NCBI GenBank assembly: GCA_946408345.1 | Contig: CAMJRR010000012.1 | Coordinates: forward strand, 1,993 to 65,992 | Source of the DNA: an uncultured Bacteroidales bacterium | GTDB lineage: Bacteria > Bacteroidota > Bacteroidia > Bacteroidales > F082 | Length of the DNA stretch: 64,000 bases | Reading direction: 5' to 3' | Part shown: positions 1-64,000 of the stretch, one piece after another | How the letters are laid out: every line of letters begins with the position of its first letter | Position numbering within the stretch: position 1 is the stretch's first letter | Position numbers and translations under genes: made by a program | The notes under the pieces: generated by a model | The model's database searches: none | Seen by the model: the letters and a program-made list of their open reading frames with translations, nothing else | Told to the model about the DNA's origin: nothing

Positions 1-295
1 TGTTCCATCCAAACATGTGCCACCAAGAAGTGTATGGACCTTCTATCTTCAGCTCAATCGCTTTGGTTTTCAGCCCCTCTGCGATACGTGACATCCATAC
101 AAGCGTGTAAATAAACGCTGTAGGAATGCCCAAGAGATAAGCCACCCAATATCGTTGCGTTTTGAGTCCAAGGATTTCATCTAACTCATCCTGTAACCCA
201 CCAAAAGGCATATAGAAGAGAAAGAATAACCCAAAGGTGCAGAAGTCGATGCATCCGAGCAAAAATCCTGGTCGATTGGTGCGTTGGTATCTCAT
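1..295 (-). CDS. hypothetical small membrane protein (C-terminal part cut by window edge)
   Basis: Reverse-strand ATG at 293-295, 5 nt downstream of the ATPase gene end. Hand translation MRYQRTNRPGFLLGCIDFCTFGLFFLFYMPFGG... is hydrophobic and stays open to position 1. Confidence 0.45.
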   Translation of the reverse strand, partial: MRYQRTNRPGFLLGCIDFCTFGLFFLFYMPFGGLQDELDEILGLKTQRYWVAYLLGIPTAFIYTLVWMSRIAEGLKTKAIELKIEGPYTSWWHMFGWN

Positions 296-299
296 TTCT

Positions 300-1760
300 T
301 CAAACAAACAGGTCTTCCGCCGTCACTTCTGAATCTACAACTTCTTTGTTTGCCCCATCGGCGACTCCGAAAGTGGTGATGAAAGTGCTAATCAATCCGT
401 AAGAAACCTTCTCCTTCTCCTTGAACAGTTGAATCCTTCTGCGAACATCATCGGCGTATGATTTCTTGATGGCAAAAGGCCCCACACTGAACTTCATTTC
501 GCAAAGGTTGATGTTTCGGTCGCCCCGTTCAATCACGAGGTCAATCTGGGCCTTTTGCCCCTCTTCGTTTTTGGACGGGATATAGCGCCATGACGATGCC
601 GCCGTGGAAATGCCGGAAATTCCAAGACGCTGCCGGATTTGGGCTAGGTGCGTGAAGCAAATCAGCTCAAAAGCATGTCCCTGCCACGACTCGACGCTGT
701 GTGAATTGTAATTGTGAGTCCACCACTGCTCATCCTTGCTGTCGATGGCATCCACAAACTTGTAATAGAACAGGGTATAAAAATCCACAAGCCTGTACAA
801 AGTCCCCCGCGACTTGTTCCCGTACTGCTGGAAAGATATGATGAAGTCACAACGCTCCAAGTTCTTCAGCACTGTGGTCAGACGTTCTCCATCAAGAGAG
901 GTTGCGCCTTGGATTTCAGTATATGTCAAGCCTTCGTGGTTCCTATTCAGGAGACTCACGATCTCCAGATACTTGTCCGCCTTGTTGAATACGGCATTGT
1001 ACAGCTCGTCAAACTCCGTCCTCAGCTCAGCATTCTTGCGGAAGAAAAGACGGTCGATATTGCCGATAAGTGTCTGGCTTGGATCCAATAGACTCAGATA
1101 GAATGGTATGCCACCCATCAACATATATAGTTGCAGAATCTGGTAACGGCTCCAGGGGATGCCCTGGCTCAGCAGATATTCCTCCGTTTCCTTCAGCGTG
1201 AACGGACGGATATAGATATTGTTCGTGATTCGCGCGTGCAAGCCGCCAGGATTGTCAACCAGCTTGTCCATCATCCACGATGAGGCCGACCCACTCGCAA
1301 TCAGCATAATGTCAGACCTTCTTGCTCCCCAGCCGTTCCAAAACGACTCCAATGCTTCCACAAACTCCGACTGCGGTGTATCAATCCAAGGCATTTCATC
1401 GATGAAGATTACCTTCCGCTTCTCTTGCGGTAGCGACTCGATATATTCCTCCAGCGCATCAAATGCGTCTTCCCAAGACGAGAACTTCGGCTGAAGCTGC
1501 ATCCCGGCTGTCTTTTTCAACGCCTTCGCAAACCCTCTAAGTTGCTTCGTTTTGGACAGTTTGTGTCCTCCCACGTATGTGAAGTCATACTTCTTGTCAA
1601 AGAAAGTATCCACCAGAAACGTTTTCCCTACACGACGACGACCATACACGATGACGAACTCAGAGCGATCCGATTCATAGCAGCGTTTCAATTCCGCCAT
1701 CTCTGCCTCGCGGGCAATTATCTTCGTTTTTTTTATATCACTCATATCTTTTGCCTGCAA
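300..1760 (-). CDS. AAA+ ATPase (archaeal-ATPase/DUF234-like) with C-terminal PD-(D/E)xK-like nuclease motif
   Basis: 486-aa ORF. Walker A is GRRRVGKTF and Walker B is VIFIDEMPW. The C-terminal IDLVIERGDRNINLCEMKF matches a D...E-x-K nuclease-fold motif. Confidence 0.85.
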   Translation of the reverse strand: MQAKDMSDIKKTKIIAREAEMAELKRCYESDRSEFVIVYGRRRVGKTFLVDTFFDKKYDFTYVGGHKLSKTKQLRGFAKALKKTAGMQLQPKFSSWEDAFDALEEYIESLPQEKRKVIFIDEMPWIDTPQSEFVEALESFWNGWGARRSDIMLIASGSASSWMMDKLVDNPGGLHARITNNIYIRPFTLKETEEYLLSQGIPWSRYQILQLYMLMGGIPFYLSLLDPSQTLIGNIDRLFFRKNAELRTEFDELYNAVFNKADKYLEIVSLLNRNHEGLTYTEIQGATSLDGERLTTVLKNLERCDFIISFQQYGNKSRGTLYRLVDFYTLFYYKFVDAIDSKDEQWWTHNYNSHSVESWQGHAFELICFTHLAQIRQRLGISGISTAASSWRYIPSKNEEGQKAQIDLVIERGDRNINLCEMKFSVGPFAIKKSYADDVRRRIQLFKEKEKVSYGLISTFITTFGVADGANKEVVDSEVTAEDLFV

Positions 1761-1806
1761 AAATAACTAAAAAATTAACTCATCGCCAAAAAAGTGAGAC
1801 CTTTTT

Positions 1807-1841
1807 GTACTTTATCTCGATTAATTTGTAGGATAAAGTAC
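1807..1841. repeat. 10-bp perfect inverted repeat upstream of the ATPase gene (possible operator)
   Basis: GTACTTTATC (1807-1816) and GATAAAGTAC (1832-1841), 47-81 nt upstream of the reverse-strand start at 1760. Confidence 0.4.
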
Positions 1842-2184
1842 ATTTAGTCTATATTTAAAAAGTCGTAGATGCTGACTATGCTCTTGACCTCTTGAAAGTA
1901 AGCAAGAAATGTCGTTCAAATTTAAAGAATAGGCTGGAGAAATAGTGAATTGAGAATAAAAGATTACAAGATTAGAAACAAAGGTGTCTGTTGGCACCTT
2001 TTTTATGCCCAAAAAACAGTTGAAAGAAAAAAATGAATTTTTTTGAAATTTAGGCGCTCTAAAAACAAGAGGTGTGGGACAAATCATTCCCACACATTTT
2101 CAAGGTTTTAGCATATAAAAGGGGATTTTATCAAGGAATAAAAAAAGTAACATACTGAATTTCAGTAGGTTATCTAGGTGTTTT

Positions 2185-2213
2185 GTGGGACGTACTGGAC
2201 TCGAACCAGTGAC
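2185..2213. repeat. attL core: displaced copy of tRNA-Val 3' end
   Basis: GTGGGACGTACTGGACTCGAACCAGTGAC is identical to 60835-60863. No 5' tRNA half follows it here. Confidence 0.9.
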
Positions 2214-2291
2214 TACCGAGACCAATACCACGACTTCCATCCGTCTGAAATTCAGCCTGTTGTTATTCCTATTTTCTTCGTTTTTCCATGG

Positions 2292-2318
2292 TTTTGCGCC
2301 GTTTTTGCGCCGATTTTT
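2292..2318 (+). promoter_or_regulatory. tandem TTTTGCGCCG(A)TTTT motifs, candidate arm-type recombinase binding sites (left arm)
   Basis: TTTTGCGCCGTTTTTGCGCCGATTTTT lies ~80-105 bp inside attL. The same motif is duplicated at 60768-60793. Confidence 0.5.
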
Positions 2319-2378
2319 CATGGGCGCAATGATAGCGCATATATCTGTTAATCAGTTATTTTCGGTGGATTGTTTGTG

Positions 2379-2717
2379 TCAATTTTGTGGCGGTTTTGAT
2401 GCTACGAAAACAGGGTCTATTCCTCGCATGAAGTCCAGCAAAGCAAGCAGCCTCTTTTCGTACTCGTTGAACAATGACTTGCTGAAGCCTTTCTCATTCG
2501 CTATGGGGTTGGTTTGGTCATCATACAGCCAACACTCATTCGGCCTAATGCAATCAGGCCTGTCAGATGCTATTGATAAAAGCAGTTTGTCTTTGTCAAA
2601 CCGCTTTGGCAGATAGCCCTCGAAAATCTTTTCATATTGACGATTATAGACTTCTATCGTTTTCTCATTAAAAGCCACTTTATAAGGAAAACATTGCCTG
2701 AAAAAGTGATTGTCCAT
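2379..2717 (-). CDS. hypothetical protein (lysogeny-module cargo)
   Basis: 112-aa ORF, last gene of the reverse-strand repressor operon. It looks AT-rich and has no recognisable motif. Confidence 0.6.
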   Translation of the reverse strand: MDNHFFRQCFPYKVAFNEKTIEVYNRQYEKIFEGYLPKRFDKDKLLLSIASDRPDCIRPNECWLYDDQTNPIANEKGFSKSLFNEYEKRLLALLDFMRGIDPVFVASKPPQN

Positions 2718-2728
2718 ATTTTGTGTTT

Positions 2729-3157
2729 TTATAAATCCCTTACCATTTTGGAATGTTCAATGTCTTTCTCGTGTATCATCAGTTTTAGCCCTTTGTATGG
2801 GCAGACCCATTGATTATCTTTTATAAGTTTCCGTTTTACTAACTCTCTATAGGCAAGTAGAAACTTTCCCAAGGTTTTTTTGGGCGAATCAGAAGCGACA
2901 AGGAATAGATAATTTTTGGTTGACAAGCCATTTTCTATCCTACGACCATATATGGCTATGTATGAATCAGGAAAGGATATTTCGTGGTCGGTACGAATCA
3001 CGAAGGGCATGTAAGTGTATTCTCCCTTGTCCTCGATGTAATTAGGAAGACTGTCTATTCCATCAAGCAATTGTTGTGAATCCAGGTCTATCTTTGCGTT
3101 TTGCAAACCTTGATTGATTTCTTTTTCCAAATCTTTTTTGCTCATGGTGTTATTCAT
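2729..3157 (-). CDS. hypothetical protein (lysogeny-module cargo)
   Basis: 142-aa ORF whose start overlaps the repressor gene stop by 4 nt (3154-3157). No recognisable motif. Confidence 0.65.
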   Translation of the reverse strand: MNNTMSKKDLEKEINQGLQNAKIDLDSQQLLDGIDSLPNYIEDKGEYTYMPFVIRTDHEISFPDSYIAIYGRRIENGLSTKNYLFLVASDSPKKTLGKFLLAYRELVKRKLIKDNQWVCPYKGLKLMIHEKDIEHSKMVRDL

Positions 3158-3507
3158 TTCAGTTTATTCTGTTCGATGATTTTCAAGAGTCTATCAATCT
3201 GCTTGTCTTTTTCCTTCAGTTGTTCCCTCAAAGCCTTAATAGCCTCGTTAGAGTTTTGTGTGTTTCCACCGCTAATGTGAGAGGCATAGTTGCCATTTCC
3301 AAAAGATGAAGTTTCTTCTTCCCAACCATAAAACTCATTTGGGGAAATACCAATGAACTCACAAAGAAGGGGAACTTTAGAAAAACTCATAGTTCCATCT
3401 TCATAAGCTATTTTCCAACTGTTTTCTGCATAACCGGCAATTTTTGCAGCATCTTTTACCTTCTTTTTGTTTCTTTGAATAATTGATTTTAATTCATTGT
3501 AATTCAT
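3154..3507 (-). CDS. CI-like HTH transcriptional repressor
   Basis: 117 aa. N-terminal HTH-like segment is KVKDAAKIAGYAENSWKIAYEDGTMSFSKVPLLCEFIGISPNEFY. The C-terminal part looks coiled-coil. It is divergent from the early operon. Confidence 0.7.
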   Translation of the reverse strand: MNYNELKSIIQRNKKKVKDAAKIAGYAENSWKIAYEDGTMSFSKVPLLCEFIGISPNEFYGWEEETSSFGNGNYASHISGGNTQNSNEAIKALREQLKEKDKQIDRLLKIIEQNKLK

Positions 3508-3532
3508 ATAGATAAAAATTTTGTTGAAAAAA

Positions 3533-3570
3533 TTTCCAAAGATTTATCTTTGTTTCCAAAGATTTATCTT
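3533..3570. repeat. two 18-bp direct repeats in the immunity switch region (candidate operators)
   Basis: TTTCCAAAGATTTATCTT occurs at 3533-3550 and 3553-3570. The second copy abuts the rightward -7 box. Confidence 0.6.
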
Positions 3571-3577
3571 ACTTTTG
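3570..3577 (+). promoter_or_regulatory. Bacteroidota -7 promoter box (TAnnTTTG) for the early rightward operon
   Basis: TACTTTTG, 45 nt upstream of ATG 3622. Confidence 0.55.
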
Positions 3578-3613
3578 CAGACGAAAATACAGACGAAAAT
3601 ACAAATAAAAATC
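3578..3613 (+). repeat. 12-nt A-rich tandem repeat in the early-operon leader
   Basis: CAGACGAAAATA occurs twice (3578-3601), followed by a degenerate CAAATAAAAATC. Confidence 0.7.
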
Positions 3614-3621
3614 TTAAAGCG

Positions 3622-3843
3622 ATGAAAAAAGTGAAACTAAGAGCATTTTGGGAGTCACAGCAAGTGGCAACCAGGAACAAAATTCTTCTTGAAGTGGCTG
3701 ACAAATGCCACAACTCAATTCAAACCGTAAGGGCGTGGATGCTTGAGTATCGCAAGCCGCAAGGCCTTTATCGTGATGCCTTGGCAGAGTACCTCAAAGA
3801 AAACTTCCAAGTCGAAATCATCGAGGAAGGAGGTGCGGAATGA
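3622..3843 (+). CDS. Cro-like small HTH protein
   Basis: 73 aa, first gene of the rightward operon. HTH-like segment is NKILLEVADKCHNSIQTVRAWMLEY. The ORF is open from 3550, but ATG 3622 lies downstream of the promoter box. Confidence 0.6.
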   Translation: MKKVKLRAFWESQQVATRNKILLEVADKCHNSIQTVRAWMLEYRKPQGLYRDALAEYLKENFQVEIIEEGGAE

Positions 3844-4043
3844 ACAAGAATATTGAGGCTTTTGTCCAAAGCATAACAGAGTGCGGCGGCGACCAGTCGT
3901 ATGCCGTTGAGTTAGCGGTCGCCCTCGCTCAATCCGAGTTGGAGTCGAGGATAATACACGCCAAAACGGAATTTTCCAATGAATTGTCGAAGATGAGCTG
4001 CTGGGAGTTGCGGCAAATCATCGAGGAAGGAGGCAACCAATGA
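3840..4043 (+). CDS. hypothetical early protein
   Basis: 67 aa. GGAGG-N6-ATGA junction with the upstream gene. Confidence 0.6.
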   Translation: MNKNIEAFVQSITECGGDQSYAVELAVALAQSELESRIIHAKTEFSNELSKMSCWELRQIIEEGGNQ

Positions 4044-4156
4044 GCCGTAACTACAACCTCGATTGGGATGACTATGCCGCCATCGACGCATGGGGCGAAG
4101 GCGCTGCCGACACCTATGCCGTCGATTTCAACGGATGCTGGTACAAAAACGAATGA
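4040..4156 (+). CDS. hypothetical small early protein (38 aa)
   Basis: Hand-translated MSRNYNLDWDDYAAIDAWGEGAADTYAVDFNGCWYKNE. GGAGG-N6-ATGA junction. Confidence 0.45.
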   Translation: MSRNYNLDWDDYAAIDAWGEGAADTYAVDFNGCWYKNE

Positions 4157-4229
4157 GGTTCGGCAAAACCATAAACCGCCACACCTCTACCGAGAGTCTT
4201 CGCATTGCCCCTCGGCATGTGTGGCAAAA

Positions 4230-4305
4230 GGGTTGGTAATGGAGCAGACAGGAACTTTCTATACCATATTAACCTAGTCTGGCGGTTCGATTCCGCTCCA
4301 ACCCA
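4230..4305 (+). ncRNA. tRNA-like element, non-canonical (no assignable anticodon arm)
   Basis: 76 nt. Perfect 7-bp acceptor (GGGTTGG/CCAACCC), U8, A14 and a canonical T arm (GGCGG-TTCGATT-CCGCT). The interior instead forms ATGG/CCAT around a 21-nt loop. Confidence 0.5.
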
Positions 4306-4331
4306 CACTCTAACTCAAAATCAACAACACT

Positions 4332-4715
4332 ATGGACGAATACAAATTCAAACCCTTGGAAGACTGGCTCAAGGAAGTCAGACAAGACGACTGCGACAGC
4401 TTCGTTGCCATTGCGGTCAACAAAGACCACAAGCTCTGCGCCTCGGTGCAAACCGATTATAATGATATGGTGCTCATGCTGATGACAGCCTGCCACAAGA
4501 ACCCACCATTCGCAACAGCCATCATGACCGTGGCAACATTGCTATCCAAAGAGGCCAAACAAGGTTGCCACAACTGCCAGCACGCGGGCCTCTTAGGCGG
4601 CAACGAGAAAAACCCCGTGGCCGTGGCCCACTGCATCATCCACAAAAAGAACCACCGCCTGCCTCACGGCTGCGACGACTGGAAAAAACGCGAAGAGAAA
4701 GGAGACCAGCAATGA
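4332..4715 (+). CDS. hypothetical early protein, Cys/His-rich C-terminus
   Basis: 127-aa ORF. CHNCQH...HCIIHKKNHRLPHGC. Confidence 0.65.
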   Translation: MDEYKFKPLEDWLKEVRQDDCDSFVAIAVNKDHKLCASVQTDYNDMVLMLMTACHKNPPFATAIMTVATLLSKEAKQGCHNCQHAGLLGGNEKNPVAVAHCIIHKKNHRLPHGCDDWKKREEKGDQQ

Positions 4716-5026
4716 GCTATATCGGAGAATCAAGGCCTACCTACAAAAGCCCTTGTGAATTGGTCTTGTGCTTGAATGAATCAGATTGCAAGTTGCTCTT
4801 GAAAGCGGCAGAAAAGATTGCCATCCGTGCCCAAAAGAATTACGAGAAGTGGAGAGATATTCAAGATGGTGGCGAAATGACAGCACGGCAAGAAACCATT
4901 CTCATAAAAGCAGATGAAGCAAGGGAAAATGCCGACGCCTTGGTTGGCAATATCAAAGCTTTCCTCGCACAGGAAGCGCGATGGGAAGAACATGCAAAGC
5001 AGATTATGAAAGGAGGCCAGCAATGA
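4712..5026 (+). CDS. hypothetical early protein
   Basis: 104 aa from ATG 4712. GGAGA-N6-ATGA junction. Confidence 0.6.
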   Translation: MSYIGESRPTYKSPCELVLCLNESDCKLLLKAAEKIAIRAQKNYEKWRDIQDGGEMTARQETILIKADEARENADALVGNIKAFLAQEARWEEHAKQIMKGGQQ

Positions 5027-5589
5027 AAGGCGTGTGCAAAATATGCGGCTGCACGATGAAAAACCCGTGCTTCAGCCACAAATACGGCTTCTGCTGGTGG
5101 CCGACATTCGAGGAGGATATCTGCTCCCATTGCGCAAATCCAGAAATCAAGGATGATCCAAACGTCATCCATTGCGTCCACGGCATGGAGTTTCCCGTCC
5201 TGAGCGTCCACCAGCCCTACGCGCAGATGCTCGTGGAAGGGAAGAAGCCCTACGAATTCCGTGGATGGAAGCTGCCTGAGCGTTATGTCGGCCAACGGAT
5301 ATTCATCCACGCCACCAAGACGCTGGAAACCACCTACGACGAAGTGTTTGCCTGCGGCAACAAAGACGCTTTCGATGAATGCTGGAAAAAGGCCTTCAAC
5401 TATAATCTCCACACGATGATCATCGGCTCGGTCGTATTCGGCAAAACCATCGAGCCTCTGATAGACGTAGTGAATTTTGACGGCCAACCGGTGAAGGTCT
5501 ATAGATGGCCTGTGCAGGATCCTGTCAAACTTGACTACCCGCTGGAGTCCATCCCCGGCAAACAAGGCATTTGGAAAATAAGTTTTTGA
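5023..5589 (+). CDS. ASCH (PUA-like) domain protein with N-terminal Cys-rich region
   Basis: 188 aa. PVLSVHQPYAQMLVEGKKPYEFRGW resembles the ASCH signature. GGAGG-N6-ATGA junction. Confidence 0.6.
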   Translation: MKGVCKICGCTMKNPCFSHKYGFCWWPTFEEDICSHCANPEIKDDPNVIHCVHGMEFPVLSVHQPYAQMLVEGKKPYEFRGWKLPERYVGQRIFIHATKTLETTYDEVFACGNKDAFDECWKKAFNYNLHTMIIGSVVFGKTIEPLIDVVNFDGQPVKVYRWPVQDPVKLDYPLESIPGKQGIWKISF

Positions 5590-5780
5590 TTTCAAAATGC
5601 GTGACCAATGGACGAACACAGAGAATTGATTGGCTGTGATAGGTTGCACTTCATTTGGGTGTCTTGTGATACCACCTGCTATATGCTTAAATGCGATAAA
5701 ACAGGTTGCACCAATTACGCCATCTGCCCTTACAACACCAAAATGAATATGCCAAGTAACAATGAAAGGAGAAAAAAACA

Positions 5781-6038
5781 ATGAAATTCAACCTCGCCAA
5801 AGCTGCCACCTACGCCCGTACGACCATCGACGGAGTGACATACCGCTATGGATGGTACGAAAGCGGTCGCGCCTTCATCGCCAAAGAAGACGAACTGCTG
5901 ACCTACAAAGAAGCCTACAAGACCTTCGTGCCAAAAAACTGCTTCAATATGTATGACTATTTCTTTGATGGCCTCAGCAAATACAAAAAGACCATCGACG
6001 GCATCGTCCGCTACCTCATCGACAAATACAACAGCTAA
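5781..6038 (+). CDS. hypothetical early protein
   Basis: 85-aa ORF, co-directional with its neighbours. Confidence 0.6.
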   Translation: MKFNLAKAATYARTTIDGVTYRYGWYESGRAFIAKEDELLTYKEAYKTFVPKNCFNMYDYFFDGLSKYKKTIDGIVRYLIDKYNS

Positions 6039-6051
6039 AATTGAAACAACC

Positions 6052-6198
6052 ATGTCAAGAAAGACTTATTACATTCCTGAGCAATGCCGAGGCTGTCATA
6101 ACATCGAATCGGAATTAGTTGGCATTAACCCTAAAAGGGTAGTCTACTTTTGCTCAAATCATAATTGCCCCAACTATATTCCCCGCGAAGAAAGATGA
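6052..6198 (+). CDS. small zinc-ribbon-like protein
   Basis: 48 aa from ATG 6052. CRGC...CSNHNC forms two Cys pairs. Confidence 0.5.
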   Translation: MSRKTYYIPEQCRGCHNIESELVGINPKRVVYFCSNHNCPNYIPREER

Positions 6199-6353
6199 CC
6201 AAGCAGCAGAAATACAGCATCGTGATGGACATGCAAAACCGCTACAGCGTGGTATTGCGCGGTACCAGCATTGCAGTCTACCGAAGCGAGAACCACGGCC
6301 AAGCCGGTCTTGAAGACTGTCAGGACTGGCTGGCCAAACAGCCGGAGGAATGA
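6195..6353 (+). CDS. hypothetical small early protein
   Basis: 52 aa from ATG 6195, which overlaps the upstream stop. Confidence 0.5.
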   Translation: MTKQQKYSIVMDMQNRYSVVLRGTSIAVYRSENHGQAGLEDCQDWLAKQPEE

Positions 6354-6368
6354 CCCATAGAAAACACC

Positions 6369-6578
6369 TTGTTCGACATAGAGGAATACACCGACCCCGA
6401 AGTGCGCCGCATCATGCAGGGCAACACCTGCCGCCATTGCGCCAACCGCAAAACGATCAGGCAAGGCCAAAGCCGCCTGTCGGTTTGCCTGGCCCACAAA
6501 AGCGGCCGAACCAAGAGCGGCTATCTCCGCGTCCGCGTCGACCAACCTGCTTGCATCTTATACACAATCGAAAAATAA
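6369..6578 (+). CDS. hypothetical small protein (start uncertain)
   Basis: The ORF begins at TTG 6369 and the first in-frame ATG is 6414. CRHC...C motif. Confidence 0.45.
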   Translation: MFDIEEYTDPEVRRIMQGNTCRHCANRKTIRQGQSRLSVCLAHKSGRTKSGYLRVRVDQPACILYTIEK

Positions 6579-6587
6579 AACAAAGCA

Positions 6588-7058
6588 ATGAACCCGCTGA
6601 ACTACATCATCAAAATCAACCTGTACGGGAAGGGCGATACAGAACACCAAGTGGATAAGGTAGTTTACTATCGCTATGACTTCCCTTACATGATGATATA
6701 TCGCTGGCGGTGGTACTTTGAATACATTGCCGCCTTGGTCAAAGTGCATTATCCTCATCGTAAAGTTGAATTGATAATTGATCAAAATAGCGAAGGCTAT
6801 CTTGCTGGTCAGGACTACATAGAAAAAAAGACGAAGAGTCTTTTGACTTCTCTTCGCTCACAACTGACCAGGCTGGAAAACGGTGTCGTACAAGACGACC
6901 TTTTCGGCACGGTGTCCGAGAAAAACGAGGCGAAAAAAGAGAGGATCCGCAAAGAAATCGCAGACCTTGAAAGCGGTGTCTTTACGAGGTGGGTCCCTGA
7001 CACTTACAAAAACATAATCAAAGAAGTATTAAACAACTCAAAATCAATAAGACAATGA
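6588..7058 (+). CDS. hypothetical early protein
   Basis: 156-aa ORF. Confidence 0.65.
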   Translation: MNPLNYIIKINLYGKGDTEHQVDKVVYYRYDFPYMMIYRWRWYFEYIAALVKVHYPHRKVELIIDQNSEGYLAGQDYIEKKTKSLLTSLRSQLTRLENGVVQDDLFGTVSEKNEAKKERIRKEIADLESGVFTRWVPDTYKNIIKEVLNNSKSIRQ

Positions 7059-7438
7059 ACATTTACAATGAAATCAAGAAAAACGTTCCAGATTTGGAAC
7101 AAGCAAAACTGAACTACTCCTACATCATGAGCCGTGGAGAGGCACAGGAAAAAGTAGAGAATCTAGAAAAGCAACTCGGCGGGTTGGCCGTCTATTACGA
7201 ATTGACAGGCAAACGCCTGACAATATACTATTCTCCAGCATTGGGTAAGGAATGGGAAGGAAATATCGTCGGCAAGAAGATCCGTCTCGCCCGCACCAGC
7301 ATGGTTGGTGAGGTAACGAGCGAAAAGCCTTATTTCATCAGTGGCTCAAGATGTGTCCGTTGTCAGTTCGGCAAAGACAACGACGCTTATGACATTACAA
7401 ACCTTGAATCAGTAAAAACAGAAGGAGGTAAGAAATGA
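7055..7438 (+). CDS. hypothetical early protein
   Basis: 127-aa ORF. ATGA overlap with the upstream gene. Confidence 0.65.
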   Translation: MNIYNEIKKNVPDLEQAKLNYSYIMSRGEAQEKVENLEKQLGGLAVYYELTGKRLTIYYSPALGKEWEGNIVGKKIRLARTSMVGEVTSEKPYFISGSRCVRCQFGKDNDAYDITNLESVKTEGGKK

Positions 7439-7695
7439 TGTATTACGAAGCACAAGAACTGGCATGTGCCATCCTCGGTCTCAACTATGACGACCTTGCG
7501 GATGAAGGCAGAGAAAACGAAATCGATGAAGCTTTATACGTGAAGTTTGGAATTGATATGGAGCAATTCGTCAAAATCGTTGAAGCATTGCTGCCGTTCA
7601 CACCTGTCGTGCAGGCTGGATTAACCGGCAATAAATACCACGCTTTCGTCAACGAAAAGGAAAGCCTGATGATTGTAAAACAAAGCGCAGAATAG
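7435..7695 (+). CDS. hypothetical early protein
   Basis: 86 aa. GGAGG-N6-ATGA junction. Confidence 0.6.
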   Translation: MMYYEAQELACAILGLNYDDLADEGRENEIDEALYVKFGIDMEQFVKIVEALLPFTPVVQAGLTGNKYHAFVNEKESLMIVKQSAE

Positions 7696-7706
7696 GAGAA
7701 CGAGTA

Positions 7707-7967
7707 ATGGAAATCACACCGAGATTTAGATTTGTAGAAGGTAGCTTTGACACCCTGACAAACAAGATGCTTGTCATAGGAAGCGACAATCACGGTACCG
7801 TGGAATTGTGCTTCAAAGAAGAAGATTGTGGATGGAACATTCCTTTTGCAGAAATCAAATTGTATGACAGCGGATTATACAAGGATTTCGCTGCAACATA
7901 CAATGATGCAAAGAAATTGGGCGAGGAAATATCCCGAAGATGGAATGAATGTCCGAATAAACAATAA
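7707..7967 (+). CDS. hypothetical early protein
   Basis: 86-aa ORF. Confidence 0.6.
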   Translation: MEITPRFRFVEGSFDTLTNKMLVIGSDNHGTVELCFKEEDCGWNIPFAEIKLYDSGLYKDFAATYNDAKKLGEEISRRWNECPNKQ

Positions 7968-7979
7968 AGGAGGCGAGAA

Positions 7980-8495
7980 ATGATGTACTACAAGATTAGC
8001 AACAAAAAGAGCAAAACCTACAAAAAGTGCCACGAACTTCGCACGGAAGAACTGAAAATGGAAAAAGAAAACGCCAAGCGAGTCCGTGAGATTGTTGGCG
8101 ACGATTGGGACCACTTCTGCGGATGGAGTGGTCAACAGAACATCGACCGGGTTACTTGGTATAACGGTTTTGCCTTCAAAGACCCGTCCAAACTGTCAAA
8201 CGCATGGAAAAAGCACAAAGAGTATCCAGATATTTATGTTCCCAATACAAGGACGAAGGCTGGGAAAAAGATAAAAGAGGAATTGAATAATCTACAACGG
8301 TCGTGTTTCTATAGGGTACTGGAAATATTCGGATTGCAAGTGATTGGCAGGTTCAGCTATCCATATATGGAGATATGCGATAGTGGAGAGATAGTATTGG
8401 CCATGGATGACCAATTCAATTTTGACAATTTCCCCGAGGTCATAGAAATCACCAAGAGAGAAGCCGAAAGGCTGCTGAAAGGAGGGGAGGAATGA
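7980..8495 (+). CDS. hypothetical early protein
   Basis: 171 aa. GGAGG sits 6 nt upstream of the ATG. Confidence 0.65.
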   Translation: MMYYKISNKKSKTYKKCHELRTEELKMEKENAKRVREIVGDDWDHFCGWSGQQNIDRVTWYNGFAFKDPSKLSNAWKKHKEYPDIYVPNTRTKAGKKIKEELNNLQRSCFYRVLEIFGLQVIGRFSYPYMEICDSGEIVLAMDDQFNFDNFPEVIEITKREAERLLKGGEE

Positions 8496-10087
8496 TCCGC
8501 CTTCTCTACATCGACCTCTTTTGTGGTGCTGGTGGCACCACCACGGGCGTTGAAGCTGCCCGCATTGGCGGCAAGAAATGCGCAAAGGTGATTGCCTGCG
8601 TCAACCACGACGCCAACGCCATCCGTAGCCATGCCGCCAACCACCCCGACGCGCTCCACTTCACCGAGGACATCCGCACACTCGACATTGCGCCATTAGC
8701 CGCTCACCTGGCCAAGTGCCGCAAGCTCTATCCAGGTGCAAAGGTGGTGCTGTGGGCTTCGCTCGAATGCACCAACTTCAGCAAGGCCAAAGGTGGCTTG
8801 CCGCGTGATGCCGACAGCCGCACCCTCGCCGAACACCTCTTCCGTTACATCGAAGCCCTCAGCCCCGATTACATCCAAATCGAAAACGTGGAGGAGTTCA
8901 TGAGCTGGGGCGACATGGACGAACACGGCCACCCCATCAGCCGCGACCGTGGCCGCAGCTTCATGGCGTGGGTCAACCATGTGCGCGACTACGGCTATTA
9001 CTTCGACTACCGCATCCTCAATGCCGCCGACTATGGCGCCTACACCAGCCGCAAACGCTTCTTTGCCATCTTCGGCAAGAAAGGTCTGCCCGTGGTGTTC
9101 CCCGTGGCCACCTACGCAAAAAACGGCAACGAGGGACTGGAAATCTTCGGCGACACGATGTATCACAAATGGAAGCCCGTGCTCGAAGTTCTCGACCTTG
9201 ACGACGAAGGCACGAGCATCTTCACCCGCAAGAAACCCTTGTGCGAAAAGACCCTCAAACGCATCTATGCCGGACTGATCAAGTTTGTGGCTCACGGCAA
9301 AGACAATTTCCTCGTGAAGTACAACTCGATGAACCAAAGGGGCGAATATGTCGCGCCTGGCACTGACGAGCCAAGCCCAACCGTGGCCGTCCAGAACCGC
9401 CTTGGATTCGCCAAGGTGCAGTTCCTCAGCAAACACTTCAGCGGCGACCCCGCCAGCAAGAACACCAGCGTAGACCAGCCTGCCGGAACACTCACTTGCA
9501 AGTGCAACCAGTCGTTCATCACGGCCTATTACAGCAACGGCGACAACTGCACCCCGATTGACAGGCCGGCGCCGACCATCCCCGCCCAGGATCGTGTTGC
9601 CTTGGTCACCACGCAGTTCTACCAAAACGAGTATGGCGCAGGCGGCCAACTCTCCAGCCTTGACCAACCCAATCCCACCGTGATGCCAACACCCAAGCAG
9701 AAATTGGTGTCGGTCAAGCAGTACCTCATGAACCCCCAGTTCGACAGTGCCGGTGGCAGCATCGACCAGCCTTGTTTCACCCTCATTGCCCGCATGGATA
9801 AAATGCCGCCCTATCTCGTCACCACCAAGGAGGGTGTCGGCATTGCCATCTTTGAGGACGACTCGCCGATGACCGTCAAGATAAAGGAGTTCATGGCCTT
9901 GTATAACATCGTCGACATCCGTATGCGGATGCTGAAGGTGGACGAACTGAAGCGCATCATGGGTTTCCCGACCGACTATGTGTTAATCGGCACCCAGAGC
10001 GAACAAAAGAAATTCATCGGCAACGCGGTCGAGGTCGGCATGGCCAGGCAGCTTTGCGAAACATTAGCTAATTGTGTGAGAGTATGA
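8492..10087 (+). CDS. DNA (cytosine-5)-methyltransferase
   Basis: 531 aa. Motifs DLFCGAGG (I), LECTNFS (catalytic Cys, IV), IENV (VI) and SRKRFF (VIII). No adjacent endonuclease gene. Confidence 0.85.
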   Translation: MIRLLYIDLFCGAGGTTTGVEAARIGGKKCAKVIACVNHDANAIRSHAANHPDALHFTEDIRTLDIAPLAAHLAKCRKLYPGAKVVLWASLECTNFSKAKGGLPRDADSRTLAEHLFRYIEALSPDYIQIENVEEFMSWGDMDEHGHPISRDRGRSFMAWVNHVRDYGYYFDYRILNAADYGAYTSRKRFFAIFGKKGLPVVFPVATYAKNGNEGLEIFGDTMYHKWKPVLEVLDLDDEGTSIFTRKKPLCEKTLKRIYAGLIKFVAHGKDNFLVKYNSMNQRGEYVAPGTDEPSPTVAVQNRLGFAKVQFLSKHFSGDPASKNTSVDQPAGTLTCKCNQSFITAYYSNGDNCTPIDRPAPTIPAQDRVALVTTQFYQNEYGAGGQLSSLDQPNPTVMPTPKQKLVSVKQYLMNPQFDSAGGSIDQPCFTLIARMDKMPPYLVTTKEGVGIAIFEDDSPMTVKIKEFMALYNIVDIRMRMLKVDELKRIMGFPTDYVLIGTQSEQKKFIGNAVEVGMARQLCETLANCVRV

Positions 10088-10455
10088 ACGATTTTGGTAG
10101 CATATACAGAACGAGAAAGGCATGGAATGACACATGCCTGGCGGCTGGAATCCCTTCTATCAGCACCGACACATCCGCAAGGATCATGGCCGTGCTTTAT
10201 GTTCATGGCAATAACGAGGCGTTTACTTTCAACCAAAAGTTTGTCGCCGATATGGAATACATTCAGAAGCGCTTCCATATTGAAGGAGCAGGAACACCAT
10301 CTTGTGATTTCGTTGACTTATTGATAGAGTATGTGTCTGAACTCGAACAATACGCCCTACAGCATAAAAATGAAAGCAAGGAGGCCGTGTTTTCGGACGG
10401 CAAACCCCAATGGGCGATTGACTTATTCAAGGAAATGTATAACATCAAAATTTAA
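10084..10455 (+). CDS. hypothetical protein, paralog of 34839-35186
   Basis: 123 aa from ATG 10084 (ATGA overlap). It aligns by eye with the 115-aa product of 34839-35186: W.E/D.CL..G.P....T..SARIMA.L...GNNEA...FKEMYNI. Confidence 0.65.
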   Translation: MNDFGSIYRTRKAWNDTCLAAGIPSISTDTSARIMAVLYVHGNNEAFTFNQKFVADMEYIQKRFHIEGAGTPSCDFVDLLIEYVSELEQYALQHKNESKEAVFSDGKPQWAIDLFKEMYNIKI

Positions 10456-10459
10456 TATT

Positions 10460-11344
10460 ATGATATACGGTTATTTAAGAGTTTCATCAGACGATCAAGA
10501 TGTAAACTCGCAAAAACAAGGTGTGGAAAAGTTTGCCGAACTGCGTGGGTGGAAAATTGAAGAATATATTTCCGATGAAGGTATAAGTGGTGGTAAAGAC
10601 CCAGATAAGCGTAAACTCGGCCCGTTGCTAAAGAAACTTAAAAAAGATGATATTGTTATCGCATCTGAAATAAGTCGCCTAGGCCGTGACCTTTACATGG
10701 TGATGGACATCTTGCACTTCTGCATGAAAATGGAATGCAAGATTTACACGGTCAAAGACAACTTTGCGCTTGATGATAATATACAATCGAAGGTACTCGC
10801 TTTTGCATTTGGCCTCGCCGCTGAAATCGAGCGTCAGATGATCCGCCAACGAACCCGAGAAGGTCTGCGTCTTCGTATGAAGATGGGTGTGTTGCTTGGC
10901 AGACCAATCGGAGCAACCAACAGCGAGGAAGCACAGAAGTACGGCGAATGGAAAGACCGTGTGAAGCAAATGGTGGAATGGCAGATGCAGCCACGACAGA
11001 TTGCTGACATTATCGGTTGCGATCGTAACACCGTCAACCGCCTTGTCGCTCGTTGGGGCTTCGGAAAGGAGTGGAAGTACAAAACCGAGTGGGCAAAGAA
11101 CGATAACAAACAGCGTGGCATCACCAGACAGCCAACCTACAAAGACGAACCCTACAAGATTGTGCAACTGAATCGTGAACGTGTCCGCAAGATGATAGAA
11201 GCCGACATGACCATTCCACAGATTGCAGAAGAATTTCCCATGTACACTTACGAGCAGGTATATGACACTATTCTTTGTGACTATGAATTCAACCCCCTGT
11301 ATCGTCATCACGGTCAATTAAAAGTCAAAAAAGTAAAGAAATAA
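10460..11344 (+). CDS. serine recombinase (resolvase/invertase family) with extended C-terminus
   Basis: 294 aa. MIYGYLRVSSDDQ carries the catalytic Ser. Also EISRLGRD and the HTH RQIADIIGCDRNTVNRLV. Confidence 0.85.
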   Translation: MIYGYLRVSSDDQDVNSQKQGVEKFAELRGWKIEEYISDEGISGGKDPDKRKLGPLLKKLKKDDIVIASEISRLGRDLYMVMDILHFCMKMECKIYTVKDNFALDDNIQSKVLAFAFGLAAEIERQMIRQRTREGLRLRMKMGVLLGRPIGATNSEEAQKYGEWKDRVKQMVEWQMQPRQIADIIGCDRNTVNRLVARWGFGKEWKYKTEWAKNDNKQRGITRQPTYKDEPYKIVQLNRERVRKMIEADMTIPQIAEEFPMYTYEQVYDTILCDYEFNPLYRHHGQLKVKKVKK

Positions 11345-11520
11345 TGACAGGCGAGAAAGACAAGATACACGCATTCTTTACGACACTAACCGCCGTGCAT
11401 GTGGTGTGTGGCAAGATGACGAGAAACAAGGCCGAGAAAAAGGCTTACAAGCATCTTGTAGACATGTACGGCGAAGAATACCTTGAAGAATTGTTCAAAG
11501 ACGAAATTGAAACCCAATGA
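11344..11520 (+). CDS. hypothetical small protein (58 aa)
   Basis: Hand-translated MTGEKDKIHAFF...DEIETQ. TAATG and ATGA overlaps with both neighbours. Confidence 0.45.
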   Translation: MTGEKDKIHAFFTTLTAVHVVCGKMTRNKAEKKAYKHLVDMYGEEYLEELFKDEIETQ

Positions 11521-11993
11521 TCACCGACGGCAAACCCATATTAGACGCTTGTTGTGGCAGCCGAATGTTCTGGTTCGACAAAGACAATCCCTTCGTGGAG
11601 TTCATGGACATCCGCGATGAGGAAGTCTATTTGTCAGACGGGCAACTGGTGATAGTTCACCCGAACACCATCGGCGACTTCACCAATATGCCATATCCTG
11701 ACAACAGCTTCAAGATGGTGGTGTTCGACCCACCGCATTTGGTATGGGCTGGTAAAGCCGCCAACCTTTACAAGCGGTTCGGCAAGCTCGATAAGGACTG
11801 GAAGACGGAGTTGGCCATGGGCTTCAAGGAATGCTTCCGTGTTCTGGAACCTTACGGCGTTCTCATCTTCAAGTGGTGTGAAACCCAGCTGAAGTTGAAA
11901 ACCGTCCTCGCTTTGACAAACGAAAAGCCGCTATTTGGCCACAAGCGCGGCAAAACCTTTTGGGTGGCCTTCATGAAATTTCCAAAACAATAA
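11517..11993 (+). CDS. SAM-dependent methyltransferase, DPPH motif (putative DNA N6-A/N4-C methyltransferase)
   Basis: 158 aa. ILDACCGS (SAM-binding-like) and VVFDPPH (motif IV-like). Confidence 0.6.
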   Translation: MITDGKPILDACCGSRMFWFDKDNPFVEFMDIRDEEVYLSDGQLVIVHPNTIGDFTNMPYPDNSFKMVVFDPPHLVWAGKAANLYKRFGKLDKDWKTELAMGFKECFRVLEPYGVLIFKWCETQLKLKTVLALTNEKPLFGHKRGKTFWVAFMKFPKQ

Positions 11994-11997
11994 CGCC

Positions 11998-12162
11998 ATG
12001 GGAAAGCTAACACCACCACCAGTTGTACGCTCCAACGAAACCATTATCCCTAAATGGATGATGGATAAGATACGCTTGTCGAAACCAAAGAAAAGCGTGT
12101 GCTCCCAATGCGGTGCCCCGCTACATGGTCACACATGCGAATACTGCGGAACTGAATACTAA
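11998..12162 (+). CDS. small zinc-ribbon protein (54 aa)
   Basis: Hand-translated. Contains CSQCGAPLHGHTCEYCG. Confidence 0.45.
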   Translation: MGKLTPPPVVRSNETIIPKWMMDKIRLSKPKKSVCSQCGAPLHGHTCEYCGTEY

Positions 12163-12180
12163 CGAAAGGAGAATAACCCA

Positions 12181-12621
12181 ATGCCCACAAAATTCCCAAT
12201 CGACTACGAGCCAGGCAAAGTCCAAGCCTTCCTGATCAGCAAAGAGACAGGACAGATGATTGAAGCCACACCATTGACTGAAATCGCCCCTAAACCGTGG
12301 CCAATAGATGACATCGAAATCGAGACCGAGCCGGAACCGCCTAAGTCGCTCACCCTCTCCGGCACCTTCACGCTGAAGACAAAGATGAAGGCCAACCAAA
12401 GGCGAAAACTCATCAGAGCCTTAAGCGGCAAACAGAAGCTGCCCCGCAAGCTGAAGAAAGCCCTAAAACATGTGGGCTTCTTCCAACTCCCAATGGAACG
12501 CATAAAGACAGAAAACGGCGTCGCCTTCAAGCAAACAGTAGGATTTGGCCCCAAGGACGGCTATCCATGCACCAAATGGGTGAACCGCGCCTGCCTGAAA
12601 CTCAAAGCCGAAACATTATAA
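12181..12621 (+). CDS. hypothetical protein, basic C-terminal half
   Basis: 146-aa ORF. Confidence 0.65.
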   Translation: MPTKFPIDYEPGKVQAFLISKETGQMIEATPLTEIAPKPWPIDDIEIETEPEPPKSLTLSGTFTLKTKMKANQRRKLIRALSGKQKLPRKLKKALKHVGFFQLPMERIKTENGVAFKQTVGFGPKDGYPCTKWVNRACLKLKAETL

Positions 12622-12654
12622 TCATTGAAAAACAACTCAAAACTCCATACTGAA

Positions 12655-13524
12655 ATGAAAATCACCTATCCCGAATGCCAAATCGAAATCAGCACGGATG
12701 AAATCATCGACCTGATGGACCACTTCGTCGAAAGAACGAAATCCCGTAAGCACGAAAACCCGAAAGAACCCGACAATCACGAAGAAGATCCTGCCCCCAC
12801 CTTCGAGCCTGGCGGCATCATCAGCACCGGCGACGACATGCCACTGCCAAACCCCTATCCCAACCTGACAGACCATGAAGCCATCATCCCACGAGGCACA
12901 GGTTTCCAAGACCTCATAATGCAAGGCCTCAAGGATGCCGAAGAACAAGGCAAGCTGCCTGAAGTTATACCCACCGACGAAAGCACGTCATCCAGTAAGG
13001 ACGATAGCATGAAAGTGGAAGGAACCCCCGCCGAAAGCACGAGACCCCGAAAAGCTCACAGAAGAATGAACCCCGACAACGAATCCAAGAAAGTTGATGT
13101 CCTCTTCGATGATTACGGTTGGAAAACCTTCAACAGCGTGAGCGAAGCCGCCAGGGCCATCGACGCAAGGGTGAACCACCTCAACCACGCCTTGCTGAAC
13201 GATAAGACCTGCAACGGACATCATGTGCGCTATCACGCGCCCGATCCTGCGCCAGGCATGGAACTTCCACCGGCCAAACGCCCGGCCTACTCCGCCAGAA
13301 AAGTCGACGTGCAGGCCGCAGACGACTCCTGGACCACATTCGACACCGTGACCGAAGCCGCCTCACACATCGGAGTCAAGGCCGCAGCAATGTCCTTGGC
13401 TTGCCGCAACGAAAAGAAAGTGAAAGGCTATGCCGTGCGCTACCACTCCGATATGGACAACATCATGAAAGAGATTAAAGAATCTGACAAGAAACCTTAC
13501 CAAACCACTCCTCCAGTCCGTTAA
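12655..13524 (+). CDS. DNA-binding protein with two NUMOD1/IENR-like HTH repeats
   Basis: 289 aa from ATG 12655. An internal duplication reads KVDV..DD.W.TF.SVSEAA..I....N.K..G..VRYH. The N-terminal half is acidic. Confidence 0.55.
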   Translation: MKITYPECQIEISTDEIIDLMDHFVERTKSRKHENPKEPDNHEEDPAPTFEPGGIISTGDDMPLPNPYPNLTDHEAIIPRGTGFQDLIMQGLKDAEEQGKLPEVIPTDESTSSSKDDSMKVEGTPAESTRPRKAHRRMNPDNESKKVDVLFDDYGWKTFNSVSEAARAIDARVNHLNHALLNDKTCNGHHVRYHAPDPAPGMELPPAKRPAYSARKVDVQAADDSWTTFDTVTEAASHIGVKAAAMSLACRNEKKVKGYAVRYHSDMDNIMKEIKESDKKPYQTTPPVR

Positions 13525-13527
13525 GCC

Positions 13528-13659
13528 ATGTCTCCCGAAGAATCCGTCCTGTTCTACGAGCAACAGCAAGCCTACCGACAACGCCGCGAAGACTTCAACC
13601 AAGAAGTGCTTCGCTGGTTTGAGGAAAAATACCAACCAAAAGTATCTACAATGCAATGA
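13528..13659 (+). CDS. hypothetical small protein (43 aa)
   Basis: Hand-translated MSPEESVLFYEQQQAYRQRRED... ATGA overlap with the primase start. Confidence 0.4.
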   Translation: MSPEESVLFYEQQQAYRQRREDFNQEVLRWFEEKYQPKVSTMQ

Positions 13660-16604
13660 TCAACATCGACAAACTATATGAAGCCACCAACGGCGGCGCC
13701 GACCTCTTCAAGTTCTACTTCCCCGATTTCGATCCGGGAAAGAGTTCCAAACTGGTGAAGGTGCGCGACGACGATGACCACCCTTCAGCCAGCATCTTCC
13801 GAAGTGGCGACAAATGGCTTATCAAGGATTGGGGCGGTGCCAACAACAAAGCCTATTCGATGATAGACTTTGTGATGGAGCGCGAACACCTCGAATTCAA
13901 GGAGGCTGTCGCCTTCATCGATCGCGTGTGCCAGACCAACCTGTCGGCACAGGAAGGGGAGAAGCGTACCTTTTCCGGGGCGAAGATGACCAAGGTGGCG
14001 CCGATGAACGAGAGGGTGATCATCCGTAGGCAATCCGGAAAGTTCACCAAAAAGGAACTTTCCATCCTAGGTGCCACCGACCGCAACGGAGAGCCTTGCA
14101 TCACACAAGAGACCTGCGACCAGTTCAACCTTATCCCGCTTGACGGCTATATCAACCCGACCAAGGACGGCAATGTCTCGTGGAAGGTGGAAGCCACGGA
14201 CGACTACCCCATCATGTTCTACGACTATGGCGATTGGGGAAAGATCTATCAGCCCTTCGGCGAAGTCCGATTCATGTACTATGGAAAGAAGCCGGAGCAT
14301 TGGCTGTTTGGCTGCAACCTCTTCCAGGAAGCATGGCAGAAAGCATTGAAGGGCAGCTATCCCCATGTGCCTGAGTTCAGCGGCGGCAAGAAAGCCAAGG
14401 CTGGTGAAGACGGCTATGTGGACGAACAGGAAGAGGACGAGCGATGGGAAGCCTTGACGATATGTTCAGGCCCGTCCGATGCACTCAATGTGTATCGTGC
14501 CGGGCATGTCGTCTGCTGGCCAAACAGCGAGAGCGAACCACTGACATCGGACATCATCAAGAAACTGTTACGCCTGACCCGCAATCTCTATGTGCTCTAT
14601 GATGCCGATGCTACAGGTTTGCGTAATGCCTACGACCTGGCACTACGCAACCTCGATATCCAAATCATTAGTCTGCCCGCCGACCTTGGCGAATGGCGCA
14701 CCAACAAGCGCGACAAGGACGGCAAGCCCAAGATGTGCAAGGACATCAAAGACTTTTGTATGTTCTACAAGAAGGGCCACATTGACCCATACAAGGAATT
14801 CAAGTACCGTCTTGTTAAGTTGGCCAAGCCCTTGCGGTTCTGGATCGAGTCGACCGACAAGAACGGCAAGAAGTCTTACGAAATCAGCAACGCACACCTC
14901 TACAAATTCCTTTCGGCCAATGGTTTTCACAAGATGGTGACCAACTCTGCTGGCGGTTGGGTGTTCGTGTACGTGAAAGGCAAGGTGGTGGAGGTCATCA
15001 AGGAAGAAGACATGGTGGCCCGCGTCAAGGAGTTCCTGATCGCATTCATTATGGAGAACACGGAATACTACAGCGTCATCCTCGAAAACGCCATCCATCG
15101 CTCGAAGCAAATCAATCTTGAGTCGCTGAAGAACCTTGACAATATTGAGGTCGACCTTGACGCATTCTCAGCGAAGGCGGAGTATTTCTTTTTCCGCAAC
15201 TGCATCGTGCGCATCACCGCCGATGGCATTGAGACCATCAAGCAAGACGACTGCCCCTACTATGTGCTGAAGCACAAGGTAATCCAGCACGACCTGAAAC
15301 TATGCAAGGAATTGTATGCAGCCGACTACAGCGAGACCGGACGTTGGGCTGTCGATATGCGCGATTCGTTTACCCCCGCTTCCCCCGATTATCAGGTATG
15401 GGAGGCGAATATTGACAAATTGTCCAAAAACAATGAAATGTATAGGTGTGAGGTGAGGTCGGACTTCGACTTCGTGCGCTACATCTACAACACGAGCAAC
15501 AAGTATTGGCGCGAAGAGGCTGAAGCCAAGGCCAACGGCGGCGACCTCGAACCCACGGAGCGCAAATCCATCGAGACGAATTTCCTCAACAAAGTGACCA
15601 CACTCGGCTACATGCTCACCAAGTACAAGAGCAAAGGCGATGCCCGCGCCGTGTACTGTCTGGAAACCAACGTCATGGAAGATGACGAAGGGCAGCATAA
15701 CGGAGGCACAGGCAAGTCGCTCTACATGCGCTGCACCAACAAGGTACGCAAGGAGGTCTATATCGACGGCCAGGACATGAAGAACAAAAGCTGGGACTTC
15801 CTGTTCCAGCGTGTGGATTTCGACTCCGACCTGGTGAACATCGACGACCTCGCCAGCAGCATCGACCTGAACGCTTTCCTGAACAACATCACCGGCGACA
15901 TGATTGTCAACCAGAAGAACAAGGCCGAATTCATCATCCCCTACAGTCATTCGCCCAAAATGTGCTTCACTTCCAACCACGCCATCAAGCGTTTCGGCGG
16001 TTCACTGAAGAGGCGCATCCAGTTCGTCTCTTTCAGCGACTACTACCATTCGGCCAACGACGAGGCTGGCATTGCCAAACGCTCGCCACTCACCGAGTTC
16101 GGGCGCAACCTGATTGACGACTACGACGAGAAGGACATGAACACCTTCTACAACTTCATGCTCCAGAACGTGCACACCTACATGCGTTTCGGCCTCATCG
16201 AGCCTGACATGCCCGACATCGCCATGCGCCAGATGAAAGCTAACATCGGCCTTGACTTCATCAACTGGGCAGACCAATGGTTTGAACAAGACCTGACAGG
16301 TGAAAGCCGGTTCAACAAGAACATCAATAAGGACGAGGCCTATTCAGCTTGGAAAGCCACCCTCAACTCGAAGGAACTGGGATGGGTGACTCCCAACAAG
16401 TTCAAGAAGAAACTCCAAGGCTGGTGCAAGGTGCGCGGCCATGTCTATATCCCGGAGGAGATGCGCGCCAACATGACCAAGACCGAACGCGACCGCAACG
16501 AAATCCGCTTCAAGGATGACACGGGAAGGTATGTGTACGGCTTCTATATCGAACAAAACCCGCAAACCAAGGAGGAGACGCCGGTATGGGAAGACCCCTT
16601 CTGA
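13656..16604 (+). CDS. DNA primase / P-loop helicase fusion (TOPRIM + D5/VirE-like NTPase)
   Basis: 982 aa. TOPRIM-like LYVLYDADATG, Walker A NGGTGKS and Walker B-like LVNIDDL. Confidence 0.8.
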   Translation: MINIDKLYEATNGGADLFKFYFPDFDPGKSSKLVKVRDDDDHPSASIFRSGDKWLIKDWGGANNKAYSMIDFVMEREHLEFKEAVAFIDRVCQTNLSAQEGEKRTFSGAKMTKVAPMNERVIIRRQSGKFTKKELSILGATDRNGEPCITQETCDQFNLIPLDGYINPTKDGNVSWKVEATDDYPIMFYDYGDWGKIYQPFGEVRFMYYGKKPEHWLFGCNLFQEAWQKALKGSYPHVPEFSGGKKAKAGEDGYVDEQEEDERWEALTICSGPSDALNVYRAGHVVCWPNSESEPLTSDIIKKLLRLTRNLYVLYDADATGLRNAYDLALRNLDIQIISLPADLGEWRTNKRDKDGKPKMCKDIKDFCMFYKKGHIDPYKEFKYRLVKLAKPLRFWIESTDKNGKKSYEISNAHLYKFLSANGFHKMVTNSAGGWVFVYVKGKVVEVIKEEDMVARVKEFLIAFIMENTEYYSVILENAIHRSKQINLESLKNLDNIEVDLDAFSAKAEYFFFRNCIVRITADGIETIKQDDCPYYVLKHKVIQHDLKLCKELYAADYSETGRWAVDMRDSFTPASPDYQVWEANIDKLSKNNEMYRCEVRSDFDFVRYIYNTSNKYWREEAEAKANGGDLEPTERKSIETNFLNKVTTLGYMLTKYKSKGDARAVYCLETNVMEDDEGQHNGGTGKSLYMRCTNKVRKEVYIDGQDMKNKSWDFLFQRVDFDSDLVNIDDLASSIDLNAFLNNITGDMIVNQKNKAEFIIPYSHSPKMCFTSNHAIKRFGGSLKRRIQFVSFSDYYHSANDEAGIAKRSPLTEFGRNLIDDYDEKDMNTFYNFMLQNVHTYMRFGLIEPDMPDIAMRQMKANIGLDFINWADQWFEQDLTGESRFNKNINKDEAYSAWKATLNSKELGWVTPNKFKKKLQGWCKVRGHVYIPEEMRANMTKTERDRNEIRFKDDTGRYVYGFYIEQNPQTKEETPVWEDPF

Positions 16605-16668
16605 TCCGGCTTCCTCTTTTTTTTCGCTCTTTGAAATTTTTCACCGTCACAACCGCTCTTTCTATCTC

Positions 16669-16908
16669 TTGACATTTTGACATTTTGACATAGAAGAAAA
16701 TAAATCAATGGAAATCAATAAAATAAGTTATGTCAAAAATTTGTCAAGTCAAAAATCGCCGAAAATTTTTGACATAGAAAGCGCGAAAATTGACACGCTT
16801 GAAAATCAAGTAGTTACAAAATCCATGTCAAAATGCCGTTTTGCACGAAAAATGATTTTGACACGGCTAACACACTGAAAACCAATTGTGTCAAAATTAA
16901 TGTCAAAA
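16669..16908. repeat. array of at least 10 TTTTGACA / TGTCAAAA octamers in both orientations (iterons / origin or activator sites)
   Basis: Forward copies at 16669-16690 (three in tandem), 16767, 16789 and 16857. Reverse copies at 16731, 16748, 16826, 16889 and 16901. TCAAAATTAATGT is also duplicated at 16891-16922. Confidence 0.75.
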
Positions 16909-16990
16909 AATCAAAATTAATGTGGTATTGGAAGGTTGAACGGTGGAACATCAAGAAAACTGAATTATCAACAACAAAACGCAATACAAA

Positions 16991-17527
16991 ATGGAAGGAC
17001 TCACTGTAAAGGCCCACGTGGGCAAGAAACTGAAGAAATGGCTGGAAGACTCCTATCAGGATTCCGTGGTGCGCCCCAAGAAAGGCAGCGTGCTCGTGAC
17101 GATGATCATACCGTTCCTCGAACTCCGTCCGAAGGACTACGTTGAGGACCTGCCCGATGACGAGACCATCGAAATAGAGCTTCCCCTGAAACGCAACGAA
17201 AAAGTGTACTGTCAATCCACGGGTAAGGTGTATTATTGCAACACCATTTGGCGCAACACCCTTTCCAAAGCCGGACACAAGAAGGTGAAGTGGTTCTTTG
17301 AAACGACATTCCGCAAGGCATTCCACACCTTTATGGATGGCCATATAGAAGGACAGCACGAGAAGATGGGAGAGAAGGAGAGGCTGGAGGTGAAAGCCGC
17401 CGTTTGCGCCTTCCTCAACCAGTACCACATCGAGTACGACGAGAGGATGATCAGCAGCATGACCCGCGACTGGTGGCGTCATGTCGACGAGAACGAAAAG
17501 AACAGGGTTTCGCCAATGGTCTACTGA
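16991..17527 (+). CDS. hypothetical protein flanked by two repeat arrays (candidate regulator or replication initiator)
   Basis: 178-aa ORF. The overlapping reverse-strand 222-aa ORF has antisense-type composition. Confidence 0.6.
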   Translation: MEGLTVKAHVGKKLKKWLEDSYQDSVVRPKKGSVLVTMIIPFLELRPKDYVEDLPDDETIEIELPLKRNEKVYCQSTGKVYYCNTIWRNTLSKAGHKKVKWFFETTFRKAFHTFMDGHIEGQHEKMGEKERLEVKAAVCAFLNQYHIEYDERMISSMTRDWWRHVDENEKNRVSPMVY

Positions 17528-17533
17528 AAAACC

Positions 17534-17660
17534 GTCACTTTAATGTCACTGGAAATCAAGCCACAAAAGAGAAATTTTGGTCACTTATCCGTCACGGAAA
17601 ACCAAACCGAAAAAGAAAAATTTTGGTCACTTTGCTGTCACGGAAAAATCAAGCCGAAAA
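17534..17660 (+). repeat. three ~46-bp tandem units, each carrying GTCAC-N6-GTCAC
   Basis: GTCAC pairs at 17534/17545, 17580/17591 and 17626/17637. Each is followed by GGAAA..TCAAGCC-like sequence. Confidence 0.7.
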
Positions 17661-17692
17661 ACGCACAACAGAACATCTGAAAACCGAAAAAC

Positions 17693-18130
17693 ATGAACAA
17701 AGTAGCCCTCAAAAAGATTGGCTTCGTCGAGCAAAACGAAGTCGATGACCAATGGGACGTCGAACAAATCGATCCCGACCATCCAGCCGACAGGTCAATA
17801 CCGGTCGATGTGGTTATTCCCGGATACAAGGGGTTCCGTAGCATCGACCAAGACAATTCCTCTATGACTGAGGATCTTGATATAGGCGAGGAAGGCAACA
17901 AGTACCGCCAAGAGGTTCAGTTTGTGGTGCGTACCGAGTACGACCGCGACCTGGCGAAGAAGTACGAACGCCGCCCGCTGGTGCTCCACGTCTGGACCGT
18001 GGACGGACACCATTACAAGATAGGCACCAAATCCTATCCGGCATACCTCGTTACCGCCAAGAGCAACAGCATGGACACGGTGGCAACCGCCTTGACTGTT
18101 GGTTACGAAACCCTCACGCCCATTATGTAA
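17693..18130 (+). CDS. hypothetical protein
   Basis: 145-aa ORF followed by a terminator. Confidence 0.6.
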   Translation: MNKVALKKIGFVEQNEVDDQWDVEQIDPDHPADRSIPVDVVIPGYKGFRSIDQDNSSMTEDLDIGEEGNKYRQEVQFVVRTEYDRDLAKKYERRPLVLHVWTVDGHHYKIGTKSYPAYLVTAKSNSMDTVATALTVGYETLTPIM

Positions 18131-18170
18131 GCATCTTGATTTTTCCCATATTTGATTTTTTTTGGTTGTT

Positions 18171-18208
18171 GAAGTGCCTGCCTTTCCCAAGGTGGGCACT
18201 TCTTTTTT
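18171..18208 (+). terminator. rho-independent terminator
   Basis: GAAGTGCC (18171-18178) pairs with GGCACTTC (18195-18202), followed by TTTTTT. Confidence 0.7.
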
Positions 18209-18235
18209 AGTCACCACACACCACGGCGTGGAAAA

Positions 18236-18243
18236 TACTTTTG
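18236..18243 (+). promoter_or_regulatory. -7 promoter box (TACTTTTG) for the head operon
   Basis: Matches TAnnTTTG, 29 nt upstream of ATG 18272. Confidence 0.5.
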
Positions 18244-18271
18244 CTCACAAACCAAAGACCAAAATTTTTTC

Positions 18272-19582
18272 ATGCCCAAACTATCATTATTCAACGACAT
18301 CTTCCGCGAGCCGTGGATGATCGAGCCGCAGACCGCCGCCGCACAGAAACAGGTGCTGCAAGGTCTGCTGATGGGCTTGGAGTTCACCCAGGAGGATGAA
18401 ATGGTGCAGGCCGCCATCGGCCATAAGCAGAACCCTTCCATCCCTCGTGGCAGAAGCATCAACGTGGTCAACCTCGAAGGCACCATGCTCCGTGATGACG
18501 GACTTTGCGGCATGGTGGGCACACGCACCCTCGCCGCCTTGATCCGTGAAGCCGACGCCAAGGAGGAAGTGATTGGCCATGTCCTCTACATCGACTCCGG
18601 CGGTGGCGCCGCCAACAGCGTGCCCGACCTCGCCGAAGCCATCCAAGCCTGCCAGAAGCCCGTGGTCGCCTTCGTCGACGGCTACATGTGCAGCGCGGCC
18701 ATGTATGTCGGCAGCTACTGCCGCCACATCATAGCCAACCGCGAAGACAACAAGGTGGGCTGCATCGGCACGATGATCCAACTCGGAGACTGGCCCAAGC
18801 AAGTCAAGGACAGCGACGGCATCATTCACCTACGCGTCTATGCCGACGGAGCGGACGAAAAGAACGAGGAGTACGAGAAAGCCCTTGAAGGCAATTTCAG
18901 CCTCATCAAGGAACGTGTGCTCAATCCGCACAACGAACGCTTCAAAGCAGACATCAGAGCCAACCGACCAAACGTGAACGAAAACCAATTGAGAGGCCGC
19001 ACCTACAACGCCAAGGATGTGACCGGCTCACTTATCGATGCCATCGGCAACTTCGATAGTGCCGTGGCTAAAGTGCTTGAATTGTCAAACCTTAAAATAA
19101 CCAAGATGGACGAATATCAGAACCTGCAATCGCTCCCTGGCTGCCAAAACCTTGAAATTGTTGATGGCAGCGTGAGCCTCACCGAAGAACAGGTGTTGGA
19201 GGTTGACAAAGCCATCGGCGAAGGTATTACTGCAAAGGCCTTGAATGAGACCGACAAAAAGACCATCACCGAACAGGCAAAAACCATCACCGACCTCACT
19301 GCCGAACGTGACGAACTGAAGACCAAGGCCGACCAAGTGGAAGCCAAGGATGCCGAAATCGCCACCCTCACCACCGAACGCGACAACCTCAAAGAGGACA
19401 ACGCGAAGAAGGACGCCCGCATCGCCGAGCTGGAAGCAGCTCTCGATAAGAACCCCGACAACGACGAAGACCCGTTGCCTGCCATGCACCTCGGCAACCC
19501 TGCAAAGGAAGATACCTTCAAGGAACTCTCCGACGAGGAAGCAATGGAATACGCCCGCAAAGTCGTCAAAGGAGAAATCTAA
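18272..19582 (+). CDS. S49-family (SppA/ClpP-like) prohead protease with C-terminal coiled-coil scaffold region
   Basis: 436 aa. VLYIDSGGGAANSV and CSAAMYVGSYCRHIIAN. The C-terminal third is a charged heptad-like sequence. Confidence 0.8.
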   Translation: MPKLSLFNDIFREPWMIEPQTAAAQKQVLQGLLMGLEFTQEDEMVQAAIGHKQNPSIPRGRSINVVNLEGTMLRDDGLCGMVGTRTLAALIREADAKEEVIGHVLYIDSGGGAANSVPDLAEAIQACQKPVVAFVDGYMCSAAMYVGSYCRHIIANREDNKVGCIGTMIQLGDWPKQVKDSDGIIHLRVYADGADEKNEEYEKALEGNFSLIKERVLNPHNERFKADIRANRPNVNENQLRGRTYNAKDVTGSLIDAIGNFDSAVAKVLELSNLKITKMDEYQNLQSLPGCQNLEIVDGSVSLTEEQVLEVDKAIGEGITAKALNETDKKTITEQAKTITDLTAERDELKTKADQVEAKDAEIATLTTERDNLKEDNAKKDARIAELEAALDKNPDNDEDPLPAMHLGNPAKEDTFKELSDEEAMEYARKVVKGEI

Positions 19583-19615
19583 CCAGAAACATAACCACCA
19601 AAAACCATTACCAAA

Positions 19616-20908
19616 ATGCCTGAAGTTATCAACACCGTTTCTTTGGCTGATGCCCTGGTCCACAGTAACCATAAATTCCGTAAGGAGTGCATGCTGATTG
19701 TGATGGCCGCAGTCGAAGAAGTCACCCGCCACATGCGCGTGATCAATGGACTGAAGGGCAAGGAGACCGAGGCCACCATCGTGCCTCAGGCCAAGTTCCG
19801 CCCTTACCACTCCGAGAAGGTAGTTAGCGGCACTGGCGGCCTCACCGCCCGCACGCTCGAGACCTTCCCGCTCGAAATCCTTGAGGAGTTCGACCCCGAA
19901 AACCTCTACACCACCATCTTCGGTACCCCTGTCGATGCCGAGAAGATCAACCTCGACATCGTTCGCCGCATCCTCACCGAGGAAATGAACAACGCAAGCC
20001 GTGGCCTGTGCGACCTTATCTTCAAGGGCGTGCGTGTGGCCGATGGCACTGGAGCCCTCGATGGCTTCGACGGCTTCGACACCATCATCGCCAAGGAGAT
20101 TGCCGCTGGCAACATCAGCCTTGAAGCTGGCAACTTCACCAACCTGGGCGAAGTGAACTCCACCAACATCGGCGACCTCTGGAAGCGCATGTATCGCAAG
20201 ATGGCCGAAACCCTCCGTGGTGGCGCCACCAAGAAACTGAAGCTCATCTGCTCGTTCACCGAGTACGACATGTACAAGAACTGGTACGCCCTGCAGTTCG
20301 GAGCAGGCAACTTCGCTGGCACTCCTGAGCAGACCTACCTCGACGGCACTGCCAACAAGGTGCAAATCGTCCCGTTGCCCGGCATGGACGGTGTGGGCCA
20401 CTGCTTCGTCACCGTGCAAGAGAACATGAAGGTCGGCTTCGACGTGCTGTCCAAGTCCACCAAGTTCAACGTGCGCATCCCCGACAACCCCAACGTGGTC
20501 CAGATGCACGCGAAGATTTATGCCGGTGTTAACTTCGCCAACATCAGCAAGGACTTCCTCATGGTCGGTGCCCGTACCGTGAAGGACGACAGCGTATTTA
20601 TGGATGCCGACAAGTCTTCCGTGACCTTCGCCGACACTGCTTCCAACGCTACCAAGACCGCCAAGGTGAAGTTCTTCGGCTTCAACCTGACCGAGGCCAC
20701 CAGCCTGACCCTTGAAGGCACCAACGCCGCCAAGTTCAGCCTGAGCGCCAACAGCATCTCCGCCGCCGACGCCAACGCCACCGCTGGCAAGGAAATCACC
20801 ATCACCTTCACTCCTGGAGCCACTGGCAGCTTCACAGCCGCCCTGCGCGTGACCAATGCCACCGACAACGTGAGCATCGTCATCCCGCTGGCTGGTAAGG
20901 GAGTCTAA
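19616..20908 (+). CDS. major capsid protein with C-terminal Ig-like domain (call by position)
   Basis: 430 aa, directly after the protease/scaffold. The C-terminal ~100 aa is a T/S/A-rich beta-type repeat (KVKFFGFNLTEATSLTLEG...ITITFTPGATGSF). Confidence 0.65.
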   Translation: MPEVINTVSLADALVHSNHKFRKECMLIVMAAVEEVTRHMRVINGLKGKETEATIVPQAKFRPYHSEKVVSGTGGLTARTLETFPLEILEEFDPENLYTTIFGTPVDAEKINLDIVRRILTEEMNNASRGLCDLIFKGVRVADGTGALDGFDGFDTIIAKEIAAGNISLEAGNFTNLGEVNSTNIGDLWKRMYRKMAETLRGGATKKLKLICSFTEYDMYKNWYALQFGAGNFAGTPEQTYLDGTANKVQIVPLPGMDGVGHCFVTVQENMKVGFDVLSKSTKFNVRIPDNPNVVQMHAKIYAGVNFANISKDFLMVGARTVKDDSVFMDADKSSVTFADTASNATKTAKVKFFGFNLTEATSLTLEGTNAAKFSLSANSISAADANATAGKEITITFTPGATGSFTAALRVTNATDNVSIVIPLAGKGV

Positions 20909-20928
20909 CCGATAGGAGAGGTAAAGCT

Positions 20929-21561
20929 ATGAAAAACAAAGTTAAAGTTCAAGCAATCGTACTCGCCGTTACGTTGGCTGACATCAATTTCAAGATCGGA
21001 AGCGTGAACCCTTCTGGCATCAGCGATGAGATTTTCTACATTCCAAAACAGGATATCGTCGGATGGCCATCAATTGCAAACGACTTCGACACCGCCGAAG
21101 ACAACAATGAATACGCCTGCTATTCAGGTAATTTCACACTTGCTGCCAGTAAAGCCTGGCACCGCCTTTACAACACGCAAGGCAAAGGCAAGATCAGTTG
21201 GGAGTATCAAGGCGAGACCGACTGTAAGGTTGTGATCAACAAGGCTTCACTGAGCTATCCGAAGCTCACAGATGAAATCCGTGCCTTCGCGAAGTTCGCC
21301 TCCAATGGCGACTTCGTGTTCATGGTGAAGCATGATTCCAAGTACTACGTCATCGGTAACGATGACTACCGAGCCACCGTAACGCCTAACGGCGACAGCG
21401 GCGACGCACCTGGAAGCGCAAAGGGCGTGACCATCGACATCGAATGCCCTGACGTTACACCGCTGCCAACCTACAGCGGCACGTTGCCACTGTCTGATGG
21501 CACTCTGAACTGTGAAACTGGTGTATTTACGCCGAATCCATCCGTTAGTCCATCTAATTAA
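20929..21561 (+). CDS. hypothetical head-associated protein
   Basis: 210-aa ORF following the capsid gene. Confidence 0.6.
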   Translation: MKNKVKVQAIVLAVTLADINFKIGSVNPSGISDEIFYIPKQDIVGWPSIANDFDTAEDNNEYACYSGNFTLAASKAWHRLYNTQGKGKISWEYQGETDCKVVINKASLSYPKLTDEIRAFAKFASNGDFVFMVKHDSKYYVIGNDDYRATVTPNGDSGDAPGSAKGVTIDIECPDVTPLPTYSGTLPLSDGTLNCETGVFTPNPSVSPSN

Positions 21562-21580
21562 TGAGTTGAAAACTGACATT

Positions 21581-22453
21581 ATGAATGGATTAGGAAAGTT
21601 CAATTCCTTGGACGGCTATACCTTCGACGAGGGTATAGCCTTCCTTGTTTTGGTGAAAGCCCCATTGGGTGTGATCAACCACCTGAAAGCCACGCACAAC
21701 CGTAGCCACCTCCACAGCGAGATCCACAAACAACTTCGCATCCCCCGCGTGAAGGACATTGTGCGGAAAAACTTCGAAATCCCGAAATCGTCCACCGTCG
21801 AAAGCACGATAGCACGAAAGAACGAAATCCCGAAAGAGGAAGACAACTCTAACAAACCGAAATCGAACGAAATCGAGCCAAAATCGAACGAAATTGCGCC
21901 AAAATCGAACGAAATCAAGCCAAATTCGAACGATGACGAACCCGATTCTGACGAAACCGACCCTACCGAAATCATCCTTACCAAGGAGGATGTCCGCACC
22001 CACGCCAACACCCGCCTCGAAGACATGCCCAACGACCTGTGCCGCACCCTTTGGCAGAAACGCCAAGACGTGTACCGCGAAATGCAACAGGCACACCTCA
22101 AAATGAGGGCAGTGCCCGAAGGCGAGGAACATAACGAGGAACGCGCACATTGGCGCGATGAAGTGCTTCGACTCGATGCCGAAAACGATGCCTACTGGCA
22201 GCAAATCGACGAAGAGATAGAACGCTTCGAAAGCACGAAAGAACGTAATCCCGAAAGCACGAAAAAAGAAGCCCCCGCCTTCGACCTCTCCACCTACCGC
22301 GCCTACATCAGCAAGGCCCTCCGCAAGAAGAAACTCTCTCCCGAACAACTGGTAGAACTCCAGCATCGTGTGGATGCCATGATTGCAGCCAAGGTGGATA
22401 TGAAACCGGAGACCTTGGAAAAACTCAAAGCCATAGGCATCAACGTTGGATGA
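21581..22453 (+). CDS. hypothetical acidic protein with internal tandem repeats
   Basis: 290 aa from ATG 21581. Contains a KSNEI(E/A/K)P repeat. The 320-aa antisense ORF was rejected. Confidence 0.6.
   Translation: MNGLGKFNSLDGYTFDEGIAFLVLVKAPLGVINHLKATHNRSHLHSEIHKQLRIPRVKDIVRKNFEIPKSSTVESTIARKNEIPKEEDNSNKPKSNEIEPKSNEIAPKSNEIKPNSNDDEPDSDETDPTEIILTKEDVRTHANTRLEDMPNDLCRTLWQKRQDVYREMQQAHLKMRAVPEGEEHNEERAHWRDEVLRLDAENDAYWQQIDEEIERFESTKERNPESTKKEAPAFDLSTYRAYISKALRKKKLSPEQLVELQHRVDAMIAAKVDMKPETLEKLKAIGINVG
21857..21940 (+). repeat. intragenic 21-bp tandem repeat, 4 copies
   Basis: CC(G/A)AAATCGAACGAAAT(C/T)G(A/C)G-type units at 21857, 21878, 21899 and 21920. Confidence 0.8.
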
Positions 22454-22898
22454 ACCACTGACCATACCAGGTGTGCGCGTCAGCCGGACCAACTCAATGC
22501 AGATGCTCAGGCAAATCGTGCAGATGACGGGCAACGGCAGCAAGCTCGTCATCTTTTCCTATTCAGTCACGGATGGATGGCTTCGTCAACTGATGAAACT
22601 GAGGCAAGAATACCAGCTGCAGCACATCACTCTGGTCCTCGACCGCGCCGTGATGATACGCCACCGCGAGAAGCTGCTGCAAATCGAGCGCGTCGCCGAT
22701 GAATGCTACCTCACCGACAGCCACGCCAAGGTGTACCTCAGTCAAGGCGAAACCAAAACCATCGCGCTGATAACCTCAGCCAACGCCACGAACAATTATA
22801 GAAACGAATGCTACTATGGAACAGACCGACCCGAAGAAATCAAACAAATCGAATCAGACATCTCAGCAATTCTTGGAACTGCTTTCTGTATCGACTGA
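22446..22898 (+). CDS. single-HKD PLD-superfamily (Nuc-like) protein
   Basis: 150 aa. DSHAKVYLSQGETKTIALITSANATNN fits H-x-K...(S/G)-x-N. Confidence 0.55.
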   Translation: MDEPLTIPGVRVSRTNSMQMLRQIVQMTGNGSKLVIFSYSVTDGWLRQLMKLRQEYQLQHITLVLDRAVMIRHREKLLQIERVADECYLTDSHAKVYLSQGETKTIALITSANATNNYRNECYYGTDRPEEIKQIESDISAILGTAFCID

Positions 22899-22914
22899 CG
22901 CAGAAATCGTTGAA

Positions 22915-23163
22915 ATGTTAGCCGCGCAATTCTTCACCATAAGGCAAATAGCGCAATATATCGGTATGGATCCAGACAATCTACGCAGTATCATCAACTA
23001 CGATGAAGGTAACGACCTCGCAAAAGCCTACTGGAAAGGCAAGATGAAGACCGAAATTCTACTTCGTTTCGACACACTGAAATTTGCGGCTGCAGGAAAT
23101 CCACAAGCCAGCCAAGAGATGAAAGAATACCTATCACAACAAAATGTAGACGAAAATGCGTGA
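22915..23163 (+). CDS. possible terminase small subunit / HTH DNA-binding protein
   Basis: 82 aa from ATG 22915. The ORF is open from 22816 but would overlap the upstream gene by 83 nt. HTH-like FTIRQIAQYIGMDPDNLRSII. Called by position upstream of TerL. Confidence 0.45.
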   Translation: MLAAQFFTIRQIAQYIGMDPDNLRSIINYDEGNDLAKAYWKGKMKTEILLRFDTLKFAAAGNPQASQEMKEYLSQQNVDENA

Positions 23164-23728
23164 TGAAAATCTACAACTCATCGAGAACAATATGTTCCTC
23201 CCTGAAGAGAGTCGCAAACCTTTAACAGAAAGCCAATGCAAATTGCTTGAAGAGGTGACGGATTGCTACCACGTACAACTCCAAAAACCAATGATCAGCC
23301 GCGCGTCTCTACGTGATTATCTCATTAATAAGTACAAGCTGACTAAGACTCAGGCATACCGCGTCATCCAGTATGCTGCAGTCATCCTTGGCAACGTGCA
23401 ACCAACGCACAAAAACTTCATACGACAACGAGTTGAGTTCCTATCTGAGAAAGCCTACGAAGCCATCGAGGCTACAGATTACCGGCGTGCTGATGCTCTG
23501 ACAAAGTTGGCCAAGGTGCTCTCCAAAGCCTTTGCCACCAATATTGATGAAGGTGAGCTCATCAATGCGCAGAAGTATCTCGAAATCGATGTGGTGAACA
23601 TCACCATCGACCCCACAGCACTCGGCATCAAGACCAGCGAAGCAAAGCAAAGGGAAATCAATAAGATGCTCCGCAAATACGAGATTGAAGACGCTGAAAT
23701 CATTCCACCAGAGGAGGATAAGGAATGA
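23156..23728 (+). CDS. hypothetical protein (packaging module)
   Basis: 190-aa ORF overlapping both neighbours. Confidence 0.6.
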   Translation: MRDENLQLIENNMFLPEESRKPLTESQCKLLEEVTDCYHVQLQKPMISRASLRDYLINKYKLTKTQAYRVIQYAAVILGNVQPTHKNFIRQRVEFLSEKAYEAIEATDYRRADALTKLAKVLSKAFATNIDEGELINAQKYLEIDVVNITIDPTALGIKTSEAKQREINKMLRKYEIEDAEIIPPEEDKE

Positions 23729-25311
23729 ATAACCTCTATCTCCATCCTGGCCAACTCCGCTACAAACTGGTTGATCCACGCGATTCGGTCAACATCTGCA
23801 GCCGTCGATGGGGCAAATCCTTCATCATTGCCATGCGTATCATGGGCAACGTGCTGGAGATGCCTGGCAGCCTCGGTGTGTTCGTGGCCAGCAGTTTCCG
23901 TCAAGCCCATGCCCGCACCCTGCCTTCGGCTCTCATGGCCATGGATGCCTTCGGATGGAAGCGCGATATCCATTATGTGATTGGCCATCGACCCGACCCG
24001 CGTTTAGGCTTCAAGGAACCCATCTTCTGCCCAAGCGACCTGAAAGATGTGATATGGTTTGCCAACGGCACGATTATGATGATCGTGAGCCAGGAGGTAG
24101 TGCTGTCGGCCAACTCCCTTACCATCCACTGGCTCGTCGCCGATGAAGCCAAGGGCCTCGACTACGACAAACTTTCCAACGAGATACTCCCCGCCATCGG
24201 TGGTAGCTCCATCTACTTCAACGACCCAGCAAAATATCCTCACCTCTGGGGCACAACCTACACGACCGATATGCCGTGCAGCAAGGAAGGTTTGTGGCTT
24301 ATCAACAAGTTCGAAAACGAATGTGACCCTGAACTGTATGAAACCATCATCGGCATGGAACTCCAAAAACGCCGACTGATGACGGAGCCTCAGAACACCT
24401 ACACCAGGCAACGCATAGCCTACCTGACACGTGCCGCAAACCTCTTGCGGTCAAAGACACTCTATTACCAGGAGCGTTCCATTTTCGACAATATCGCCGT
24501 GGTTGGCCCTGACTATGTGAAACGCTGTGAACGAAGTATGCCTGCCCTTGCCTTCAGAACATCCATCCTTTGCAAACGTATCGACAAAGTGGAAGGTATG
24601 TTCTATGAGAGCTTCGAAAAGAAAGTGCACATCTACCATGCAACGGATAACAGCCGGTTGAATGATTATAAGGAACAAAAATATGACTGTCTCCTCGACA
24701 CCGACATCGTGAGAACCAAGCCAATCGCCATCAGCTTCGACTATGGCGCACTCATCAACTGGCTTGTGGCCGCCCAGGTGCAAGGCGGCACTCACAAGAC
24801 CTTGAAGAGTTTCTACACGAAACACAAGCAACGCCTTCGCGAAGTGATTCAACTCTTCTGCGAGTATTACGAAGCCCATCCCTGCAAAACGGTGTTCTAT
24901 TACTTCGACTCCACAGCCTTGGCCACCGGCTATGTCGAAGTCGGCCACGCTGCCTACGACATTGTCCACGATGAATTGCAGAAGCACTGTTGGTACGTCA
25001 AGGATAAGCCCCTCGGAAACCCGATGGAACACGACAAGAAACACAAGATCATCAACGATGCCTTCGAAGGACGAAAGAAGCTGATGCCCATGTTCAACGC
25101 CGACAACAACGAGGAACTGATCCAGGCAATGATGTTGGCTGAAGTGGTGATAGGTTCCAAAGGGGTACGCAAGGACAAATCCGGTGAAAAGACCATCGAG
25201 AGCGACACCAACCTGCCCTTGGAACTCCGCACCGATGGCACCGACGCATGGGACACCAACTTCCTCGGCTGCCTTACCCATCCTTACGATGACGATTTCA
25301 TCTATGGGTAG
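23725..25311 (+). CDS. terL: terminase large subunit
   Basis: 528 aa. Walker A-like SRRWGKS and Walker B-like HWLVADEA. Size and position are typical. Confidence 0.8.
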   Translation: MNNLYLHPGQLRYKLVDPRDSVNICSRRWGKSFIIAMRIMGNVLEMPGSLGVFVASSFRQAHARTLPSALMAMDAFGWKRDIHYVIGHRPDPRLGFKEPIFCPSDLKDVIWFANGTIMMIVSQEVVLSANSLTIHWLVADEAKGLDYDKLSNEILPAIGGSSIYFNDPAKYPHLWGTTYTTDMPCSKEGLWLINKFENECDPELYETIIGMELQKRRLMTEPQNTYTRQRIAYLTRAANLLRSKTLYYQERSIFDNIAVVGPDYVKRCERSMPALAFRTSILCKRIDKVEGMFYESFEKKVHIYHATDNSRLNDYKEQKYDCLLDTDIVRTKPIAISFDYGALINWLVAAQVQGGTHKTLKSFYTKHKQRLREVIQLFCEYYEAHPCKTVFYYFDSTALATGYVEVGHAAYDIVHDELQKHCWYVKDKPLGNPMEHDKKHKIINDAFEGRKKLMPMFNADNNEELIQAMMLAEVVIGSKGVRKDKSGEKTIESDTNLPLELRTDGTDAWDTNFLGCLTHPYDDDFIYG

Positions 25312-25699
25312 TAAAATCAAACTTGCCAATCGAAGCCGGAAGAACCGCATGTTCTTTGACCATCTCATCCGCGAGATAGCCATTTGCCTCAATGTGGGCG
25401 ACACGGCTTTGAACCGTGAGCAACTTGTACCGACCTATGTCAAACATACCCAAGCCAGAGAACTCGTTGAAGACGAGAACTACATCCAAATCACCCGCGA
25501 TACGGGCTGCCTTTACCAACCTTTGGCGCAAATCCTTCCCTGCAAGCTCCTTGACCAGATTGATGAGATGCTACAGCAAGCCCCACACAACCTGAAGGGA
25601 AGCCATTCAAGGAAACTCATCACCGACTATCTTTCCAGTTGCACCGACCTCACCGAATGCCATTATTCCGCTATGAATCTGATGCAGTCCGTTTATTGA
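25304..25699 (+). CDS. hypothetical protein
   Basis: 131 aa from ATG 25304, which overlaps the TerL stop. Confidence 0.55.
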   Translation: MGSKIKLANRSRKNRMFFDHLIREIAICLNVGDTALNREQLVPTYVKHTQARELVEDENYIQITRDTGCLYQPLAQILPCKLLDQIDEMLQQAPHNLKGSHSRKLITDYLSSCTDLTECHYSAMNLMQSVY

Positions 25700-25752
25700 C
25701 AGGGCTTTATTCGTTGATTGCCGATTAAGCGGGTTTCGCCGTGCTTAATTTG

Positions 25753-25893
25753 CAGTTTAATTTTCGGGGGTCAAAACTAAATTGGCAGTTAAGCCAAAGT
25801 AAAATATCAGTTTAATTTTCAGGGGTTAAAACTAAATTGGCAGTTAAGCCAAAGTAAAATATCAGTTTAATTTTCGGGGGTCAAAATTAAAAT
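25753..25893 (+). repeat. 55-bp tandem repeat, about 2.5 copies
   Basis: CAGTTTAATTTTCGGGGGTCAAAACTAAATTGGCAGTTAAGCCAAAGTAAAATAT starts at 25753, 25808 and 25863 (last copy partial). It is preceded by the hairpin ATTAAGC-N12-GCTTAAT. Confidence 0.85.
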
Positions 25894-25940
25894 CATCGCA
25901 AAAAAAATCGCCCAAATTGTTGCACATTCCAAAAAAGCCG

Positions 25941-25948
25941 TATATTTG
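25941..25948 (+). promoter_or_regulatory. -7 promoter box within the recurring TATATTTGCAGCG motif
   Basis: TATATTTG. The extended motif recurs at 26966 and 41284, with variants at 28937, 42739 and 42927. Confidence 0.55.
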
Positions 25949-25952
25949 CAGC

Positions 25953-26137
25953 GTTCAAACTATTCGCGGCGTAAGATGACAGCCGCACCAACAGCGGCAT
26001 TTTTTATGCCTATACATATCGATGATTAACAGAGCCAACGGCTCCGAGGGACGCGGTAGCAGTAATGCCCGTAAGGTTTGCGAATAGACCTGAACACCCC
26101 TATCGGAGCCTATTTTGTTCAATGTTCAAACTATTCG
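25953..26137 (+). promoter_or_regulatory. structured 5' leader (box / anti-box / box) of ORF 26115-26546
   Basis: The 14-mer GTTCAAACTATTCG occurs at 25953-25966 and 26124-26137. An imperfect complement lies at 26081-26095. A helix pairs 26040-26050 with 26097-26110. A terminator-like hairpin plus T-run lies at 25982-26005. Confidence 0.55.
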
Positions 26138-26546
26138 TATTATGTTCTATCCAACATCGAAGCGTTCCCAGCGTTGGGACGCCATCCAAGAGACCATCGG
26201 CGCGTGGGTCGAAAGCCGCCCCGAGCCTAAAGTGTGGAACAACAGCCTCCGCAGCCACATCTATGTAAGTTCGAAGACCCGTCGCGAGTTGCCCTACTGG
26301 GGCAGCAAGAACCCCCAAAGCACCGAGGCCATCTGCAAGCACTTCAATGAGATCATGCGCTTCGCCGTCAAGAAGGAAGAGGTGCAGCCGCATTCAGGCG
26401 CCGGCAAGCACTTCACCAAACTCATCATCCTTGAGCGCAAGATTGAGGGTTTCGGCACGGCCAAACTCACCGTGGGAGTCAACCAGGAAGGCCGCCTGAT
26501 GAATTATTGCATCACCGTGCCGCCTGCGGAGATGGCGATGGCTTGA
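26115..26546 (+). CDS. hypothetical protein (start 26115 or 26142)
   Basis: 143-aa ORF followed by a terminator. I could not defend any motif. Confidence 0.6.
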   Translation: MFNVQTIRIMFYPTSKRSQRWDAIQETIGAWVESRPEPKVWNNSLRSHIYVSSKTRRELPYWGSKNPQSTEAICKHFNEIMRFAVKKEEVQPHSGAGKHFTKLIILERKIEGFGTAKLTVGVNQEGRLMNYCITVPPAEMAMA

Positions 26547-26570
26547 GGCCGTCCCTCCTTCATCCATCCG

Positions 26571-26603
26571 AGGCGCGAGGCAATTGCCCCGCGCCTTCTT
26601 TTT
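26571..26603 (+). terminator. rho-independent terminator
   Basis: AGGCGCGAGG-caattg-CCCCGCGCCT followed by TCTTTTT. Confidence 0.7.
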
Positions 26604-26707
26604 GCCCGCGCCCCGCCGTTCCCCCGCCACCGCCGCCGCATATTTCGCAAAAAAGAGGGCTTGATTTCTAAAAAACCAAGAGGGCGGCGCGGGGTCTGAC
26701 GACGCAA

Positions 26708-26738
26708 AACGCGCCGATTTTTGCAAAATCGGCGCGTT
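26708..26738. repeat. perfect 14-bp inverted repeat carrying the GCGCCGATTTT motif
   Basis: AACGCGCCGATTTT-tgc-AAAATCGGCGCGTT. Each half-site shares 11 nt with the prophage-arm motifs. Confidence 0.8.
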
Positions 26739-26798
26739 AGGTGGTTGATGGATAGAGATTTGACTACTTTCAATTGTGAACTCTGATAATATAAAAAA

Positions 26799-26847
26799 AA
26801 TTCGCCGCCTGCGGCGTCCGGCTGGACTGGCAGGCGGCGAATTTTTG
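26799..26847. terminator. strong bidirectional terminator-type hairpin
   Basis: AATTCGCCGCCTGC (26799-26812) pairs with GCAGGCGGCGAATT (26830-26843). An A-run lies upstream and a T-run downstream. Confidence 0.75.
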
Positions 26848-26965
26848 ATGAAAAGTGGAAAATTTTCTATTTTGTAAGTGTACAAATATCAATGATTTAC
26901 AAAGATAATGAAAAATAATTGAAAAAATCTCATTTTTTTTTACTTGCTATGTTGTCAAATATGAC

Positions 26966-26973
26966 TATATTTG
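26966..26973 (+). promoter_or_regulatory. -7 promoter box (TATATTTGCAGCG) for the acidic-protein gene
   Basis: TATATTTG, 58 nt upstream of ATG 27031. Confidence 0.55.
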
Positions 26974-27030
26974 CAGCGTATTTCAATTCAAACAACAAAT
27001 AATTCGATTAAACAAAGAAAGGGTAAAAAA

Positions 27031-28164
27031 ATGAAAAACGACATCATCACCGAGAACATCAACGGACTGCAATTCAACGAACTGGTAGTAACAATGCAGA
27101 CAATGATTGAAGAATCAATCGCTTGTTTGTGGTACAATGACAAGAAAGATTATCTTTCGCAACTTGCTTGGTATAAGGATTGCAAGATGGAAGATTATTT
27201 TAATGTATGGACAGAAATTTGGGACGACGAAGATGGCAAGATAGGCGAAGGCCTTGACACTATCGCCCACAAGTTCGTCCTCAACGACGATACGAGAGAC
27301 GACTTTGAGTCCGCTTTTGAACAAGCCCGCGACGAGGCTTTCGAGGCGAGACTGAAAGAGATTGCTGAAGAAATCGAAGAAATCGACGATGACGACATCA
27401 AAGACATCGAAATAGACAATGATGGGAGTGAAGAAGAAATCGGAAGCCGTATTTCGGAAGCAAGTGACGCTATCAAAAAGCAAGGTGGAATAAGTGTCGC
27501 TTATGACAGTGACAATTGCTTGGATTTCCGCTTCGACCTTCTTCAGGAAATTTATGAAGCTGGCAATAATCTGTCATGCAGACAGATTGCGGCCTGGGCT
27601 GGAGCTAATGTTTGCATCCGTTATCAAGGCAATAATCCTTTTGATTACGTCTACGATTTTTATAGGGTTGATAAGAAAATCGAAACAGACTTGGATAATA
27701 TGACGGTTCACGCATACGGATATGATGAAAACGACAACGCCGAGGTCGAAGTCAATATGCAGAATAAAGTCGACAAGGACACTGAAAATGATGATTGCGC
27801 ATACGAAGTGATGGGTGCAGACTATGAGGAGGGAGTTTGGTATGCGAAACTCGTTGAACACTCCAAGTGCGACGAAACATTGTTTCAGATTGTGTTGGGA
27901 ATGAATAAGGAAGATTACAAGAAACAAGAGGAATTGCACGACTTTGAGGTTGAGGAAGCCTTCAATGAAGCAGAACGCAACTTCAATACGCGTGAATTTA
28001 GGGATGTGTCTGATTGCATTGCTGGCATTGAAGACTTTCAAGAGAACGCGGAGTTCGGTCAAAAGGCTTACATTGACGGCGTTACTTACTACAAAGTGCG
28101 TAATAGCGTGGATGAAGAGCCTTATACAATCTATTTTGAAGATGAACATTTGGAGATTTTGTAA
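27031..28164 (+). CDS. highly acidic protein (candidate DNA mimic / anti-restriction; function unknown)
   Basis: 377 aa from ATG 27031. Long D/E runs such as EIAEEIEEIDDDDIKDIEIDNDGSEEE. It has its own promoter and looks AT-rich. Confidence 0.65.
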   Translation: MKNDIITENINGLQFNELVVTMQTMIEESIACLWYNDKKDYLSQLAWYKDCKMEDYFNVWTEIWDDEDGKIGEGLDTIAHKFVLNDDTRDDFESAFEQARDEAFEARLKEIAEEIEEIDDDDIKDIEIDNDGSEEEIGSRISEASDAIKKQGGISVAYDSDNCLDFRFDLLQEIYEAGNNLSCRQIAAWAGANVCIRYQGNNPFDYVYDFYRVDKKIETDLDNMTVHAYGYDENDNAEVEVNMQNKVDKDTENDDCAYEVMGADYEEGVWYAKLVEHSKCDETLFQIVLGMNKEDYKKQEELHDFEVEEAFNEAERNFNTREFRDVSDCIAGIEDFQENAEFGQKAYIDGVTYYKVRNSVDEEPYTIYFEDEHLEIL

Positions 28165-28212
28165 ATAAAATCAAGTAATAGTTGCGCACGACACGTATCA
28201 GTGCATTTTTAA

Positions 28213-28578
28213 ATGATCGTAAGATCCGAATCAGGGGAAACCATCGTCGAGCGGCATCATTTCGAAGGGAAGAACATCGCGTTCTTGAATGAACACGCGA
28301 CATTCGACGGCAGTTGTTATCTGCTTTCTGACGAAGACGCAAAAACCTTCAAGATGATGAACACGAAGCACATAATATTGTGCAACAGCCTCTTTCTGCC
28401 TCGCTTTGCGAAGTTGGCAAACTGGGAGGTAGACTACGAAACAGGAAGGGTGAAAGGTGAGTATTACGACGAGAAAGAGAACGTGCATTACAGGACAAAA
28501 TGGTTCTCTTACAAGTGCCTTGAAGGATTTTTCGATGTCCTTTACACTATATGTAAATGTAAATTCGCTAAACGATAA
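28213..28578 (+). CDS. hypothetical protein
   Basis: 121-aa ORF. Confidence 0.55.
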   Translation: MIVRSESGETIVERHHFEGKNIAFLNEHATFDGSCYLLSDEDAKTFKMMNTKHIILCNSLFLPRFAKLANWEVDYETGRVKGEYYDEKENVHYRTKWFSYKCLEGFFDVLYTICKCKFAKR

Positions 28579-28582
28579 TGCT

Positions 28583-28903
28583 ATGCAAGAGATTACCGTA
28601 AAAGAGAAGATAAGAATGATTATCGAAATCAACGAGGCCGAAAACCCGGGCGAGAAGCTGGTTTCGGCAGGAACAGCCCTTGGTGGCGGAATCGGCTACA
28701 ATTTCGTTGAGAACCGCGCCTTCGTGCGTACCGACCTGCGAAAGAAGGTGATGGATAGGATAGCGGAGGAACACCTGAACAGGCGCGAGGTGGCGAGGGC
28801 AATAGGCTTCGACTACCAGAATTTTTACAACTTCCTGCAAGGCAAACGCGGCCTGCCTTACGAGAAGGTGGAGGAATTGCTTGCCCTCTTGGGCATAGCG
28901 TAA
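28583..28903 (+). CDS. XRE-like HTH protein
   Basis: 106 aa from ATG 28583. C-terminal LNRREVARAIGFDYQNFYNFLQGKRGLPYEKVEELL. Confidence 0.6.
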   Translation: MQEITVKEKIRMIIEINEAENPGEKLVSAGTALGGGIGYNFVENRAFVRTDLRKKVMDRIAEEHLNRREVARAIGFDYQNFYNFLQGKRGLPYEKVEELLALLGIA

Positions 28904-28936
28904 CGAAAAATTTGTTGCGCATTCGGAAATAATGCG

Positions 28937-28944
28937 TACCTTTG
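28937..28944 (+). promoter_or_regulatory. -7 promoter box (TACCTTTGCAGCG)
   Basis: TACCTTTG, 34 nt after the HTH gene stop. Confidence 0.5.
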
Positions 28945-28949
28945 CAGCG

Positions 28950-29093
28950 CAATTGTCGACGGGGGCAACCCCTGTTTAATCGAACCATATGGAATTGAAA
29001 TACCATTTCTGACAGTTGCAGGTGGGCAATTTCTACTATCGTAGATACAAACTTCACCAAAATGAGCGAGGCTTCGGCTTCGCTCTTTTTTTT
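28950..29093 (+). ncRNA. candidate stand-alone small RNA (~140 nt), promoter to terminator, no ORF
   Basis: Bounded by the -7 box at 28937-28944 and the terminator GAGCGAGGC-ttcg-GCTTCGCTC plus T8 (29064-29093). The 5' GCAATTGTC is complementary to GACAGTTGC about 60 nt downstream. Confidence 0.5.
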
Positions 29094-29119
29094 GTCACTT
29101 GCATTGCTTTCGTGGTGGA

Positions 29120-29127
29120 TATTTTTG
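29120..29127 (+). promoter_or_regulatory. -7 promoter box (TATTTTTG) for the portal operon
   Basis: 23 nt upstream of ATG 29150. Confidence 0.5.
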
Positions 29128-29149
29128 CTCGTAACCAAAAACCATATCA

Positions 29150-29374
29150 ATGATTCACGAAAGCAAATTGTTTGAATTGGTTCAAACGCATCCTTCGTTT
29201 TCGCTGACTTATGTGTCGAAGAGCGGGGAGCTGATTGCAGTGGACGAATGCCGCTGCACCTCGTTCCACAGCTCAGGCAAAACGATGAACATATTGATTG
29301 CCGCCTCAGGGCTGGTGCGTAAGGTGAACCGTAAGACCGTCACGGCCTTCAACGGAAAGGAGGTATTCCTATGA
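29150..29374 (+). CDS. hypothetical small protein
   Basis: 74-aa ORF whose stop overlaps the portal start. Confidence 0.55.
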   Translation: MIHESKLFELVQTHPSFSLTYVSKSGELIAVDECRCTSFHSSGKTMNILIAASGLVRKVNRKTVTAFNGKEVFL

Positions 29375-30750
29375 ATATTCCCGAAGAAGAGATGGTCTCC
29401 TGGGTGGGTGACAAGATTGCACTCTATAAGACAGCTTGCGTCGTTCTTGGCAACGATACGCTGACCCTTTTCGATGAAAAAGACCTGCAACCTGTCAGTG
29501 TGCATGGGTATCGCGTCGCGCCGTGGGGCGTGAATAACGACCTGCCACAACAGGTGATGGCCAAGATTGACGCGGCTGAAATCGTTGGCACCAACGCCAA
29601 CTTCAACTGGAAGGTGGCCTACGGATTAGGCCCGAAGCTCGTGGAGGTCATCCGCGACCCCGAAACCAACCGCGTGAAGGACTTCAAGGAAGTGATTGAA
29701 GGCGAGGCCTACGATTGGTATATGCGTAACAACGTGCCGCTGCTGTTGCAGGAAATCATGACCGACCTTTCCTATTTCGGCAACGCTTTCCCGCTCCTGA
29801 TTGCAGGCCCGAAGGATAAAGACGGGAAAAAGCGTGTCGGCATTCGCGGCATCGTGCACCGCGAAGCGATGTTCAGCCGTTGGGGCCTCACGAAAAAGGA
29901 TTTGATCAGCCGGCACCTGTATTGCGCCAAGTGGGACGACAGCCCGACGAAGGAGGAAATCCAGGATTCCTACGTGATTGACGAATACAACGCCGTTGAC
30001 GACATCAACAACAGGCTGCTGCTGGGCAAAGACACAAGGATGTGCTTCCCCATCTACATCACTTCGCCCGGGCGACCCTACTACAGCTATCCCAACTGGT
30101 GGAGCATCTTCCGCTCGGGATGGTACGACCAACTGACCAGCATCCCCGCACTGAAAAAGGCCATCCTGAAGCACAACCTCGGCGTTCGCCATATCATCTA
30201 CATTGCTGATGAGTATTTCGCGGAAAAAGAGGAGCTGCTGAAGATTAACAAGGATGACAAGAAGAGCCGCAAGGAGCTTTACGATGAGGTGGTGAAGCAA
30301 CTGTGCGAACAGGTGACAGGGGAGGAGAATGCCGGAAAGGCCGTTGTGTCGAAGATGAAGTTCATGCCCAACGGCAACAGTGCATCGTTCGAGAAGATGA
30401 TGAGTGTTGATACCATTAAAAATGATATCAGCGGTGGCGAATACTTGACCGACTACGAGACGGGAGCCAACATCATCAGCTACGCCATGGATGTCCACCC
30501 CTCGTTAATCGGTGCCACACCTGGCAAGAACTCCAACAGCCTTTCGGGCAGCAACATCCGAGAGATCTTCATCATGAAGCAGAGCCTCAGCAAGCCGATG
30601 GCGTACCTGGCCCTGCAATGGTGGCCGGTGGTGAGGAAGATTAACGGCTGGAACAATAACCTCGAAATCATGATCCAAGACAGCCTGTTCACGACCCTCG
30701 ACCAGTCGAAATCAGGCGAAGTGAAAACCGCAAACAATCCTACGCAATGA
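29371..30750 (+). CDS. portal protein (call by size and position)
   Basis: 459-aa ORF, the largest head-module protein apart from the terminase, protease and capsid genes. Confidence 0.55.
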   Translation: MNIPEEEMVSWVGDKIALYKTACVVLGNDTLTLFDEKDLQPVSVHGYRVAPWGVNNDLPQQVMAKIDAAEIVGTNANFNWKVAYGLGPKLVEVIRDPETNRVKDFKEVIEGEAYDWYMRNNVPLLLQEIMTDLSYFGNAFPLLIAGPKDKDGKKRVGIRGIVHREAMFSRWGLTKKDLISRHLYCAKWDDSPTKEEIQDSYVIDEYNAVDDINNRLLLGKDTRMCFPIYITSPGRPYYSYPNWWSIFRSGWYDQLTSIPALKKAILKHNLGVRHIIYIADEYFAEKEELLKINKDDKKSRKELYDEVVKQLCEQVTGEENAGKAVVSKMKFMPNGNSASFEKMMSVDTIKNDISGGEYLTDYETGANIISYAMDVHPSLIGATPGKNSNSLSGSNIREIFIMKQSLSKPMAYLALQWWPVVRKINGWNNNLEIMIQDSLFTTLDQSKSGEVKTANNPTQ

Positions 30751-31616
30751 TTCTCAAAAACATAACCCAAGCACAGAAGTTTCTGCCGTCGCTGAACCTG
30801 ACGCTGGAAAACAGCCGCTTCGACGACTTCTTCATCCGCGCCCAAGAATGGCTGGTGAGCCACATCGTGGGCAGCGACATCGAGGGCGTTTTGGAGGTTG
30901 ACGTCAGTATCGCGAATGTTGACCTACACAAGGAACTGCGCACTTTGTGCCAGCGCGTCATTGCCGAGAAAGCCATGCTCGATGCCATCCCGGAGATGGA
31001 CATGCAGCTGACCGAGGCGGGCTTTGCCGTGCAGAACAACCACGATTTCAGCCCTGCATCGGCCCAGCGAGTTGACCGCCTGTTGGCCAAGATGCCGGAG
31101 CGGATCGCCCAAGACATTGATGCTCTTGTTCGCTTCCTGATGAAAACCAGCACAGGAAATGGCGCATACGGCTATTGGCGAAGCTCCGACCAGTTCAACT
31201 ACCTGACAGCGGCATTCATGCCCTTGTGCGAGGAATACACGGCCTTTTGCAACGGGCTTCAGCTCGACAAAAAGCCATCGATGAACTACGATGACTACTA
31301 CGCCGCCATCCCGATGATGGGCAGGGAGCTCAGGAGCGTGGCCGACTACTACGTGAGCCGTGCCGAGATTGACCGCCTCGTTGAGCTGTATCGCGACAAC
31401 GACCTTTTGGAAATCCACCGCAAGGCCATCGTGAGCCTGAAGGATTGCGCCGTGGCCGCGTTGCGCTACGACATAAACCGTGCCCGCAACGCCGCCGTGC
31501 AAGCCCGCGAGGTGATGCTTTCGGACCCCGACAGCTTCACCGCCTTCAAGGCTTCGAGTGCCTACAACACGCCGACCGTCAACCTTGACGGCGGCAAAAT
31601 GGTGAACCTTTTATAA
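30747..31616 (+). CDS. hypothetical head-module protein
   Basis: 289-aa ORF, ATGA-overlapped with the portal gene. Confidence 0.65.
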   Translation: MILKNITQAQKFLPSLNLTLENSRFDDFFIRAQEWLVSHIVGSDIEGVLEVDVSIANVDLHKELRTLCQRVIAEKAMLDAIPEMDMQLTEAGFAVQNNHDFSPASAQRVDRLLAKMPERIAQDIDALVRFLMKTSTGNGAYGYWRSSDQFNYLTAAFMPLCEEYTAFCNGLQLDKKPSMNYDDYYAAIPMMGRELRSVADYYVSRAEIDRLVELYRDNDLLEIHRKAIVSLKDCAVAALRYDINRARNAAVQAREVMLSDPDSFTAFKASSAYNTPTVNLDGGKMVNLL

Positions 31617-31677
31617 TATTGAACTGTTGAAGTTCGACAACAACAATTAAACGATTAAACAACCAACAATCAACAAA

Positions 31678-32403
31678 ATGAGAATCGACCTGAAGACACC
31701 CACCTGCTGGAAAGAACTGACCACGGAGCAACTTCGCGAGGTGGTGGAACTGGCTTTGATGGGCTTGGACCGCGAGGAGTACCTGCTGGTGCTGTTTTGC
31801 AAGTTCGCCAATGTTGTGATGCTGGTTGCCTCTTCGACTGACCCAGAGGCCGTGAAGAACCGCTTCAGGGATAGCGAAGGCCAGGAGTTTGAACTTGAAG
31901 ACTGGCAGGTGGCCGAATTTTGCGGACGGTTGTCGTTTGTTCTCGACGAACAAATGCCCATGGAAGTGGCGTGGCCGTGGAAATGGGACCTCCATCTGCT
32001 GGACACCAGCTTCGGCGACTGGTTCCATGCCGACGCGCAAATGCTTGGCTTTGCCTTGGACGGCAACCCCGAGCGGCTGAAGGGTGCGATGAAAGACCTT
32101 GGCGACCCGCCCGAAACGCTGGAGCCGAGCGACATCACGCTCTTGCTGCGATGGTACGAGTGCTTCAAGGACTATCTGCAACAGACCTATCCGCTCGTTT
32201 TCCAGAAAGCGGAACCAGGCGCGAATAGCCCGACCTCTCCCATTGAGGCCCGCCAGAACATTATGCTGATGCTCAATGAAGGGCATCCACAAGACAACGA
32301 GGCTATCGAGAAAACCAACGTGCATGACGTGTTGGCTGCATTGCAGCACAAGATTGAGTATGACAAACAGATTGAACAACAAATGAGCAAATACAAACAC
32401 TAA
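31678..32403 (+). CDS. hypothetical protein
   Basis: 241-aa ORF. The antisense 273-aa ORF was rejected. Confidence 0.6.
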   Translation: MRIDLKTPTCWKELTTEQLREVVELALMGLDREEYLLVLFCKFANVVMLVASSTDPEAVKNRFRDSEGQEFELEDWQVAEFCGRLSFVLDEQMPMEVAWPWKWDLHLLDTSFGDWFHADAQMLGFALDGNPERLKGAMKDLGDPPETLEPSDITLLLRWYECFKDYLQQTYPLVFQKAEPGANSPTSPIEARQNIMLMLNEGHPQDNEAIEKTNVHDVLAALQHKIEYDKQIEQQMSKYKH

Positions 32404-32609
32404 TGAAACGAGGAAAAATCAAAGAAGCATTGACCGACCTGTTCAAGGCGATGGACCTAAACGGCTACAAGCAATGCGAAATCATGGAGTTGAATATGAA
32501 AACCTGCATCACCTCAAAGGCTGAATTGTTTGTACATGTGGAAGCCACCATCTGCGAACCAGTCGCGGACGGGAAAACCTTCAAGGTAGAGAAAGACTTC
32601 GATTTATGA
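32403..32609 (+). CDS. hypothetical small protein
   Basis: 68-aa ORF. Confidence 0.55.
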   Translation: MKRGKIKEALTDLFKAMDLNGYKQCEIMELNMKTCITSKAELFVHVEATICEPVADGKTFKVEKDFDL

Positions 32610-32767
32610 GTAATCACTGTATAGATGTGACCTGCCCAGTGTGCGGTGAGGAGTATGATGCACGGCTGCATTATTACCGGTGCCCCGTGTGCGGCTTCGA
32701 CCGCGAAAAACTGTCACTCCAACGTCAGCGGCAATTGCCACCTTTGCAGCGCAAAGCAAAGCAATAG
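32606..32767 (+). CDS. small zinc-ribbon protein (53 aa)
   Basis: Hand-translated MSNHCIDVTCPVCGEEYDARLHYYRCPVCGF... Confidence 0.45.
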   Translation: MSNHCIDVTCPVCGEEYDARLHYYRCPVCGFDREKLSLQRQRQLPPLQRKAKQ

Positions 32768-32841
32768 ACGTGACGACCGCCGTCCATCCGCGAGGCCAGA
32801 TGGCGGTTTTTTCTGAAAACAAACACAAACACATCACAATT

Positions 32842-33909
32842 ATGAAAAGAATCTTCCTCTTCATCGCGTTGGTCGTCCTGGCCGTGGGGGCCAGCGCACA
32901 AGGGCGCTACAATTACGATAGTGGCCACAAATACGGCTTTTTCTCGAACTGGACATTGGGCATTGCCGGGCAATATGCCAACCAACACGGCGTGTCGGAC
33001 ATCGGCATCAGCGCATTGGCAACGAAGCGCGTGGGCGACTTCTGGCGCTTGCGCTATGAGGCCTCCATCAACGGGCTGAAGAAGGCTAAAGGTTTCGACC
33101 GCTACGGTACCGCGATGGCTGGCGTTTCGCTCGACTTCGTTGAATGGGCTTATCTCTTCGGCGACGCTGGAGCGATATACAACCCCTCGATGAAGGCGAA
33201 GCTCGGACTTGCCGCCGATGCCGGTCTCGGGCTGAATGTCAACTTCGGGAAACACTCAATACTTTACATCGAAGGTGGCAGCGACCTGGTGCAACGCAAC
33301 GCCAGTTGGGACAATACCTTTTTCGCCCGCCTCGGCTACCAGGCCAGACTGGGCATCACCGAGCGCGACCGCGTGGATATCGATATCGACAGGCATATGC
33401 GCGAAGGCTATGGCGAGCTGAAGCAGGAAAACCAGCTGATAAAGACCGAACTGAAGAGGAAACAGGTGGAGATAGACACGCTGATGTCGATCCAAAACAG
33501 GTCGTTGGCCCTCATGGCAAGACTGGAGAAGCGACTTGACGACTGCAACGAACAAGTGGCCAAGGCCGCACAGTCCAACCCGGTGCCCGCCAACTCGTTT
33601 TCGCAGATCTTCTTCAACAAGGGCAGCGCAGAGATATCGCCCATTGAGGCGGCGAAGGTGAGGCAGTTGGCCGACTATATCAACAGCACCGATGGCGACT
33701 TCCTCATTGAGGGCTATGCCAGCCCTGAAGGCTCGCCCTCCGTCAACGAGCAACTGAGCGCCGACCGTGCCCGAGCGGTGTATTGGCTGCTGATTGAGTT
33801 GGGCGTTGACATCGACCGCCTCGTGCCGATGACGGGCGGCATCTCGACGCAATACGGCGACGACTCGCCGCTGAACCGGATGGTGGTGGTGAGTGCCAGC
33901 CCTTACTGA
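32842..33909 (+). CDS. OmpA-family outer-membrane protein (signal peptide, beta-rich N-domain, coiled coil, OmpA C-domain)
   Basis: 355 aa from ATG 32842. MKRIFLFIALVVLAVGASAQ signal peptide. C-terminal IEGYASPEGSPSVNEQLSADRARAV. Confidence 0.8.
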   Translation: MKRIFLFIALVVLAVGASAQGRYNYDSGHKYGFFSNWTLGIAGQYANQHGVSDIGISALATKRVGDFWRLRYEASINGLKKAKGFDRYGTAMAGVSLDFVEWAYLFGDAGAIYNPSMKAKLGLAADAGLGLNVNFGKHSILYIEGGSDLVQRNASWDNTFFARLGYQARLGITERDRVDIDIDRHMREGYGELKQENQLIKTELKRKQVEIDTLMSIQNRSLALMARLEKRLDDCNEQVAKAAQSNPVPANSFSQIFFNKGSAEISPIEAAKVRQLADYINSTDGDFLIEGYASPEGSPSVNEQLSADRARAVYWLLIELGVDIDRLVPMTGGISTQYGDDSPLNRMVVVSASPY

Positions 33910-34148
33910 TGTTCTTTGACAAAGCTGTTTCATAATTTATAGATTTTGAGTTAGTGCGCCGCCCAAGGCCATCTCCATAGTTGTTGATGGCACAGGCGGC
34001 AAAAACACGCTCCAAGGCTTGTGGGTGCCGCCGTTGCCCTTGTCGTAACGGATTGCACCACGTCTGACCGCAAGCATACTTTGGAGCGAACAACACTCCC
34101 CGAAGGATGGACATCCCGAAAATTTGGCGCATTCCTGAGGGGAGACGA

Positions 34149-34221
34149 TGCGGGGTAGAGCAGCGGCCAGCTCACTGGGCTCATATCCCAGAGGTCGGCG
34201 GTTCGAATCCGTCCCCCGCTA
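34149..34221 (+). tRNA. tRNA-Met(CAT), initiator type
   Basis: The cloverleaf fits standard numbering. T1:T72 is mismatched, A11:T24 pairs, and three G:C pairs (29-31/39-41) close the anticodon stem. The loop is CTCATAT and the T loop TTCGAAT. No CCA is encoded. Confidence 0.85.
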
Positions 34222-34296
34222 CAAGGAGAGCGTTTAGATGTCCCGGCAAACTCCTAACCAAACAGGCAACATCAAGTGAGTGAGAATCTCACAAAC

Positions 34297-34401
34297 GGGG
34301 ATGTCGCCCAGAGGCAGGGCATTCCGTGTAAAGGGTAGCAGAACAGAAGCACGGAGTAATAGTTCGCTTGAGAGACGCGGGTTCGAATCCCGCTTTCCCC
34401 A
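34297..34401 (+). ncRNA. aberrant 105-nt tRNA-like element
   Basis: Good D arm (GCCC-AGAGGCA-GGGC) and T arm (GCGGG-TTCGAAT-CCCGC). The acceptor GGGGATG/TTTCCCC is imperfect. The anticodon position holds an 8-bp stem with a 21-nt loop, followed by a 20-nt linker. Confidence 0.45.
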
Positions 34402-34838
34402 CCGTTCCTTCAGCCGTAGGGATATGGCTGTCGCAAAGAGACAACACATTATTATTCACTTAATCAAAGCCGGTGCAAAAGGACACCGTCGGGTGCGAGC
34501 CCCGCGATTTTCTTTTTGTTGTGACAAATGAGATGCAGAGTATAGATGGCGTTGTCTTCTGATTTTTCCACACTCGCAGCTACGGGCAACGGGCGACGGC
34601 AACGCCGCCCTGGTCCCACAAAAGCTACGAAGACAAACGGAAGGGTTAGACCTCCAAAGGGGAGGTGAGATAAGTACCCCATGGTGTGCAGGTTTGGATT
34701 AAAGTGCTCGGGACTGCACACCACGCTTACCGGAAGCTTGGCCCGCCGTTCGACTCGGCACCCTTCCACGTTCTGGACTCGCCAAAACTCGACTACTACT
34801 AACAAGAAAGCTCACCGCCCGCCAAGGCCAGCTTATCA

Positions 34839-35186
34839 ATGTCCAAAGGTGGTACAGCGGGCAACTTTGAAACGATGGACAATTTGAGGGAACAATGGAA
34901 TGAAGCATGCCTGCAAACCGGGCTACCCGCCTTGACACTTGCAACGAGCGCAAGGCTGATGGCGATACTGATGCACTTCGGCAACAACGAAGCCCTGGTG
35001 CTTTCGCCCAACTTCCGCGCCGACTGCAAATACATAAAGATCCGCTACCATTTGCGAGGTAGCGAGGTGCCCGACCCCGAATTTGCGGAGGCGTTCAGAC
35101 CTGTAGAGAAAGAGTTGCGAGACCTTGACCAACCGCCTGAATGGGCCGTCAGACTGATGAAAGAAATGTATAATATCAACCTATAA
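34839..35186 (+). CDS. hypothetical protein, paralog of 10084-10455
   Basis: 115 aa. Shared blocks include SARLMAILMHFGNNEA and LMKEMYNI. Confidence 0.65.
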   Translation: MSKGGTAGNFETMDNLREQWNEACLQTGLPALTLATSARLMAILMHFGNNEALVLSPNFRADCKYIKIRYHLRGSEVPDPEFAEAFRPVEKELRDLDQPPEWAVRLMKEMYNINL

Positions 35187-35326
35187 TGCAAGACCTCGAC
35201 TACCAGAATATCATACAAGAGCACGAGGACTACCCCGGACGCTCGGGCTGCGGCCCCATCCTCATCACGCTTGTCATCATCGCCGTGTTTTGGGCGGTGG
35301 TCGGCGGTATCTACCTGTTCACGTAA
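35186..35326 (+). CDS. holin-like small membrane protein (46 aa)
   Basis: Hand-translated MQDLDYQNIIQEHEDYPGRSGCGPILITLVIIAVFWAVVGGIYLFT. It has one TM segment and lies directly upstream of the endolysin candidate. Confidence 0.5.
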   Translation: MQDLDYQNIIQEHEDYPGRSGCGPILITLVIIAVFWAVVGGIYLFT

Positions 35327-35359
35327 TTATCAATTATCAATTCCCAATTCCCAATTATA
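35325..35359 (+). repeat. heptanucleotide tandem repeat (5 units)
   Basis: AATTATC x2, AATTCCC x2 and AATTATA. The last unit overlaps ATG 35359. Confidence 0.85.
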
Positions 35360-35823
35360 TGAAGCTGACACTCGAACGACGCTACAAATGCAACGGCTAC
35401 ACCATTGGCCGCCTCCTCGTTGACGGGAAATACTTCTGCGACACGCTGGAAGACACCGACCGCGGCCTGTCGGACGACATGACCAAGGCCGAAATACATG
35501 CACGAAAGCTGAAGCACATCACCGCCATCCCGACAGGGGTGTACTACATCACGCTTGGCGTGTTGTCGCCCAAGTTCGGCAGCGACTTGTTCTATAAGGT
35601 GGTATGCAAGGGTATGTTGCCCAGGCTGATGGGCGTGAAGGGCTTCGACGGTATCCTCATCCATTGCGGCAACACGGCCAAGGATACCGACGGCTGTATC
35701 ATCGTAGGAGAAAACAAGGTGAAAGGCCAGGTGATCAATTCGAAGACCACCTTCCGCAGGCTCTATCCCCTGCTGTGGAAGGCTTGGAAAGAGGAGGGAA
35801 TCATAACCATCACCGTGAAATGA
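35359..35823 (+). CDS. DUF5675-like cell-wall enzyme (endolysin candidate)
   Basis: 154 aa. GRLLVDGKYFCDTLED and ILIHCGNTAKDTDGCIIVG, an H-x-GN...D-x-GC motif reminiscent of YkuD-type L,D-transpeptidase/carboxypeptidase active sites. Confidence 0.6.
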   Translation: MKLTLERRYKCNGYTIGRLLVDGKYFCDTLEDTDRGLSDDMTKAEIHARKLKHITAIPTGVYYITLGVLSPKFGSDLFYKVVCKGMLPRLMGVKGFDGILIHCGNTAKDTDGCIIVGENKVKGQVINSKTTFRRLYPLLWKAWKEEGIITITVK

Positions 35824-36347
35824 GAAAGATTTTTTTCGTCATAATGCTATTATTGATTGGTTTTCTCCCCGGTTGCCGAGGCCAACGGCAGATGGATACC
35901 ACCGCAACGCAGCAGCACACCGAGGAGATAGGCGTGGAGTTCCACGACCTGCAAAGGTTTTGGAACTCCCTCGCTGAACGGCTGCATTACAAGATTGAGT
36001 TCTACCCTCCGATAATCGACCAAGGGGCTACCAAACCTACCGACCCTACAAATTGCACCGTCATCGACCCGAACGCATCTGTTCCACCTGCGTACAATAC
36101 TGCGAACGCTGGATGCGGAATCGGCTCGGTGAAAAGCATCGAGTTCGGCAGCGAACGCATCGCGGCTGACTCGTCGTTTGCACAGACCGACAGCACAGCG
36201 GACTTTAAATCCGCAGAGGCTTCGGACGAGCATACTGAAAAAGCGTCGGAGCTGCGGCAGGACAATGGCACAGTGGCAACAGTGTGCATTGTCTTTGCCG
36301 TGGCCGCCTTGATATACATAATGTTTCGCCAATTCCTGAAGAAATGA
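35820..36347 (+). CDS. lipoprotein with C-terminal TM segment (unimolecular-spanin-like)
   Basis: 175 aa from ATG 35820. Lipobox LLLIGFLPGC and C-terminal TVATVCIVFAVAALIYIMF. Confidence 0.55.
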   Translation: MRKIFFVIMLLLIGFLPGCRGQRQMDTTATQQHTEEIGVEFHDLQRFWNSLAERLHYKIEFYPPIIDQGATKPTDPTNCTVIDPNASVPPAYNTANAGCGIGSVKSIEFGSERIAADSSFAQTDSTADFKSAEASDEHTEKASELRQDNGTVATVCIVFAVAALIYIMFRQFLKK

Positions 36348-36499
36348 TGCGTTGGCTGCAAATAGACAGGGATGTAGTGGTGCTACAGTACGAGGAACAC
36401 GACGGAAAGATTACGCCAGGCCGCCTACAGGTGATGCCTGTTGGCGTTTGGATGAACATACTAAAACGAATGAGAGATGAAGAGATACAAAGACCCTAA
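36344..36499 (+). CDS. hypothetical small protein
   Basis: 51 aa from ATG 36344 (ATGA overlap). Confidence 0.45.
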   Translation: MMRWLQIDRDVVVLQYEEHDGKITPGRLQVMPVGVWMNILKRMRDEEIQRP

Positions 36500-36722
36500 G
36501 AACGACCGCTACCAGTTTCTGGTGCGCGAGACCCTGAATGGCTACAGCATCGAGGTGCTGATAGTGCCAACGGGCGACATCGTGGGCCTCACGCTTTCGA
36601 ATGCCGCAAGCATTCACGTGACCATTCCGAAGCCCTACCGGCTGCAGAGCTGCACCGAAGAGGCCGCCGAGAAGCAGCTCGATGAACTGGCCGCGCTCAA
36701 TGGATGGGCGGCAATCGAATAA
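36477..36722 (+). CDS. hypothetical protein
   Basis: 81-aa ORF followed by a terminator. Confidence 0.55.
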   Translation: MKRYKDPKNDRYQFLVRETLNGYSIEVLIVPTGDIVGLTLSNAASIHVTIPKPYRLQSCTEEAAEKQLDELAALNGWAAIE

Positions 36723-36757
36723 GAAACGCTTTTTTTTTCATACTTTATATTGTTTTT

Positions 36758-36792
36758 CCTCCGTGGTTCGCCCGAATCGCGGAGGTTTTTTT
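36758..36792 (+). terminator. rho-independent terminator
   Basis: CCTCCG...CGGAGG stem followed by TTTTTTT. Confidence 0.65.
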
Positions 36793-36865
36793 GTGCCTGA
36801 AGAAAAAAATGCACTTTTTTTTGAAAAAAAATGGGGAAAATTGTTGTTAGTACGAATATTTGTAT

Positions 36866-36873
36866 TATCTTTG
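36866..36873 (+). promoter_or_regulatory. -7 promoter box (TATCTTTG)
   Basis: 31 nt upstream of ATG 36904. Confidence 0.5.
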
Positions 36874-36903
36874 CATCGTCTTAATCAATCAAACACAACA
36901 ACA

Positions 36904-37053
36904 ATGAAAACAGTAAAAGTAGAACTAACAGAAAAAGAAAACGACTTGATCCAAGCCATCAGAAATTACAGAAAGAGTTACATCTTCTCAAGCCGCCAGA
37001 TTGAGCTTTTCATCGAGACAACCCTTGCGGAACTGATGGCAGGCGAAGAATGA
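36904..37053 (+). CDS. hypothetical small protein
   Basis: 49 aa from ATG 36904, downstream of the promoter box. Confidence 0.45.
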   Translation: MKTVKVELTEKENDLIQAIRNYRKSYIFSSRQIELFIETTLAELMAGEE

Positions 37054-37105
37054 CAAACCAACGGGTTCCACCGCACGGTGGAACCCTCTCAAAAACAATA
37101 TCATC

Positions 37106-37363
37106 ATGGCAACAATGACACTGAAAGAATCCCAACAGGGAACGATGAAGAAACAAATGGAAGACATACTTTTGGCCATATCATGGCGCGAACTCTCGAC
37201 TCGCTATTTCGGGAAATCATGCTCGTGGCTATACCACAAACTTGACGGCGTGGATGGCAATAAGAAGCCGACCGACTTCACTACTGAAGAGCGCTTCCAA
37301 TTGAAAGGGGCGTTGGTGGACCTGGCCGACCGCATTCGCCGTGCCGCCGATACCATCCAATAA
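37106..37363 (+). CDS. DUF5053-like protein
   Basis: 85 aa. ISWRELSTRYFGKSCSWLYHKLDG...FTTEE resembles the Bacteroidales DUF5053 pattern (from memory, not searched). Confidence 0.5.
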   Translation: MATMTLKESQQGTMKKQMEDILLAISWRELSTRYFGKSCSWLYHKLDGVDGNKKPTDFTTEERFQLKGALVDLADRIRRAADTIQ

Positions 37364-37428
37364 GCCCACGGCCGTTGTGTGCCGTTGATTAAGACAGAAG
37401 CCGCCGCCAGGGCTTGCGGCGCAGATTG

Positions 37429-37453
37429 GCCCGTGCTTCGGCATGGGCTTTTT
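37429..37453 (+). terminator. rho-independent terminator
   Basis: GCCCGTGC-ttcg-GCATGGGC followed by TTTTT. Confidence 0.7.
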
Positions 37454-37457
37454 CTTT

Positions 37458-37485
37458 ATCATTTTCCTGACGTCAGGAAGATGAT
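37458..37485. repeat. 28-bp near-perfect palindrome with a 16-bp perfect core TTCCTGACGTCAGGAA
   Basis: The core spans 37464-37479. The perfect palindrome ATGATATCAT is adjacent at 37481-37490. Confidence 0.85.
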
Positions 37486-37727
37486 ATCATATTGCTGACG
37501 CCAGCAAAATGATACTTTGCTCCCGACATCAATGTCGCCAGCAAAGCCTTATGTTACTTTTTCGCGGAAAATGTAACATAACGCCTCCATCATGTTCGAT
37601 TTTTCACATTTTCTGTACCTGAAAAGCGGCTTTTTTACACATTATCGACAGAATATGTACCCAAAACAGCGTTTTAGGGTACATGTTTAGCGGCAATTTT
37701 TGTCATTCCTTTCACAATTCGCCTTTC

Positions 37728-37765
37728 TACTTTTGCTATCCGAAAGCGGAAAACACCGCTTTCGG
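37728..37765 (+). promoter_or_regulatory. -7 box (TACTTTTG) followed by a 10-bp perfect hairpin at the transcript 5' end
   Basis: The box lies at 37728-37735. CCGAAAGCGG (37740-37749) pairs with CCGCTTTCGG (37756-37765). Confidence 0.55.
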
Positions 37766-37805
37766 ACCAATAACCTATTTATCAACCATTTAAATTCTTA
37801 AAGCT

Positions 37806-38261
37806 ATGAGAATTAAGACATCAGACGGGGAAGTGAACGTGACTCCCCAAGGACAAGGAACGCTGGCTTTGGTGCTCGGCGCCGTCGGCACCCTCGGCAC
37901 TTTGATGAGCGGCGGCAACCTGCTCGGACTCGGTGGCGGCAACAACAACCGCCCGCAACCTGCTGAAGGCGACCGCCCCGTGACCCGCTACGAAATGGGC
38001 CTCATCCGCGAGAGCATCGCCAAGGACACCGAGATTGCCATGCTGAAAGGACAGCAGTACACCGACCGCGCCATGGCAGGCGTGCAGCAGCAAATCGGGA
38101 TGCAGCAGACCTGGAACGCCGTCCAGCAGCAGAACATCGCCATGATGAAGAAGCAACTGGGCGACATCACCAAGTTCGTGGTGCCGATCACATCCATCGA
38201 CCCTGTCCCGACCACGGGCACGACCACCCAAACCACCCAACAGCAGGGAGGCGGACAATAA
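37806..38261 (+). CDS. hypothetical protein, Gly-rich hydrophobic N-region and Q/T-rich C-terminus
   Basis: 151-aa ORF. Confidence 0.6.
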   Translation: MRIKTSDGEVNVTPQGQGTLALVLGAVGTLGTLMSGGNLLGLGGGNNNRPQPAEGDRPVTRYEMGLIRESIAKDTEIAMLKGQQYTDRAMAGVQQQIGMQQTWNAVQQQNIAMMKKQLGDITKFVVPITSIDPVPTTGTTTQTTQQQGGGQ

Positions 38262-38329
38262 TCATTGAATCATCGGCAAAGTGCCGCGCCAATCGCGCTG
38301 CGGCACTTCGCCATTAATATCAACACACT

Positions 38330-38764
38330 ATGTACAGCAACACGGAAATCCTCACGGCAGTCATCGTCACTTGGGCAAAGCCCATGGTGGACGAAATCGT
38401 GGCCAACAGGCTCGGCAACCTCCAGCCCGTGGCCACCGCAAGCGAATGGGTGAAGAAATACTTCCCCGTGCCCAACAACTACAGCATCGTCAACGACCTC
38501 AGCTTCCTCGCCGTGCCAGCCTCGGAGATGATGGTGGGCAACTTTGTCCGTCAGGGCCTCGAAAAGTTGAACGTGAAGGACCAGGACGTTCCGGCCTACG
38601 CCGCGCGAATCGTAGACTCGCTGATTGAAGAGGCCGACAAGAAGGGCTGCGTCTCTCTTTTCAACACCATCGAACTGGAAAAGAGCGACCTTGAGAAGCT
38701 GCGCTACCTGCTGCGTAAGAACCTGCCTGTCGGGGAATTCACCAAGTACGAAGTTGTACAATAA
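38330..38764 (+). CDS. hypothetical structural protein
   Basis: 144-aa ORF. Confidence 0.6.
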   Translation: MYSNTEILTAVIVTWAKPMVDEIVANRLGNLQPVATASEWVKKYFPVPNNYSIVNDLSFLAVPASEMMVGNFVRQGLEKLNVKDQDVPAYAARIVDSLIEEADKKGCVSLFNTIELEKSDLEKLRYLLRKNLPVGEFTKYEVVQ

Positions 38765-38781
38765 CCTAAAACCGAAACAAT

Positions 38782-39258
38782 ATGCTGAACTATAAGGAAT
38801 TGATTCAATCCTCGCAAGGCGGCGAGGATAAGATGTGGGAGTCGGTCGACCGTGTGTGCCACTTGCTCGACGAGCTGAAGGATACCCATCCCGAGATGGT
38901 CCGCAAGTTTATGGAGAAGGAGTATGAAGCCCTCAACGGCCAGCACCTCAACGAGTGGATTGCACGGAAGATGGTGCAGATGATGCACCACACCGCCACC
39001 GACGGCAGCACCGTGAAAGGCGAGGCCGTCACGCCCGAAGAGGCCATGACCCTCATTGCCGACAAGCCCGCCGAAAAGCAGGCCAAGTGCAAGTGGGACA
39101 CCTACGTTGCCGCCAACGCCTTCGCCCACGACCTTGGCGCAACCGGCATGTCCAAAGCCGACATTATGAAGGCCGCCAAGGCTTTCTGGTTCCACGACGA
39201 AGACCTTGGCAACAAGCACAAGGTCTACTGGTACTTCAAGGACTGGATTTTCGAATAA
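38782..39258 (+). CDS. hypothetical structural protein
   Basis: 158-aa ORF. Confidence 0.6.
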   Translation: MLNYKELIQSSQGGEDKMWESVDRVCHLLDELKDTHPEMVRKFMEKEYEALNGQHLNEWIARKMVQMMHHTATDGSTVKGEAVTPEEAMTLIADKPAEKQAKCKWDTYVAANAFAHDLGATGMSKADIMKAAKAFWFHDEDLGNKHKVYWYFKDWIFE

Positions 39259-39311
39259 GCCTAACCACGGAAGCCCTGCCCCACGGCGGGGCTTCCACAT
39301 AACAGAACACT

Positions 39312-39770
39312 ATGATCACCATCGACTACCTGAAGAAAACATTGCGCGGTTTCGTACTTTCAGACGGCCAGACCGTTGACACGAACCGTATCCTCGTTGA
39401 CGCGCCCGACATCCAGGAAGGCCTCACGCAACTCTGCCAGAAGAAGGAACCGCCGATAGCCATCCTCTTCGAGGAAGCCTTCCACTATGACGACGACGAC
39501 CGCAACGACGTGCCCTACACCCGATTCGAGCAATCGATCTACGTGATGCGCATGGTGCGAAGCGAGAAAGGCAGCCGCGCCGAGGAACTGAAATGCTTCG
39601 CCGACGTGAAGCGCATCCGCGCCCTGCTGCTCAAAAAGCAATACGAGGGCGACGAGGAACTGAAGGGCTGGAACCGCACCGCCCGCCGCGACTTCGTGAG
39701 CGGAGCCGCCAACTATGTGGGCTGGAAGCTGAAGCTGCCCTTTGTGGAAGAAGAAAGCTGGGAATTGTAG
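39312..39770 (+). CDS. hypothetical neck/tail protein
   Basis: 152-aa ORF. Confidence 0.6.
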   Translation: MITIDYLKKTLRGFVLSDGQTVDTNRILVDAPDIQEGLTQLCQKKEPPIAILFEEAFHYDDDDRNDVPYTRFEQSIYVMRMVRSEKGSRAEELKCFADVKRIRALLLKKQYEGDEELKGWNRTARRDFVSGAANYVGWKLKLPFVEEESWEL

Positions 39771-39773
39771 GCT

Positions 39774-40262
39774 ATGGCACAGAATTACGGCACAAGGGGC
39801 AATGCGGACGAGTTTCGCGTCAACTGGGACCGCTTCGGCGAGATTGTCATAGAGAAATGGCAGAAGAAGCTGCTCGAAAAGGATGTCTATGACACGGGCA
39901 ACCTCTACCGCTCCATCGAGTACGGCTACCGCGCCACCAACGCCTTGAACCAAGTGGTGGGGCGCGGCCACGCCTCTGAGGTGAAGGCGGGCACCGTTCC
40001 CGATGTGTTCACCTTCAAGTTCCCGTTGTACGGAATTTATGTGGAGCGCGGCGTGGGGCGCGGCTACACGCGGGGCAACGGCGGCGACCTGGTGAAGTTC
40101 CGTGGCACGGGACGAGGCAGGGAGAGGCGCACCTGGTACTACCGTATCTTCGCCCACGAGCGGCACCGCCTTGGCGAACTCGTTGCCGAGCAATACGGAC
40201 GCGCCGCGGCCTCGATGATACATACTATTGAGGTGAAGAAGTTGTATTTCAGCGGGGGTTAG
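39774..40262 (+). CDS. HK97 gp10-like head-tail joining / tail completion protein
   Basis: 162 aa. DTGNLYRSIEY...FPLYGIYVERGVGRG resembles the gp10-family pattern. Confidence 0.5.
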   Translation: MAQNYGTRGNADEFRVNWDRFGEIVIEKWQKKLLEKDVYDTGNLYRSIEYGYRATNALNQVVGRGHASEVKAGTVPDVFTFKFPLYGIYVERGVGRGYTRGNGGDLVKFRGTGRGRERRTWYYRIFAHERHRLGELVAEQYGRAAASMIHTIEVKKLYFSGG

Positions 40263-40330
40263 GGTTTAGAGTTTAGAGTTTAGGGTTTAGGGTAGTTGGT
40301 AGTTGGTAGTTGGCAGTTGGCAGTTGGGAG
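40261..40330 (+). repeat. ten consecutive heptanucleotide units in two families
   Basis: AGGGTTT, AGAGTTT, AGAGTTT, AGGGTTT, AGGGTAG, then TTGGTAG x2, TTGGCAG x2 and TTGGGAG. Confidence 0.85.
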
Positions 40331-40377
40331 TTCTTTTGTAAAATTTTCGTTTCGCAATGCGGAACGAAAATAATTTG

Positions 40378-40385
40378 TATTTTTG
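40378..40385 (+). promoter_or_regulatory. -7 promoter box (TATTTTTG), preceded by a hairpin at 40346-40368
   Basis: TTCGTTTCGC-aat-GCGGAACGAA hairpin, followed by the box. Confidence 0.5.
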
Positions 40386-40393
40386 CCGCGTTA

Positions 40394-40429
40394 TTACAAA
40401 CGAAACTACAAACGAGATTACAAACGAAA
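40394..40429 (+). repeat. 12-nt A-rich tandem repeat x3 in a leader
   Basis: TTACAAACGAAA / CTACAAACGAGA / TTACAAACGAAA. Confidence 0.8.
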
Positions 40430-40440
40430 AGATTGTTGTC

Positions 40441-40641
40441 ATGAGAAAGCAGAACTACAGGACCGATTTCTTGTTTGCCAAGTCATCTTTTGCGATGGGT
40501 ATGGGTAGCCTTATGGGCATCTTTTCGGAATACTACACCTTCAACACTTCCGACACCGAGGCCAAGGCCGACCGAAAGGCTATGGAATCCGACTTTGCCG
40601 TTGCCGGAAGCGACCTGTACTCCGCATTGCTTGCGCTCTAA
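40441..40641 (+). CDS. hypothetical small protein
   Basis: 66 aa from ATG 40441. The ORF is open from ATG 40357, but that start lies upstream of the promoter box. Confidence 0.5.
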   Translation: MRKQNYRTDFLFAKSSFAMGMGSLMGIFSEYYTFNTSDTEAKADRKAMESDFAVAGSDLYSALLAL

Positions 40642-40654
40642 AACCGAGAACGAC

Positions 40655-41179
40655 ATGGAAGAAGCCCGCGTTATCCCCAATGAAAAAGAACAGGAGTTGC
40701 CTGCCGGAGAGAAGCAGGCAATCGATCCCGCGATTGAGGCCGTGCTGAAAGCCGTCCCCGACGACAAGAAAGAGGAGGCTATCAAGGCCATGGCCGTTAT
40801 CCAGCAGGAAATATTCTCAGGTCCCATCCCGCATCCGCGCCTGTTGGCTGAGTATGAGAAACTGATGCCGGGCAGCATGGACCGCTTTATGAAGATGGCA
40901 GAGCGGCAGCAAGCGCACCGCATGAAACTGGAAGACGCAGCCATCGAATCGCAACTGAAAACGAACAATCGTGGGCAGGTCTTTGGCTTCATACTGGCGG
41001 CGCTTGTCGTGCTTGGAGGAATAGGGATGGCCCTTATGGGAATGCCGTGGTTCGGCGTTCCGCTCACCGTGGGTATGATGGCCGTGCTTGTGGTGCTGTT
41101 CACCAAGGGCAAAATCCACATGGATGCCGACCTGAAAGGTAAGAAAGCGTCTGTCGATACTCAGTCAGCCGAAGAATAG
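40655..41179 (+). CDS. DUF2335-like membrane protein
   Basis: 174 aa from ATG 40655. FSGPIPHPRLLAEYEKLMPGSMDRFMKMAERQQAHR is followed by two TM segments. Confidence 0.6.
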   Translation: MEEARVIPNEKEQELPAGEKQAIDPAIEAVLKAVPDDKKEEAIKAMAVIQQEIFSGPIPHPRLLAEYEKLMPGSMDRFMKMAERQQAHRMKLEDAAIESQLKTNNRGQVFGFILAALVVLGGIGMALMGMPWFGVPLTVGMMAVLVVLFTKGKIHMDADLKGKKASVDTQSAEE

Positions 41180-41283
41180 CTTTGTTACAACCTTGAAAAC
41201 GACAAAGTTCCCACAAACCGGGAGCTTTTCCTTTTTTTTCCGCAATTTTCCCACAAAAATTGTTGCACAATTGAAATAAGCTG

Positions 41284-41291
41284 TATATTTG
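41284..41291 (+). promoter_or_regulatory. -7 promoter box (TATATTTGCAGCG)
   Basis: TATATTTG. Confidence 0.55.
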
Positions 41292-41295
41292 CAGC

Positions 41296-41500
41296 GTCTA
41301 CAACATGATAGTTAGTCTATCTCGCAGGGGCGGCGGAAACAGCCCAAGACATACCGAGGGCTTTTTTTATTGCCCTCTCCGAGTAAGACCTCTGCGGTCG
41401 CCTTTCGTAACATAAAGTCCCCTCGTGGTAGACAGTCATGTTGTAGACAGCGAAACGGCGACCGCTTTCTTGTTGCCCAAACCTAAATGTCTACAACATG
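41296..41500 (+). promoter_or_regulatory. structured ~200-nt 5' leader (box / anti-box / box) occluding start codon 41498
   Basis: GTCTACAACATG occurs at 41296-41307 and 41489-41500, and the second copy contains the ATG. Its exact complement CATGTTGTAGAC lies at 41437-41448. Further helices pair 41394-41407 with 41451-41465 and 41352-41360 with 41419-41430. Confidence 0.6.
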
Positions 41501-41683
41501 CAAAATTCACAGAAGACAGCCGGAGAGACGGCGAAGACGAAGCCCGCATGGGGCGTTGTTTTAATCATCGGGATGGCGGCGGCCTGCACCATCGAAGGCA
41601 GCTTCATCGTAACGGCCATTGCAGTGGCCCTGTTCGGCCTCGGTGCCTGGCTGGGCGGTTACATGAAAGGAGGTGCGGCATGA
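41498..41683 (+). CDS. small two-TM membrane protein
   Basis: 61 aa. WGVVLIIGMAAACTI and IVTAIAVALFGLGAWLGG. Confidence 0.6.
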   Translation: MQNSQKTAGETAKTKPAWGVVLIIGMAAACTIEGSFIVTAIAVALFGLGAWLGGYMKGGAA

Positions 41684-41958
41684 CACAGCAAATGCCCCGC
41701 GCCATGCGCAAGAAAGTCCGCGTCGCCGAAGGCAAGCACCAGGGCGAGCCTACCTGCGACAACTGCGGCCTGATGACCATCGTCACCTCGGGCAGCGGCA
41801 CCCACCGCCACTGCGACCTCATGGGCCTCTACATCCCCGACTGGGAGATGTTCCCAACTTGCAGCCTACACACCTGGCAGAACCGAACCTCACGCGAGCA
41901 GGCACGACACAACTTGCGCTGGGAAACCACCATCGTCGGGGAAGGAGGTGAGAGATGA
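41680..41958 (+). CDS. hypothetical Cys/His-containing small protein
   Basis: 92 aa from ATG 41680. GGAGG-N6-ATGA junction. CDNC...HRHC. Confidence 0.55.
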   Translation: MTQQMPRAMRKKVRVAEGKHQGEPTCDNCGLMTIVTSGSGTHRHCDLMGLYIPDWEMFPTCSLHTWQNRTSREQARHNLRWETTIVGEGGER

Positions 41959-42263
41959 AACTTTTGTCAATCAGAATGCGCGAAATCCAGCCAGGCGATA
42001 TAGACGCTCCGTTGGACTTGAACACGGCCAAAAACGGATTCCATCGCACTTCGGCGTGGAAGTTTGTGGAGGACTATGAAGCAGAGGTTTACGAACATGG
42101 GCGGTTTCGCTTTGAGTCAACGCCCGACAATCCAATCTATGCCGCAGAGGGTTACAGGGGACGCGAAAACGACGGCAAGGTAATGTACTGCCTTGTTCGC
42201 CCGCACCACAAGAAAAACCAGTTCTTTTGCATTTACTTGGATAAGGAAGGAGGTGAGCAATGA
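41955..42263 (+). CDS. hypothetical protein
   Basis: 102 aa. GGAGG-N6-ATGA junction. Confidence 0.6.
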   Translation: MKLLSIRMREIQPGDIDAPLDLNTAKNGFHRTSAWKFVEDYEAEVYEHGRFRFESTPDNPIYAAEGYRGRENDGKVMYCLVRPHHKKNQFFCIYLDKEGGEQ

Positions 42264-42571
42264 GCACACTGAAGATTAGCGACATCCCGACCCTTGCCCG
42301 CTGGACGGAGGTGGGAGTGAACGAGAACGACAACGCCCTCAACGGCTACATCAGCTCTCTGAAAGACAGGATAAGCGAACTTGTATTGCTCGAAGACGAC
42401 AACGCGCCATGCGGCAACCACGAGCCTTCGCCTGAATACGTGGCTCTCAACAAGAGTTGCCGCCTGTTGGCCAACCTGCTCAGTGACCTGAAGAACATCC
42501 GCAGCGAAGTGAAGGCCGCCCGCCTCATCAACGGCACCGGCCTCAAGGTGACGAAAGGAGGTGAGGAATGA
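42260..42571 (+). CDS. hypothetical protein
   Basis: 103 aa. GGAGG-N6-ATGA junction. Confidence 0.6.
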   Translation: MSTLKISDIPTLARWTEVGVNENDNALNGYISSLKDRISELVLLEDDNAPCGNHEPSPEYVALNKSCRLLANLLSDLKNIRSEVKAARLINGTGLKVTKGGEE

Positions 42572-42771
42572 TGACCAAGCTCGAAGTCACCGTCTTCATG
42601 GCCGAATGGGTGGCTAACCTCGAAACGCAGCGCGAAGCCCTTCAGGTGATGATCGACCAAGGCAAGCAGTTCATCACGGAATTGCAGGAAGATTCGGGTT
42701 GCAACATTGCAACCTGTCGACAAACGGAACGGAAATTGTATATTTGCAGCAAGAAAGGACAAAAAAAATGA
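42568..42771 (+). CDS. hypothetical protein
   Basis: 67 aa. GGAGG-N6-ATGA junction. Its 3' end contains the next promoter box. Confidence 0.55.
   Translation: MMTKLEVTVFMAEWVANLETQREALQVMIDQGKQFITELQEDSGCNIATCRQTERKLYICSKKGQKK
42739..42746 (+). promoter_or_regulatory. -7 promoter box, copy 1 of a duplicated promoter-leader
   Basis: The 24-nt TTGTATATTTGCAGCAAGAAAGGA (42736-42759) matches 42924-42947 with 2 mismatches. Confidence 0.5.
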
Positions 42772-42908
42772 TTGAAATCATCGTCATAGCAGCATTCGTC
42801 ATCATTATCTGGCGTGAAATAAGGAAAGAGGACAAAGACCCCTCTTATCGCTCGTGGATGGATGGCAGTCATTGGGACCACTGGAATCACAGGGAATACG
42901 GTGACTGA
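42768..42908 (+). CDS. small single-TM protein (46 aa)
   Basis: MIEIIVIAAFVIIIW, followed by a charged, His/Trp-rich tail. Confidence 0.5.
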   Translation: MIEIIVIAAFVIIIWREIRKEDKDPSYRSWMDGSHWDHWNHREYGD

Positions 42909-42926
42909 CAATGACGGAAAAAGTTG

Positions 42927-42934
42927 TATGTTTG
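42927..42934 (+). promoter_or_regulatory. -7 promoter box, copy 2 of the duplicated promoter-leader
   Basis: TATGTTTG within TTGTATGTTTGCGGCAAGAAAGGA. Confidence 0.5.
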
Positions 42935-42957
42935 CGGCAAGAAAGGAGATACAAAAA

Positions 42958-43188
42958 ATGTGGGCATTCGTTGATATAGGATTTGCGGGCGGCATCGTAG
43001 CCATCATCCTGTTTGTGGTTTGGGCGATAAAAGATTATCGCGAGCATAAGCCCGTCAAACCTCATGACTATGCCCACGACAAAGAGTTCCAAAAGTATAT
43101 CGAAGAAGAATCGGCCAAGGTAGACGAATTCTATAACAAGGTCAAGGCTGATTGGGAAAAGAAGTACGGTCGTTCTTGGGACGAATAG
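42958..43188 (+). CDS. small single-TM protein (76 aa)
   Basis: MWAFVDIGFAGGIVAIILFVVWAI, followed by a charged tail. Confidence 0.55.
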   Translation: MWAFVDIGFAGGIVAIILFVVWAIKDYREHKPVKPHDYAHDKEFQKYIEEESAKVDEFYNKVKADWEKKYGRSWDE

Positions 43189-43215
43189 GAAAGACTTCCT
43201 TTTTTTTGTCACTGC

Positions 43216-43257
43216 AAAATAAGGTTTGGCGCATAGTTTTGCGTCAAACCTTATTTT
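43216..43257 (+). terminator. 13-bp perfect stem-loop abutting the tape-measure start codon
   Basis: AAAATAAGGTTTG (43216-43228) pairs with CAAACCTTATTTT (43245-43257). The ATG is at 43259. Confidence 0.6.
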
Positions 43258-43258
43258 T

Positions 43259-46200
43259 ATGGCAGACAATAGAGATACTTTTGTTTCCGAGATTTACGTC
43301 AACAACGAGCAGGCCAACGATGCCATTGCCGAGATGACAAAGCAGCTTACCAAGCTGACCGACAAATACGACGACCTTGCGGCAAAGAACGAGATACTGG
43401 CCGCGAAAACAAACAAGGCCAAGGCCGCGATGGAAGAAACGGCCAAGGCCTTGGAGGGGATGAAGGAAGGCACCGAGGAATACGCCAAGACTTCGAAGAA
43501 ACTCAAAGAACAGGAAAAGGCATACAACGACCTTGCCAAGAAACTCGAAATCAGCAAGCACAAGACCGACCAGGCGAAGCGTGAGATGGATTCGATGCAA
43601 GAGAGTATCAAGAGGGCTGACGATGGTGTCAAGAAGTTCGGCAAAGCCATGGAAAACCTTACTGGGAAAAGCATGGAGAACCTTGTGAGGATGCAGCGCC
43701 AGTTGAGATCGGAACTTGACAAGACGAAACCCAATACCAAGGAATGGGACGAATTGGCCAAGAAATACCAGCAGGTGACTGCCGAAATGAAGCGGCTTGA
43801 AGCAGTCCAAAGCGGTGTTGTGATAAAACAGCAGGGATGGCTGCAAAGGCTTAACGGCGTTTCGAGTGCCTTCCTTTTCCTCGGTCAGGCTGCGAGGACT
43901 GCTATTGCACTTGCGCGCCGCTTCGCCGATGCCTACAAGACCATCTCCAACTTCGAGCAGGCCAACGCCAACCTTTCCACCATCCTCGGCGTAAACCGCG
44001 ACCAGATGAAGGCTTTGGAGGATGCCGCCCTTGAACTGGGCAGCACCACGCGCTACACGGCCTCGGAGGTGACCAACCTGCAAACCGAGTTGGCCAAGTT
44101 GGGTTTCACACAGAAGGAAATCCTCGACATGGGCCCGTCGGTGCTGAACTTCGCCACGGCGGTGGGAACCGACTTGGCGAGTGCGGCGGCAATGGCGGGT
44201 GTGGCCTTGCGCTCGTTTGAGATGCAAAGCGACCAGACCGAAGACGTGCTGGGCACGATGGCGGTGGCCTGCAACAAATCGGCGCTTTCCTTTGAATATT
44301 TGCAAAACGCCTTCAGCACCATTGCGCCAGTGGCGAAGAGCTACGGCCTCGGCTTGAAGGACACGGTGGCCCTGTTGGGCACCTTGGCCAATGCCGGATT
44401 CGACGCCAGCAGCGCGGCCACGGCAACGAGAAACATCCTTTTGAAGATGGTGAACACCAACGGCGAATTGGCGAAGAGTCTCGGCGGATCGGTGAAGACA
44501 TTCGACGACATCATGGACGGGATGATCAAGTTGCGCGATTCGGGACTTGACCTTGCCGGAGCTTTCGAGCTTACCGACCAAAGGAGCGTTTCGGCCTTCA
44601 GCACCTTCCTTCGCGGCGCGGAGAGCGCGAAGGAGCTGCGGGCATCCATCGATGACGTGAACGGCGCGTTGGCGGCCACCGCCGAAGTGCGTGCCGACAC
44701 GGTTGAAGGTGCCATTGCAGGACTGCAAAGCGCATGGGAGGGATTCATCTTGAGTTTCCGCAACTCATCGGGCACGGTGAAGGAGATGATTAAGACCCTG
44801 ACGGAGATTGTGCGCAAGTTGCCGCAATACTCCGACGGCATTGTGAAGGTGACGCAGGCGGTTGTGATTGTGGTGGCCGCAATCAAAACGTGGACTTTGT
44901 TGGAAAAGGCAAAGAACGCAGTGGTGGCGGCGGGAAGCAAACTGGCTGCCGCAAGGGTGGTGATAGTGGAATCGGTGCGGCTGGCCTACTTCAAGCTGAC
45001 AGGCAACACCATAAAAGCCGCCGCAGCGCAAACGGCATTGAACACGGCTATGGCGGCCAACCCCTTCGGAGCGGTAGTGGCCATTGTGGGAGTGCTGTCG
45101 GTGGCTATCAGCCGCTTGGTGGGCAGGCAGCGTGAGGCCACGGAACAGACAGATGCCTTGGCTGAAGCCGAGAAACGCGCCAACGAGGAATACGGCGAAC
45201 AGGCGGGCAAGGTTCGCGCCTTGACTTCCATTGTCGAAAACAACAATATCGCTCTCGGCGAGCGCAAGAAAGCCCTTGAGGAACTGAAAAGCATCGTTCC
45301 TGGTTACCACGGCGACCTGACCGAAGAAGGCAGACTTATAAATTCCAACAAAGAAGCCATCGACGAGTACTGCAAGAGCCTCCGTGAGCAAATCCGGCTA
45401 GAAGCCCGCAAGGAAAAACTCGTTGAATTGGAGAAACAAATTGCCGAGCTTGAAGACCAAAAAGCAGATGCGCAGGAAAGGCAGCATCAGGCCTTGGTGG
45501 AATCGGGCGGCGACCATACTGAAATACAGTGGAAGAAAGCGCCTCTGCTTGGAAAAAACGCAAAGAAGGGAAAATTCACTCCTTATGGACAAGCCAAAAA
45601 AGACGAAGCTGACATTGACAAACTGCTTGCGCCTTTGTATGAGCAGGAGAAAAAGATTAGCGAAAAAATCGGCAAGATATTCACCGACCCGATTGACAAA
45701 GTCATGGCTGAATACGAGGCCATGTTTGACCAAATCCGAAAGGAAAGCGTCGACAACCCCAAGGCCGCCAACGAGGAAATCAACCGCCTGCGGGAGGAAC
45801 GAGACCTGAAAATCGCGGAACTAAAGAAAACGGCTGATGAAACCAAGAAAGTGGTTTCGGAAGAAAACGCCATCCTCACCCAAGCCCAGTTCGATTTCCT
45901 TGAAGGCCGTTACGACAAACTCACCAAGAAAGAGAAAGCGATGGTGGATGCCGGATATGCCACCCTTTCGGATGAGGACTCCAAAGCCCTCAAAGCGCGA
46001 TATGACAAGCTGATGAAGGCCGACAACAAGGCCGCCGACCAACGCTACCAAGCCGACATGAAAAGCATCGAGCAACACCAACGCGCCGAACAGAACCTTA
46101 TCAACGCCCAGTTCTTTAACCGCGATATTACAGCAGAGCAACACGAGGAGAAACTGGTGGAAATCAAGGTGAAGTATCTGGAGGAGAAGAAGGCCCTTGC

Positions 46201-47728
46201 CGAGAGATACGGCCAAGACACCAGCACCATCGAGGAACAGCTGCTGGCCGCAGAGGTGGCACGCCACAAGTTCTACTACGACAAAGAGATGAAGCTGTGC
46301 GAGAAACGCTGGATGGAGGAAGAGATTGGGCTGAGGCAGCAACTGTCGGCCAACGCCATTACACAGGAGGAGTTCGACAAGCGTATGCTCGAAAACAAGG
46401 AGAAACACCTGCGTGAGCAGCAAGAATTGGCCTTGGGCTACAACCAGGACGGCAGCGGCATACAGCTGAAGGATATCGAAGCTCGGCAGAAGGAGGAGGA
46501 ACGCGCCCTGAAGCAGAGACTTATGTCACAGAAGGTGACGCAAGAGGAATACGACCGCCAGATGCTCGAAACCAAGCTGAAATACCTGCAACAGCGTCTC
46601 CAGCTTGCCCGTCAGGGCGGACAGGACGAAACCGCCATCCTTCAGGAGATCCTGGCAGCCCAGGTGGAAGCCGAGGAACTGGCCATGAAGCAGATGGCGA
46701 AGCTGAAGGAAGACGCGAAGAAGGTCATCGCCGGACTTGACCCTTCCTCAGCACGCAAGTCGGAACTGGAAGAGCAACTGAAGCAGCTGCAAGTGCTGCA
46801 CGATGCCAAGCTGCTTTCAGAGGAACAATTTAGGAAAGCCGTAAAGAGACTAAACAAACAGTATGACTCAGATGAACTGAAGGAGAGATTGGCCAACGTA
46901 CGGAATTACGCCGAGCTGTCCAACAGCGTTATGTCAGAAGCCTCCAACTTCGTCACCGCCCTGAAAGAAGCCGAATCGGCGCAACTGGAAGCCGAATATC
47001 AGAAGCAACTCACGGCAGCGGGCGACAATGCCGAAAAGCGCGAGCAAATCGAGGCAGAATACGAGCAGAAGAAGCTCGACCTGCAAAAGAAGTATGCCGA
47101 CACGGAGATGGTGATCAACATCGCCAAGACCGTGGCCAACGGTGCGGCTGCCGCCGTGAAGGCTTATTTGGACGGTGGCGTGTTCGCAGGCCCTGTTTTG
47201 GCTGCTTTGGTCGCCGCCACCACTGCCGCCGAGGTGGCCACCATCGTCGCGCAACGCAACGCTATCAAGAATGCGAGCGTCAGCAGCGGTGGAGGCTCTT
47301 CGTCGGCTCCCACGACAGGCGAACGCAAGATGACCGGCTACGGAGATGGCGGGTTTACGGACCGTGCGGCCAACGACCACAAGGTTGTGGGCGTGGTCCA
47401 TGCCAACGAGTATGTCGCTCCAGCGTGGATGGTGAGGGAAAACCCTACCGTGTTCGCCAACTTGGAGCAATACCGCAAGAACGGAAGCCACGGTCGCAGC
47501 GGCTCAGTGAGCCAGGGCTTCGCCGATGGTGGCTTCACCCTCGGCAACGGCGGTGGCCTTGGCGGTGCCATAGGCGCACAGCCCGACATCGAAGCCGCCG
47601 TGGAGGCTGCCATCCGCCGCGTGATGGCCGACGGTGCCATCCGCGCCTATCTGGTCCGCAAAGACCTCACTGAACTCGATAACCAAACCCAACGCTTCAA
47701 AAAACAAACTTCAAGATGGAACTCGTAA
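43259..47728 (+). CDS. tail tape measure protein
   Basis: 1489 aa from ATG 43259. Long coiled-coil stretches, central hydrophobic segments and a Gly-rich C-terminus. Confidence 0.85.
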   Translation: MADNRDTFVSEIYVNNEQANDAIAEMTKQLTKLTDKYDDLAAKNEILAAKTNKAKAAMEETAKALEGMKEGTEEYAKTSKKLKEQEKAYNDLAKKLEISKHKTDQAKREMDSMQESIKRADDGVKKFGKAMENLTGKSMENLVRMQRQLRSELDKTKPNTKEWDELAKKYQQVTAEMKRLEAVQSGVVIKQQGWLQRLNGVSSAFLFLGQAARTAIALARRFADAYKTISNFEQANANLSTILGVNRDQMKALEDAALELGSTTRYTASEVTNLQTELAKLGFTQKEILDMGPSVLNFATAVGTDLASAAAMAGVALRSFEMQSDQTEDVLGTMAVACNKSALSFEYLQNAFSTIAPVAKSYGLGLKDTVALLGTLANAGFDASSAATATRNILLKMVNTNGELAKSLGGSVKTFDDIMDGMIKLRDSGLDLAGAFELTDQRSVSAFSTFLRGAESAKELRASIDDVNGALAATAEVRADTVEGAIAGLQSAWEGFILSFRNSSGTVKEMIKTLTEIVRKLPQYSDGIVKVTQAVVIVVAAIKTWTLLEKAKNAVVAAGSKLAAARVVIVESVRLAYFKLTGNTIKAAAAQTALNTAMAANPFGAVVAIVGVLSVAISRLVGRQREATEQTDALAEAEKRANEEYGEQAGKVRALTSIVENNNIALGERKKALEELKSIVPGYHGDLTEEGRLINSNKEAIDEYCKSLREQIRLEARKEKLVELEKQIAELEDQKADAQERQHQALVESGGDHTEIQWKKAPLLGKNAKKGKFTPYGQAKKDEADIDKLLAPLYEQEKKISEKIGKIFTDPIDKVMAEYEAMFDQIRKESVDNPKAANEEINRLREERDLKIAELKKTADETKKVVSEENAILTQAQFDFLEGRYDKLTKKEKAMVDAGYATLSDEDSKALKARYDKLMKADNKAADQRYQADMKSIEQHQRAEQNLINAQFFNRDITAEQHEEKLVEIKVKYLEEKKALAERYGQDTSTIEEQLLAAEVARHKFYYDKEMKLCEKRWMEEEIGLRQQLSANAITQEEFDKRMLENKEKHLREQQELALGYNQDGSGIQLKDIEARQKEEERALKQRLMSQKVTQEEYDRQMLETKLKYLQQRLQLARQGGQDETAILQEILAAQVEAEELAMKQMAKLKEDAKKVIAGLDPSSARKSELEEQLKQLQVLHDAKLLSEEQFRKAVKRLNKQYDSDELKERLANVRNYAELSNSVMSEASNFVTALKEAESAQLEAEYQKQLTAAGDNAEKREQIEAEYEQKKLDLQKKYADTEMVINIAKTVANGAAAAVKAYLDGGVFAGPVLAALVAATTAAEVATIVAQRNAIKNASVSSGGGSSSAPTTGERKMTGYGDGGFTDRAANDHKVVGVVHANEYVAPAWMVRENPTVFANLEQYRKNGSHGRSGSVSQGFADGGFTLGNGGGLGGAIGAQPDIEAAVEAAIRRVMADGAIRAYLVRKDLTELDNQTQRFKKQTSRWNS

Positions 47729-49809
47729 CTGAAAACGGAAAACTCGACCTGCCCCGCGACTTTTCTCTGAATATGGAACGCACCAACCCGCTCCTTTCGG
47801 GCGAAGGCGATGCCAGCGTCCCGGCTACGCTGCCTTCCTCATCAAGGAACCTGGCAGCTCTCGGTCACCGCGAACGCATCGACCGCGCTGACCGATATAT
47901 AAATAAGGTAGATGCCATTCTTCAGGTCGGTCCCGTACAAAAGCGAGGACAGTTGGTCATCGACACCTTGCACCGTCACGATGGCATAGATGCCTCGTTT
48001 GCCATCGACAGCAGCGACCTCTACGTGAAATCGAAGTCGAAGACGCTGAAAGAGATATTTGCTGATGCCGTTTATGAAGCCGTCAACCATGAGGATTTCG
48101 GCACTCTGGCCGCTGCCATGACTAGGATGCAAGCCATATATGGTGGCAACGATACCTACGACTACACAATCTTCCCAGTGGCCATCGCAAAATACGAGAC
48201 CGAAAGTAACGGCACGAAGACGGAACACTACCAGTACAACAACGAGGATGACGGCTCGCACAACTTGGTCTATCAGGCACGCACCGTGCATGAAGGAGAT
48301 GTCCTTATGAGTGTTCCAGCCGGTTACGGCATTGCGCCCTTCCTAAAGCTGCACCGTTTGATGGCTCGTTTGTTTGAGGCGATGGGCTACACCGTGGTCT
48401 CAAACTGCTTCGCCGAAACGCCTTTTTCCAACCTGACCATCGTGCACAACTGCTCCGACTGCATTTGCAACCCGTCAGTCACCTTATATTATAAGGATAT
48501 GGCGCCGAGTTGCACAATGAGTGAGTTCCTTGAATGGTTGTTGGCCAAGTTCCACGCCCAACCGGTGGTGAACAGCGAGACCAAACAGGTGAAAATCGTA
48601 CTGATGGAAGATATGCTTGGCGCATCAACCGACATCGATATCAGCGGCAAAGTGGAAGGAGAATTCTCCGTCCAGCTCAATCCCACGAAGCGCATAGTGC
48701 TGACACCGACCAACAGCATTGAAGGCACTGAACCTGCCGCCGAGAGCTTCGAGGAACTGGTGGCCAGGTATGGAGGATTTGTGGAAGTGGATGAGGATGG
48801 GTATGATTCTCTTGAAGGCAATAACCCGGTCTGCAACGACTGCCTTGTGCTTCGGAAGACCACAGGACAATTCTACTCCCTCAACTACGACATCTCAACG
48901 AATTTGCAGAAGCGCGAGCTGAAAGGCACCAACCATTTCATCTACGACAGGAAAAACAGTGACGAGACGGAGGATTTCAGCCAGAACGATGTGATGCCGC
49001 TGATGTTGGCTGGTGTAGAGCGCAAGAGAGAGGTTTGCCCTTTCATCGGCGAAAGGCTTCATTACCACACCTCCTACGAAGGCAAGAAAGAAGACGACAA
49101 ACAGGACATCATTGTCGTGCAAAAGGTGTACAATAACCTTTTTGCTAACCCAACCACCGGCACCACGCAGAAATACATCCCTTACGCTGTAGCGCAATCA
49201 GGCTCAAACGGCATGGACCTCGACCTAGGGTTGACCAATTTTATGGCTTACAAGTACTTTTGGCAGGCTTACAATAATCTACTGCTGAACAACCTAACGA
49301 GGCTGAAAGGGAGGGTGGACTACGACTTAGGCGAGTTTCTCGGCATCGACATGAGCCGTCCGAAATTCTGCAACGGGCAAAAGCTAATCCCAGTGTCGGC
49401 AGCGGCAGTCTTGGGCGACCATTTTGGATTGAGCGATACCGAGTTCTTGTTGGTGAAGTCCTTTGTTGACGGCATTTACGATACTGAAATTGAGCCTATA
49501 CAAGGCAATGGGTTAAAGTGGAGTGCGTCCGACAACGTGGAAGATATCGCCCGCGAGCTATATGCCAACGAAATCGCCTTGCCCAATGGTGCTACCCAAT
49601 ATGTAAGTTATGAGTTCTCATTGAATGAAAGCTTATCACCTGGAATGCCGTCATACCTTAACGAAGTCAGAACTGTATCAGTGCAAGCGAGTATTACTAT
49701 TCATTACAGAGAGAGAGAGATAGAAGGCGGTCAAGTCCATTGGACAAACGAATTCGAAATCTTCAACAACCAAACCGTCACCGTCACCTTCACGGCCGTG
49801 CCAGCATAA
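47716..49809 (+). CDS. tail protein (distal tail / baseplate, by position)
   Basis: 697-aa ORF overlapping the tape-measure gene end. Confidence 0.6.
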   Translation: MELVTENGKLDLPRDFSLNMERTNPLLSGEGDASVPATLPSSSRNLAALGHRERIDRADRYINKVDAILQVGPVQKRGQLVIDTLHRHDGIDASFAIDSSDLYVKSKSKTLKEIFADAVYEAVNHEDFGTLAAAMTRMQAIYGGNDTYDYTIFPVAIAKYETESNGTKTEHYQYNNEDDGSHNLVYQARTVHEGDVLMSVPAGYGIAPFLKLHRLMARLFEAMGYTVVSNCFAETPFSNLTIVHNCSDCICNPSVTLYYKDMAPSCTMSEFLEWLLAKFHAQPVVNSETKQVKIVLMEDMLGASTDIDISGKVEGEFSVQLNPTKRIVLTPTNSIEGTEPAAESFEELVARYGGFVEVDEDGYDSLEGNNPVCNDCLVLRKTTGQFYSLNYDISTNLQKRELKGTNHFIYDRKNSDETEDFSQNDVMPLMLAGVERKREVCPFIGERLHYHTSYEGKKEDDKQDIIVVQKVYNNLFANPTTGTTQKYIPYAVAQSGSNGMDLDLGLTNFMAYKYFWQAYNNLLLNNLTRLKGRVDYDLGEFLGIDMSRPKFCNGQKLIPVSAAAVLGDHFGLSDTEFLLVKSFVDGIYDTEIEPIQGNGLKWSASDNVEDIARELYANEIALPNGATQYVSYEFSLNESLSPGMPSYLNEVRTVSVQASITIHYREREIEGGQVHWTNEFEIFNNQTVTVTFTAVPA

Positions 49810-49853
49810 AATGTCACTCGTTTCAAAAACAACCAAAATATCTTTACTACATC

Positions 49854-51281
49854 ATGAGTGCAATAATATCACCGACATACAGACCGACCAACAATACCTG
49901 GTACGCCAAAAACACCGTGCCGAAGCTCTTGATTGAGGCCACGGAGAATGTCACCGTGACACTCTATTTCAAGGACCAGGAGGCACAAGAGTGGCAACCC
50001 TATATCGCCTTCAGGGGCAGCTATTCGCCCGACTTCAACGGCGAAATCTGGGTTGACTTCAATGGTGTGTACGACAGCTTCATCTCCACCAAGATGCCCA
50101 CTGCCAGCCAGACAAGCCTGGTGCAAGATAAGATATGGTACTATTTCCGCGTCGTCGTGGTCGACAGCAGCGGCGACAATGTGGGAACGGCCATCACCTG
50201 GCAGGTGTTCAACGCCAAACTGAACTCGGCCACACCGTTCCAGACATGGAGCCAACAGAATTTCCTGACCAACCAGCCGATGGAAAAGACCACCAACTAC
50301 GAGGCGCCGGAATGGCTGACCTACCTCGACCTTGACGACAAAGGCGACAGGATAGTGATTGGACGATTCTATCCAAAAGAGGGTGGGGCGGTGGACTGCA
50401 TCGTGAATGACGACGCGTGTTCAGGATGCTTCAGCGTCAACGTGAATTACGCACGCCTGATACCGATGGTCGACAGGCTGCCTCACCAGCTGAAAGGCTA
50501 TTATGACATCGTCCTTACCGACGGCAACCTCAACGAGATTTGCCGCCAACGCTACATATACAAGGAACGCAGCGGACGAGAGAAATACTTCCTCTTCGTG
50601 AATGCCTTGGGCGGCATCGACACGCTGATCTGCAAGGGTGAGAACGTGCTCGCGCCCGACATCACCCACAACATCGGTCGATTTGGCCGCCAATACCGCG
50701 CCTTGGACGATACCAACGACATGCGTAAGTGGACACAGCACATCGGTCAGGTGCCCAACCACCAACGCAATTGGATCTACGAATTGCTGACCGCCAAGCA
50801 AGGTGCCGAGAAATACGACCCCGAGACCATGGAATACCTCGAAATCGTGGTCGACAGCTCAGAACTCTCCATGAGCGACTTCGGCCAGTTGGCAGGCTCG
50901 CCGTTCAGCTATATCCTGAACGATACCGAGAATGTGGTGGCCGACACCGAGCGACCCGACCGCAGCCTGCACCAATCAGTGGCAGACCAGGCCGAGGAAC
51001 TCAACGACAGGACGACGAAGGTGACGGTGACGTTCGTCCACGGGGCAACCGAACCCGTAATCATTCATTCCGATGCGCTATACGTCTTGTTTGATAGCGA
51101 AAAAGGGGCGAATGCGTCGGTGTATTATTTTACCGACGGCATTAAGGCAGGAGAATTCAAGCCAGGCGTGGACGAAAGCCCGGTGCGGATCACAATCAAG
51201 GAGGGCGCAAGCGTACACTTCGAGACCGAGGGCTTGGTGCGGTCGCTGGAACTCAGATATTACCCGACAAACAACATATAG
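49854..51281 (+). CDS. tail protein (by position)
   Basis: 475 aa from ATG 49854. Confidence 0.6.
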   Translation: MSAIISPTYRPTNNTWYAKNTVPKLLIEATENVTVTLYFKDQEAQEWQPYIAFRGSYSPDFNGEIWVDFNGVYDSFISTKMPTASQTSLVQDKIWYYFRVVVVDSSGDNVGTAITWQVFNAKLNSATPFQTWSQQNFLTNQPMEKTTNYEAPEWLTYLDLDDKGDRIVIGRFYPKEGGAVDCIVNDDACSGCFSVNVNYARLIPMVDRLPHQLKGYYDIVLTDGNLNEICRQRYIYKERSGREKYFLFVNALGGIDTLICKGENVLAPDITHNIGRFGRQYRALDDTNDMRKWTQHIGQVPNHQRNWIYELLTAKQGAEKYDPETMEYLEIVVDSSELSMSDFGQLAGSPFSYILNDTENVVADTERPDRSLHQSVADQAEELNDRTTKVTVTFVHGATEPVIIHSDALYVLFDSEKGANASVYYFTDGIKAGEFKPGVDESPVRITIKEGASVHFETEGLVRSLELRYYPTNNI

Positions 51282-51283
51282 CC

Positions 51284-51601
51284 ATGGCAAAGATCCTGAA
51301 AGTGGTAGACTGGTACGTGCACCTTGCGATGATAGTGTCAATCGGGATAGGCATCGCGGCCTTCTTCACCCCCCCGATGGCGGTGATTGACCGCAGTGTG
51401 CTGTCGTTTATCGCCGAGATAACGGGAGCAGCCGCACTGTTGACTTTCCTGGTCAAGCTGCCCGAGTACATCGAGAAAGGAGGGACGGCAAGAGTGACGA
51501 AAGGAAGCACCACGATCGAGGTCGGCGGCAAGGGCCACCCCAGCCGAGGCGAGTCCATCCGGGAAAACGACAACACGGAAGAAAACATTGAAGAGATATG
51601 A
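51284..51601 (+). CDS. hypothetical membrane-associated protein
   Basis: 105 aa with two hydrophobic segments. Confidence 0.55.
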   Translation: MAKILKVVDWYVHLAMIVSIGIGIAAFFTPPMAVIDRSVLSFIAEITGAAALLTFLVKLPEYIEKGGTARVTKGSTTIEVGGKGHPSRGESIRENDNTEENIEEI

Positions 51602-51948
51602 TCAGGAAACAAATCATTGCGGGGGACACGTTCCCCATCATCTATATGCACAAACCAAACGGCGTGCTCGAAGACCTTCCGGCAGGCTACGACTACATCA
51701 TAGGACTGCGCCCTGAAGGCAGCGAAAGGCCGATGGTGTTCAGCTACCAGGACGGCGACATCGCCAACCCGGAGACTGGCGTCTACAGGTGGGAATGCCC
51801 GCACGAGCTGTCGAAGACGCTCAAAGGCAACATCATCGTTGAGATGGTAATCTACAGCCGCGATGCAAGCTTTGTGAAACACAGTAACGAATCCGTAGTG
51901 CTGGAGGTGACACCCAGCTTCATGAACGAAGAATTGGACTATGAGTGA
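51598..51948 (+). CDS. hypothetical tail-module protein
   Basis: 116-aa ORF. Confidence 0.55.
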   Translation: MIRKQIIAGDTFPIIYMHKPNGVLEDLPAGYDYIIGLRPEGSERPMVFSYQDGDIANPETGVYRWECPHELSKTLKGNIIVEMVIYSRDASFVKHSNESVVLEVTPSFMNEELDYE

Positions 51949-52177
51949 CATCATTATCGAGACCAGCGTTTTCACAGTCGGCGAGATCCACATCCTCACA
52001 GGCGATTTCGTAGAGGAGTCGAACGAAAGGGACGCGCAACTCGACTTCTTGACGGAGTTTGCCGACACGCGGACTTCTTTCGTGTACTTCGGGCCAGCGT
52101 TGCCCGCCGTTGAAGGCGAGTGGAGCACCGACGCGTGGTTCCGCAATGACGGATGGTTTGCAGAAGAAACTTGGTAA
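51941..52177 (+). CDS. hypothetical tail-module protein
   Basis: 78-aa ORF. Confidence 0.5.
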   Translation: MSDIIIETSVFTVGEIHILTGDFVEESNERDAQLDFLTEFADTRTSFVYFGPALPAVEGEWSTDAWFRNDGWFAEETW

Positions 52178-52196
52178 ATCAAAATAACGAAACAAT

Positions 52197-55100
52197 ATGG
52201 CAAAGAAAGTAAAGATTACAGGTAAGAACCTGCTGAACAGCATCGAAGACGACTGGGGAGGCAAGAACGAGACCTCAGAGGCAATTGACGTTTATGGTAC
52301 CCAAGTGCCTGCCGGGCAGGAATGGGGCATGAACCGTGGCGAGGTGGAACGCTTCGTGAAGGAAAAGCTGCAAGAGCACGATGAAGGCATCGAAACGCTT
52401 GGCGAAGAAGCAATCGGCGATGTCGAGGAAGGACCGTTCAACCCGGTGACAAACAGGAAACCCATATATTTCTACAAGGTCGACGACCCCGGCCACGAGC
52501 ATCCCATCACAATCGAGGTGTCCGGGCAGGTCGGAGGCGAGGAGAAGATACCGAGGGTCAGCGTCTTGCTCAACACCCCAGGCACAATCAAGAAAGGCGA
52601 CACAATAGACTTCGACTGGGTCTACGACTTCATCCACAAGATTGACGGCGAGGAGCAGACGGGAGGCTTAAGGCCGACACCGTCAAGTGTCGCCATCGAA
52701 GTGAAGGCGGGTAACACCTTGATATATAGCGACACGATAAACGGCGGAGTGGTGGAGGACCAGCATTACAACGTCAGGTTCGCCAACCCCAACGCGACGG
52801 GACAGGTCACCATCACAGTGGTGGCCACGGTCATCATCGACGGTCAGATTGTCGAGGCCATAGGCGGCGAAGTGGTGACCATCGTGGAGATGCGCCTTTC
52901 CACCGACTTCAACCCCGCCCGCTCGCTCTCCGCCGGCGGAATCGCCCCGCGAGACGTAAGCGTCGCATGCGCGTACCGCGTGCCAAGCGGATCGGTGCTA
53001 TACGTTTGGCTCGACGGCGTGTTGTTCGACAATCCTTCCATCGGGACAAACAGCACTTATTTCTTCGGCGACAGAAACATCAACGACGGAAACGGGCTGG
53101 CCGCAGGCAGGCACAACCTGCAATTCGTGGCACGGAACGGGACGCTGCTGAGCAACCTTCTCATAGTCGATTTCCTGGTCAGCGGTTCGGATAGCGACTA
53201 TCTCGGCATCAGGTACTCCTGCGATGTCGACGCGTTAGAAAGCCTTCCGCTCAATCATCTGTACGGAGAAACAGCATATCCCGCAACCGTCGAAAGGTTC
53301 AGCGATTTGCAACTGTTATACGCGGCATGGAATGTCGCGTCGCCTGAAAGCAATGTTAAGGTTTACGTCTGTGAGCAAACAGGAGACGAAGAGCCCGTAT
53401 CGACACTGGCGCAAGACCTGAATGTCGACAGGACGGCGCAGACCTTGAGGCAGCGATTTGACGACACGACGCAAAAAGGACTCGTGTTGGCGATGGGGAC
53501 TGCAAGCATCGGGTTCGATGTCAGCGTTACGGCAGCCTCTGAGCTCGACATATCCATCGCCGCCAACCCCTACGAGGAACTACTCGCCGACGGGAAGTCG
53601 AACAGCCAGTCGGACAGGGAAGACTGGGGCGGCATCACCACGTTCGAGGGCGTGAACTGGAACACCAACGGTTGGGTGACGGATTCTGAAGGCATCACAT
53701 CGCTTCTCCTCACCAACGGGGCAAGGGCGGTGATTGGCATGAAGCCGTTTGCCGCCGGCGAAAACAGCCCGCAACAGGCAGGTATGGCTTTCCAGATGAA
53801 GTTCAAGGTAAGCCATGTGACGCAACGCGGCGCGACCGTCATCAGTTGCCTTTCCGAAAACCAAGGCAACGAGGGATGGCCTACGGGGTTCAGGGTTACG
53901 GCAGCCGAGGCGGGCCTGCTGTTTGGAGGCAAGGAGGAGATATCGACAACCGAGAAAAAGACCTACAACGGCATACATAACGGGGTGGAGATGGAAACCT
54001 ACATTGACGGCAACGGGGTGGAGGTACACATAGGTGACTTCCTCGACGACAACGACAATTGGGTCCCCGAAAGCCAGGCGGCCGTACTCAAGATCGAGAA
54101 GCCCTATGGCGTGACGATGGACATAGCCACGGACAAGTGGGTCGACCTGATGCTCGTGGTCTACACGCCCGCGCAAGTCGATGCCATGTTCGAAGGACAA
54201 GACATCATTACCAGCCAGGGAGAGTACGGCATCGCAATGCTGTACCTTAACGGGGTTTTGAGCCGCGTGAACAGATACTCAAAAAACAAGGTCATCACCC
54301 AGGAGTCTCCTGTCGCAATCACCATCGACAGCGACCATGCAAACGTGAACGTGAGGCTGATACGCTGGTACACACGCTTCCTGAAGGCGGACGAGACCCT
54401 CAACAACTGGATCCTTGGCCTTGACACGCAAGGCGACATGGTGACGGCCTACAACCGCAACGCCGTGGGCGACGGCCAGACAGCCGACGCAGACCAAAAC
54501 ATTGCAATAAGCATCGAATCTCTTGGGGCGAAGCGCAAGGGAAGGCTCACTTTCGTGAAGAGCAGCGCAGACTACGGAGGCGGAGCCACCGGCATAGAGG
54601 AACTCTTTGCAGACGGCGTCGGCAAAAGCACCAACTTCCACGCCGACTTGGTGAGGTGGGAGCCGCCACAAGACGAAAACGGTACGCCTGTGGGCGAAGG
54701 ATTCGAGGCGCGCAACGTGAGGATAAGGATACAAGGCACGTCGAGCGTGAACTATCCTTACAAGAACATCCGCGTCTATCTCACCACACCTTTCAGCAAG
54801 AATGCAGGCTGCTCGCTGAAGATAGGCAGCACCTTATACACTTACGATCCAGGAAGCGGCAAGCTCAAGGACAGCCAGGGGAAGACTTGCCAAGGCTACT
54901 GCATCAGGGGAGCGGAAAAATCACGCCCGCAAACGGTGCTTTGCGCGAAGACCGATTTCGTGGACTCGTCACTGGCACTGAACACGGGCGGTGCCCACCT
55001 TTTCAACGACGTGATGGTCGCGCTCGGACTGCGCACGCCGCCGATGGAGCACGACGACCGTGTGAGGCAAGCCATTGACGGCATACCTTGCGATGTCTTT

Positions 55101-58100
55101 GCGGCTACGAGCGAGAGCGAGGCGCCGTCGTATTTCGGCCAGTTCGTGCTGAACAACGAGAAGTCGAAGTCGGGCAAGATATTCGGGATGGAGGGCAACG
55201 ATGAATCCGTTTTCGTGCCGACGTGCCCCATAGCCTTGGAATCGCTCGAGAACAAGTACGCCTTCACGCTGTTTCAGGCGGCAGGCAGCGCAGACAGCCC
55301 AGAACTGGAGGCGCAGATGATGGATTCATTCGACGACGCGTTTGAGTTCAACTACCCCGAGGACGTGTTCTATAACGAGCAAAAGGCCATCGCGAGCCTC
55401 GGCAACGACTACGACCCTGACAAGAACCTTGCGACAGCGCAGCAGCGCACGGCCATCAAGAGGCTTATGGGATTCATCCACGACAGCGTGGCGGCAAGCG
55501 AGGTGGACATGAACGAACCCCAATATGGCGGGCACGGCGAATGGGCTTCTGCCGACAAACAAAAATGGGCAAGCCAATACTTCAAAGACCATGCAGCGGA
55601 ATACTTCGATGTGAACTACCTGCTGATATATTACATCATCACCGACTATTGGGCCAGCGTAGACCAACGCGCAAAGAACATCCTTTGGCGCACATGGGAC
55701 GGGATGAAATGGTATCCGACCTATTACGACGGCGACACGGCAATGGGCGTGCGCAACGACGCCTTCCTTGTGTACAAGTACGACGTGACGCGCGACTTCT
55801 GGGACACTGAGCGGGGCAAATACGCTTTCGAGGGGCACGATTCGTGGCTGTGGTGCCTCGTGCTGGCCAACTACGAGGAAGAGATGACACTGCTTGCCGA
55901 CAGCCTGCGGAGAGGAGGATATATGAGCAACACGGAGATGCTGAGGGAGTTCAACGAGGTGATGATGGGCAACTGGAGCGAGCGACAGTACAACAAGAGC
56001 GGAAAACTGAAGTATGTCGACACGATGTTCAAAAGCACAAAATACTTCCCGTTCACGCTGCAAGGCAACAAGGAGTTGCACAGGACACAGTTCATAACGG
56101 AAAGGGCAGCCCTGCTTGACGCTCGATACAATACAGAAAACTACCGTGGCGACATCATGACGTTGAGAATCAACCGTGCCGCAAACGATGCGCCCGACAG
56201 TCTCACGATTGTCAGCGGCGACCTCTACTATTACGGATGGAGGGAAAACAACACGACGAAGCTGCGACCCGTGCGCGTGAACAACGGGGAGACCTACCAG
56301 ATGATGTTCGCGCAGGCAATCAACGCGGGCTCGTCTTATGTCGCGGTGATGGGTGCCAGCAAGATAAAGGAACTCTACCTTACAGGCCTCGGCAACCATC
56401 TTGTCACCGAATTGCAACTCGGAAACTGCACGATGCTCACGAAACTCGTTGCAAGGGCCGACAACGGCATCGCGTTGAACGTGAACATGACGCTTGGCGG
56501 CATGGACACGCTGGAACACATCGACCTGACTGGGCAGACGAGCCTCTACACTGGCAGCAGCGGTTTGCTGAACGTGTCGGGGCAAGGCAGGCTGCGAACG
56601 CTTCTCGCCGGAAACACCAACTTCACCATCGTCAACCTTCCCGAAGGCGCACCTTTGTCGGAACTTGTGCTGCCTCCGACGCTAACAACCCTGACGCTGC
56701 GCTACCTTCCACAACTCACCCATAGCGGCCTGACGATACAAGGCTACGGCAGCATCACGGGCTTCAACTTCGCCGAATGCCCCGACATCGACTGGAAGGA
56801 CATACTCGACCGCTGCCAGAACCTTCAGAGGGTGCGCGTTGAAGGTGTCTCAGGGAAAGTGGACCCCGCTTGGTTGACAGAACTGAAAAACCGGAATGTG
56901 AAAGGCTATGACAGGAACGGAAACCCAGTGGAATACCCTTGCCTGGTCGGTTCGGTGATGCTTTCAAAGGTCATCGCAGACGAAGATCTTGCCGCGCTAA
57001 GGTCGCATTTCCAACAAGGCGGGCTTGTCATCGCCGAGTGCCAATACTCTGTCTATGAGATTGACGACACGTTGGCCTACGACGGTGTGTTGACATCCGC
57101 CTGCGTCAAGAACCTGGAAAACGGCAGTATGGCAACCGACGCGACCGGCGAGGGCTATGTGCCCACCGGACACGCGGTGCTCGTGCGAAACAGGATGAAG
57201 CCGGTGTGGGGCGGGACGAACCAAAACGGAGAGTGGGTAGGCGAGGAAATCAGCGGCTCCGACTACAAGAGACTTGCCGACGGCAACGAATACGACCACG
57301 CTGACATTCTCAACGCCGGCAAAGACGCGATGATGCTATTGCCGCACTGTTGGTATAAGGGCGTGAACGACTTCATCCACCAGAAAAAGTACATCATTTG
57401 GAGCAGCATAGAGAACGGGGATGGCATCCCGCCACAATCGAGCGCACGCCACTGCGTAATAAAAAAACTGTCTGAAACCGAGGACGAGGCACAAATGCTT
57501 GTGCGCCTTTCGGCGGGCGTCAATGTGGGCTACATCGAACCGGGAGTGAGCGGCATCGCTACGGACGGTGTCATCGACTCATCCGACGCTGCCGCGACGT
57601 ACAATGTCTATAAGATCGACATCGAGGGGATGAGACAAGTCAGGTGGCCGGGAATCAACGACGCCACCTACGGCGCGTGCTTCCTGGACGCAGACGGAGT
57701 GGTGATCTCGAAACACAACATGGCCGTCAACGGAGGCGATTTCGATTTCCAGGCAGACGAATGCGATTACCTGTACCTGCCCGTTCCCACAGGGGCAAAA
57801 CACTTTGTCTTCACGACGAGAGCGGCAAACACAAGCGACCCGCGCAGCCTGGTCGTGGCCGTCGACAGCGACGAAGTCGAAGCGATCGAGCCGGACTGGG
57901 TCGAGCACAAGGAGTGCCTGGTCGGTTTGTACCACGCCAGCGTCGACGGGAACAACCGAATCCGTTCCTTGACAGGCAAGACCGTCACGAAAGGAACGAC
58001 AACCCAAGAAGGCAGCACTTCGCCCAATTGGACCTACGACGAAAACGGCGACCCGACCAACGCGTCCGTCCCATCCAACCTCAAGTATTCGATGAAAGAC

Positions 58101-58775
58101 CTGCAGAACCTTTCGCGCAGGCGCGGCAAAGGCTACCAGCTGCAGGACTACGAGATGACGAAGTTCGTCGCCATCCTGTTCTATTGCCTTACCGGAACGC
58201 TCGACTCGCAGTCCGTGTGCGGTGCAGGCCGAAGCTATTCCTTGACCGGGACGCGCGACGAAATCGGGAACCGCAGCACTACCAATCTTGAATTTTCGAG
58301 CAGTGCAGGCAAGACAAACAAATGCCTTGGCCTCGAAAGCTGGTTCGGCTGCATAGCCGATTTCGTCGACAATGTGGGGGTGAACGTCACCGGCTACGTC
58401 GACTTCTACAAGAGCCAGATGGCAAACGCGGGTGAAGTCAACGGGAGGTGGTGGATCTATGACCCCGACGAAGAAGAGGAACGATATGTAAAGGGGGTCG
58501 CTGTAAACATTAGCAACAGCTATGTCAAGAGAGTCAGGCACGGACGGCATTGCGACATTGTACCGTCCATCGTGGGTGGCACCTCAACCTCAAGGTATGC
58601 CGACACGTACTCATACAATCCTGTTCCAAATCGAGTGCTCGTGAGGTCTGATGCCAACGGAGGAGCCACCGGCGGTATCGCCTACGCAACCGCGACATTC
58701 TCGTCATCGATTGCGATCGGTTATTGCGGGACGCGGCTGGCATTTAGGGGGCGAATAAAGCTGTCAAACGAATAA
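52197..58775 (+). CDS. giant tail fiber / receptor-binding protein with CotH-like and leucine-rich-repeat regions
   Basis: 2192 aa. VRIRIQGTSSVNYPYKNIRVYL and AKNILWRTWDGMKWYPTYYDGDTAMG resemble CotH-family blocks (~54700-55900). LxxLxL-type repeats lie at ~56370-56830. Confidence 0.7.
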   Translation: MAKKVKITGKNLLNSIEDDWGGKNETSEAIDVYGTQVPAGQEWGMNRGEVERFVKEKLQEHDEGIETLGEEAIGDVEEGPFNPVTNRKPIYFYKVDDPGHEHPITIEVSGQVGGEEKIPRVSVLLNTPGTIKKGDTIDFDWVYDFIHKIDGEEQTGGLRPTPSSVAIEVKAGNTLIYSDTINGGVVEDQHYNVRFANPNATGQVTITVVATVIIDGQIVEAIGGEVVTIVEMRLSTDFNPARSLSAGGIAPRDVSVACAYRVPSGSVLYVWLDGVLFDNPSIGTNSTYFFGDRNINDGNGLAAGRHNLQFVARNGTLLSNLLIVDFLVSGSDSDYLGIRYSCDVDALESLPLNHLYGETAYPATVERFSDLQLLYAAWNVASPESNVKVYVCEQTGDEEPVSTLAQDLNVDRTAQTLRQRFDDTTQKGLVLAMGTASIGFDVSVTAASELDISIAANPYEELLADGKSNSQSDREDWGGITTFEGVNWNTNGWVTDSEGITSLLLTNGARAVIGMKPFAAGENSPQQAGMAFQMKFKVSHVTQRGATVISCLSENQGNEGWPTGFRVTAAEAGLLFGGKEEISTTEKKTYNGIHNGVEMETYIDGNGVEVHIGDFLDDNDNWVPESQAAVLKIEKPYGVTMDIATDKWVDLMLVVYTPAQVDAMFEGQDIITSQGEYGIAMLYLNGVLSRVNRYSKNKVITQESPVAITIDSDHANVNVRLIRWYTRFLKADETLNNWILGLDTQGDMVTAYNRNAVGDGQTADADQNIAISIESLGAKRKGRLTFVKSSADYGGGATGIEELFADGVGKSTNFHADLVRWEPPQDENGTPVGEGFEARNVRIRIQGTSSVNYPYKNIRVYLTTPFSKNAGCSLKIGSTLYTYDPGSGKLKDSQGKTCQGYCIRGAEKSRPQTVLCAKTDFVDSSLALNTGGAHLFNDVMVALGLRTPPMEHDDRVRQAIDGIPCDVFAATSESEAPSYFGQFVLNNEKSKSGKIFGMEGNDESVFVPTCPIALESLENKYAFTLFQAAGSADSPELEAQMMDSFDDAFEFNYPEDVFYNEQKAIASLGNDYDPDKNLATAQQRTAIKRLMGFIHDSVAASEVDMNEPQYGGHGEWASADKQKWASQYFKDHAAEYFDVNYLLIYYIITDYWASVDQRAKNILWRTWDGMKWYPTYYDGDTAMGVRNDAFLVYKYDVTRDFWDTERGKYAFEGHDSWLWCLVLANYEEEMTLLADSLRRGGYMSNTEMLREFNEVMMGNWSERQYNKSGKLKYVDTMFKSTKYFPFTLQGNKELHRTQFITERAALLDARYNTENYRGDIMTLRINRAANDAPDSLTIVSGDLYYYGWRENNTTKLRPVRVNNGETYQMMFAQAINAGSSYVAVMGASKIKELYLTGLGNHLVTELQLGNCTMLTKLVARADNGIALNVNMTLGGMDTLEHIDLTGQTSLYTGSSGLLNVSGQGRLRTLLAGNTNFTIVNLPEGAPLSELVLPPTLTTLTLRYLPQLTHSGLTIQGYGSITGFNFAECPDIDWKDILDRCQNLQRVRVEGVSGKVDPAWLTELKNRNVKGYDRNGNPVEYPCLVGSVMLSKVIADEDLAALRSHFQQGGLVIAECQYSVYEIDDTLAYDGVLTSACVKNLENGSMATDATGEGYVPTGHAVLVRNRMKPVWGGTNQNGEWVGEEISGSDYKRLADGNEYDHADILNAGKDAMMLLPHCWYKGVNDFIHQKKYIIWSSIENGDGIPPQSSARHCVIKKLSETEDEAQMLVRLSAGVNVGYIEPGVSGIATDGVIDSSDAAATYNVYKIDIEGMRQVRWPGINDATYGACFLDADGVVISKHNMAVNGGDFDFQADECDYLYLPVPTGAKHFVFTTRAANTSDPRSLVVAVDSDEVEAIEPDWVEHKECLVGLYHASVDGNNRIRSLTGKTVTKGTTTQEGSTSPNWTYDENGDPTNASVPSNLKYSMKDLQNLSRRRGKGYQLQDYEMTKFVAILFYCLTGTLDSQSVCGAGRSYSLTGTRDEIGNRSTTNLEFSSSAGKTNKCLGLESWFGCIADFVDNVGVNVTGYVDFYKSQMANAGEVNGRWWIYDPDEEEERYVKGVAVNISNSYVKRVRHGRHCDIVPSIVGGTSTSRYADTYSYNPVPNRVLVRSDANGGATGGIAYATATFSSSIAIGYCGTRLAFRGRIKLSNE

Positions 58776-58802
58776 GGACGTAAAAGCTAAATAACGAGTA
58801 AA

Positions 58803-59318
58803 ATGATTATAGACGATTTCCGCAAGTATTACGATTCGGAAGCCGAAAGCGGCAAGATTATCCGAATAGCGAAAAGCCACTACATCCTGTTTTACGGCAA
58901 AGGAGTGGACGAAGGTAACGAAGGCGCCGTGTTCGTGTGGCGCAAGGACTACGACCACCTCCCATCGCGATCGGAGGCAAGGGCCGATGTCGAAGCCCTC
59001 GTCAACGGAATGACAGACAAGCGCATTTTGGAAGGCTTCGTCTGGAATGGGATGCCTGTCTGGCTGTCCACGGAAAACCAGTTCAACTTCAAGGCAGCCT
59101 ACGACCTGGCTTTCCAGTCAGGAGGCGCCAACCTTCCAGCAAGGTACAAACTTGGAGAGGACCGGAACGGCAATCCAATCTACTACGATTTCGAGGACGT
59201 GGCGACATTACAAGACTTCTATCTCGGCTGCATAGGGTGGATTCGGCAGTGCATAGCCGAAGGCTGGGACGAAAAAGACAGAGTGGACTATGACAGCATG
59301 TTTGGAAGGTTGGAATGA
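58803..59318 (+). CDS. hypothetical protein (tail-fiber accessory by position)
   Basis: 171-aa ORF. Confidence 0.55.
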   Translation: MIIDDFRKYYDSEAESGKIIRIAKSHYILFYGKGVDEGNEGAVFVWRKDYDHLPSRSEARADVEALVNGMTDKRILEGFVWNGMPVWLSTENQFNFKAAYDLAFQSGGANLPARYKLGEDRNGNPIYYDFEDVATLQDFYLGCIGWIRQCIAEGWDEKDRVDYDSMFGRLE

Positions 59319-59536
59319 TTAGTGCGTCCCGGCCAAGGCCGTCGGGCTAATCAAAATCAGTTTCACCTTTTTATATTATGGCTACTACGTGGATGCCGGA
59401 GCGGGTCCTGGCTACCGTTTGCCCAAAAGATGGTTTAATAGGATTTACTGGCGAGAGTTCAACCAGTTGGGTCGACTGATGGCAGCGCAGTACGGCCAAG
59501 AATGGATTGACGAGGTAATGAAGTCCATCGAGACAA

Positions 59537-60709
59537 TCAACCTTCACGGCTGAATGCCGGTGCCTTCGTGCTGATGGTATCAACCAATCGAGGATCCGCG
59601 TGGTTGGCATAGCGCGTGGTTATGCTCAGGTCGTGGTGGTCGGCGTGCTGCATGACGCTCAGCGCGTCAATGCCGCCTTTAAGCATCTCGTTGATACCAG
59701 TGTCGCGCAATGAATACAGCTGCATCTCGTCAGGCAACCCCAACGCCTCACGCATGTCCTGCCAATCCTTGCGGAATCGGCTGTAGGCCATCTGTTTCTT
59801 CCCTGGCATGTAGCCGTCGGAAAAGAGGTAGTCGCTCTTGTTGGCGTGTCGCGTCATCTTCTCCAGCCTCGTGACGAGTTCCGGAGTGAGTGACGGACTT
59901 CGCCGATAGTGTGTCTTGCTGTCATCCTCGCTTACCTCTATATATCGGTCGGCCAGCATCAGGTCTGACACATGCAGCCGCCAACACTCCTTCGGGCGTA
60001 TCAACGCCGAGAATACCAGTTCGCAAAGGACAATGTAATTCTCGTTGCGCTCCGACCAATACTTGTAGATTTCCTTCCTGACCTCGTGAGGCACCATGAT
60101 ACGCTTCTTGCCTTCCTCGCGCTTAGTCTTGATGGAGGCAAAGGGGTTTTCTTTGCAATAGAATTTCTCTATGGCGTAGGTGAAGAATGCCCGTGCTTGC
60201 TTCAGACGGTTGTTGTAGCTTCGACCATGCAAGCCTTTTTCCTGCACGATGAAGTCCATGAAGTTGGTGGCCATCACGCGGTTGAAGCCCGAAATGGCAA
60301 TCTTGCCATAGTTCTTTTCCACCCATTCCTTAAACACCTTGACGAAAGAGCGGTAATTGATCAAGGTGTCGGGGCGCACGTCGCCCGCTTTGTCGACCAG
60401 GTATTTGTCGAGCACGGCATTGATGGGTGTCAGCTCACGCGAATTGCCGGCACATCCCTCGAAGGGATTCCAGCCCGTGGCCAACTGTGTGTTTAGCCTG
60501 GTGATGACATCGGCGCAATAGGCCTTGAAGTCGGAGACTCTCGAATACTTCTTACGGATGCGGTTCATCTTGATCACCCGTCTTTCCATCGCATTGAAAG
60601 CCGGATTGAACACGCGGTATTCGATGGTCCAGCCATGCGCCGTGTATTTCAGCGATGCCGGAAGGTAGCTGATGAGAGGTTGAGAGTTTTGGGTTTTGAC
60701 GAGACACAT
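59537..60709 (-). CDS. int: tyrosine-type site-specific integrase
   Basis: 390 aa. ALIRPKE (Arg), YSLRDTG and HADHHDLSITTRY (His...Tyr). It is adjacent to attR and the tRNA. Confidence 0.85.
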   Translation of the reverse strand: MCLVKTQNSQPLISYLPASLKYTAHGWTIEYRVFNPAFNAMERRVIKMNRIRKKYSRVSDFKAYCADVITRLNTQLATGWNPFEGCAGNSRELTPINAVLDKYLVDKAGDVRPDTLINYRSFVKVFKEWVEKNYGKIAISGFNRVMATNFMDFIVQEKGLHGRSYNNRLKQARAFFTYAIEKFYCKENPFASIKTKREEGKKRIMVPHEVRKEIYKYWSERNENYIVLCELVFSALIRPKECWRLHVSDLMLADRYIEVSEDDSKTHYRRSPSLTPELVTRLEKMTRHANKSDYLFSDGYMPGKKQMAYSRFRKDWQDMREALGLPDEMQLYSLRDTGINEMLKGGIDALSVMQHADHHDLSITTRYANHADPRLVDTISTKAPAFSREG

Positions 60710-60767
60710 TTTTTTTTCTTCTTTTGTAGCCGAAACCTCAAAAGAATGAAAGTCAGTGTGTTACAAA

Positions 60768-60793
60768 TTTTGCGCCGATTTTGCGCCGATTTA
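60768..60793 (+). promoter_or_regulatory. tandem TTTTGCGCCGATTT motifs, candidate arm-type sites (right arm)
   Basis: TTTTGCGCCGATTTTGCGCCGATTT, 42-67 bp from the attR core, in the same orientation as 2292-2318. Confidence 0.5.
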
Positions 60794-60799
60794 AACTCA

Positions 60800-60826
60800 G
60801 AAAGTCAGCGTAAATCGCTGACTTTC
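60800..60826 (-). terminator. 11-bp perfect hairpin just downstream of the reconstituted tRNA-Val 3' end
   Basis: GAAAGTCAGCG-taaat-CGCTGACTTTC. This is phage-side sequence. Confidence 0.5.
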
Positions 60827-60834
60827 AGATTGTA

Positions 60835-60863
60835 GTGGGACGTACTGGACTCGAACCAGTGAC
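60835..60863. repeat. attR core (within the tRNA-Val 3' end)
   Basis: Identical to 2185-2213. Confidence 0.9.
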
Positions 60864-60910
60864 CTCTGCCGTGTGAAGGCAGCGCTCTAAACCAACTGGG
60901 CTAACGTCCC
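60836..60910 (-). tRNA. tRNA-Val (anticodon CAC)
   Basis: 75-nt cloverleaf on the reverse strand. Acceptor GGGACGT/ACGTCCC, anticodon arm CTGCC-TTCACAC-GGCAG and T loop TTCGAGT. Confidence 0.9.
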
Positions 60911-60947
60911 TCCGTTGATACAAAAGACGCTTTGCAGCGTCTTTAAG

Positions 60948-61022
60948 TGGGGCGAACAAGGATCGAACTTGTGACCTCATGCCTGTCAAGCATGCGCTCT
61001 AAACCAACTGAGCTACCGTCCC
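60948..61022 (-). tRNA. tRNA-Val (anticodon GAC)
   Basis: 75 nt. Anticodon arm CATGC-TTGACAG-GCATG and T loop TTCGATC. There is one A4:C69 acceptor mismatch. Confidence 0.8.
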
Positions 61023-61116
61023 ATTTAACTGCGTTGAACCTCTTGGTTTGCAGGTGCAAAAATACGGCTTTTTTGGAAACCGACAAGAAAAATTCTTTCT
61101 TTTTTTGAAAAAATTA

Positions 61117-61124
61117 TATCTTTG
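61117..61124 (+). promoter_or_regulatory. -7 promoter box (TATCTTTG) for the DPP-IV gene
   Basis: 21 nt upstream of ATG 61145. Confidence 0.5.
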
Positions 61125-61144
61125 TGGAATCAAATCTATTCGTT

Positions 61145-63364
61145 ATGAAGTTTAAATACCTATTAGTCAGCTTGTTCCTTGTTTTTGGAACGCTTTCGGC
61201 TACGGCCCAAGAGAAGAAAAACTTTGATTTGGAAGACCTGTATATGCGTCCGACGTTCTATGCCAAGAGCGTCAGAGGTATGAATTCGATGAAGGATGGA
61301 AAGACTTACGCCTCCTTCGAGAAAGGTCAACTCAACATTTACAACTACAAGACAGGAAAATTGGAGAAGACCTTGTTCGGCATCGCTGACCTTACCCTGC
61401 ATCCTGACTCATTGCCTATCGGAATGCAAGACTATGAGTTGAGTGCCAATGAAGATAAGATGTTATGCGCTACCGAAATGGAGAGCATCTATCGCCATTC
61501 GTATCACGCTACCTATTATGTCTATGATTTCAACACGAAGACCTTGCAACCGCTTTCAGAGAACGGCAAGCAGCGCCTCGCCACGTTCTCGCCCGATGCA
61601 ACAAAGGTTGCTTTCATGCGCGACAATAACTTGTTCATCAAGGACCTGAAGACAGGGGAGGAGAAGCAATTCACCAAAGATGGCCTCTACAACCATATCA
61701 TCAACGGTGCACCCGACTGGGTCTATGAGGAGGAATTCAGTTTCTCTCAGGGTTTCTATTGGTCACCCGACAGCAAGAAGATCGCTTTCATGAAGTTTGA
61801 CGAGAGCAAGGTGCGTGAGTTCCAGATGGAGGAGTTTGAAGGCCTCTATCCCGACTGGTATAGCTTCAAATATCCTAAGGCTGGCGAGGACAACTCCATC
61901 GTCGAGATTTATGTATACGACCTCGAAAGCGGCAAGACGGTGAAGATGGACACGGGCAAGGAAACCGACATTTATCTGCCCCGCATCGCTTGGACGAAGG
62001 ATGCCAATGTGCTGGCCATCCAACGCCTCAACCGTCATCAGAACCATCTTGAAATCCTGGCCGCCGATGCAAGCACGGGCAAGAGTCGCGTGTTTTACGA
62101 TGAGACCAACGAATATTACATCGACATCACCGATGATTGGCATTTCCTTGAGGATGGCAAGCGTTTCCTTATGACATCAGAGAGAAGTGGCTACAACCAC
62201 ATCTACCTTTGCAACCTCGATGGCACGGAAGCAAAACAACTCACCAACGGCCCTTGGGACGTGACCAGCGTTTATGGCTTCGACGGCAAGGAAGTGTATT
62301 TTCAAGCTGCAAAGAATACGCCTGTTGACCGCCAGATTTATGCTGTCAACCTGAAAGGCAAGATGCGCGAGGTGATTGGTCGCGAAGGCACCAACCAAGC
62401 CACTTTCAGCAATGACTTCAGCTACCTTATTAATATAAACAGCACCATCAACCAACCGCGCCAATTCGAGCTTTACACCAATAAGGGCAAGTTGGTGCGT
62501 GTGTTGGAAGACAACCATGAGTTTGCCGAGAAGCTGAAGACCTTCAACCTTGGCGAGAAGAAACTGATGAAGATCAGTGACCCAGCTTTCACTTTGCCTG
62601 ATGGTACCCAAGTCGATGTTGACGCTTGGCAAATCCTGCCTCCCGACTTTGATCCTTCGAAGAAATACCCCGTGTTGATCTATGTGTACGGTGGTCCTGG
62701 CCATCAGACGGTCAGCAACTCTTGGGCCAACAGCGACTATTGGTGGATGCAACTGCTGGCTCAGCATGGCATCATCAGCGTTTCGATTAACAACCGTGGT
62801 AGCGGCGCTCAGGGTGAGGTCTTCAAGAAGATGACCTACCTGCAACTGGGCAAGTATGAGACTGAGGACATGATTACTCTTGCCAAGTACATGGCCAAGC
62901 AGCCTTACGTGGATGGAAGCAGAATTGGCATCTATGGTTGGAGTTACGGCGGCTTTATGGCAGCCAATGGTATCACCAAGGGCGCCGACGTCATCAGCAC
63001 GGCTGTTTCTGTGGCTCCCGTGACCAACTGGCGTTATTATGACAATGTCTATACCGAGCGTTTTATGCGTACTCCTCAAGAGAATCCTGATGGATATGAC
63101 CTTAATTCGCCCGTTCACAATACGGAGATGATTAAAGGTAACTACTTGCTTTGCCATGGCAGTGGTGATGACAATGTCCACTATCAGAACGCTATGGAAC
63201 TCATTAAAGCTATGATTTCCAATGGTAAGCAGTTCGACCTGATGATTTATCCCAATAAGAACCACGGCATCTACGGTGGATATGAATATGGCAGTGGAGA
63301 ATGTCGTATGCACCTCTTCAACAAGATTGATGACTTCTTGTTTGAGCATTTGCTAGGAGAATAA
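61145..63364 (+). CDS. dipeptidyl-peptidase IV (S9B serine peptidase), secreted
   Basis: 739 aa from ATG 61145. MKFKYLLVSLFLVFGTLSATAQ signal peptide. Catalytic triad context GWSYGGF, GSGDDNVH and KNHGI. Confidence 0.9.
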   Translation: MKFKYLLVSLFLVFGTLSATAQEKKNFDLEDLYMRPTFYAKSVRGMNSMKDGKTYASFEKGQLNIYNYKTGKLEKTLFGIADLTLHPDSLPIGMQDYELSANEDKMLCATEMESIYRHSYHATYYVYDFNTKTLQPLSENGKQRLATFSPDATKVAFMRDNNLFIKDLKTGEEKQFTKDGLYNHIINGAPDWVYEEEFSFSQGFYWSPDSKKIAFMKFDESKVREFQMEEFEGLYPDWYSFKYPKAGEDNSIVEIYVYDLESGKTVKMDTGKETDIYLPRIAWTKDANVLAIQRLNRHQNHLEILAADASTGKSRVFYDETNEYYIDITDDWHFLEDGKRFLMTSERSGYNHIYLCNLDGTEAKQLTNGPWDVTSVYGFDGKEVYFQAAKNTPVDRQIYAVNLKGKMREVIGREGTNQATFSNDFSYLININSTINQPRQFELYTNKGKLVRVLEDNHEFAEKLKTFNLGEKKLMKISDPAFTLPDGTQVDVDAWQILPPDFDPSKKYPVLIYVYGGPGHQTVSNSWANSDYWWMQLLAQHGIISVSINNRGSGAQGEVFKKMTYLQLGKYETEDMITLAKYMAKQPYVDGSRIGIYGWSYGGFMAANGITKGADVISTAVSVAPVTNWRYYDNVYTERFMRTPQENPDGYDLNSPVHNTEMIKGNYLLCHGSGDDNVHYQNAMELIKAMISNGKQFDLMIYPNKNHGIYGGYEYGSGECRMHLFNKIDDFLFEHLLGE

Positions 63365-63385
63365 TTTTAGGAATACAGATTACTT

Positions 63386-63427
63386 AATGCGGAATGGAGT
63401 CAAAGGCTCCGTTCCGCATTCTTTTTC
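63386..63427 (+). terminator. rho-independent terminator
   Basis: AATGCGGAATGGAG (63386-63399) pairs with CTCCGTTCCGCATT (63407-63420), followed by a T-run. Confidence 0.75.
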
Positions 63428-63598
63428 TAAAATGTAACCGTCTTCTAGTCAAATCAAAAACACAAATGATGATGTGTTGGTGCTGTGTTTCGTCATGAAA
63501 CCAAATATCGTTTCTGGACGGATATTTGCAACCCAGTTGCAAAACTTTTGCCGCATTTTTGCATCGTGATTTAAAGAAATAAATAAAAACTGCAAAAT

Positions 63599-64000
63599 AT
63601 GGCACATAATCATCATTCCGAGCACGAATGCTGCTCACACGAACACCATCATGAACACGACATTCAACAGGGTCGTGAACAGGCACACCACCATCATCAC
63701 TGCGAGAGCGGTCTTAAAGGCCAAATTGTCAAGATTGTCGCTACGGTGATGCTGCTTGTTGCCTCTGTCATCATAGAGAAAAAGTGTAACCTATCCGTAT
63801 GGCAGATGCTTCTTGTCTTTCTGATTCCTTATTTACTCATTGGCTTCGACACGCTCAAGGAAGCCGCTGAAGGTTTGGTACACGGCGATGCTTTCAACGA
63901 GCATTTTCTGATGTCTGTTGCCACTATTGGAGCACTCTGTATTGGTTTCTTTCCTGGAGCTGAGACTCAGTTTCCCGAAGCGGTCTTCGTTATGTTGTTT
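63599..64000 (+). CDS. heavy-metal-translocating P-type ATPase, N-terminal fragment (runs off the window)
   Basis: Hand translation MAHNHHSEHECCSHEHHHEHD...HHHHHCESG (His/Cys-rich metal-binding tail) is followed by TM segments ending ...FLMSVATIGALCIGFFPGAETQFPEAVFVMLF. The catalytic motifs lie outside the window. Confidence 0.7.
   Translation, partial: MAHNHHSEHECCSHEHHHEHDIQQGREQAHHHHHCESGLKGQIVKIVATVMLLVASVIIEKKCNLSVWQMLLVFLIPYLLIGFDTLKEAAEGLVHGDAFNEHFLMSVATIGALCIGFFPGAETQFPEAVFVMLF

Follow-up and report, generated by a model that had tools for sequence, protein, structure and literature searches.

What occupies the 3.8 kb between the stop codon of the large terminase gene TerL (25311) and the start of the orf74-portal operon (29150) in this prophage, and does this material belong to the phage or represent exchangeable cargo? 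We addressed the question within a window of 64 kb, by which we mean the whole stretch of DNA analysed; the features are collected in Table 1. A previous, sequence-only reading had proposed an accessory island at this place, and all the items of its feature list were found at or near the positions it gave. Its borders had to be moved, because the island starts at 25312 and not at 25700, and extends to about 29089, short of the conserved promoter of the portal operon; its inventory had also left out a 131-aa ORF (orf131) overlapping the stop codon of TerL. The explanation that we favour, and which as a whole we consider probable by a modest measure, is that the slot is a hotspot holding a stack of modules, including two RNA-gated cassettes whose effectors would act early after entry. 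The prophage itself, whose host is a rumen Bacteroidales bacterium, belongs to a temperate phage family of rumen and gut Bacteroidales.

Table 1. Features of the slot between TerL and portal and of its flanks (positions in the window; promoters, transcripts and regulatory sites are predicted)
Feature	Coordinates	Strand	Details
TerL (large terminase)	23725-25311	+	conserved left flank of slot; PHROG 2, E 7e-9; tblastn to annotated terminases
orf131	25304-25699	+	start overlaps TerL stop codon; variable among relatives
55-bp tandem repeat, 2.5 copies	25753-25891		TRF score 257
Promoter P1 of c4-2 module	25917-25953	+	-33 TTG 25920-25922; -7 TATATTTG 25941-25948, then CAGCG
Target box 1	25953-25967	+	GTTCAAACTATTCGC; exact repeat of box 2; complements the loop of c4-2 hairpin 2 plus its 3' joiner
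Leader switch region	25966-26005	+	GCGGC 25966-25970, GCCGC 25982-25986, GCGGC 25994-25998, then U-run
c4-2 antisense RNA	26040-26112	+	Rfam RF02944, clan CL00128; 46.1 bits vs gathering score 41, E 8e-7
Target box 2	26124-26137	+	GTTCAAACTATTCG; 5-18 nt upstream of orf134 ATG
orf134	26142-26546	+	basic protein; 143 aa if begun at TTG 26115
Conserved terminator block	26680-26846		hairpins 26708-26738 and 26796-26846 (inverted repeats I2, I8)
2.2-kb cassette	26913-29089	+	promoter, three genes, sRNA gene, terminator
Promoter P2	26944-26978	+	-33 TTG 26944-26946; -7 TATATTTG 26966-26973
Acidic-protein operon 5'UTR	26978-27014	+	target blocks 26978-26989 and 27003-27014; inverted repeats I12, I5
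acid377	27031-28164	+	hyper-acidic three-domain protein, 377 aa
orf121	28213-28578	+	travels with acid377; 3 homologue clusters only
HTH106	28583-28903	+	XRE-like helix-turn-helix protein
Promoter P3 of sRNA	28915-28949	+	-7 TACCTTTG 28937-28944, then CAGCG; kept in L065
sRNA, ~140 nt	28950-29089	+	antisense blocks 28973-28984 and 28992-29003; terminator 29064-29085 and U-run
orf74-portal operon promoter	29090-29149	+	TTTGTCACTTG, then TATTTTTG at 29120-29127; right slot boundary
orf74 and portal	29150-30750	+	orf74 29150-29374, portal 29371-30750; conserved right flank of slot

The TerL-portal interval is a variable insertion hotspot for accessory cassettes, as the sequence-only reading had supposed. 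In length the gap varies among 16 related phages and prophages from about 70 bp, an empty site, to 8.4 kb; its content differs as well, and the interval is not kept in all relatives. TerL is 70-98% identical across 17 relatives, the portal matches annotated portal proteins (tblastn, 27% identity, E 4e-34), and the cargo of the slot differs even at 98% identity in TerL and portal. In the relative with the empty site (L014), the portal-operon promoter follows directly after the TerL stop. The earlier statement that these two genes are usually near-adjacent holds only in part, since more distant relatives of the lineage also carry them several kb apart. The TAnnTTTG motif of the predicted promoter that drives orf74-portal is kept in 10 of 10 aligned relatives and in the empty-site relative. 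Among the cargo of relatives at this position are ArdC-N-like, RadC, and PRTase-like plus DUF932-like proteins, and also an SNF2 protein accompanied by a pair made up of PAPS-reductase/DUF3440 and ParB_N proteins, which is IbrA/IbrB-like by our reading. Candidate HicA and HicB proteins were seen in the slot of one relative, judged by eye.

In this prophage the slot is a nested stack of modules, the two main ones lying at 25917-26546 and 26913-29089. The units had been thought to be independently transcribed, and each does have a promoter motif and a terminator to itself; for the slot as a whole, the promoters, the ends of the transcripts and the regulation are all predictions. Exact copies of the motif TAnnTTTGCAGCG stand at 25941, 26966 and 28937 and at one further site in the window (41284), and with at most one mismatch it has 10 matches in the 64 kb against 1.36 expected. 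The promoter consensus that we used is one that we take to be of the Bacteroidota type. Three of four TAnnTTTG(CAGCG) promoters claimed previously are exact, the fourth has no exact match, and another TAnnTTTG stands before the portal operon at 29120-29127. Strong terminator hairpins, of which at least three had been reported, are present at 25982-25998, 26708-26738, 26796-26846 and 29064-29085.

The left module is a mobile, riboregulated cassette of the c4 type. Its elements follow one another in the order promoter P1, target box 1, terminator, c4-2 RNA, target box 2 and the ATG of orf134, an architecture common in full to 16 copies, and the module is found at no fewer than five different intergenic sites in related phages, with two copies of different specificities in L001. 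What had been noted as a structured leader is the Rfam c4-2 RNA; the c4-2 copies of L001, L003 and L006 score below the Rfam threshold. In the c4-2 stems 94.4% of cells are paired, compared with 34-47% in slid controls, and compensatory changes occur at five base pairs. In promoter P1 the -7 motif is kept in 16 of 16 copies of the module and varies at a single position (TATATTTG or TATCTTTG); the -33 element and its spacing are those read in the window sequence alone.

The pairing between this RNA and its targets can be followed through the copies. Boxes 1 and 2 are the only two exact copies of their sequence in the window; box 1 is the equivalent of a1b1 in phage P1 or seqA in P4, and box 2 that of a2b2 or seqC. 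Loop and joiner of c4-2 covary with both boxes across the 16 copies, which comprise about 14 distinct specificity sequences. The mean energy of the duplex between RNA and box 2 is -16.7 kcal/mol for cognate pairs versus -7.1 +/- 2.9 for non-cognate ones, and the best duplex is the cognate one in 16/16 copies for box 2 and in 15/16 for box 1. The sole exception, L021, is a chimera that retains the match between loop and box 2.

Between box 1 and the RNA lies a putative switch, in which the second and third GC elements are predicted to form an intrinsic terminator and the first and second a candidate antiterminator. The three elements are invariant in the 16 copies, and the switch is therefore without backing from covariation. 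When the nascent leader is folded, the 1:2 hairpin appears in 16/16 copies, and blocking box 1 causes 2:3 to form. Since c4-2 is separated from box 1 by the terminator, the RNA would be made by read-through only, and no separate promoter for it was seen. The transcript from promoter P1 would thus comprise the leader with box 1, the terminator, c4-2, box 2 and orf134. The hairpin-2 loop and 3' joiner of c4-2 would pair with box 2 and block translation of orf134, and c4-2 bound to box 1 would prevent the antiterminator hairpin, so that transcription would be attenuated before c4-2 and orf134. Under such regulation orf134 would be made only as a pulse, upon entry of the DNA into a cell without c4-2 RNA of the same specificity, and would be silent both in lysogens and in cells with a resident cassette of that specificity.

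The 143-aa ORF described for this module is present, with the conserved ATG at 26142 as the likelier start, which shortens the product to 134 aa. Its 39 homologue clusters include none that is named. The domain LPD3 (PF18798) is weakly matched by 21 of 37 family members; orf134 itself matches along almost all of its length, with E 0.1 and 13.3 bits, far under the Pfam threshold of 27, and a relative at 31% identity clears that threshold. By this sequence comparison orf134 would be distantly LPD3-like. Its AF2 model (pLDDT 85) has no fold match in PDB by Foldseek. LPD3 is one of the domains of the polyvalent proteins that phages and conjugative elements encode, and PMC5512222 links such proteins to conflicts between prokaryotes and their genomic parasites.

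The right module has a different origin. The 2.2-kb cassette is absent from all 16 relatives, and no relative of it was found among IMG/VR viral contigs, but it is 89% identical over 2207 nt, exactly from promoter to terminator, to a segment of L065/L066 whose flanks are unrelated. In L065 it adjoins genes for PcfK, PcfJ, SSB and YAcAr, and from these four neighbouring Pfam families we judge the L065 element to be non-phage and a candidate conjugative element. The comparison indicates that the cassette was acquired horizontally from an unrelated mobile element. The earlier reading saw the interval as AT-richer from about 26880 onward and called the cargo compositionally foreign; the latter description is correct only for this half, whose GC content of 0.429 compares with 0.515 for the phage. 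The c4-2 module (0.536) is not AT-rich. To the left of the cassette lies the conserved terminator block, which abuts the portal-operon promoter in most relatives. L002, L004, L005, L012 and L072-L075 match at least 26680-26846 at 83-96% identity; in L003 (78%) and L006 (68%) the block falls within matches that are longer and less similar, and L008-L011 have its first ~70 bp only (26679-26749). The junction 26846|29087 is uninterrupted in L002-L004 and L072-L075.

The 377-aa acidic protein, the 121-aa ORF, the XRE-like protein and the terminated non-coding transcript listed for this region were all located. Differences from L065 by codon position number 36/23/69 in acid377, 4/4/15 in orf121 and 5/1/13 in HTH106, and because of this excess at third positions we regard the three ORFs as real genes. 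The acidic protein has a pI of 4.07 and a net charge of -64 (98 D+E against 34 K+R); its 23 homologue clusters include none that is named, and its N, middle and C domains are each also found as stand-alone proteins. Acidic composition alone is no proof of a DNA mimic. In L065/L066 orf121 likewise adjoins the acid377 homologue. HTH106 is 97% identical in amino acids to its L065 counterpart and has weak family matches (HTH_31, E 1.3e-3, under the Pfam cut-off; PHROG 18104, transcriptional regulator, E 5.8e-5).

Both here and in L065, the -33 and -7 elements of P2 enclose a palindrome, which is GTCAAATATGAC (26954-26965) in the window and perfect (GTCAAATTTGAC) in L065. In L068 a palindrome of different sequence directly precedes the -7 motif; L069, for which no promoter motif was identified, has yet another ahead of the gene start. 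The P2 palindrome is a candidate operator for HTH106, the presumed repressor of P2. At the other end of the cassette, the sRNA folds with -53.1 kcal/mol (z -6.0), is ~93% identical to that of L065 and has no Rfam match. Its antisense blocks, two colinear exact 12-mers in a large predicted loop, are complementary to the operon 5'UTR, a pairing seen in two near-identical copies (the window and L065/L066). The sRNA-UTR duplex reaches -28.6 kcal/mol (z -5.8 versus shuffles), with duplexes of similar energy at two further positions of the window; complementary matches of at least 11 nt to the 5'UTR occur at only three plus-strand sites in the 64 kb (12 nt each), two of them inside the sRNA. No sRNA of this kind is seen at the more divergent acid377 loci L068 and L071, whose contigs are short. 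P2 would express acid377, orf121 and HTH106, with the palindromic operator presumably occupied by the HTH protein, and the separately transcribed sRNA from the 3' end of the cassette would bind the 5'UTR of the operon mRNA, making the cassette a second circuit of shut-off after entry.

As for function, it had been suggested that the island carries defence or counter-defence genes. None of the cargo proteins was significantly matched in PADLOC, Pfam, NCBIfam, PHROGs, a sequence search of PDB or Foldseek, which was run against PDB for both models (orf134 and acid377) and against BFVD for acid377; the latter protein has no match in Pfam, PDB or BFVD. We infer a counter-defence role from context, namely the neighbours in the slot, the other home of the cassette and the antisense shut-off for which both modules appear to be wired. 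The likeliest role of both effectors is an early one, in counter-defence or establishment soon after entry.

The remaining parts of the stack lie at its left end. The orf131 protein, for which searches of sequence families gave no match, is encoded after TerL in L001, L002, L074 and L075 and before TerL in L006, and is absent elsewhere. The repeat spacer that follows has a GC content of 0.361 and carries the palindrome TTGGCAGTTAAGCCAA in each full 55-bp unit (at 25782 and 25837); among 76 sequences compared, the repeat recurs in only one relative contig (L001/L015), in 3.5 copies.

The element carrying the interval between the terminase gene TerL and the portal operon is a temperate prophage of a Bacteroidota host, its integrase lying beside tRNA-Val genes, and its nearest genomic relatives, from which the hosts are deduced, are Bacteroidales metagenome-assembled genomes (MAGs) from the rumen and the roe-deer gut. 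We mapped the proteins of the window onto relatives whose TerL is 70-98% identical (12 IMG/VR contigs, 4 MAG contigs and 1 further viral contig; relative contigs and loci carry L handles) to define the flanks and the gap between TerL and orf74. The flanks are conserved in order, with the orf190 gene and TerL followed by orf74, portal, the DUF6712 protein and orf241, and the gap ranges widely in size (see table). In the relative L014 the portal-operon promoter directly follows the TerL stop codon, which makes it an empty site; in L072, whose TerL and portal are 98% identical to those of the window, the terminator block and 45 bp are all that the interval has in common with ours. Conserved flanks, differing content in close relatives and at least one empty site mark the interval as a phage accessory hotspot. 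The sequence-only reading would have been refuted by an interval conserved in sequence and content across all relatives, and the content is seen to differ among them.

Features of the interval and its surroundings, with the size or site of corresponding features in relatives (handles beginning with L)
Feature	Position or size	Locus	Remarks
TerL	23725-25311	window	PHROG 2 and tblastn against annotated terminases
55-bp tandem repeat	25753-25891	window	
Promoter motif TAnnTTTGCAGCG	25941, 26966, 28937	window	exact matches
Hairpins followed by T-runs	25982-25998, 26708-26738, 26796-26846, 29064-29085	window	
c4-2 RNA (Rfam RF02944)	26040-26112	window	46.1 bits against a gathering threshold of 41; model positions 1-79
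Terminator block	at least 26680-26846	window	non-coding, conserved
acid377	27031-28164	window	
orf121	28213-28578	window	
HTH106	28583-28903	window	
sRNA (predicted)	28950-29089	window	own promoter; fold z -6.0
Portal-operon promoter	TTTGTCACTTG, then TATTTTTG at 29120-29127	window	conserved; the operon's own
orf74	start 29150	window	first gene of portal operon
Portal, 459-aa ORF	29371-30750	window	27% identity, E 4e-34 against annotated portal proteins (tblastn)
Tyrosine integrase	59537-60709, minus strand	window	adjoins two tRNA-Val genes, then host dipeptidyl-peptidase gene
TerL-to-orf74 gap	about 0.07 kb	L014	
TerL-to-orf74 gap	1.4 kb	L001	
TerL-to-orf74 gap	1.5 kb	L003	
TerL-to-orf74 gap	1.9 kb	L008, L010, L011	
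TerL-to-orf74 gap	2.6 kb	L072	
TerL-to-orf74 gap	3.1 kb	L074	
TerL-to-orf74 gap	3.2 kb	L075	
TerL-to-orf74 gap	3.4 kb	L073	
TerL-to-orf74 gap	3.5 kb	L002	
TerL-to-orf74 gap	3.7 kb	L004, L012	
TerL-to-orf74 gap	3.8 kb	window	
TerL-to-orf74 gap	4.5 kb	L005	
TerL-to-orf74 gap	8.4 kb	L006	
c4-2 module site	after TerL	window, L001, L003, L006, L025, L075	
c4-2 module site	before S49 protease gene	L001	second copy
c4-2 module site	before orf190 gene	L014	
c4-2 module site	beside integrase	L020	
c4-2 module site	tail regions	L018, L019	
ORF-less segment, about 1.7 kb	3538-5215	L005	
ORF-less segment, about 1.7 kb	11588-13312	L004	
ORF-less segment, about 1.7 kb	3175-4986	L007	
ORF-less segment, about 1.7 kb	7159-8869	L012	
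ORF-less segment, about 1.7 kb	11585-12971	L073	
ORF-less segment, parts		L002, L074	

Every feature that had been listed for the interval from the sequence alone is present on checking, including the hyper-acidic protein acid377 (98 D+E against 34 K+R, pI 4.07), although the list missed a 131-aa ORF (orf131, 25304-25699) that overlaps the TerL stop codon and, having found the portal gene, passed over orf74 and the promoter that belongs to its operon. The AT-richness noted from about 26880 onward holds, once computed, for 26913-29089 (GC 0.429 against 0.515 for the phage); the repeat spacer is also AT-rich (0.361), and the left module is not (0.536). The earlier observation is confirmed, and its interpretation as a foreign defence or counter-defence island is partly supported. 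The promoter-like sites in the window fit the pattern TAnnTTTG, the -7 promoter consensus of Bacteroidota, and with at most one mismatch TAnnTTTGCAGCG has 10 matches in the window against 1.36 expected. The 55-bp repeat is placed between orf131 and the promoter of the c4-2 module both in the window and in L001 (L001:10680-10873, 3.5 copies), is otherwise absent from the 76 sequences searched, and contains the palindrome TTGGCAGTTAAGCCAA inside every full unit; proteins may bind along it as an array of sites. Minus-strand ORFs of 77-191 aa in the interval had no family match and were taken as shadows of the plus-strand genes.

The cargo that relatives carry in this slot was assigned by Pfam, with support from strong to weak: a RadC JAB protein (E 3e-34), an SNF2 protein with a PAPS-reductase/DUF3440 and ParB_N pair, an ArdC-N-like protein (22.7 bits against a threshold of 22.6) and a PRTase-like and DUF932-like pair, both sub-threshold; one relative has a gene pair that, judged by eye, resembles HicA and HicB. 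Accessory-gene hotspots of temperate phages, whether morons or the defence hotspots of P2-like and P4-like elements, are a known concept, and the slot resembles them as a fixed site between conserved genes that holds varied, independently transcribed cargo. It differs from the P2-like and P4-like hotspots in its location between TerL and the portal operon, and from known defence hotspots in a cargo that tends to conjugative-element types (ArdC-N, RadC, DUF932-like) and that, in this window, has no PADLOC match: defence systems in particular, which the sequence-only reading had considered, were not found by PADLOC (component HMMs of PADLOC-DB 2.0) among the six cargo ORFs at E values up to 0.01. 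A megablast of the region against GenBank phages likewise gave no match.

The slot is divided. In L002-L004 and L072-L075 the terminator block is joined straight to the portal promoter, at a junction corresponding to 26846|29087, and the stretch from 26847 to about 29088 is thus an extra, nested insertion. The same junction is reused for other cargo in L005 and L012, and we therefore recognise two compartments, a left one from TerL to the block and a right one from the block to the portal promoter. Immediately right of the block, 26850-26905 is a degenerate copy of 29110-29165, that is, of the portal-operon promoter and the orf74 start (ATATCAATGATTTACAAA vs ATATCAATGATTCACGAA), which may be a scar or duplication from the insertion of the cassette. 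Several relatives carry in their slot about 1.7 kb without a credible ORF, 78-92% conserved, upstream of the PRTase-like and DUF932-like gene pair. RNAalifold applied to the 3' 900 nt of five copies predicts 278 base pairs; compensatory double changes affect 54 of these and include swaps of whole stems. The segment had no match in Rfam 15; it is a candidate for a large structured RNA new to rumen Bacteroidales phages.

The left compartment holds a module built around a c4-2 RNA. We aligned this region with four copies of the module from relatives and then with eleven more from metagenomes, 16 copies altogether. The order of the unit is conserved: a promoter, a short box (box 1, 25953-25967), a GC hairpin and its U-run, then the c4-2 RNA, a copy of the box (box 2, 26124-26137) and an ATG at 26142 that starts a 134-aa ORF (orf134), with box 2 lying 5-18 nt 5' of this ATG. 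Box 1 is an exact repeat of box 2 and neither occurs elsewhere in the window; as no promoter motif separates them, box 1, c4-2 and box 2 are presumably parts of a single transcript. The c4-2 copies of L001, L003 and L006 are below the Rfam threshold yet aligned throughout, the closing stem with two hairpins that characterises the family is retained across homologues, and the stems are kept: pairing holds in 94.4% of cells, compared with 34-47% for slid controls, and five pairs are changed on both sides.

The hairpin-2 loop (UUGCGAAUAG) and the 3' joiner (UGAAC) of c4-2 are complementary to both boxes, and it is precisely the loop, the joiner and the boxes that vary among copies, in a concerted manner. 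We scored this covariation by a matrix of cognate and non-cognate duplexes, having dropped column-wise counts since MAFFT misaligns the variable boxes. In the predicted 16 x 16 matrix, cognate duplexes between RNA and box 2 have a mean of -16.7 kcal/mol against -7.1 +/- 2.9 for non-cognate ones, and the cognate is the best partner of box 2 in 16/16 copies and of box 1 in 15/16, with about 14 distinct combinations of loop and box among the 16 copies. The exception at box 1 (L021:278-498) is a chimeric module, with box 1 of the type found in L024 and the RNA loop and box 2 of the type found in L020; this suggests that the match to box 2 may be the most strongly constrained, and either a mismatch at box 1 is tolerated or the module is an assembly chimera.

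Phage P4 offers one parallel to this arrangement: its CI RNA acts with the elements seqA, seqB and seqC, and pairing of the RNA with the nascent leader leads to premature transcription termination. The module is likewise composed of an upstream target, the RNA and a downstream target, with premature termination here the proposed outcome; it differs from P4 in that there is no sequence relationship, that attenuation is predicted from alternative folds of invariant GC elements, and that the target also spans a translation start. Another parallel is the immI region of P1 and P7, where the elements a1b1 precede c4 and a2b2 follow it at the start of icd (PMC8201110 and Citron and Schuster 1990, cited there), and where the c4 RNAs of the two phages differ in specificity (Citron and Schuster 1990, cited in PMC8201110). 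In both systems a small structured RNA is encoded ahead of the target it acts on, here presumably within a single transcript; two short single-stranded stretches of the RNA can pair with that target, which lies where translation of the following ORF begins; the target recurs upstream of the RNA; and RNA and targets change together among variants. In contrast to immI, the module belongs to another host phylum and promoter type, would gate an LPD3-like gene in place of icd/ant, has an intrinsic terminator between box 1 and the RNA, behaves as a mobile cassette outside the immunity region, sometimes with two per phage, and has about 14 distinct specificity sequences against two. The c4 RNA of immI is cut out of its precursor by RNase P, and its repression has been shown in vivo. 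Since the arrangement is the same as that of P1/P7 c4 and P4 CI RNA, we regard it as highly probable, on comparative sequence grounds, that c4-2 controls the translation of orf134 as an antisense RNA.

The leader may also contain an attenuator. Between box 1 and c4-2 lie three elements that are invariant, GCGGC (25966-25970, overlapping the end of box 1), GCCGC (25982-25986) and GCGGC (25994-25998) with its U-run. The nascent leader is predicted to fold into a hairpin of the first and second elements in 16/16 copies (-7.4 to -9.1 kcal/mol), and when box 1 is blocked the predicted fold becomes a terminator of the second and third in all 16. Binding of c4-2 to box 1 would then cause termination ahead of the RNA and the ORF, a negative autoregulation as in P4. 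The three GC elements never vary, and so covariation lends the switch no support; we place attenuation by c4-2 at box 1, as modelled from these folds, a little short of even.

The module is found at five or more different intergenic sites in related phages, and L001 holds two modules of differing specificity. In the window itself, a fourth exact TATATTTGCAGCG promoter at 41284 precedes a leader with a hairpin and T-run (about 41338-41372) and flanked by a 12-nt inverted repeat (TCTACAACATGA at 41298-41309, TCATGTTGTAGA at 41437-41448); 41284-41450 may be a further riboregulated leader in the tail-gene region.

What the RNA would gate is a protein whose family comprises 39 unnamed clusters. The AlphaFold model of orf134 is confident (pLDDT 85) and represents a soluble alpha/beta protein of 134 aa, with nothing below E 0.05 in a Foldseek search of the PDB. 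Weak matches to Pfam LPD3 (PF18798) occur in 21/37 family members (best E 2.5e-4). The protein of the window reaches 13.3 bits, short of the gathering threshold of 27 (E 0.1, profile positions 6-111 of 114), and a relative 31% identical to it is above threshold with 28.8 bits. LPD3 is a domain, with its function unassigned, of polyvalent proteins from phages and conjugative elements (PMC5512222). This weak signal is the sole Pfam match of orf134, which has no match to Ant, KilA, Bro or Icd and, in PADLOC or Pfam, none to a toxin. Over all cargo ORFs, Pfam, PHROGs, PADLOC and NCBIfam gave only weak HTH and LPD3 signals, and PDB profile searches with orf134 and acid377 returned only compositional matches to coiled-coil proteins. 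Distant LPD3 relatives (about 31% identical; L030-L055, for example L034:3700-3935) lack c4-2 and share instead repeated ACAAACGAC motifs and a TTGACA...TTTG promoter upstream. Their neighbours vary: L034 has an AAA ATPase, whereas HsdM and Fic occur in L047. Judging by sequence, the protein family seems to be regulated in another way at these loci.

The right compartment was filled from elsewhere. The cassette at 26913-29089 is 89% identical over 2207 nt to L065, a 60-kb ENA contig, and to L066, a Logan contig, the identity to L065 running from the promoter to the terminator U-run and the flanks being unrelated to the window. In L065 it lies downstream of the genes for PcfK, PcfJ and SSB and upstream of a YAcAr gene. 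Searches for relatives of HTH106 and the acid377 family among IMG/VR viral contigs, and for acid377 among PLSDB plasmids, gave no match. The differences from L065 fall at the three codon positions as 36/23/69 in acid377, 4/4/15 in orf121 and 5/1/13 in HTH106, and this concentration at third positions indicates that all three are real genes, acid377 evolving fastest within the cassette and HTH106 slowest. In a profile search of 1.8 billion representatives acid377 proved to be a fusion of three domains, each also found separately. It has no Pfam match, no meaningful PDB sequence match and, for its AlphaFold model, no Foldseek match below E 0.1 in PDB or BFVD, and ten of its stand-alone relatives gave 0 significant Pfam matches. 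Neither in sequence nor in fold is it similar to ArdA, Ocr, ArdB/KlcA or ArdC, and its resemblance to anti-restriction or DNA-mimic proteins is confined to acidity (net charge -64). HTH106, a putative XRE-type regulator, gives a weak signal for HTH_31, below the gathering threshold (19.4 bits against 27, E 1.3e-3), and one for PHROG 18104, a transcriptional regulator (E 5.8e-5).

Two regulators are predicted for the cassette. The first is an sRNA whose large loop contains two 12-mers (28973-28984 and 28992-29003) perfectly complementary to 27003-27014 and 26978-26989, blocks that lie in the 5'UTR of the acid377 operon in the correct antiparallel order. In the 64-kb window three plus-strand sites are complementary to this UTR over at least 11 nt (12 nt each), and two of them are the sRNA blocks. 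The predicted duplex has -28.6 kcal/mol (z -5.8 against shuffles), a value approached at two unrelated places of the window; the pairing is kept in L065, with block 2 reduced to 11 nt, in a copy too close to count as independent evidence. Divergent acid377 loci, searched on short contigs, gave no sRNA analogue. From these complementarities we judge that the interaction is probably real, with considerable reserve. The second is HTH106 itself: a palindrome, GTCAAATATGAC (26954-26965), lies between -33 and -7 of the acid377 operon promoter and is perfect in L065, and among divergent acid377 loci L068 has another palindrome just upstream of -7 and L069 has one upstream of the gene start, where the promoter motif was not identified. 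That HTH106 represses its own operon through this candidate operator is, on such sequence evidence, an evenly balanced proposition. The start of orf74 (29168-29179, TTGTTTGAATTG) is a perfect 12-nt complement of 26984-26995 in the acid377 5'UTR, and relatives without the cassette have GAACTC where the window has GAATTG, two synonymous changes that lengthen the match; it may be a coincidence, or the cassette and the portal operon may engage in cross-talk. We had also considered the promoter at 28937 and the terminator at 29085 as an antitermination leader of the portal genes like lambda PR'/tR', and dropped this since the unit is part of the imported cassette and conserved in L065, and since a separate conserved promoter, further downstream, serves the portal operon.

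By its sequence, then, the right module is an uncharacterised, horizontally acquired and, as predicted, doubly regulated cassette. It recalls the anti-defence islands in leading regions of conjugative plasmids, its other home adjoining SSB, PcfJ and PcfK genes, and repressor-controlled anti-restriction genes such as ardA, its first gene being acidic and one of the others a small HTH gene; as in both, its circuit looks fit for a pulse of expression upon entry. It differs from these systems in the predicted trans-acting sRNA and in its location in a phage; the conjugative nature of L065 and the leading-region position of the cassette there are putative.

The two modules would follow the same logic. 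Each combines a strong promoter, an effector gene and a co-encoded negative regulator that must first accumulate, and DNA entering a naive cell would be expected to produce a burst of effector, followed by silence once the regulator has built up. Such wiring suits early proteins of counter-defence or establishment and argues against constitutive prophage defence genes. The cargo of relatives points to an early counter-defence or establishment function, and so does the home of the cassette in L065, given the enrichment of anti-defence genes in conjugative plasmids at their leading regions (PMC11541004). A counter-defence role of the cargo, argued in this way from analogy, is a tentative proposal, which we hold with somewhat less than even confidence.

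Alternatively, the left module may serve superinfection immunity or the choice between lysis and lysogeny, as immI does, with orf134 an antirepressor-like or host-arresting protein that a resident c4-2 silences, along with that of incoming phages of matching specificity; the varied specificities would then stem from heteroimmunity among competing phages, not from counter-defence against the host. The geometry of box, RNA, box and ORF is that of c4, the hypervariable specificity and strict cognate match recall the P1/P7 c4 RNAs, the element is temperate, with its integrase (59537-60709) adjoining tRNA-Val genes, and the two modules of L001 have different specificities. However, orf134 has no similarity to Ant, KilA, Bro or Icd, and the module sits outside the immunity region, at many structural-gene junctions, and is missing from many close relatives, so that it cannot be the core lysogeny switch. 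We consider this explanation unlikely. Less probable still is selfish addiction, in which orf134 would be a toxin and c4-2 its RNA antitoxin by type I or III logic, the unit spreading between intergenic sites because its loss is harmful, with no benefit to the phage and the right cassette as a neutral hitch-hiker. An autonomous mobile unit at many sites, an antisense RNA over a translation start, diversified specificities and the HicA/HicB-like pair seen by eye in the slot of one relative all agree with it, but orf134 is a soluble 134-aa alpha/beta protein, not a short hydrophobic type I toxin, Pfam and Foldseek recognise no endoribonuclease in it, c4-2 is upstream on the same transcript, non-overlapping and single-copy, not a type III repeat array, and PADLOC finds nothing; we think it very improbable. 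That the interval encodes conserved virion-assembly or packaging functions (head completion, a terminase accessory), its promoters, terminators and complementarities being chance, is scarcely credible. The genes around it serve morphogenesis, the overlap of orf131 with the TerL stop suggests translational coupling, and a distance of 3-4 kb between TerL and portal recurs in more distant phages, but the comparative data contradict it: content differs in close relatives, an empty site exists, the cassette is common to an unrelated element, the motif count is far above chance and covariation holds in 16/16 copies.

In Bacteroidota phages gene regulation is little charted and most accessory genes have no assigned function. 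By sequence criteria the left module belongs to the c4-2 RNA family and is arranged like c4; the gene it would gate is of a new kind, and its mobility and diversity are unusual. The RNA of the window is above the gathering threshold of Rfam c4-2 (RF02944), spans the full model and has the family secondary structure; Weinberg et al. 2017 (PMC5737381) consider c4-2 to be, in all probability, distantly homologous to an RNA described before. In a non-exhaustive literature search, no earlier account was found of the target boxes, of the LPD3-like gene under their control, of the diverse specificities or of the mobility. The locus offers a clean, testable case of c4-type antisense control beyond the enterobacterial P1 and P4, with about 14 orthogonal RNA-target pairs that are possible specific translational switches in Bacteroides-type hosts, and it shows that a regulatory cassette has passed, complete, between a phage and a mobile element unrelated to it. 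The LPD3-like orf134 and the acidic three-domain protein are candidate early-acting counter-defence or establishment factors, and the cargo slot, delimited by the TerL stop codon and the promoter of the portal operon, lends itself to mining in metagenomes of rumen and gut. A wider view, which we find doubtful, is that the c4-2/LPD3-like unit represents an undescribed mobile class of "RNA-locked" effectors with conflict-driven specificities, that pulse circuits of this type are general, and that acid377 and orf134 are anti-defence proteins. If this were true, a resident c4-2 copy would silence incoming effectors of the same specificity, an RNA-based immunity code among co-infecting elements; antisense-RNA pulse circuits would be a general means of timing early counter-defence genes in the mobile elements of Bacteroidota; and Bacteroidales phages would carry self-regulating RNA-locked cassettes, with acid377 and orf134 as new anti-defence proteins.

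Some further features of the phage lie outside the slot. An S49 prohead protease gene (18272-19582, in the region 18272-20908) is upstream of TerL and the portal gene downstream, and the order of morphogenesis genes in this lineage is therefore atypical. The phage encodes a C5 cytosine DNA methylase (8492-10087), which may provide self-protection against restriction. It also has a tRNA-Met gene (34149-34222) and, 75 nt past it, a 105-nt Rfam tRNA match (34297-34401, 40.3 bits) without an ARAGORN call, which may be an interrupted or unusual tRNA; the pair is likewise present in the relatives L003 and L004.

Follow-up and report, generated by a model that had tools for sequence, protein, structure and literature searches.

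The heteroimmunity between bacteriophages P1 and P7 is due to c4. In the design that they share, the mature RNA is freed from a precursor, with RNase P acting at its 5' end, and works in trans for immunity. For the C4 antisense RNA and the immI operon of these phages, Citron and Schuster (1990) is the source cited in PMC8198154. The CI RNA of phage P4 is likewise cut from the leader of the transcript that it controls, where complementary sequences are located upstream (seqA) and downstream (seqC), and IsrK activates the translation of orf45-anrP (PMC4825925). An RNA motif named c4-2 has been published as Rfam family RF02944 (Weinberg et al. 2017, PMC5737381). It should be considered that the Bacteroidales, the host group of the DNA analysed here, have neither Shine-Dalgarno sequences nor Hfq (PMC7366714).

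In this work we analysed a stretch of 64,000 nucleotides from an uncultured Bacteroidales bacterium, which we call the window. Its positions 25941-26142 very probably serve as the control region for a c4-type antisense-RNA cassette, carried by a temperate prophage of the Bacteroidales. The first-pass annotation had described this region as an unrecognised cis-acting switch. The proposal of a regulator that operates at the RNA level, through a complementarity that links an internal element to the 5' end and to the start region, was borne out, but not that of an unrecognised cis switch: an Rfam search identified the internal element as a discrete structured RNA belonging to the curated antisense family c4-2. 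The leader element is a real regulator of a known kind, that of the P1, P7 and P4 design. It presents the c4-2 fold, it exposes the recognition elements b' and a', these are complementary to both boxes, and the three sites have co-evolved.

Boxes, anti-box and c4-2 RNA of the leader

The features of the region, and a second cassette found in the window, are the following:

25941-25948, + strand: Bacteroidota-type -7 promoter box TATATTTG, predicted from an over-represented and conserved motif
25953-25966, + strand: box 1, the equivalent of P1 a1/b1, an exact repeat 5 nt past the -7 box
25966-26010, + strand: leader hairpin with a terminator-like core, from a terminator scan and folding
26032-26036, + strand: 5' flank GAGCC, a possible pairing partner of the first 5 nt of the outer stem
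26040-26112, + strand: c4-2 antisense RNA (Rfam RF02944)
26081-26095, + strand: recognition elements b' and a', from the Rfam alignment
26124-26137, + strand: box 2, located at -18 to -5 relative to ATG 26142 and corresponding to P1 a2/b2
26142-26546, + strand: regulated gene, an ORF for an uncharacterised 134-aa protein
41284-41500, + strand: second cassette, with the layout of the first and a different RNA scaffold

A search of the window recovered the two exact copies of GTTCAAACTATTCG that had been reported at 25953-25966 and 26124-26137, with a spacing of 171 nt. This sequence occurs exactly twice in the window, the sole further match at up to 2 mismatches being at 16274, and three or more box matches were obtained in 0 of 100 shuffles. 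Chance as the origin of the repeat is excluded by the joint change of box 1, anti-box and box 2 among relatives (see below). Box 1 consists of an a arm (GTTCA, 25953-57), a linker AA and a b arm (CTATTCG, 25960-66). The anti-box CGAATAGACCTGAAC could also be read directly at 26081-26095, complementary over 7+5 nt to both boxes as the first-pass annotation had claimed. Within it, b' (CGAAUAG, 26081-87) is the 3' part of the hairpin-2 loop, the ACC that comes next closes hairpin 2 as its 3' strand, and a' (UGAAC, 26091-95) comprises the last stem nucleotide and the 3' junction. The energy of the cognate duplex with the anti-box is -17.6 kcal/mol for box 1 and -15.9 kcal/mol for box 2, and box 1 duplexes are ~2 kcal/mol stronger than box 2 duplexes.

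Regarding the start codon, ATG 26142 is the conserved one, and in the relative L002a an in-frame TAG is located upstream of it. Two other codons were rejected as starts. The ATG that had been proposed at 26115 is actually a TTG, which was discarded by comparison with relatives, and the ATG at 26122-24 is out of frame and reads AACG in the relative L143. Bacteroidota mRNAs lacking a Shine-Dalgarno sequence use an A-rich region at -11 to -15 for initiation (PMC7366714), and in this leader that region lies under box 2.

The internal RNA matched the Rfam c4-2 model (RF02944), which shares clan CL00128 with the P1 C4 antisense RNA, at 46.1 bits, against a GA of 41, over model positions 1-79 of 79. 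This score is close to the threshold. The RNA of the relative L006 is also above it (49.7 bits), and the majority of the RNAs in the window's clade, whose hairpin 1 is a variant one, are below it (L148 at 38.8 bits, the others at E > 0.01). The Rfam gathering scan of the genome loci thus missed clear clade members and was unusable alone for the clade; our own model R1 recovered c4-2 upstream of all the homologous target genes. The pairing of GGCTCCGAGGG (26040-50) with CCCCTATCGGAGCC (26097-110), already noticed in the first reading, corresponds to the outer stem of c4-2. This stem encloses hairpin 1 (apex GCAGUAAUGC) and hairpin 2 (AGGU..ACCU), and past it a U-rich tail, UAUUUUGUU, extends to ~26119. 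The minimum free energy (MFE) of c4-2 is -31.3 kcal/mol, with z = -3.8, and the MFE structure is the family fold. Across nine leaders, 98% of the cells in helices P1, P1b and P3 were paired, and in 7 of the pairs both partners had changed; none of 500 shuffles reached the real value, and slid controls were 34-46% paired. In addition, the local hairpin involving GAGCC (26032-36) was found by direct reading as described. This flank can form a transient alternative hairpin with the outer stem of c4-2; it is conserved among relatives, and a hand check of L006 revealed GAGUU opposite GACUC, with both sides changed.

Joint change of boxes and anti-box in related prophages

The relatives that we compared are rumen and gut Bacteroidales prophages, with 15 (b', a') specificity variants in the window's clade. 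Box 1, anti-box and box 2 have changed jointly in 14 of these 15 variants, and in each of the 14 the cognate boxes are located at -83 to -93 (box 1) and at +12 to +14 (box 2). Cognate pairing amounted to 96% and 95%, and the best non-cognate placement averaged 78%; the corresponding duplex energies were -13 to -21 kcal/mol for cognate and mostly -2 to -10 kcal/mol for non-cognate combinations. The specificity columns showed 63% identity and the remaining leader 81%, and when L002a was compared with L004 these values were 59% and 95%, respectively. Helices as well as box/anti-box pairs, which had been proposed from a single sequence, covary in homologs. Judging from these alignments, a constant scaffold with changing boxes is a programmable antisense specificity determinant, unlike a ligand-binding aptamer.

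A c4-2 RNA precedes every sampled close homolog of the target gene. Furthermore, two cassettes of different specificities are present on one contig, L002, and an orphan c4-2 exists with no boxes nearby. In the distant homologs of the target protein (L150-L164, 24-34% identity) neither c4-2 nor the box triple was found, so they gave no further covariation. A 'distant' blastn search of 25700-26600 against GenBank phages returned no match.

The two identical 14-bp copies, in direct orientation and at a spacing of exactly 171 bp, could also be the trace of a 171-bp mobile insertion with a 14-bp target-site duplication, the anti-box match then being coincidental. This scenario, which the first-pass annotation had itself raised against the switch, is excluded by the covariation of the internal anti-box with the two repeats, which it follows in 14 of the 15 variants, and we consider its probability practically nil. 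The repeats differ between relatives, with the same promoter upstream and the same ORF downstream in all of them, and the interval is present in all relatives of the MFYP clade and encodes a recognised structured RNA. Very improbable too is a riboswitch or attenuator of a new class, sensing a metabolite or an ion and controlling the 134-aa gene. In its favour, the leader is structured, a helix competes with its terminator-like hairpin and the start region is sequestered, but no riboswitch family matches the region at E up to 10 and the structured core is a member of an antisense RNA clan. Moreover, the exposed nucleotides, which match the boxes, are the most variable ones among relatives, the reverse of what a ligand pocket would show.

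Promoter, leader hairpin and proposed mechanism

The -7 box TATATTTG annotated at 25941-25948 was present on direct reading. The promoter consensus used was TAnnTTTG with a -33 TTTG (PMC7366714), and the candidate -33 element in this case is the upstream TTG(C) at ~25917-25923. The 15-mer GTATATTTGCAGCGT has an exact second copy at 41283 and degenerate copies at 7 more sites, i.e. 9 sites of this type observed in the window vs 1.4 expected. This promoter motif is kept upstream of all the related modules.

The terminator-like GCCGC-N7-GCGGC-ATTTTTT at 25982-26005 was found again by a consensus terminator scan, and the helix said to compete with it, through GCGGC at 25966-70, does exist. The leader comprises the segments seg1 (GCGGC(GU), 25966-72), seg2 (GCCGC, 25982-86) and seg3 (GCGGC, 25994-98), a U-run (26000-05) and then seg4 (AUGCC, 26006-10). 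Folding gave, in all relatives, a nested hairpin of seg1:seg4 and seg2:seg3, with seg1:seg2 as an early alternative. In three leader types of divergent sequence, the complementarity of seg1 extends to seg2 as well as to seg4. For the locus-1 leader we also considered a pairing of seg3 with seg4 around a U-rich loop, which was abandoned in favour of seg1:seg4, as L006 gives it no support. It should be noted that box 1 shares 2 nt with seg1. When box 1 and the next C were blocked, seg1:seg2 became less stable by 4-5 kcal/mol, its energy changing from between -7 and -9 kcal/mol to between -2.4 and -4.5 kcal/mol. In the L189-type leader, blocking box 1 flips the MFE structure to the full terminator. 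For the leader of the window itself, the MFE structure is the terminator with box 1 either blocked or free, so an attenuation step, which we propose with less confidence, would have to rely on kinetics and on the covariation seen in only three leader types.

The first-pass annotation had pointed to a recurrence of the design at 41284-41500 with other box sequences, and we could confirm it (0 of 100 shuffles). At this second locus the -7 box lies at 41284-91, box 1 (GTCTACAACATG) at 41296-307, and box 2 at 41489-500, where it extends over the start codon, ATG 41498, of the gene for a 61-aa membrane protein (41498-41683). The anti-box, at 41437-448, is the reverse complement of GTCTACAACATG, and the RNA occupies 41394-41465 (GCGGUCGCC...GGCGACCGC). 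This RNA had no Rfam match, and model R1 does not find locus 2 either. Matched changes in all three sites were observed in six family members of this scaffold. Folding of 41297-41520 paired the anti-box with box 2 in cis. An inner helix that would mask the 5' half of the anti-box is proposed tentatively, as RNAalifold predicted it on 5 sequences and not on 6, and the duplexes are weak (-3 to -5 kcal/mol). The palindromic pattern GCGGTCGCC..GGCGACCGC was present at no fewer than 120 loci of IMG/VR; among the matches listed, the relevant ones were L055, L092 and L121, and L060 was the contig of L005 again. A tighter pattern for this scaffold added just L180.

Both scaffolds present the same logic, that is, a 5' copy of the target, a leader terminator, an antisense RNA and a copy of the target at the start codon.

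For the first cassette, we infer from the sequence the transcription start site, the RNA ends, the processing and the action in trans. A single promoter (-7 box at 25941) would give rise to a transcript carrying box 1, the terminator-like hairpin, the ~73-nt c4-2 with its U-rich tail, and box 2. By analogy with P1/P7 c4, c4-2 would be released by termination and/or processing, and its a' and b' would pair with box 2 on the read-through mRNA. This pairing would occlude the ribosome-landing region at -18 to -5, and the translation of the 134-aa protein would be repressed, as in those phages. Since c4-2 would be diffusible, an incoming phage of equal specificity could be repressed in the same manner. 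Box 1, in turn, might feed the RNA level back to the leader, a step that we propose with less confidence: c4-2 bound to box 1 would take 2 nt of seg1 and thus weaken seg1:seg2, favouring the seg2:seg3 terminator in an autoregulation similar to that of P4 CI and seqA. Alternatively, short leader transcripts could titrate c4-2 in an IsrK-like way.

If this last role were the principal one, the cassette would still be of the c4 type and box 1 would be mainly a decoy, so that most transcripts would end at the leader terminator (~26005), and the resulting ~55-nt RNA with box 1 would sponge c4-2 and activate the translation of the read-through mRNA, as with an IsrK-like anti-antisense. We regard this as possible, although we do not favour it. 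The terminator-like hairpin and the U-run directly 3' of box 1, together with the stronger duplexes of this box, agree with a decoy; the equivalent stretch of P1 is isrK-like (35.1 bits), and the short IsrK has the read-through transcript of its own as a target in trans (PMC4825925). However, the isrK and c4-a1b1 models found no match in the window leader, and seg4, which lies past the U-run, pairs and covaries with seg1, which suggests selection on read-through transcripts too. The other alternative, a switch acting purely in cis, in which the anti-box would pair with box 1 (translation ON) or with box 2 (OFF) as set by a signal and with no diffusible RNA involved, seems unlikely to us. The three sites are on one predicted transcript, the second locus folds with its anti-box on box 2, and IsrK offers a precedent for alternative intramolecular structures at such loci (PMC4825925). 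Covariation alone cannot tell cis from trans pairing, and it would be explained just as well if the anti-box paired intramolecularly with one box or the other. What speaks against a purely cis switch is that the internal element is autonomous and stably folded, belongs to an antisense family and has its own U-rich tail, that the boxes diverge faster than the flanking sequence, and that the orphan c4-2 has no boxes in cis. In addition, the homologous P1 RNA works in trans (P1 GenBank record; PMC8198154), and co-resident cassettes differ in specificity, a difference that is relevant only if the RNAs meet other transcripts. The two cassettes of L002, the two of the window and the orphan c4-2 are indications, at the level of sequence, that c4-2 may act in trans.

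Target protein and comparison with P1, P4 and Gifsy-1

The 134-aa protein has 39 homologous clusters, none of them named. Neither this protein nor the 61-aa protein of locus 2 had a Pfam or PHROG match, in searches that also included their neighbours. The AF2 model of the 134-aa protein had a pLDDT of 84, and its structure matches in BFVD were LPD3-domain proteins (E 1.4e-6, TMq 0.59-0.67); a Foldseek search of the model against the PDB assigned no fold (best E 0.045, TM 0.3). The modelled structure bears a weak resemblance to the LPD3 domains of phage polyvalent proteins. A hairpin followed by a T-run is located at ~26572-26603, 3' of the gene. The cassette is monocistronic and its protein is neither an Icd nor an Ant homolog, so an "immunity" role of the cassette is only an analogy.

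Our results extend the antisense-immunity design of P1 and P4 to rumen and gut prophages of the Bacteroidales, in a phylum without Shine-Dalgarno-led initiation and without Hfq. No new principle is involved, as the c4-2 family and the cassette architecture had both been described before. The natural variants, of which CGAAUAG, CAGAUUG, CACUAGG and CUCUUAG are examples, number 15 within a single clade and 6 more on the second scaffold. They represent a ready data set of compensatory mutations, from which orthogonal, programmable repressors of translation could also be drawn for engineering in Bacteroides. As a more speculative idea, which we would not rate as likely, these Bacteroidales prophages might be equipped with antisense cassettes that are orthogonal and can be interchanged, a toolkit built on at least two unrelated scaffolds (c4-2 and the locus-2 RNA) with one logic. 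In such a toolkit the 5' copy would be an antisense-triggered attenuator, through the loss of 2 nt from the antiterminator helix; the cassettes would operate without Shine-Dalgarno sequences or Hfq, and their targets would be LPD3-like early or anti-defence-like proteins, not antirepressors.

The closest resemblance is to P1. In its GenBank record the order is promoter, a1, b1, c4 RNA, a2, b2 and icd, and the order in the window is the same. The window RNA also shares the topology of P1 C4, in which two hairpins are enclosed by an outer stem, the loop of the second one carrying b' and the 3' junction carrying a'. P1 too has a hairpin and a U-run between b1 and c4, and both in P1/P7 and in the window cassette a small number of exposed nucleotides determines the specificity. 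In contrast, P1 C4 (RF01695) and the window RNA have no sequence similarity, and the window matches only the sister model c4-2. The a and b arms are contiguous in the window (a-AA-b), whereas those of P1 are 7 to 22 nt apart, and the P1/P7 operon encodes Icd and the Ant antirepressor, whereas the target in the window is a lone unrelated 134-aa protein. P1 matched the Rfam models c4-a1b1 (RF03163) and isrK (RF01394) at 51.0 and 35.1 bits, respectively, and neither model had a match in window positions 25700-26400 at E up to 10. As to the satellite phage P4, its CI RNA resembles the window RNA in being an antisense RNA inside the leader with target sites on both sides, and it constitutes a precedent for an upstream site that acts via transcription termination. 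The outcome in P4 is the premature termination of transcription of the replication genes, whereas box 2 of the window lies on the translation start, and the control of termination at box 1 is, compared with P4, only a prediction. Finally, the predicted organisation of the window cassette resembles that of the IsrK/STnc1160 locus of Gifsy-1, where a leader RNA stops at an intrinsic terminator, the mRNA arises by read-through, a processed structured RNA lies downstream, and this RNA and the leader have complementary sequences.

Identity and fold of the leader RNA

The Rfam scan of the whole window placed a c4-2 RNA (RF02944, full model) at 26040-26112 (+). It scores 46.1 bits, above the gathering score of 41, and belongs to clan CL00128, which includes the P1 C4 antisense RNA. 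The first-pass annotation had read this leader as a cis-acting switch or attenuator that it did not recognise as a known riboswitch class. Its structural observations stood and its interpretation held only in part. The family and the architecture are known ones, and sequence comparison indicates that the element is real and functional. All annotated elements were found when 25500-26700 was read:

25941-25948, -7 box, TATATTTG
25953-25966 and 26124-26137, box 1 and box 2, GTTCAAACTATTCG
25966-25970, GCGGC
25982-26005, terminator-like GCCGC-N7-GCGGC-ATTTTTT, also found by a consensus terminator scan
26032-26036, GAGCC
26040-26050, GGCTCCGAGGG, opposite CCCCTATCGGAGCC at 26097-26110
26081-26095, anti-box, CGAATAGACCTGAAC

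The 14-mer has two exact copies; with up to two mismatches there are three matches against 0.44 expected, a number reached in none of 100 shuffles. Of the two candidate ATGs, 26142 was confirmed and is conserved, while 26115 is a TTG. The ATG nearest to the latter, at 26122, lies in another frame and reads AACG in the relative L143, and in L002a, one of two cassettes on contig L002, an in-frame TAG lies upstream of the start. Box 2 covers -18 to -5 relative to ATG 26142, which coincides with the A-rich region that substitutes for the Shine-Dalgarno sequence in Bacteroidota (PMC7366714).

An 81-nt stretch folds into the c4-2 structure (-31.3 kcal/mol, z = -3.8), with the pairing of 26040-26050 and 26097-26110 as its outer stem. 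In the model alignment the anti-box consists of CGAAUAG (3' part of the hairpin-2 loop) and UGAAC (3' junction), split by ACC, the 3' strand of hairpin 2. A U-rich tail follows the outer stem in all modules. This tail points to a c4-2 RNA whose 3' end arises by termination, and to an mRNA produced by read-through. From the sequence we likewise infer the transcription start, the processing, the action in trans and the role of box 1.

The promoter-like 15-mer GTATATTTGCAGCGT occurs in the window at nine sites with 0-3 mismatches (25940, 26965, 28936, 36353(-), 36865, 40377, 41283, 42738 and 63553) against 1.4 expected, and points to a common class of phage promoters of the Bacteroidota -7 type. 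Directly in front of the c4-2 promoter, at 25753-25891, a 55-bp unit (CAGTTTAATTTTCGGGGGTCAAAACTAAATTGGCAGTTAAGCCAAAGTAAAATAT) forms 2.5 tandem repeats with 94% match, an array that might bind a protein, as operators or iterons do. Dense direct and inverted copies of TTTTGACAT / ATGTCAAAA in the intergenic stretch 16630-16910, after a 982-aa primase-like ORF, look like an origin or operator array.

Matched specificity among relatives

Related loci were drawn from IMG/VR, metagenomes, assemblies and MAGs. The MAGs with related loci are those of uncultured Bacteroidia/Bacteroidales from rumen and gut. A covariance model trained on six RNAs detected a c4-2 RNA directly upstream of every sampled close homolog of the regulated gene. 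The annotated pairings covary in homologs: the clade of the window holds 15 distinct combinations of the recognition elements b' and a', and 14 of them have a cognate box 1 at 83-93 nt upstream and a cognate box 2 at 12-14 nt downstream. Cognate boxes reach 96% and 95% pairing, whereas the best non-cognate placements reach 78%. Cognate duplexes have energies of -13 to -21 kcal/mol, most non-cognate ones -2 to -10.

Specificity triples of the window and four related cassettes (b' loop / b arm in both boxes)
Window: CGAAUAG / CUAUUCG
L001: CAGAUUG / CAAUCUG
L002a: CACUAGG / CCUAGUG
L002b: CUCUUAG / UUAAGAG; a arm also changed, GUCUAA / UUAGAC
L006: CUUUGAAGA / UCUUCAAAG

The c4-2 helices covary as well, with seven pairs altered on both sides, a result that none of 500 shuffles reached. 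Identity is 63% in the specificity columns versus 81% in the remaining leader (59% and 95% between L002a and the related locus L004). The matched change of the anti-box and both boxes among relatives rules out a chance arrangement, and also the target-site duplication that had been raised as the alternative to a switch. A ligand pocket is disfavoured by the comparison of relatives, because boxes and anti-box change together and the specificity columns are more diverged than the rest.

Some relatives carry two c4-2 cassettes on one contig. Those of L002 (787-860(-) and 9205-9278(-)) differ in specificity, CACUAGG/UUGAAC and CUCUUAG/UUAGAC, each upstream of a paralog of the same protein; those of L138/L139 lie at 1395-1469 and 3374-3417. 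An orphan c4-2 RNA (b' CGGUUAG, a' UUGAAC) is present at L196 11581-11652 and L197 2663-2734, with no promoter motif, box 1 or box 2 nearby and no matching target in the whole 14.9-kb locus; it may act in trans as a stand-alone copy, or be a remnant. An RT-3 RNA (RF03068, 71.7 bits) lies at L006 1124-1293, roughly 1 kb ahead of the c4-2 cassette on this related phage contig, and the window has no counterpart at the gathering score. In several relatives a HicA-toxin gene (PF07927) and a 133-aa ORF lie just upstream of the cassette (L128 553-744, L132 133-324, L139 546-734).

Leader hairpin and second cassette

In the read-through RNA, the same nested hairpin was predicted in the 10 leaders folded: seg1 GGCGU (25968-25972) pairs with seg4 AUGCC (26006-26010), enclosing seg2:seg3 (GCCGC:GCGGC) and the U-run. 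Seg1:seg2 is predicted to form before seg3 is transcribed (-7 to -9 kcal/mol). In duplex computations the pairing of c4-2 with box 1 runs on into seg1, and blocking box 1 and the next C weakens seg1:seg2 to -2.4 to -4.5 kcal/mol. Seg1 is complementary to both seg2, which overlaps the 5' strand of the terminator, and seg4 in three sequence-divergent leader types:

Window type: seg1 GCGGC, seg2 GCCGC, seg4 AUGCC
L006 type: seg1 GCGGUAC, seg2 CCGC, seg4 GUACC
L189 type: seg1 GCGUCAC, seg2 UGACGC, seg4 GUGAC

Blocking box 1 moves the MFE structure of the L189 type from the antiterminator to the full terminator. The competing GCGGC helix annotated in the window is plausible, but its effect would have to be kinetic, because the terminator is the MFE structure of the window type whether box 1 is blocked or free.

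The reported recurrence of the design at 41284-41500 (locus 2) was borne out, with GTCTACAACATG at 41296 and 41489 and its reverse complement at 41437. The promoter 15-mer is identical to that of the c4-2 cassette and the layout is the same, whereas the RNA scaffold differs: the locus-2 RNA (41394-41465) was not detected by the Rfam scan or by our c4-2 covariance model. Its predicted consensus fold is a long hairpin, GCGGUCGCC-UUUCG...CGAAA-GGCGACCGC, plus a small apical hairpin, with a 12-nt anti-box on the 3' side of the hairpin. Each of the six members (window, L005, L055, L092, L121 and L180) has its own box, matched at all three sites, with cognate energies mostly of -17 to -20 kcal/mol (-11.7 for box 2 of L121) against -1 to -14 for non-cognate ones. 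At this locus box 2 includes the start codon of a 61-aa membrane protein. The two scaffolds appear functionally interchangeable, since genes with the same N-terminal region sit behind c4-2-type RNAs in L006, L189 and L193. Of the whole system, the locus-2 scaffold has been described least.

Regulated protein, prophage context and comparison with known systems

For the regulated 134-aa protein there are 39 clusters of homologs, none of them named, and Pfam, PHROG and PDB gave no match. Its AF2 model (pLDDT 84) resembles "large polyvalent protein-associated domain 3" regions of phage proteins (BFVD, E 1.4e-6 to 9e-5, TMq 0.59-0.67), a resemblance that offers a lead and no assignment. The cassette is taken as monocistronic because a hairpin with a T-run follows the gene at about 26572-26603. 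Distant homologs (L150-L161, 31-34% identity) are without any c4-type RNA and have short 5' UTRs, with repeated CGACARCAAACGAC-like motifs lying roughly 100-250 nt before the gene. These features point to another mode of control for the same gene family, probably one based on a protein.

The window is an integrated temperate phage, which also encodes a head protease, a DNA methyltransferase and a serine recombinase:

23725-25311, large terminase subunit
59537-60709 (-), tyrosine integrase, adjoining two tRNA-Val genes
60835-60910 (-) and 60947-61022 (-), the tRNA-Val genes

Because the integrase adjoins the tRNA-Val genes and an esterase-like gene, probably of the host, lies beyond them, 59537-61022 probably marks the end of the prophage with its att region. 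A 105-nt 'tRNA' called by Rfam at 34297-34401 is absent from the ARAGORN output.

The P1 GenBank record gives the order promoter P1c4, a1 and b1 sites, 77-nt c4 RNA, a2 and b2 sites, icd and ant. When the P1 stretch was read and scanned, b' was the hairpin-2 loop and a' the 3' junction of C4, and between b1 and c4 there was a hairpin with a U-run (CCGCAG..GCGG-UAUUUUU), covered in part by the isrK model. The window has the same element order and RNA topology, with box 1 (a = GTTCA, b = CTATTCG) corresponding to a1b1 and box 2 to a2b2, and likewise a leader hairpin and U-run between box 1 and c4-2; unlike in P1, the 134-aa target is homologous to neither Icd nor Ant. The new elements are modest ones: c4-2 has the complete a1b1/a2b2-type arrangement in Bacteroidales prophages, many natural variants of its specificity occur, its target differs from Ant, and a second scaffold exists. 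By analogy, the upstream copy could have either of two documented roles, that of the P4 CI RNA, whose pairing with seqA on its upstream side and seqC on its downstream side causes termination, or that of IsrK, a short leader RNA acting on its own read-through transcript (PMC4825925).

Follow-up and report, generated by a model that had tools for sequence, protein, structure and literature searches.

Introduction

RNA anti-CRISPRs (Racrs) have been known since 2023, and those described to date each mimic one repeat type. They are made of solitary CRISPR repeat units and are represented by RacrIF1, RacrIC1, RacrIE1-2 and RacrVA1-3 (Camara-Wilpert et al., 2023, Nature, PMC10651486). Racrs directed against type I-C, I-E, I-F and V-A systems were shown to work, the units tested were each of a single type, and a type I-B Racr was not among them (PMC10651486). 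A related group of RNAs, the Cracrs, has been reported from Pseudomonadota, Bacillota and Actinomycetota, Bacteroidota not being among these phyla, and all RNAs within a Cracr array are reported to be directed at variants of one and the same type or subtype (bioRxiv 10.1101/2024.10.29.618823). The literature that we searched holds single-type Racrs and same-subtype Cracr arrays and describes no cross-class composite. Viral mini-arrays, in turn, have two or more repeats of one kind, and the spacer enclosed by these repeats matches a rival element.

Here we analyze a Bacteroidales prophage locus in which mimics of a type I-B repeat and of a Cas12a-family (V-A) crRNA handle lie on one short predicted transcript, and we argue that this locus probably encodes a composite, Racr-like decoy. 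Positions refer to the window, that is, the whole 64-kb stretch of DNA that was analyzed.

A predicted phage RNA gene with a tRNA-gene-like promoter and an intrinsic terminator

The first-pass annotation had proposed a stand-alone, promoter-to-terminator small-RNA gene next to an HTH gene, and all of the elements in its list are found in the sequence, with coordinates off by at most one base. The promoter box, TAccTTTG (TAnnTTTG type), occupies positions 28937-28944 on the + strand and begins 33 nt (annotated as 34 nt) beyond the TAA stop codon of the HTH gene at 28901-28903, which places the predicted transcript start at about 28948-28951. An upstream TTTG at 28911-28914 (+), read from the sequence, lies inside a tRNA-promoter-like stretch at 28905-28954 and belongs to a promoter of the Bacteroidetes type; we take it to be the -33 element by the Bacteroides promoter consensus. 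Further downstream, the annotated long-range stem joins GCAATTGTC at 28949-28957 to GACAGTTGC at 29011-29019 (annotated as 29012-29020), and the annotated hairpin CGGGGG-caa-CCCCTG is present at 28960-28974 (+), where it is seen in both sequence and fold. The unit ends, likewise as annotated, in the intrinsic terminator GAGCGAGGC-ttcg-GCTTCGCTC followed by T8 at 29064-29093 (+), which has a 9-bp stem with six G-C pairs and a TTCG loop, is supported by the sequence, a terminator search and the fold, and is the top terminator-like site within 26000-32000. The promoter that had been placed beyond the unit, TATTTTTG at 29120-29127, is present as well and is also kept in the related prophage G022.

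The stretch at 28905-28954 is matched in six further genomes of the genus, and three of the matching sites, with identities of 80-93%, are followed after 10-15 nt by genes for tRNA-Ser, tRNA-Arg and tRNA-Phe. The same box with its flanks precedes tRNA genes in the relatives' loci L014, L016 and L020. Judged by these likenesses, the promoter of the RNA gene resembles the tRNA-gene promoters of the genus, which would suit a decoy whose effect is dose-dependent, as with RacrIF1, for which a high dose is known to matter (PMC10651486). There is no terminator between the HTH gene and the RNA unit, and read-through transcripts could therefore add to the transcripts that start from the unit's own promoter.

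The unit of about 145 nt holds no credible ORF, in agreement with the earlier description. The only + strand ORFs within it are a 45-aa ORF with a TTG start and a 37-aa ORF with an ATG start; both cross the terminator, and their starts are not conserved in G022 because the homology to this prophage begins only at 29087, and we therefore rejected a small-protein gene. A tRNA or tmRNA was likewise rejected, as ARAGORN finds none at the site. The Rfam search that the annotation had suggested returned no family at gathering score, and since the matches obtained at permissive settings are terminator look-alikes, membership in a known RNA family was rejected too; a weak match to CRISPR-DR2 (E = 0.53) lies on the minus strand. 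Among GenBank phages we found no similar records. The predicted fold of the + strand has a free energy of -48.6 kcal/mol and a z-score of -4.67, with 0 of 200 shuffles as good, and that of the minus strand has a z-score of -1.97. Together, the tRNA-gene-like promoter, the strong terminator, a design that is conserved in many phage contigs and the compensatory changes in its stems (see below) support the proposal of a stand-alone non-coding phage RNA gene.

The RNA gene lies between the gene for the large terminase (23725-25311, PHROG 2) and a 459-aa ORF at 29371, at the end of a variable accessory island that separates the two. This ORF, called a portal gene in the first-pass annotation, has no family match; other contents of the island are a c4-type antisense RNA and a very acidic protein, the latter flagged in the same annotation. 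The related G022 prophage shares the downstream region from the T-run of the terminator on and is without the RNA cassette. When ORF121 and the HTH protein were considered as acr/aca genes, they yielded no informative Pfam, PHROG or PDB matches and no relatives in IMG/VR.

The RNA joins candidate mimics of a type I-B repeat and a type V-A handle

The reading as a small RNA thus stands, and what had been missed is the likely identity of this RNA, which contains two CRISPR-repeat mimics. When positions 28930-29100 were used as a query, about 30 nt of the unit matched, with 85-97% identity, a motif that recurs on contig G000:C25 of the lysogen (22958-23571). This motif forms an array at G000:C25:22958-23643, to whose repeats the unit is 91-97% identical. 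In the array, which begins 7 nt past cas7b, 11 repeats recur about every 65 bp, separated by spacers of 35-38 nt. The effector operon, cas6b-cas5b-cas3b-cas8b-cas7b, is complete (full-length PADLOC hits, E 1e-90 to 0), the repeats of the array are degenerate, and adaptation genes are absent nearby. The assignment of this system to the host of the prophage depends on metagenomic binning, which links the prophage contig (C12) to the I-B contig (C25) in an assembly with 6.9% contamination. In the phage RNA, the mimic (GTTTAATCGAACCATATGGAATTGAAAT, 28974-29001, +) has the same sense as the promoter and the terminator, ends at its 3' side in the 8-nt ATTGAAAT tag, and agrees with the host array consensus at 26 of 27 positions, with the lone mismatch in the loop of its hairpin at 28982-28995. 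It is the single match in the window at up to three mismatches, and none of 100 shuffles gave any. Since the same repeat forms the array that adjoins the I-B cas genes, we assign the first unit, by its sequence, to the type I-B repeats. Arrays of this repeat occur, among the genomes searched, in the lysogen's own genome, in G035 of the same genus, which has 87 copies of the repeat, and in G060, which belongs to another family of the order.

The second unit begins 26 bases beyond the first and reads AATTTCTAC-TATC-GTAGAT (29028-29046, +), with a stem between 29032-29036 and 29041-29045. It matches the handle of arrays in the genus, AATTTCTACTATTGTAGAT, at 18 of 19 positions, the one mismatch again falling in the loop; the motif has its only occurrence in the 3.07-Mb assembly here, and a match was obtained in 0 of 100 shuffles. 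The corresponding motif, AATTTCTAC(TATT/TATTT/TCAT)GTAGAT, ends the repeats of arrays in 11 of 150 genus genomes, where the repeat period is about 64 bp, and arrays with this handle are present in the eight loci L046-L053. Those in L049 and L053 adjoin proteins that match the solved structures of LbCas12a and FnCas12a (E ~1e-277), those in L046 and L048 adjoin proteins that match Cas12a3 (PDB 21we and 9hlx, E = 0), and L046 also encodes type V Cas4 and Cas1. In L047, the array adjoins an ORF of the same length as these Cas12a3 neighbors. We conclude that the second unit corresponds, by its sequence, to the crRNA handle to which Cas12a-family effectors bind, as in the arrays of the genus that lie beside such effectors. 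The phage copy keeps the 19-nt 3' part of the 36-nt repeat and is without the 5' half, and this 3' part is the part that is retained in mature crRNAs. Cas12a3 is a type V effector that cleaves tRNA tails (Nature 2026, PMC12851939).

Each mimic is present in one copy, and no further I-B or V-A repeats were found in the 64-kb window or in the whole prophage contig. The lysogen assembly, which is 86% complete, contains no Cas12a, Cas12a3 or type V Cas1/Cas4 detectable with TIGR04330 and tblastn, so the V-A unit is without a visible partner in its own genome. None of the genomes searched showed arrays of both repeat types, and a phage would therefore gain from carrying both heads. A comparison of 201 sampled spacers (from the lysogen's own I-B array, from G035 and from the eight V-A loci) with the prophage gave no match beyond 15-17 nt.

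Both mimics are set into predicted helices. The 5' arm of the closing stem (28949-28957, +) pairs with 29011-29019 around the I-B unit, and the minimum-energy fold contains the pairs between 28950-28957 and 29011-29018. Between the two mimics lies a linker that takes the position of a spacer (pseudo-spacer 1, 29002-29027, +) and holds both the 3' arm of the closing stem (29011-29019) and the 5' side of a stem that flanks the V-A unit (29021-29026). The sequence after the handle, pseudo-spacer 2 (29047-29063, +), supplies the 3' side of this flanking stem, with 29053-29058 paired to 29021-29026, and continues directly into the terminator. In the modeled structure, the helices that frame each repeat copy thus also bury the spacer-like sequence that follows it.

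Constant repeat hairpins and covarying helices in a family of predicted phage RNAs

At least 27 distinct sequences elsewhere, from viral contigs, other metagenome contigs and one contig of a binned genome, share the same design, in which a promoter, a closing stem, an I-B unit, a V-A unit, a hairpin and a terminator follow one another in this order. A third unit is present in many of the family's sequences. When IMG/VR was searched for the two motifs at a distance of 15-45 nt, four viral contigs were found with the same order of parts, namely promoter box, 5' arm, I-B unit, linker, V-A unit, hairpin and terminator. A search with the I-B unit alone gave 59 loci, about 25 of which are viral contigs with a solitary I-B unit, a V-A unit 61-71 nt later and, between them, a third unit made of a hairpin and a tag; in other loci from this search, a single I-B unit is enclosed by a closing stem. 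Further variants come from metagenome contigs and one 2-kb contig of a binned genome. The third unit of the longer members (a hairpin plus GTGGATTTAAAC) is not part of this window, and scanning 61 genomes of the genus for it with three mismatches gave noise equal to the control. The genes next to family members have no known function. In several family members the unit is antisense to the flanking ORFs, a position that argues for a transcription unit of its own.

We aligned 16 unique sequences over their full length (alignment A1; the window and 15 others), and all 16 carry TAnnTTT(G/A) 4-6 nt ahead of the 5' arm. A profile built from the 15 other members ranks the window locus first in the 3.07-Mb genome (E = 1.9e-7), and the next-ranked matches are repeats of the host I-B array. 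A weak profile match at G000:C8:69714 was rejected, as on inspection it holds no repeat unit. RNAalifold predicts five helices from A1, which correspond to the I-B closing stem, the I-B hairpin, the V-A hairpin, the hairpin after the handle and the terminator. With the structure derived from the same alignment in which pairs were counted, and with many of the members being close relatives, 94.5% of the cells are paired, compared with 30-48% after a shift of the partners by 1-3 columns, and 11 pairs are changed on both sides, a number reached by 0 of 500 shuffles. All compensatory changes fall in the three scaffolding helices: the closing stem around the I-B unit (helix 1), the hairpin that other family members have at the position of pseudo-spacer 2 (helix 4) and the equivalents of the terminator (helix 5). 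The repeat hairpins are essentially constant across the alignment, with 10 of 11 pairs invariant. Constant repeats together with covarying flanking helices fit protein-binding sites that are mounted on a structural frame, and the compensatory changes suggest that selection at the "spacer" positions acts on pairing and not on sequence.

In the solitary I-B units that follow promoters in unrelated contigs, the sequence of the closing stem differs greatly (for example CGGGAGG/CCTCCCG, GACGTCC/GGACGTC and CCGTTGAG/CTCAACGG), and chance I-B-like matches in coding regions show no such closing-stem pairing. In addition to the outer stem, the RNA of the window has the local hairpin at 28960-28974, which appears as an insertion in A1, is missing in the other 15 aligned members and is thus specific to this lineage.

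Discussion

We propose that the locus is a prophage gene for an RNA of about 145 nt that joins two solitary repeat mimics and that, in our estimation, is likely to serve as a composite, Racr-like decoy. The presence of two CRISPR-repeat mimics in one unit points to a decoy that sequesters proteins and not to an mRNA regulator that acts by base-pairing. By analogy with known enzyme biochemistry and with the Racr precedent, from which we infer the binding, cleavage and sequestration steps for Cas6b and Cas12a, the RNA would be produced in large amounts, and Cas6b would bind the I-B mimic and cut it 8 nt from its 3' end, at a site predicted between 28993 and 28994, after which Cas5b and Cas7b could load on the I-B tag. 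The V-A handle would be bound by Cas12a, or in other strains of the genus by Cas12a3, with trimming of the RNA predicted just before 29028. The sequences that follow the two mimics are short, self-paired and without an above-chance target in the searches made, and the complexes formed on them would be unproductive and would vie with genuine crRNAs for the Cas proteins. In hosts with either system, interference against the phage may thereby drop, and reduced interference could in turn widen the usable host range and protect the prophage.

Some features of the RNA also recall regulatory guides. The V-A half, with the handle at 29028-29046, the tail at 29047-29063 and the terminator at 29064-29093, has the published layout of CracrVA1, in which a single pseudo-repeat is followed by a short pseudo-spacer and a rho-independent terminator (bioRxiv 10.1101/2024.10.29.618823), and crRNA-like RNAs typically have short spacers, as does pseudo-spacer 1 with its 26 nt compared with 35-38 nt for the host spacers. 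A Cracr-type regulatory guide, in which partial complementarity of one or both pseudo-spacers would bring Cascade or Cas12a to a cas promoter, or to that of a CRISPR-guarded toxin, and so repress it, is nevertheless an unlikely explanation. In a seed test that covered the lysogen's own genome, one I-B locus and eight V-A loci, the I-B locus of the lysogen is without a PAM-proximal match of at least 9 nt, the best matches in the eight V-A loci of the genus are 9 nt long, lack a TTTV PAM and occur in about the number estimated for chance, and seed matches of 10-11 nt are genome-wide also near the chance estimate. Moreover, what the family conserves behind the V-A handle is a hairpin, with compensatory changes, and not a sequence. 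It is even less likely that the gene hijacks host Cas proteins by lending them a guide against rival phages or plasmids as a mini-crRNA gene for superinfection exclusion. Viral mini-arrays of such a kind are known (reviewed in PMC11656645), and the handle with its tail could in principle be made into a crRNA for Cas12a in which about 17 nt are free ahead of the terminator. Yet there is one repeat per type and thus no repeat-spacer-repeat unit, and both tails are base-paired in the predicted fold. When IMG/VR was searched without mismatches for the first 18 nt of either pseudo-spacer, pseudo-spacer 2 gave no match and pseudo-spacer 1 gave two, which lie in coding regions, correspond to about the number estimated for chance and have no extension.

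We also considered that the locus might be a decaying relic of host CRISPR fragments, or else an unremarkable phage sRNA, or the HTH operon's 3' UTR, whose likeness to repeats is functionless. The missing terminator after the HTH gene makes co-transcription possible, and an assembly without a Cas12a-family gene would suit a relic, but we hold this explanation to be very unlikely, if slightly less so than a mini-crRNA gene. Two distinct mimics lie 26 nt apart, each present once in 64 kb and obtained in 0 of 100 shuffles; the stems that make the protein contacts are all intact, with mismatches confined to the loops; the promoter and the terminator are conserved in many independent contigs; and the repeat cores stay constant while the scaffolding covaries. 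The shuffle statistics, intact stems and conservation across the family are thus difficult to reconcile with a relic or a coincidence.

Beyond the composite decoy itself, we tentatively put forward a wider reading, which we regard as plausible without being probable, in which the RNA is two-headed and acts across the two CRISPR classes: the first head would disable the assembly of I-B Cascade, the second would occupy Cas12a-family effectors, including the abortive-infection nuclease Cas12a3 that occurs in this genus, and the covarying "locked pseudo-guide" helices would be the design rule of a large, undescribed family of Bacteroidales-phage decoys with two or three heads. A natural RNA of about 145 nt that joins a class 1 and a class 2 mimic would show that phages can pack multi-system counter-defense into one very small gene, and would help to account for the movement of temperate phages between Bacteroidales strains of gut and rumen that differ in CRISPR content. 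Such an RNA could also provide a compact natural scaffold to switch off Cas12a-family enzymes, possibly including Cas12a3. Invariant protein-binding hairpins, a covarying scaffold, a tRNA-gene-like promoter and a terminator together form a signature with which more genes of this kind may be searched for.

In comparison with the described systems, the locus shares with viral mini-CRISPR arrays and solitary repeat units, which have been surveyed bioinformatically (reviewed in PMC11656645), that virus-borne CRISPR repeats occur, as it appears, without cas genes. It differs from the mini-arrays in that its two repeats are of different types, each present once, and in that no target was detected. 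The likeness to Cracrs extends over the layout of pseudo-repeat, short pseudo-spacer and terminator (bioRxiv 10.1101/2024.10.29.618823), the presence of several units in one transcriptional unit and the proposed competition with crRNAs for Cas12a or Cascade. However, the defining feature of Cracrs is a match of at least 9-10 PAM-proximal nt between the pseudo-spacer and a cas or creT promoter, and no such match was found here in the I-B locus and the eight V-A loci; in addition, this RNA combines I-B and V-A. Compared with the Cas12a-family handle of the genus, which serves arrays beside Cas12a (L049 and L053) as well as beside Cas12a3 (L046-L048), the phage copy has the same 19 nt with a 5-bp stem, save for one loop base, but it is followed by a paired tail and the terminator and not by a spacer and the next repeat.

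The closest resemblance is to the Racrs. Like these, the RNA is encoded by a phage or prophage directly after a promoter, lies outside CRISPR-cas loci, with no further I-B or V-A repeat in the window, and is small, non-coding and a copy of a host CRISPR repeat, the V-A class of Racrs having been shown experimentally. The proposed mode of action, competition for Cas proteins that ends in non-functional complexes, is also the same, although here it is assigned by analogy. As in Racrs, each mimic is solitary and close to the repeat of the host or of its near relatives, and its neighbor here is a repeat of a different type. The predicted RNA described here, whose host is a Bacteroidia genome, differs from the Racrs in that a class 1 type I-B mimic and a class 2 type V-A mimic are placed on one transcript, and in that each of them is framed by covarying helices.

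Promoter and phage context of the RNA gene

The promoter region of the predicted RNA gene (window 28905-28954; TTTGTTGCGCA ... GTACCTTTGCAGCG) closely resembles stretches found 10-15 nt before the tRNA-Ser, tRNA-Arg and tRNA-Phe genes in other genomes of the genus, and is also similar to a stretch upstream of a greA-like leader in such genomes. Downstream, the window from 29087 onward shares 82% identity with a related prophage segment in another genome, G022 (L010:1380-1510, on contig G022:C2), and this common region includes the TATTTTTG promoter and a 74-aa ORF. Upstream of the shared region, the G022 prophage (L010) carries another terminator, and the repeat-mimic RNA is absent there. The promoter segment at window 29087-29141 has one further copy in the G022 phage, 10 kb away.

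Longer and variant members of the family

In longer family members, a third unit sits between the I-B and V-A mimics and consists of a hairpin and, after it, GTGGATTTAAAC or CGGATTGAAAC, as exemplified by L056:9365-9552 (minus strand) and about 20 similar IMG/VR loci. This unit looks like the 3' portion of a type I-C repeat. When 61 genus genomes were scanned for arrays matching it, only noise came back. Other members depart from this layout: at L057:3348-3550 a tandem pair of I-B-like units precedes the remaining parts, and in L128 and L122 several bare ATTGAAA-type tags are strung upstream of the V-A handle. Moreover, a 2-kb contig (L054:1-2028; CASEMN010000030.1) encodes two such genes, the first a composite I-B and V-A RNA whose closing stem, CCGTTGAG/CTCAACGG, differs, the second a separate, solitary V-A unit under its own promoter. 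This contig is binned as Oscillospiraceae, and its promoters are of the Bacteroidetes type.

CRISPR-Cas systems of the host and its genus

The type I-B array of the window's own genome (G000:C25:22959-23643, equivalent to L026:10960-11644) begins 7 nt past the cas7b stop codon without a leader, and its 11 repeats are markedly degenerate, differing from one another at their first 3-4 nt and within the loop. Neither cas1, cas2 nor cas4 lies near the array on G000:C25, and a tblastn search with a type V Cas1 query found no cas1 in the G000 assembly. The host system may be non-adapting or decaying. In several genomes of the genus, arrays with a Cas12a-type handle adjoin Cas12a3 rather than Cas12a, as at L046:3998-9533 (G018:C80) and L048 and probably at L047. 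The G018 Cas12a3 is near-identical to PDB 21we and precedes a 668-aa protein that has weak TPR matches, the pair being flanked by two arrays.

Other RNAs and genes of the prophage

The prophage also encodes, within window 34149-34401, a tRNA-Met and, 75 nt beyond it, a 105-nt tRNA-like RNA that Rfam identifies as tRNA at 40.3 bits and ARAGORN does not call. Because the host genus has a tRNA-tail-cleaving Cas12a3, these RNAs may be connected to tRNA-directed defence. In addition, the accessory island that holds the RNA gene contains an Rfam match to the c4-2 antisense RNA (window 26040-26112; 46.1 bits, exceeding the gathering score).

Immediately 5' of the RNA gene lies the gene for a 106-aa HTH protein (window 28583-28903; likely true start, ATG at 28583), preceded at a distance of 4 nt by a 121-aa ORF (window 28213-28578). 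Searches of protein families, PDB and IMG/VR found informative relatives for neither product. Together, the two genes (window 28213-28903) match the gene order of an acr-aca operon.
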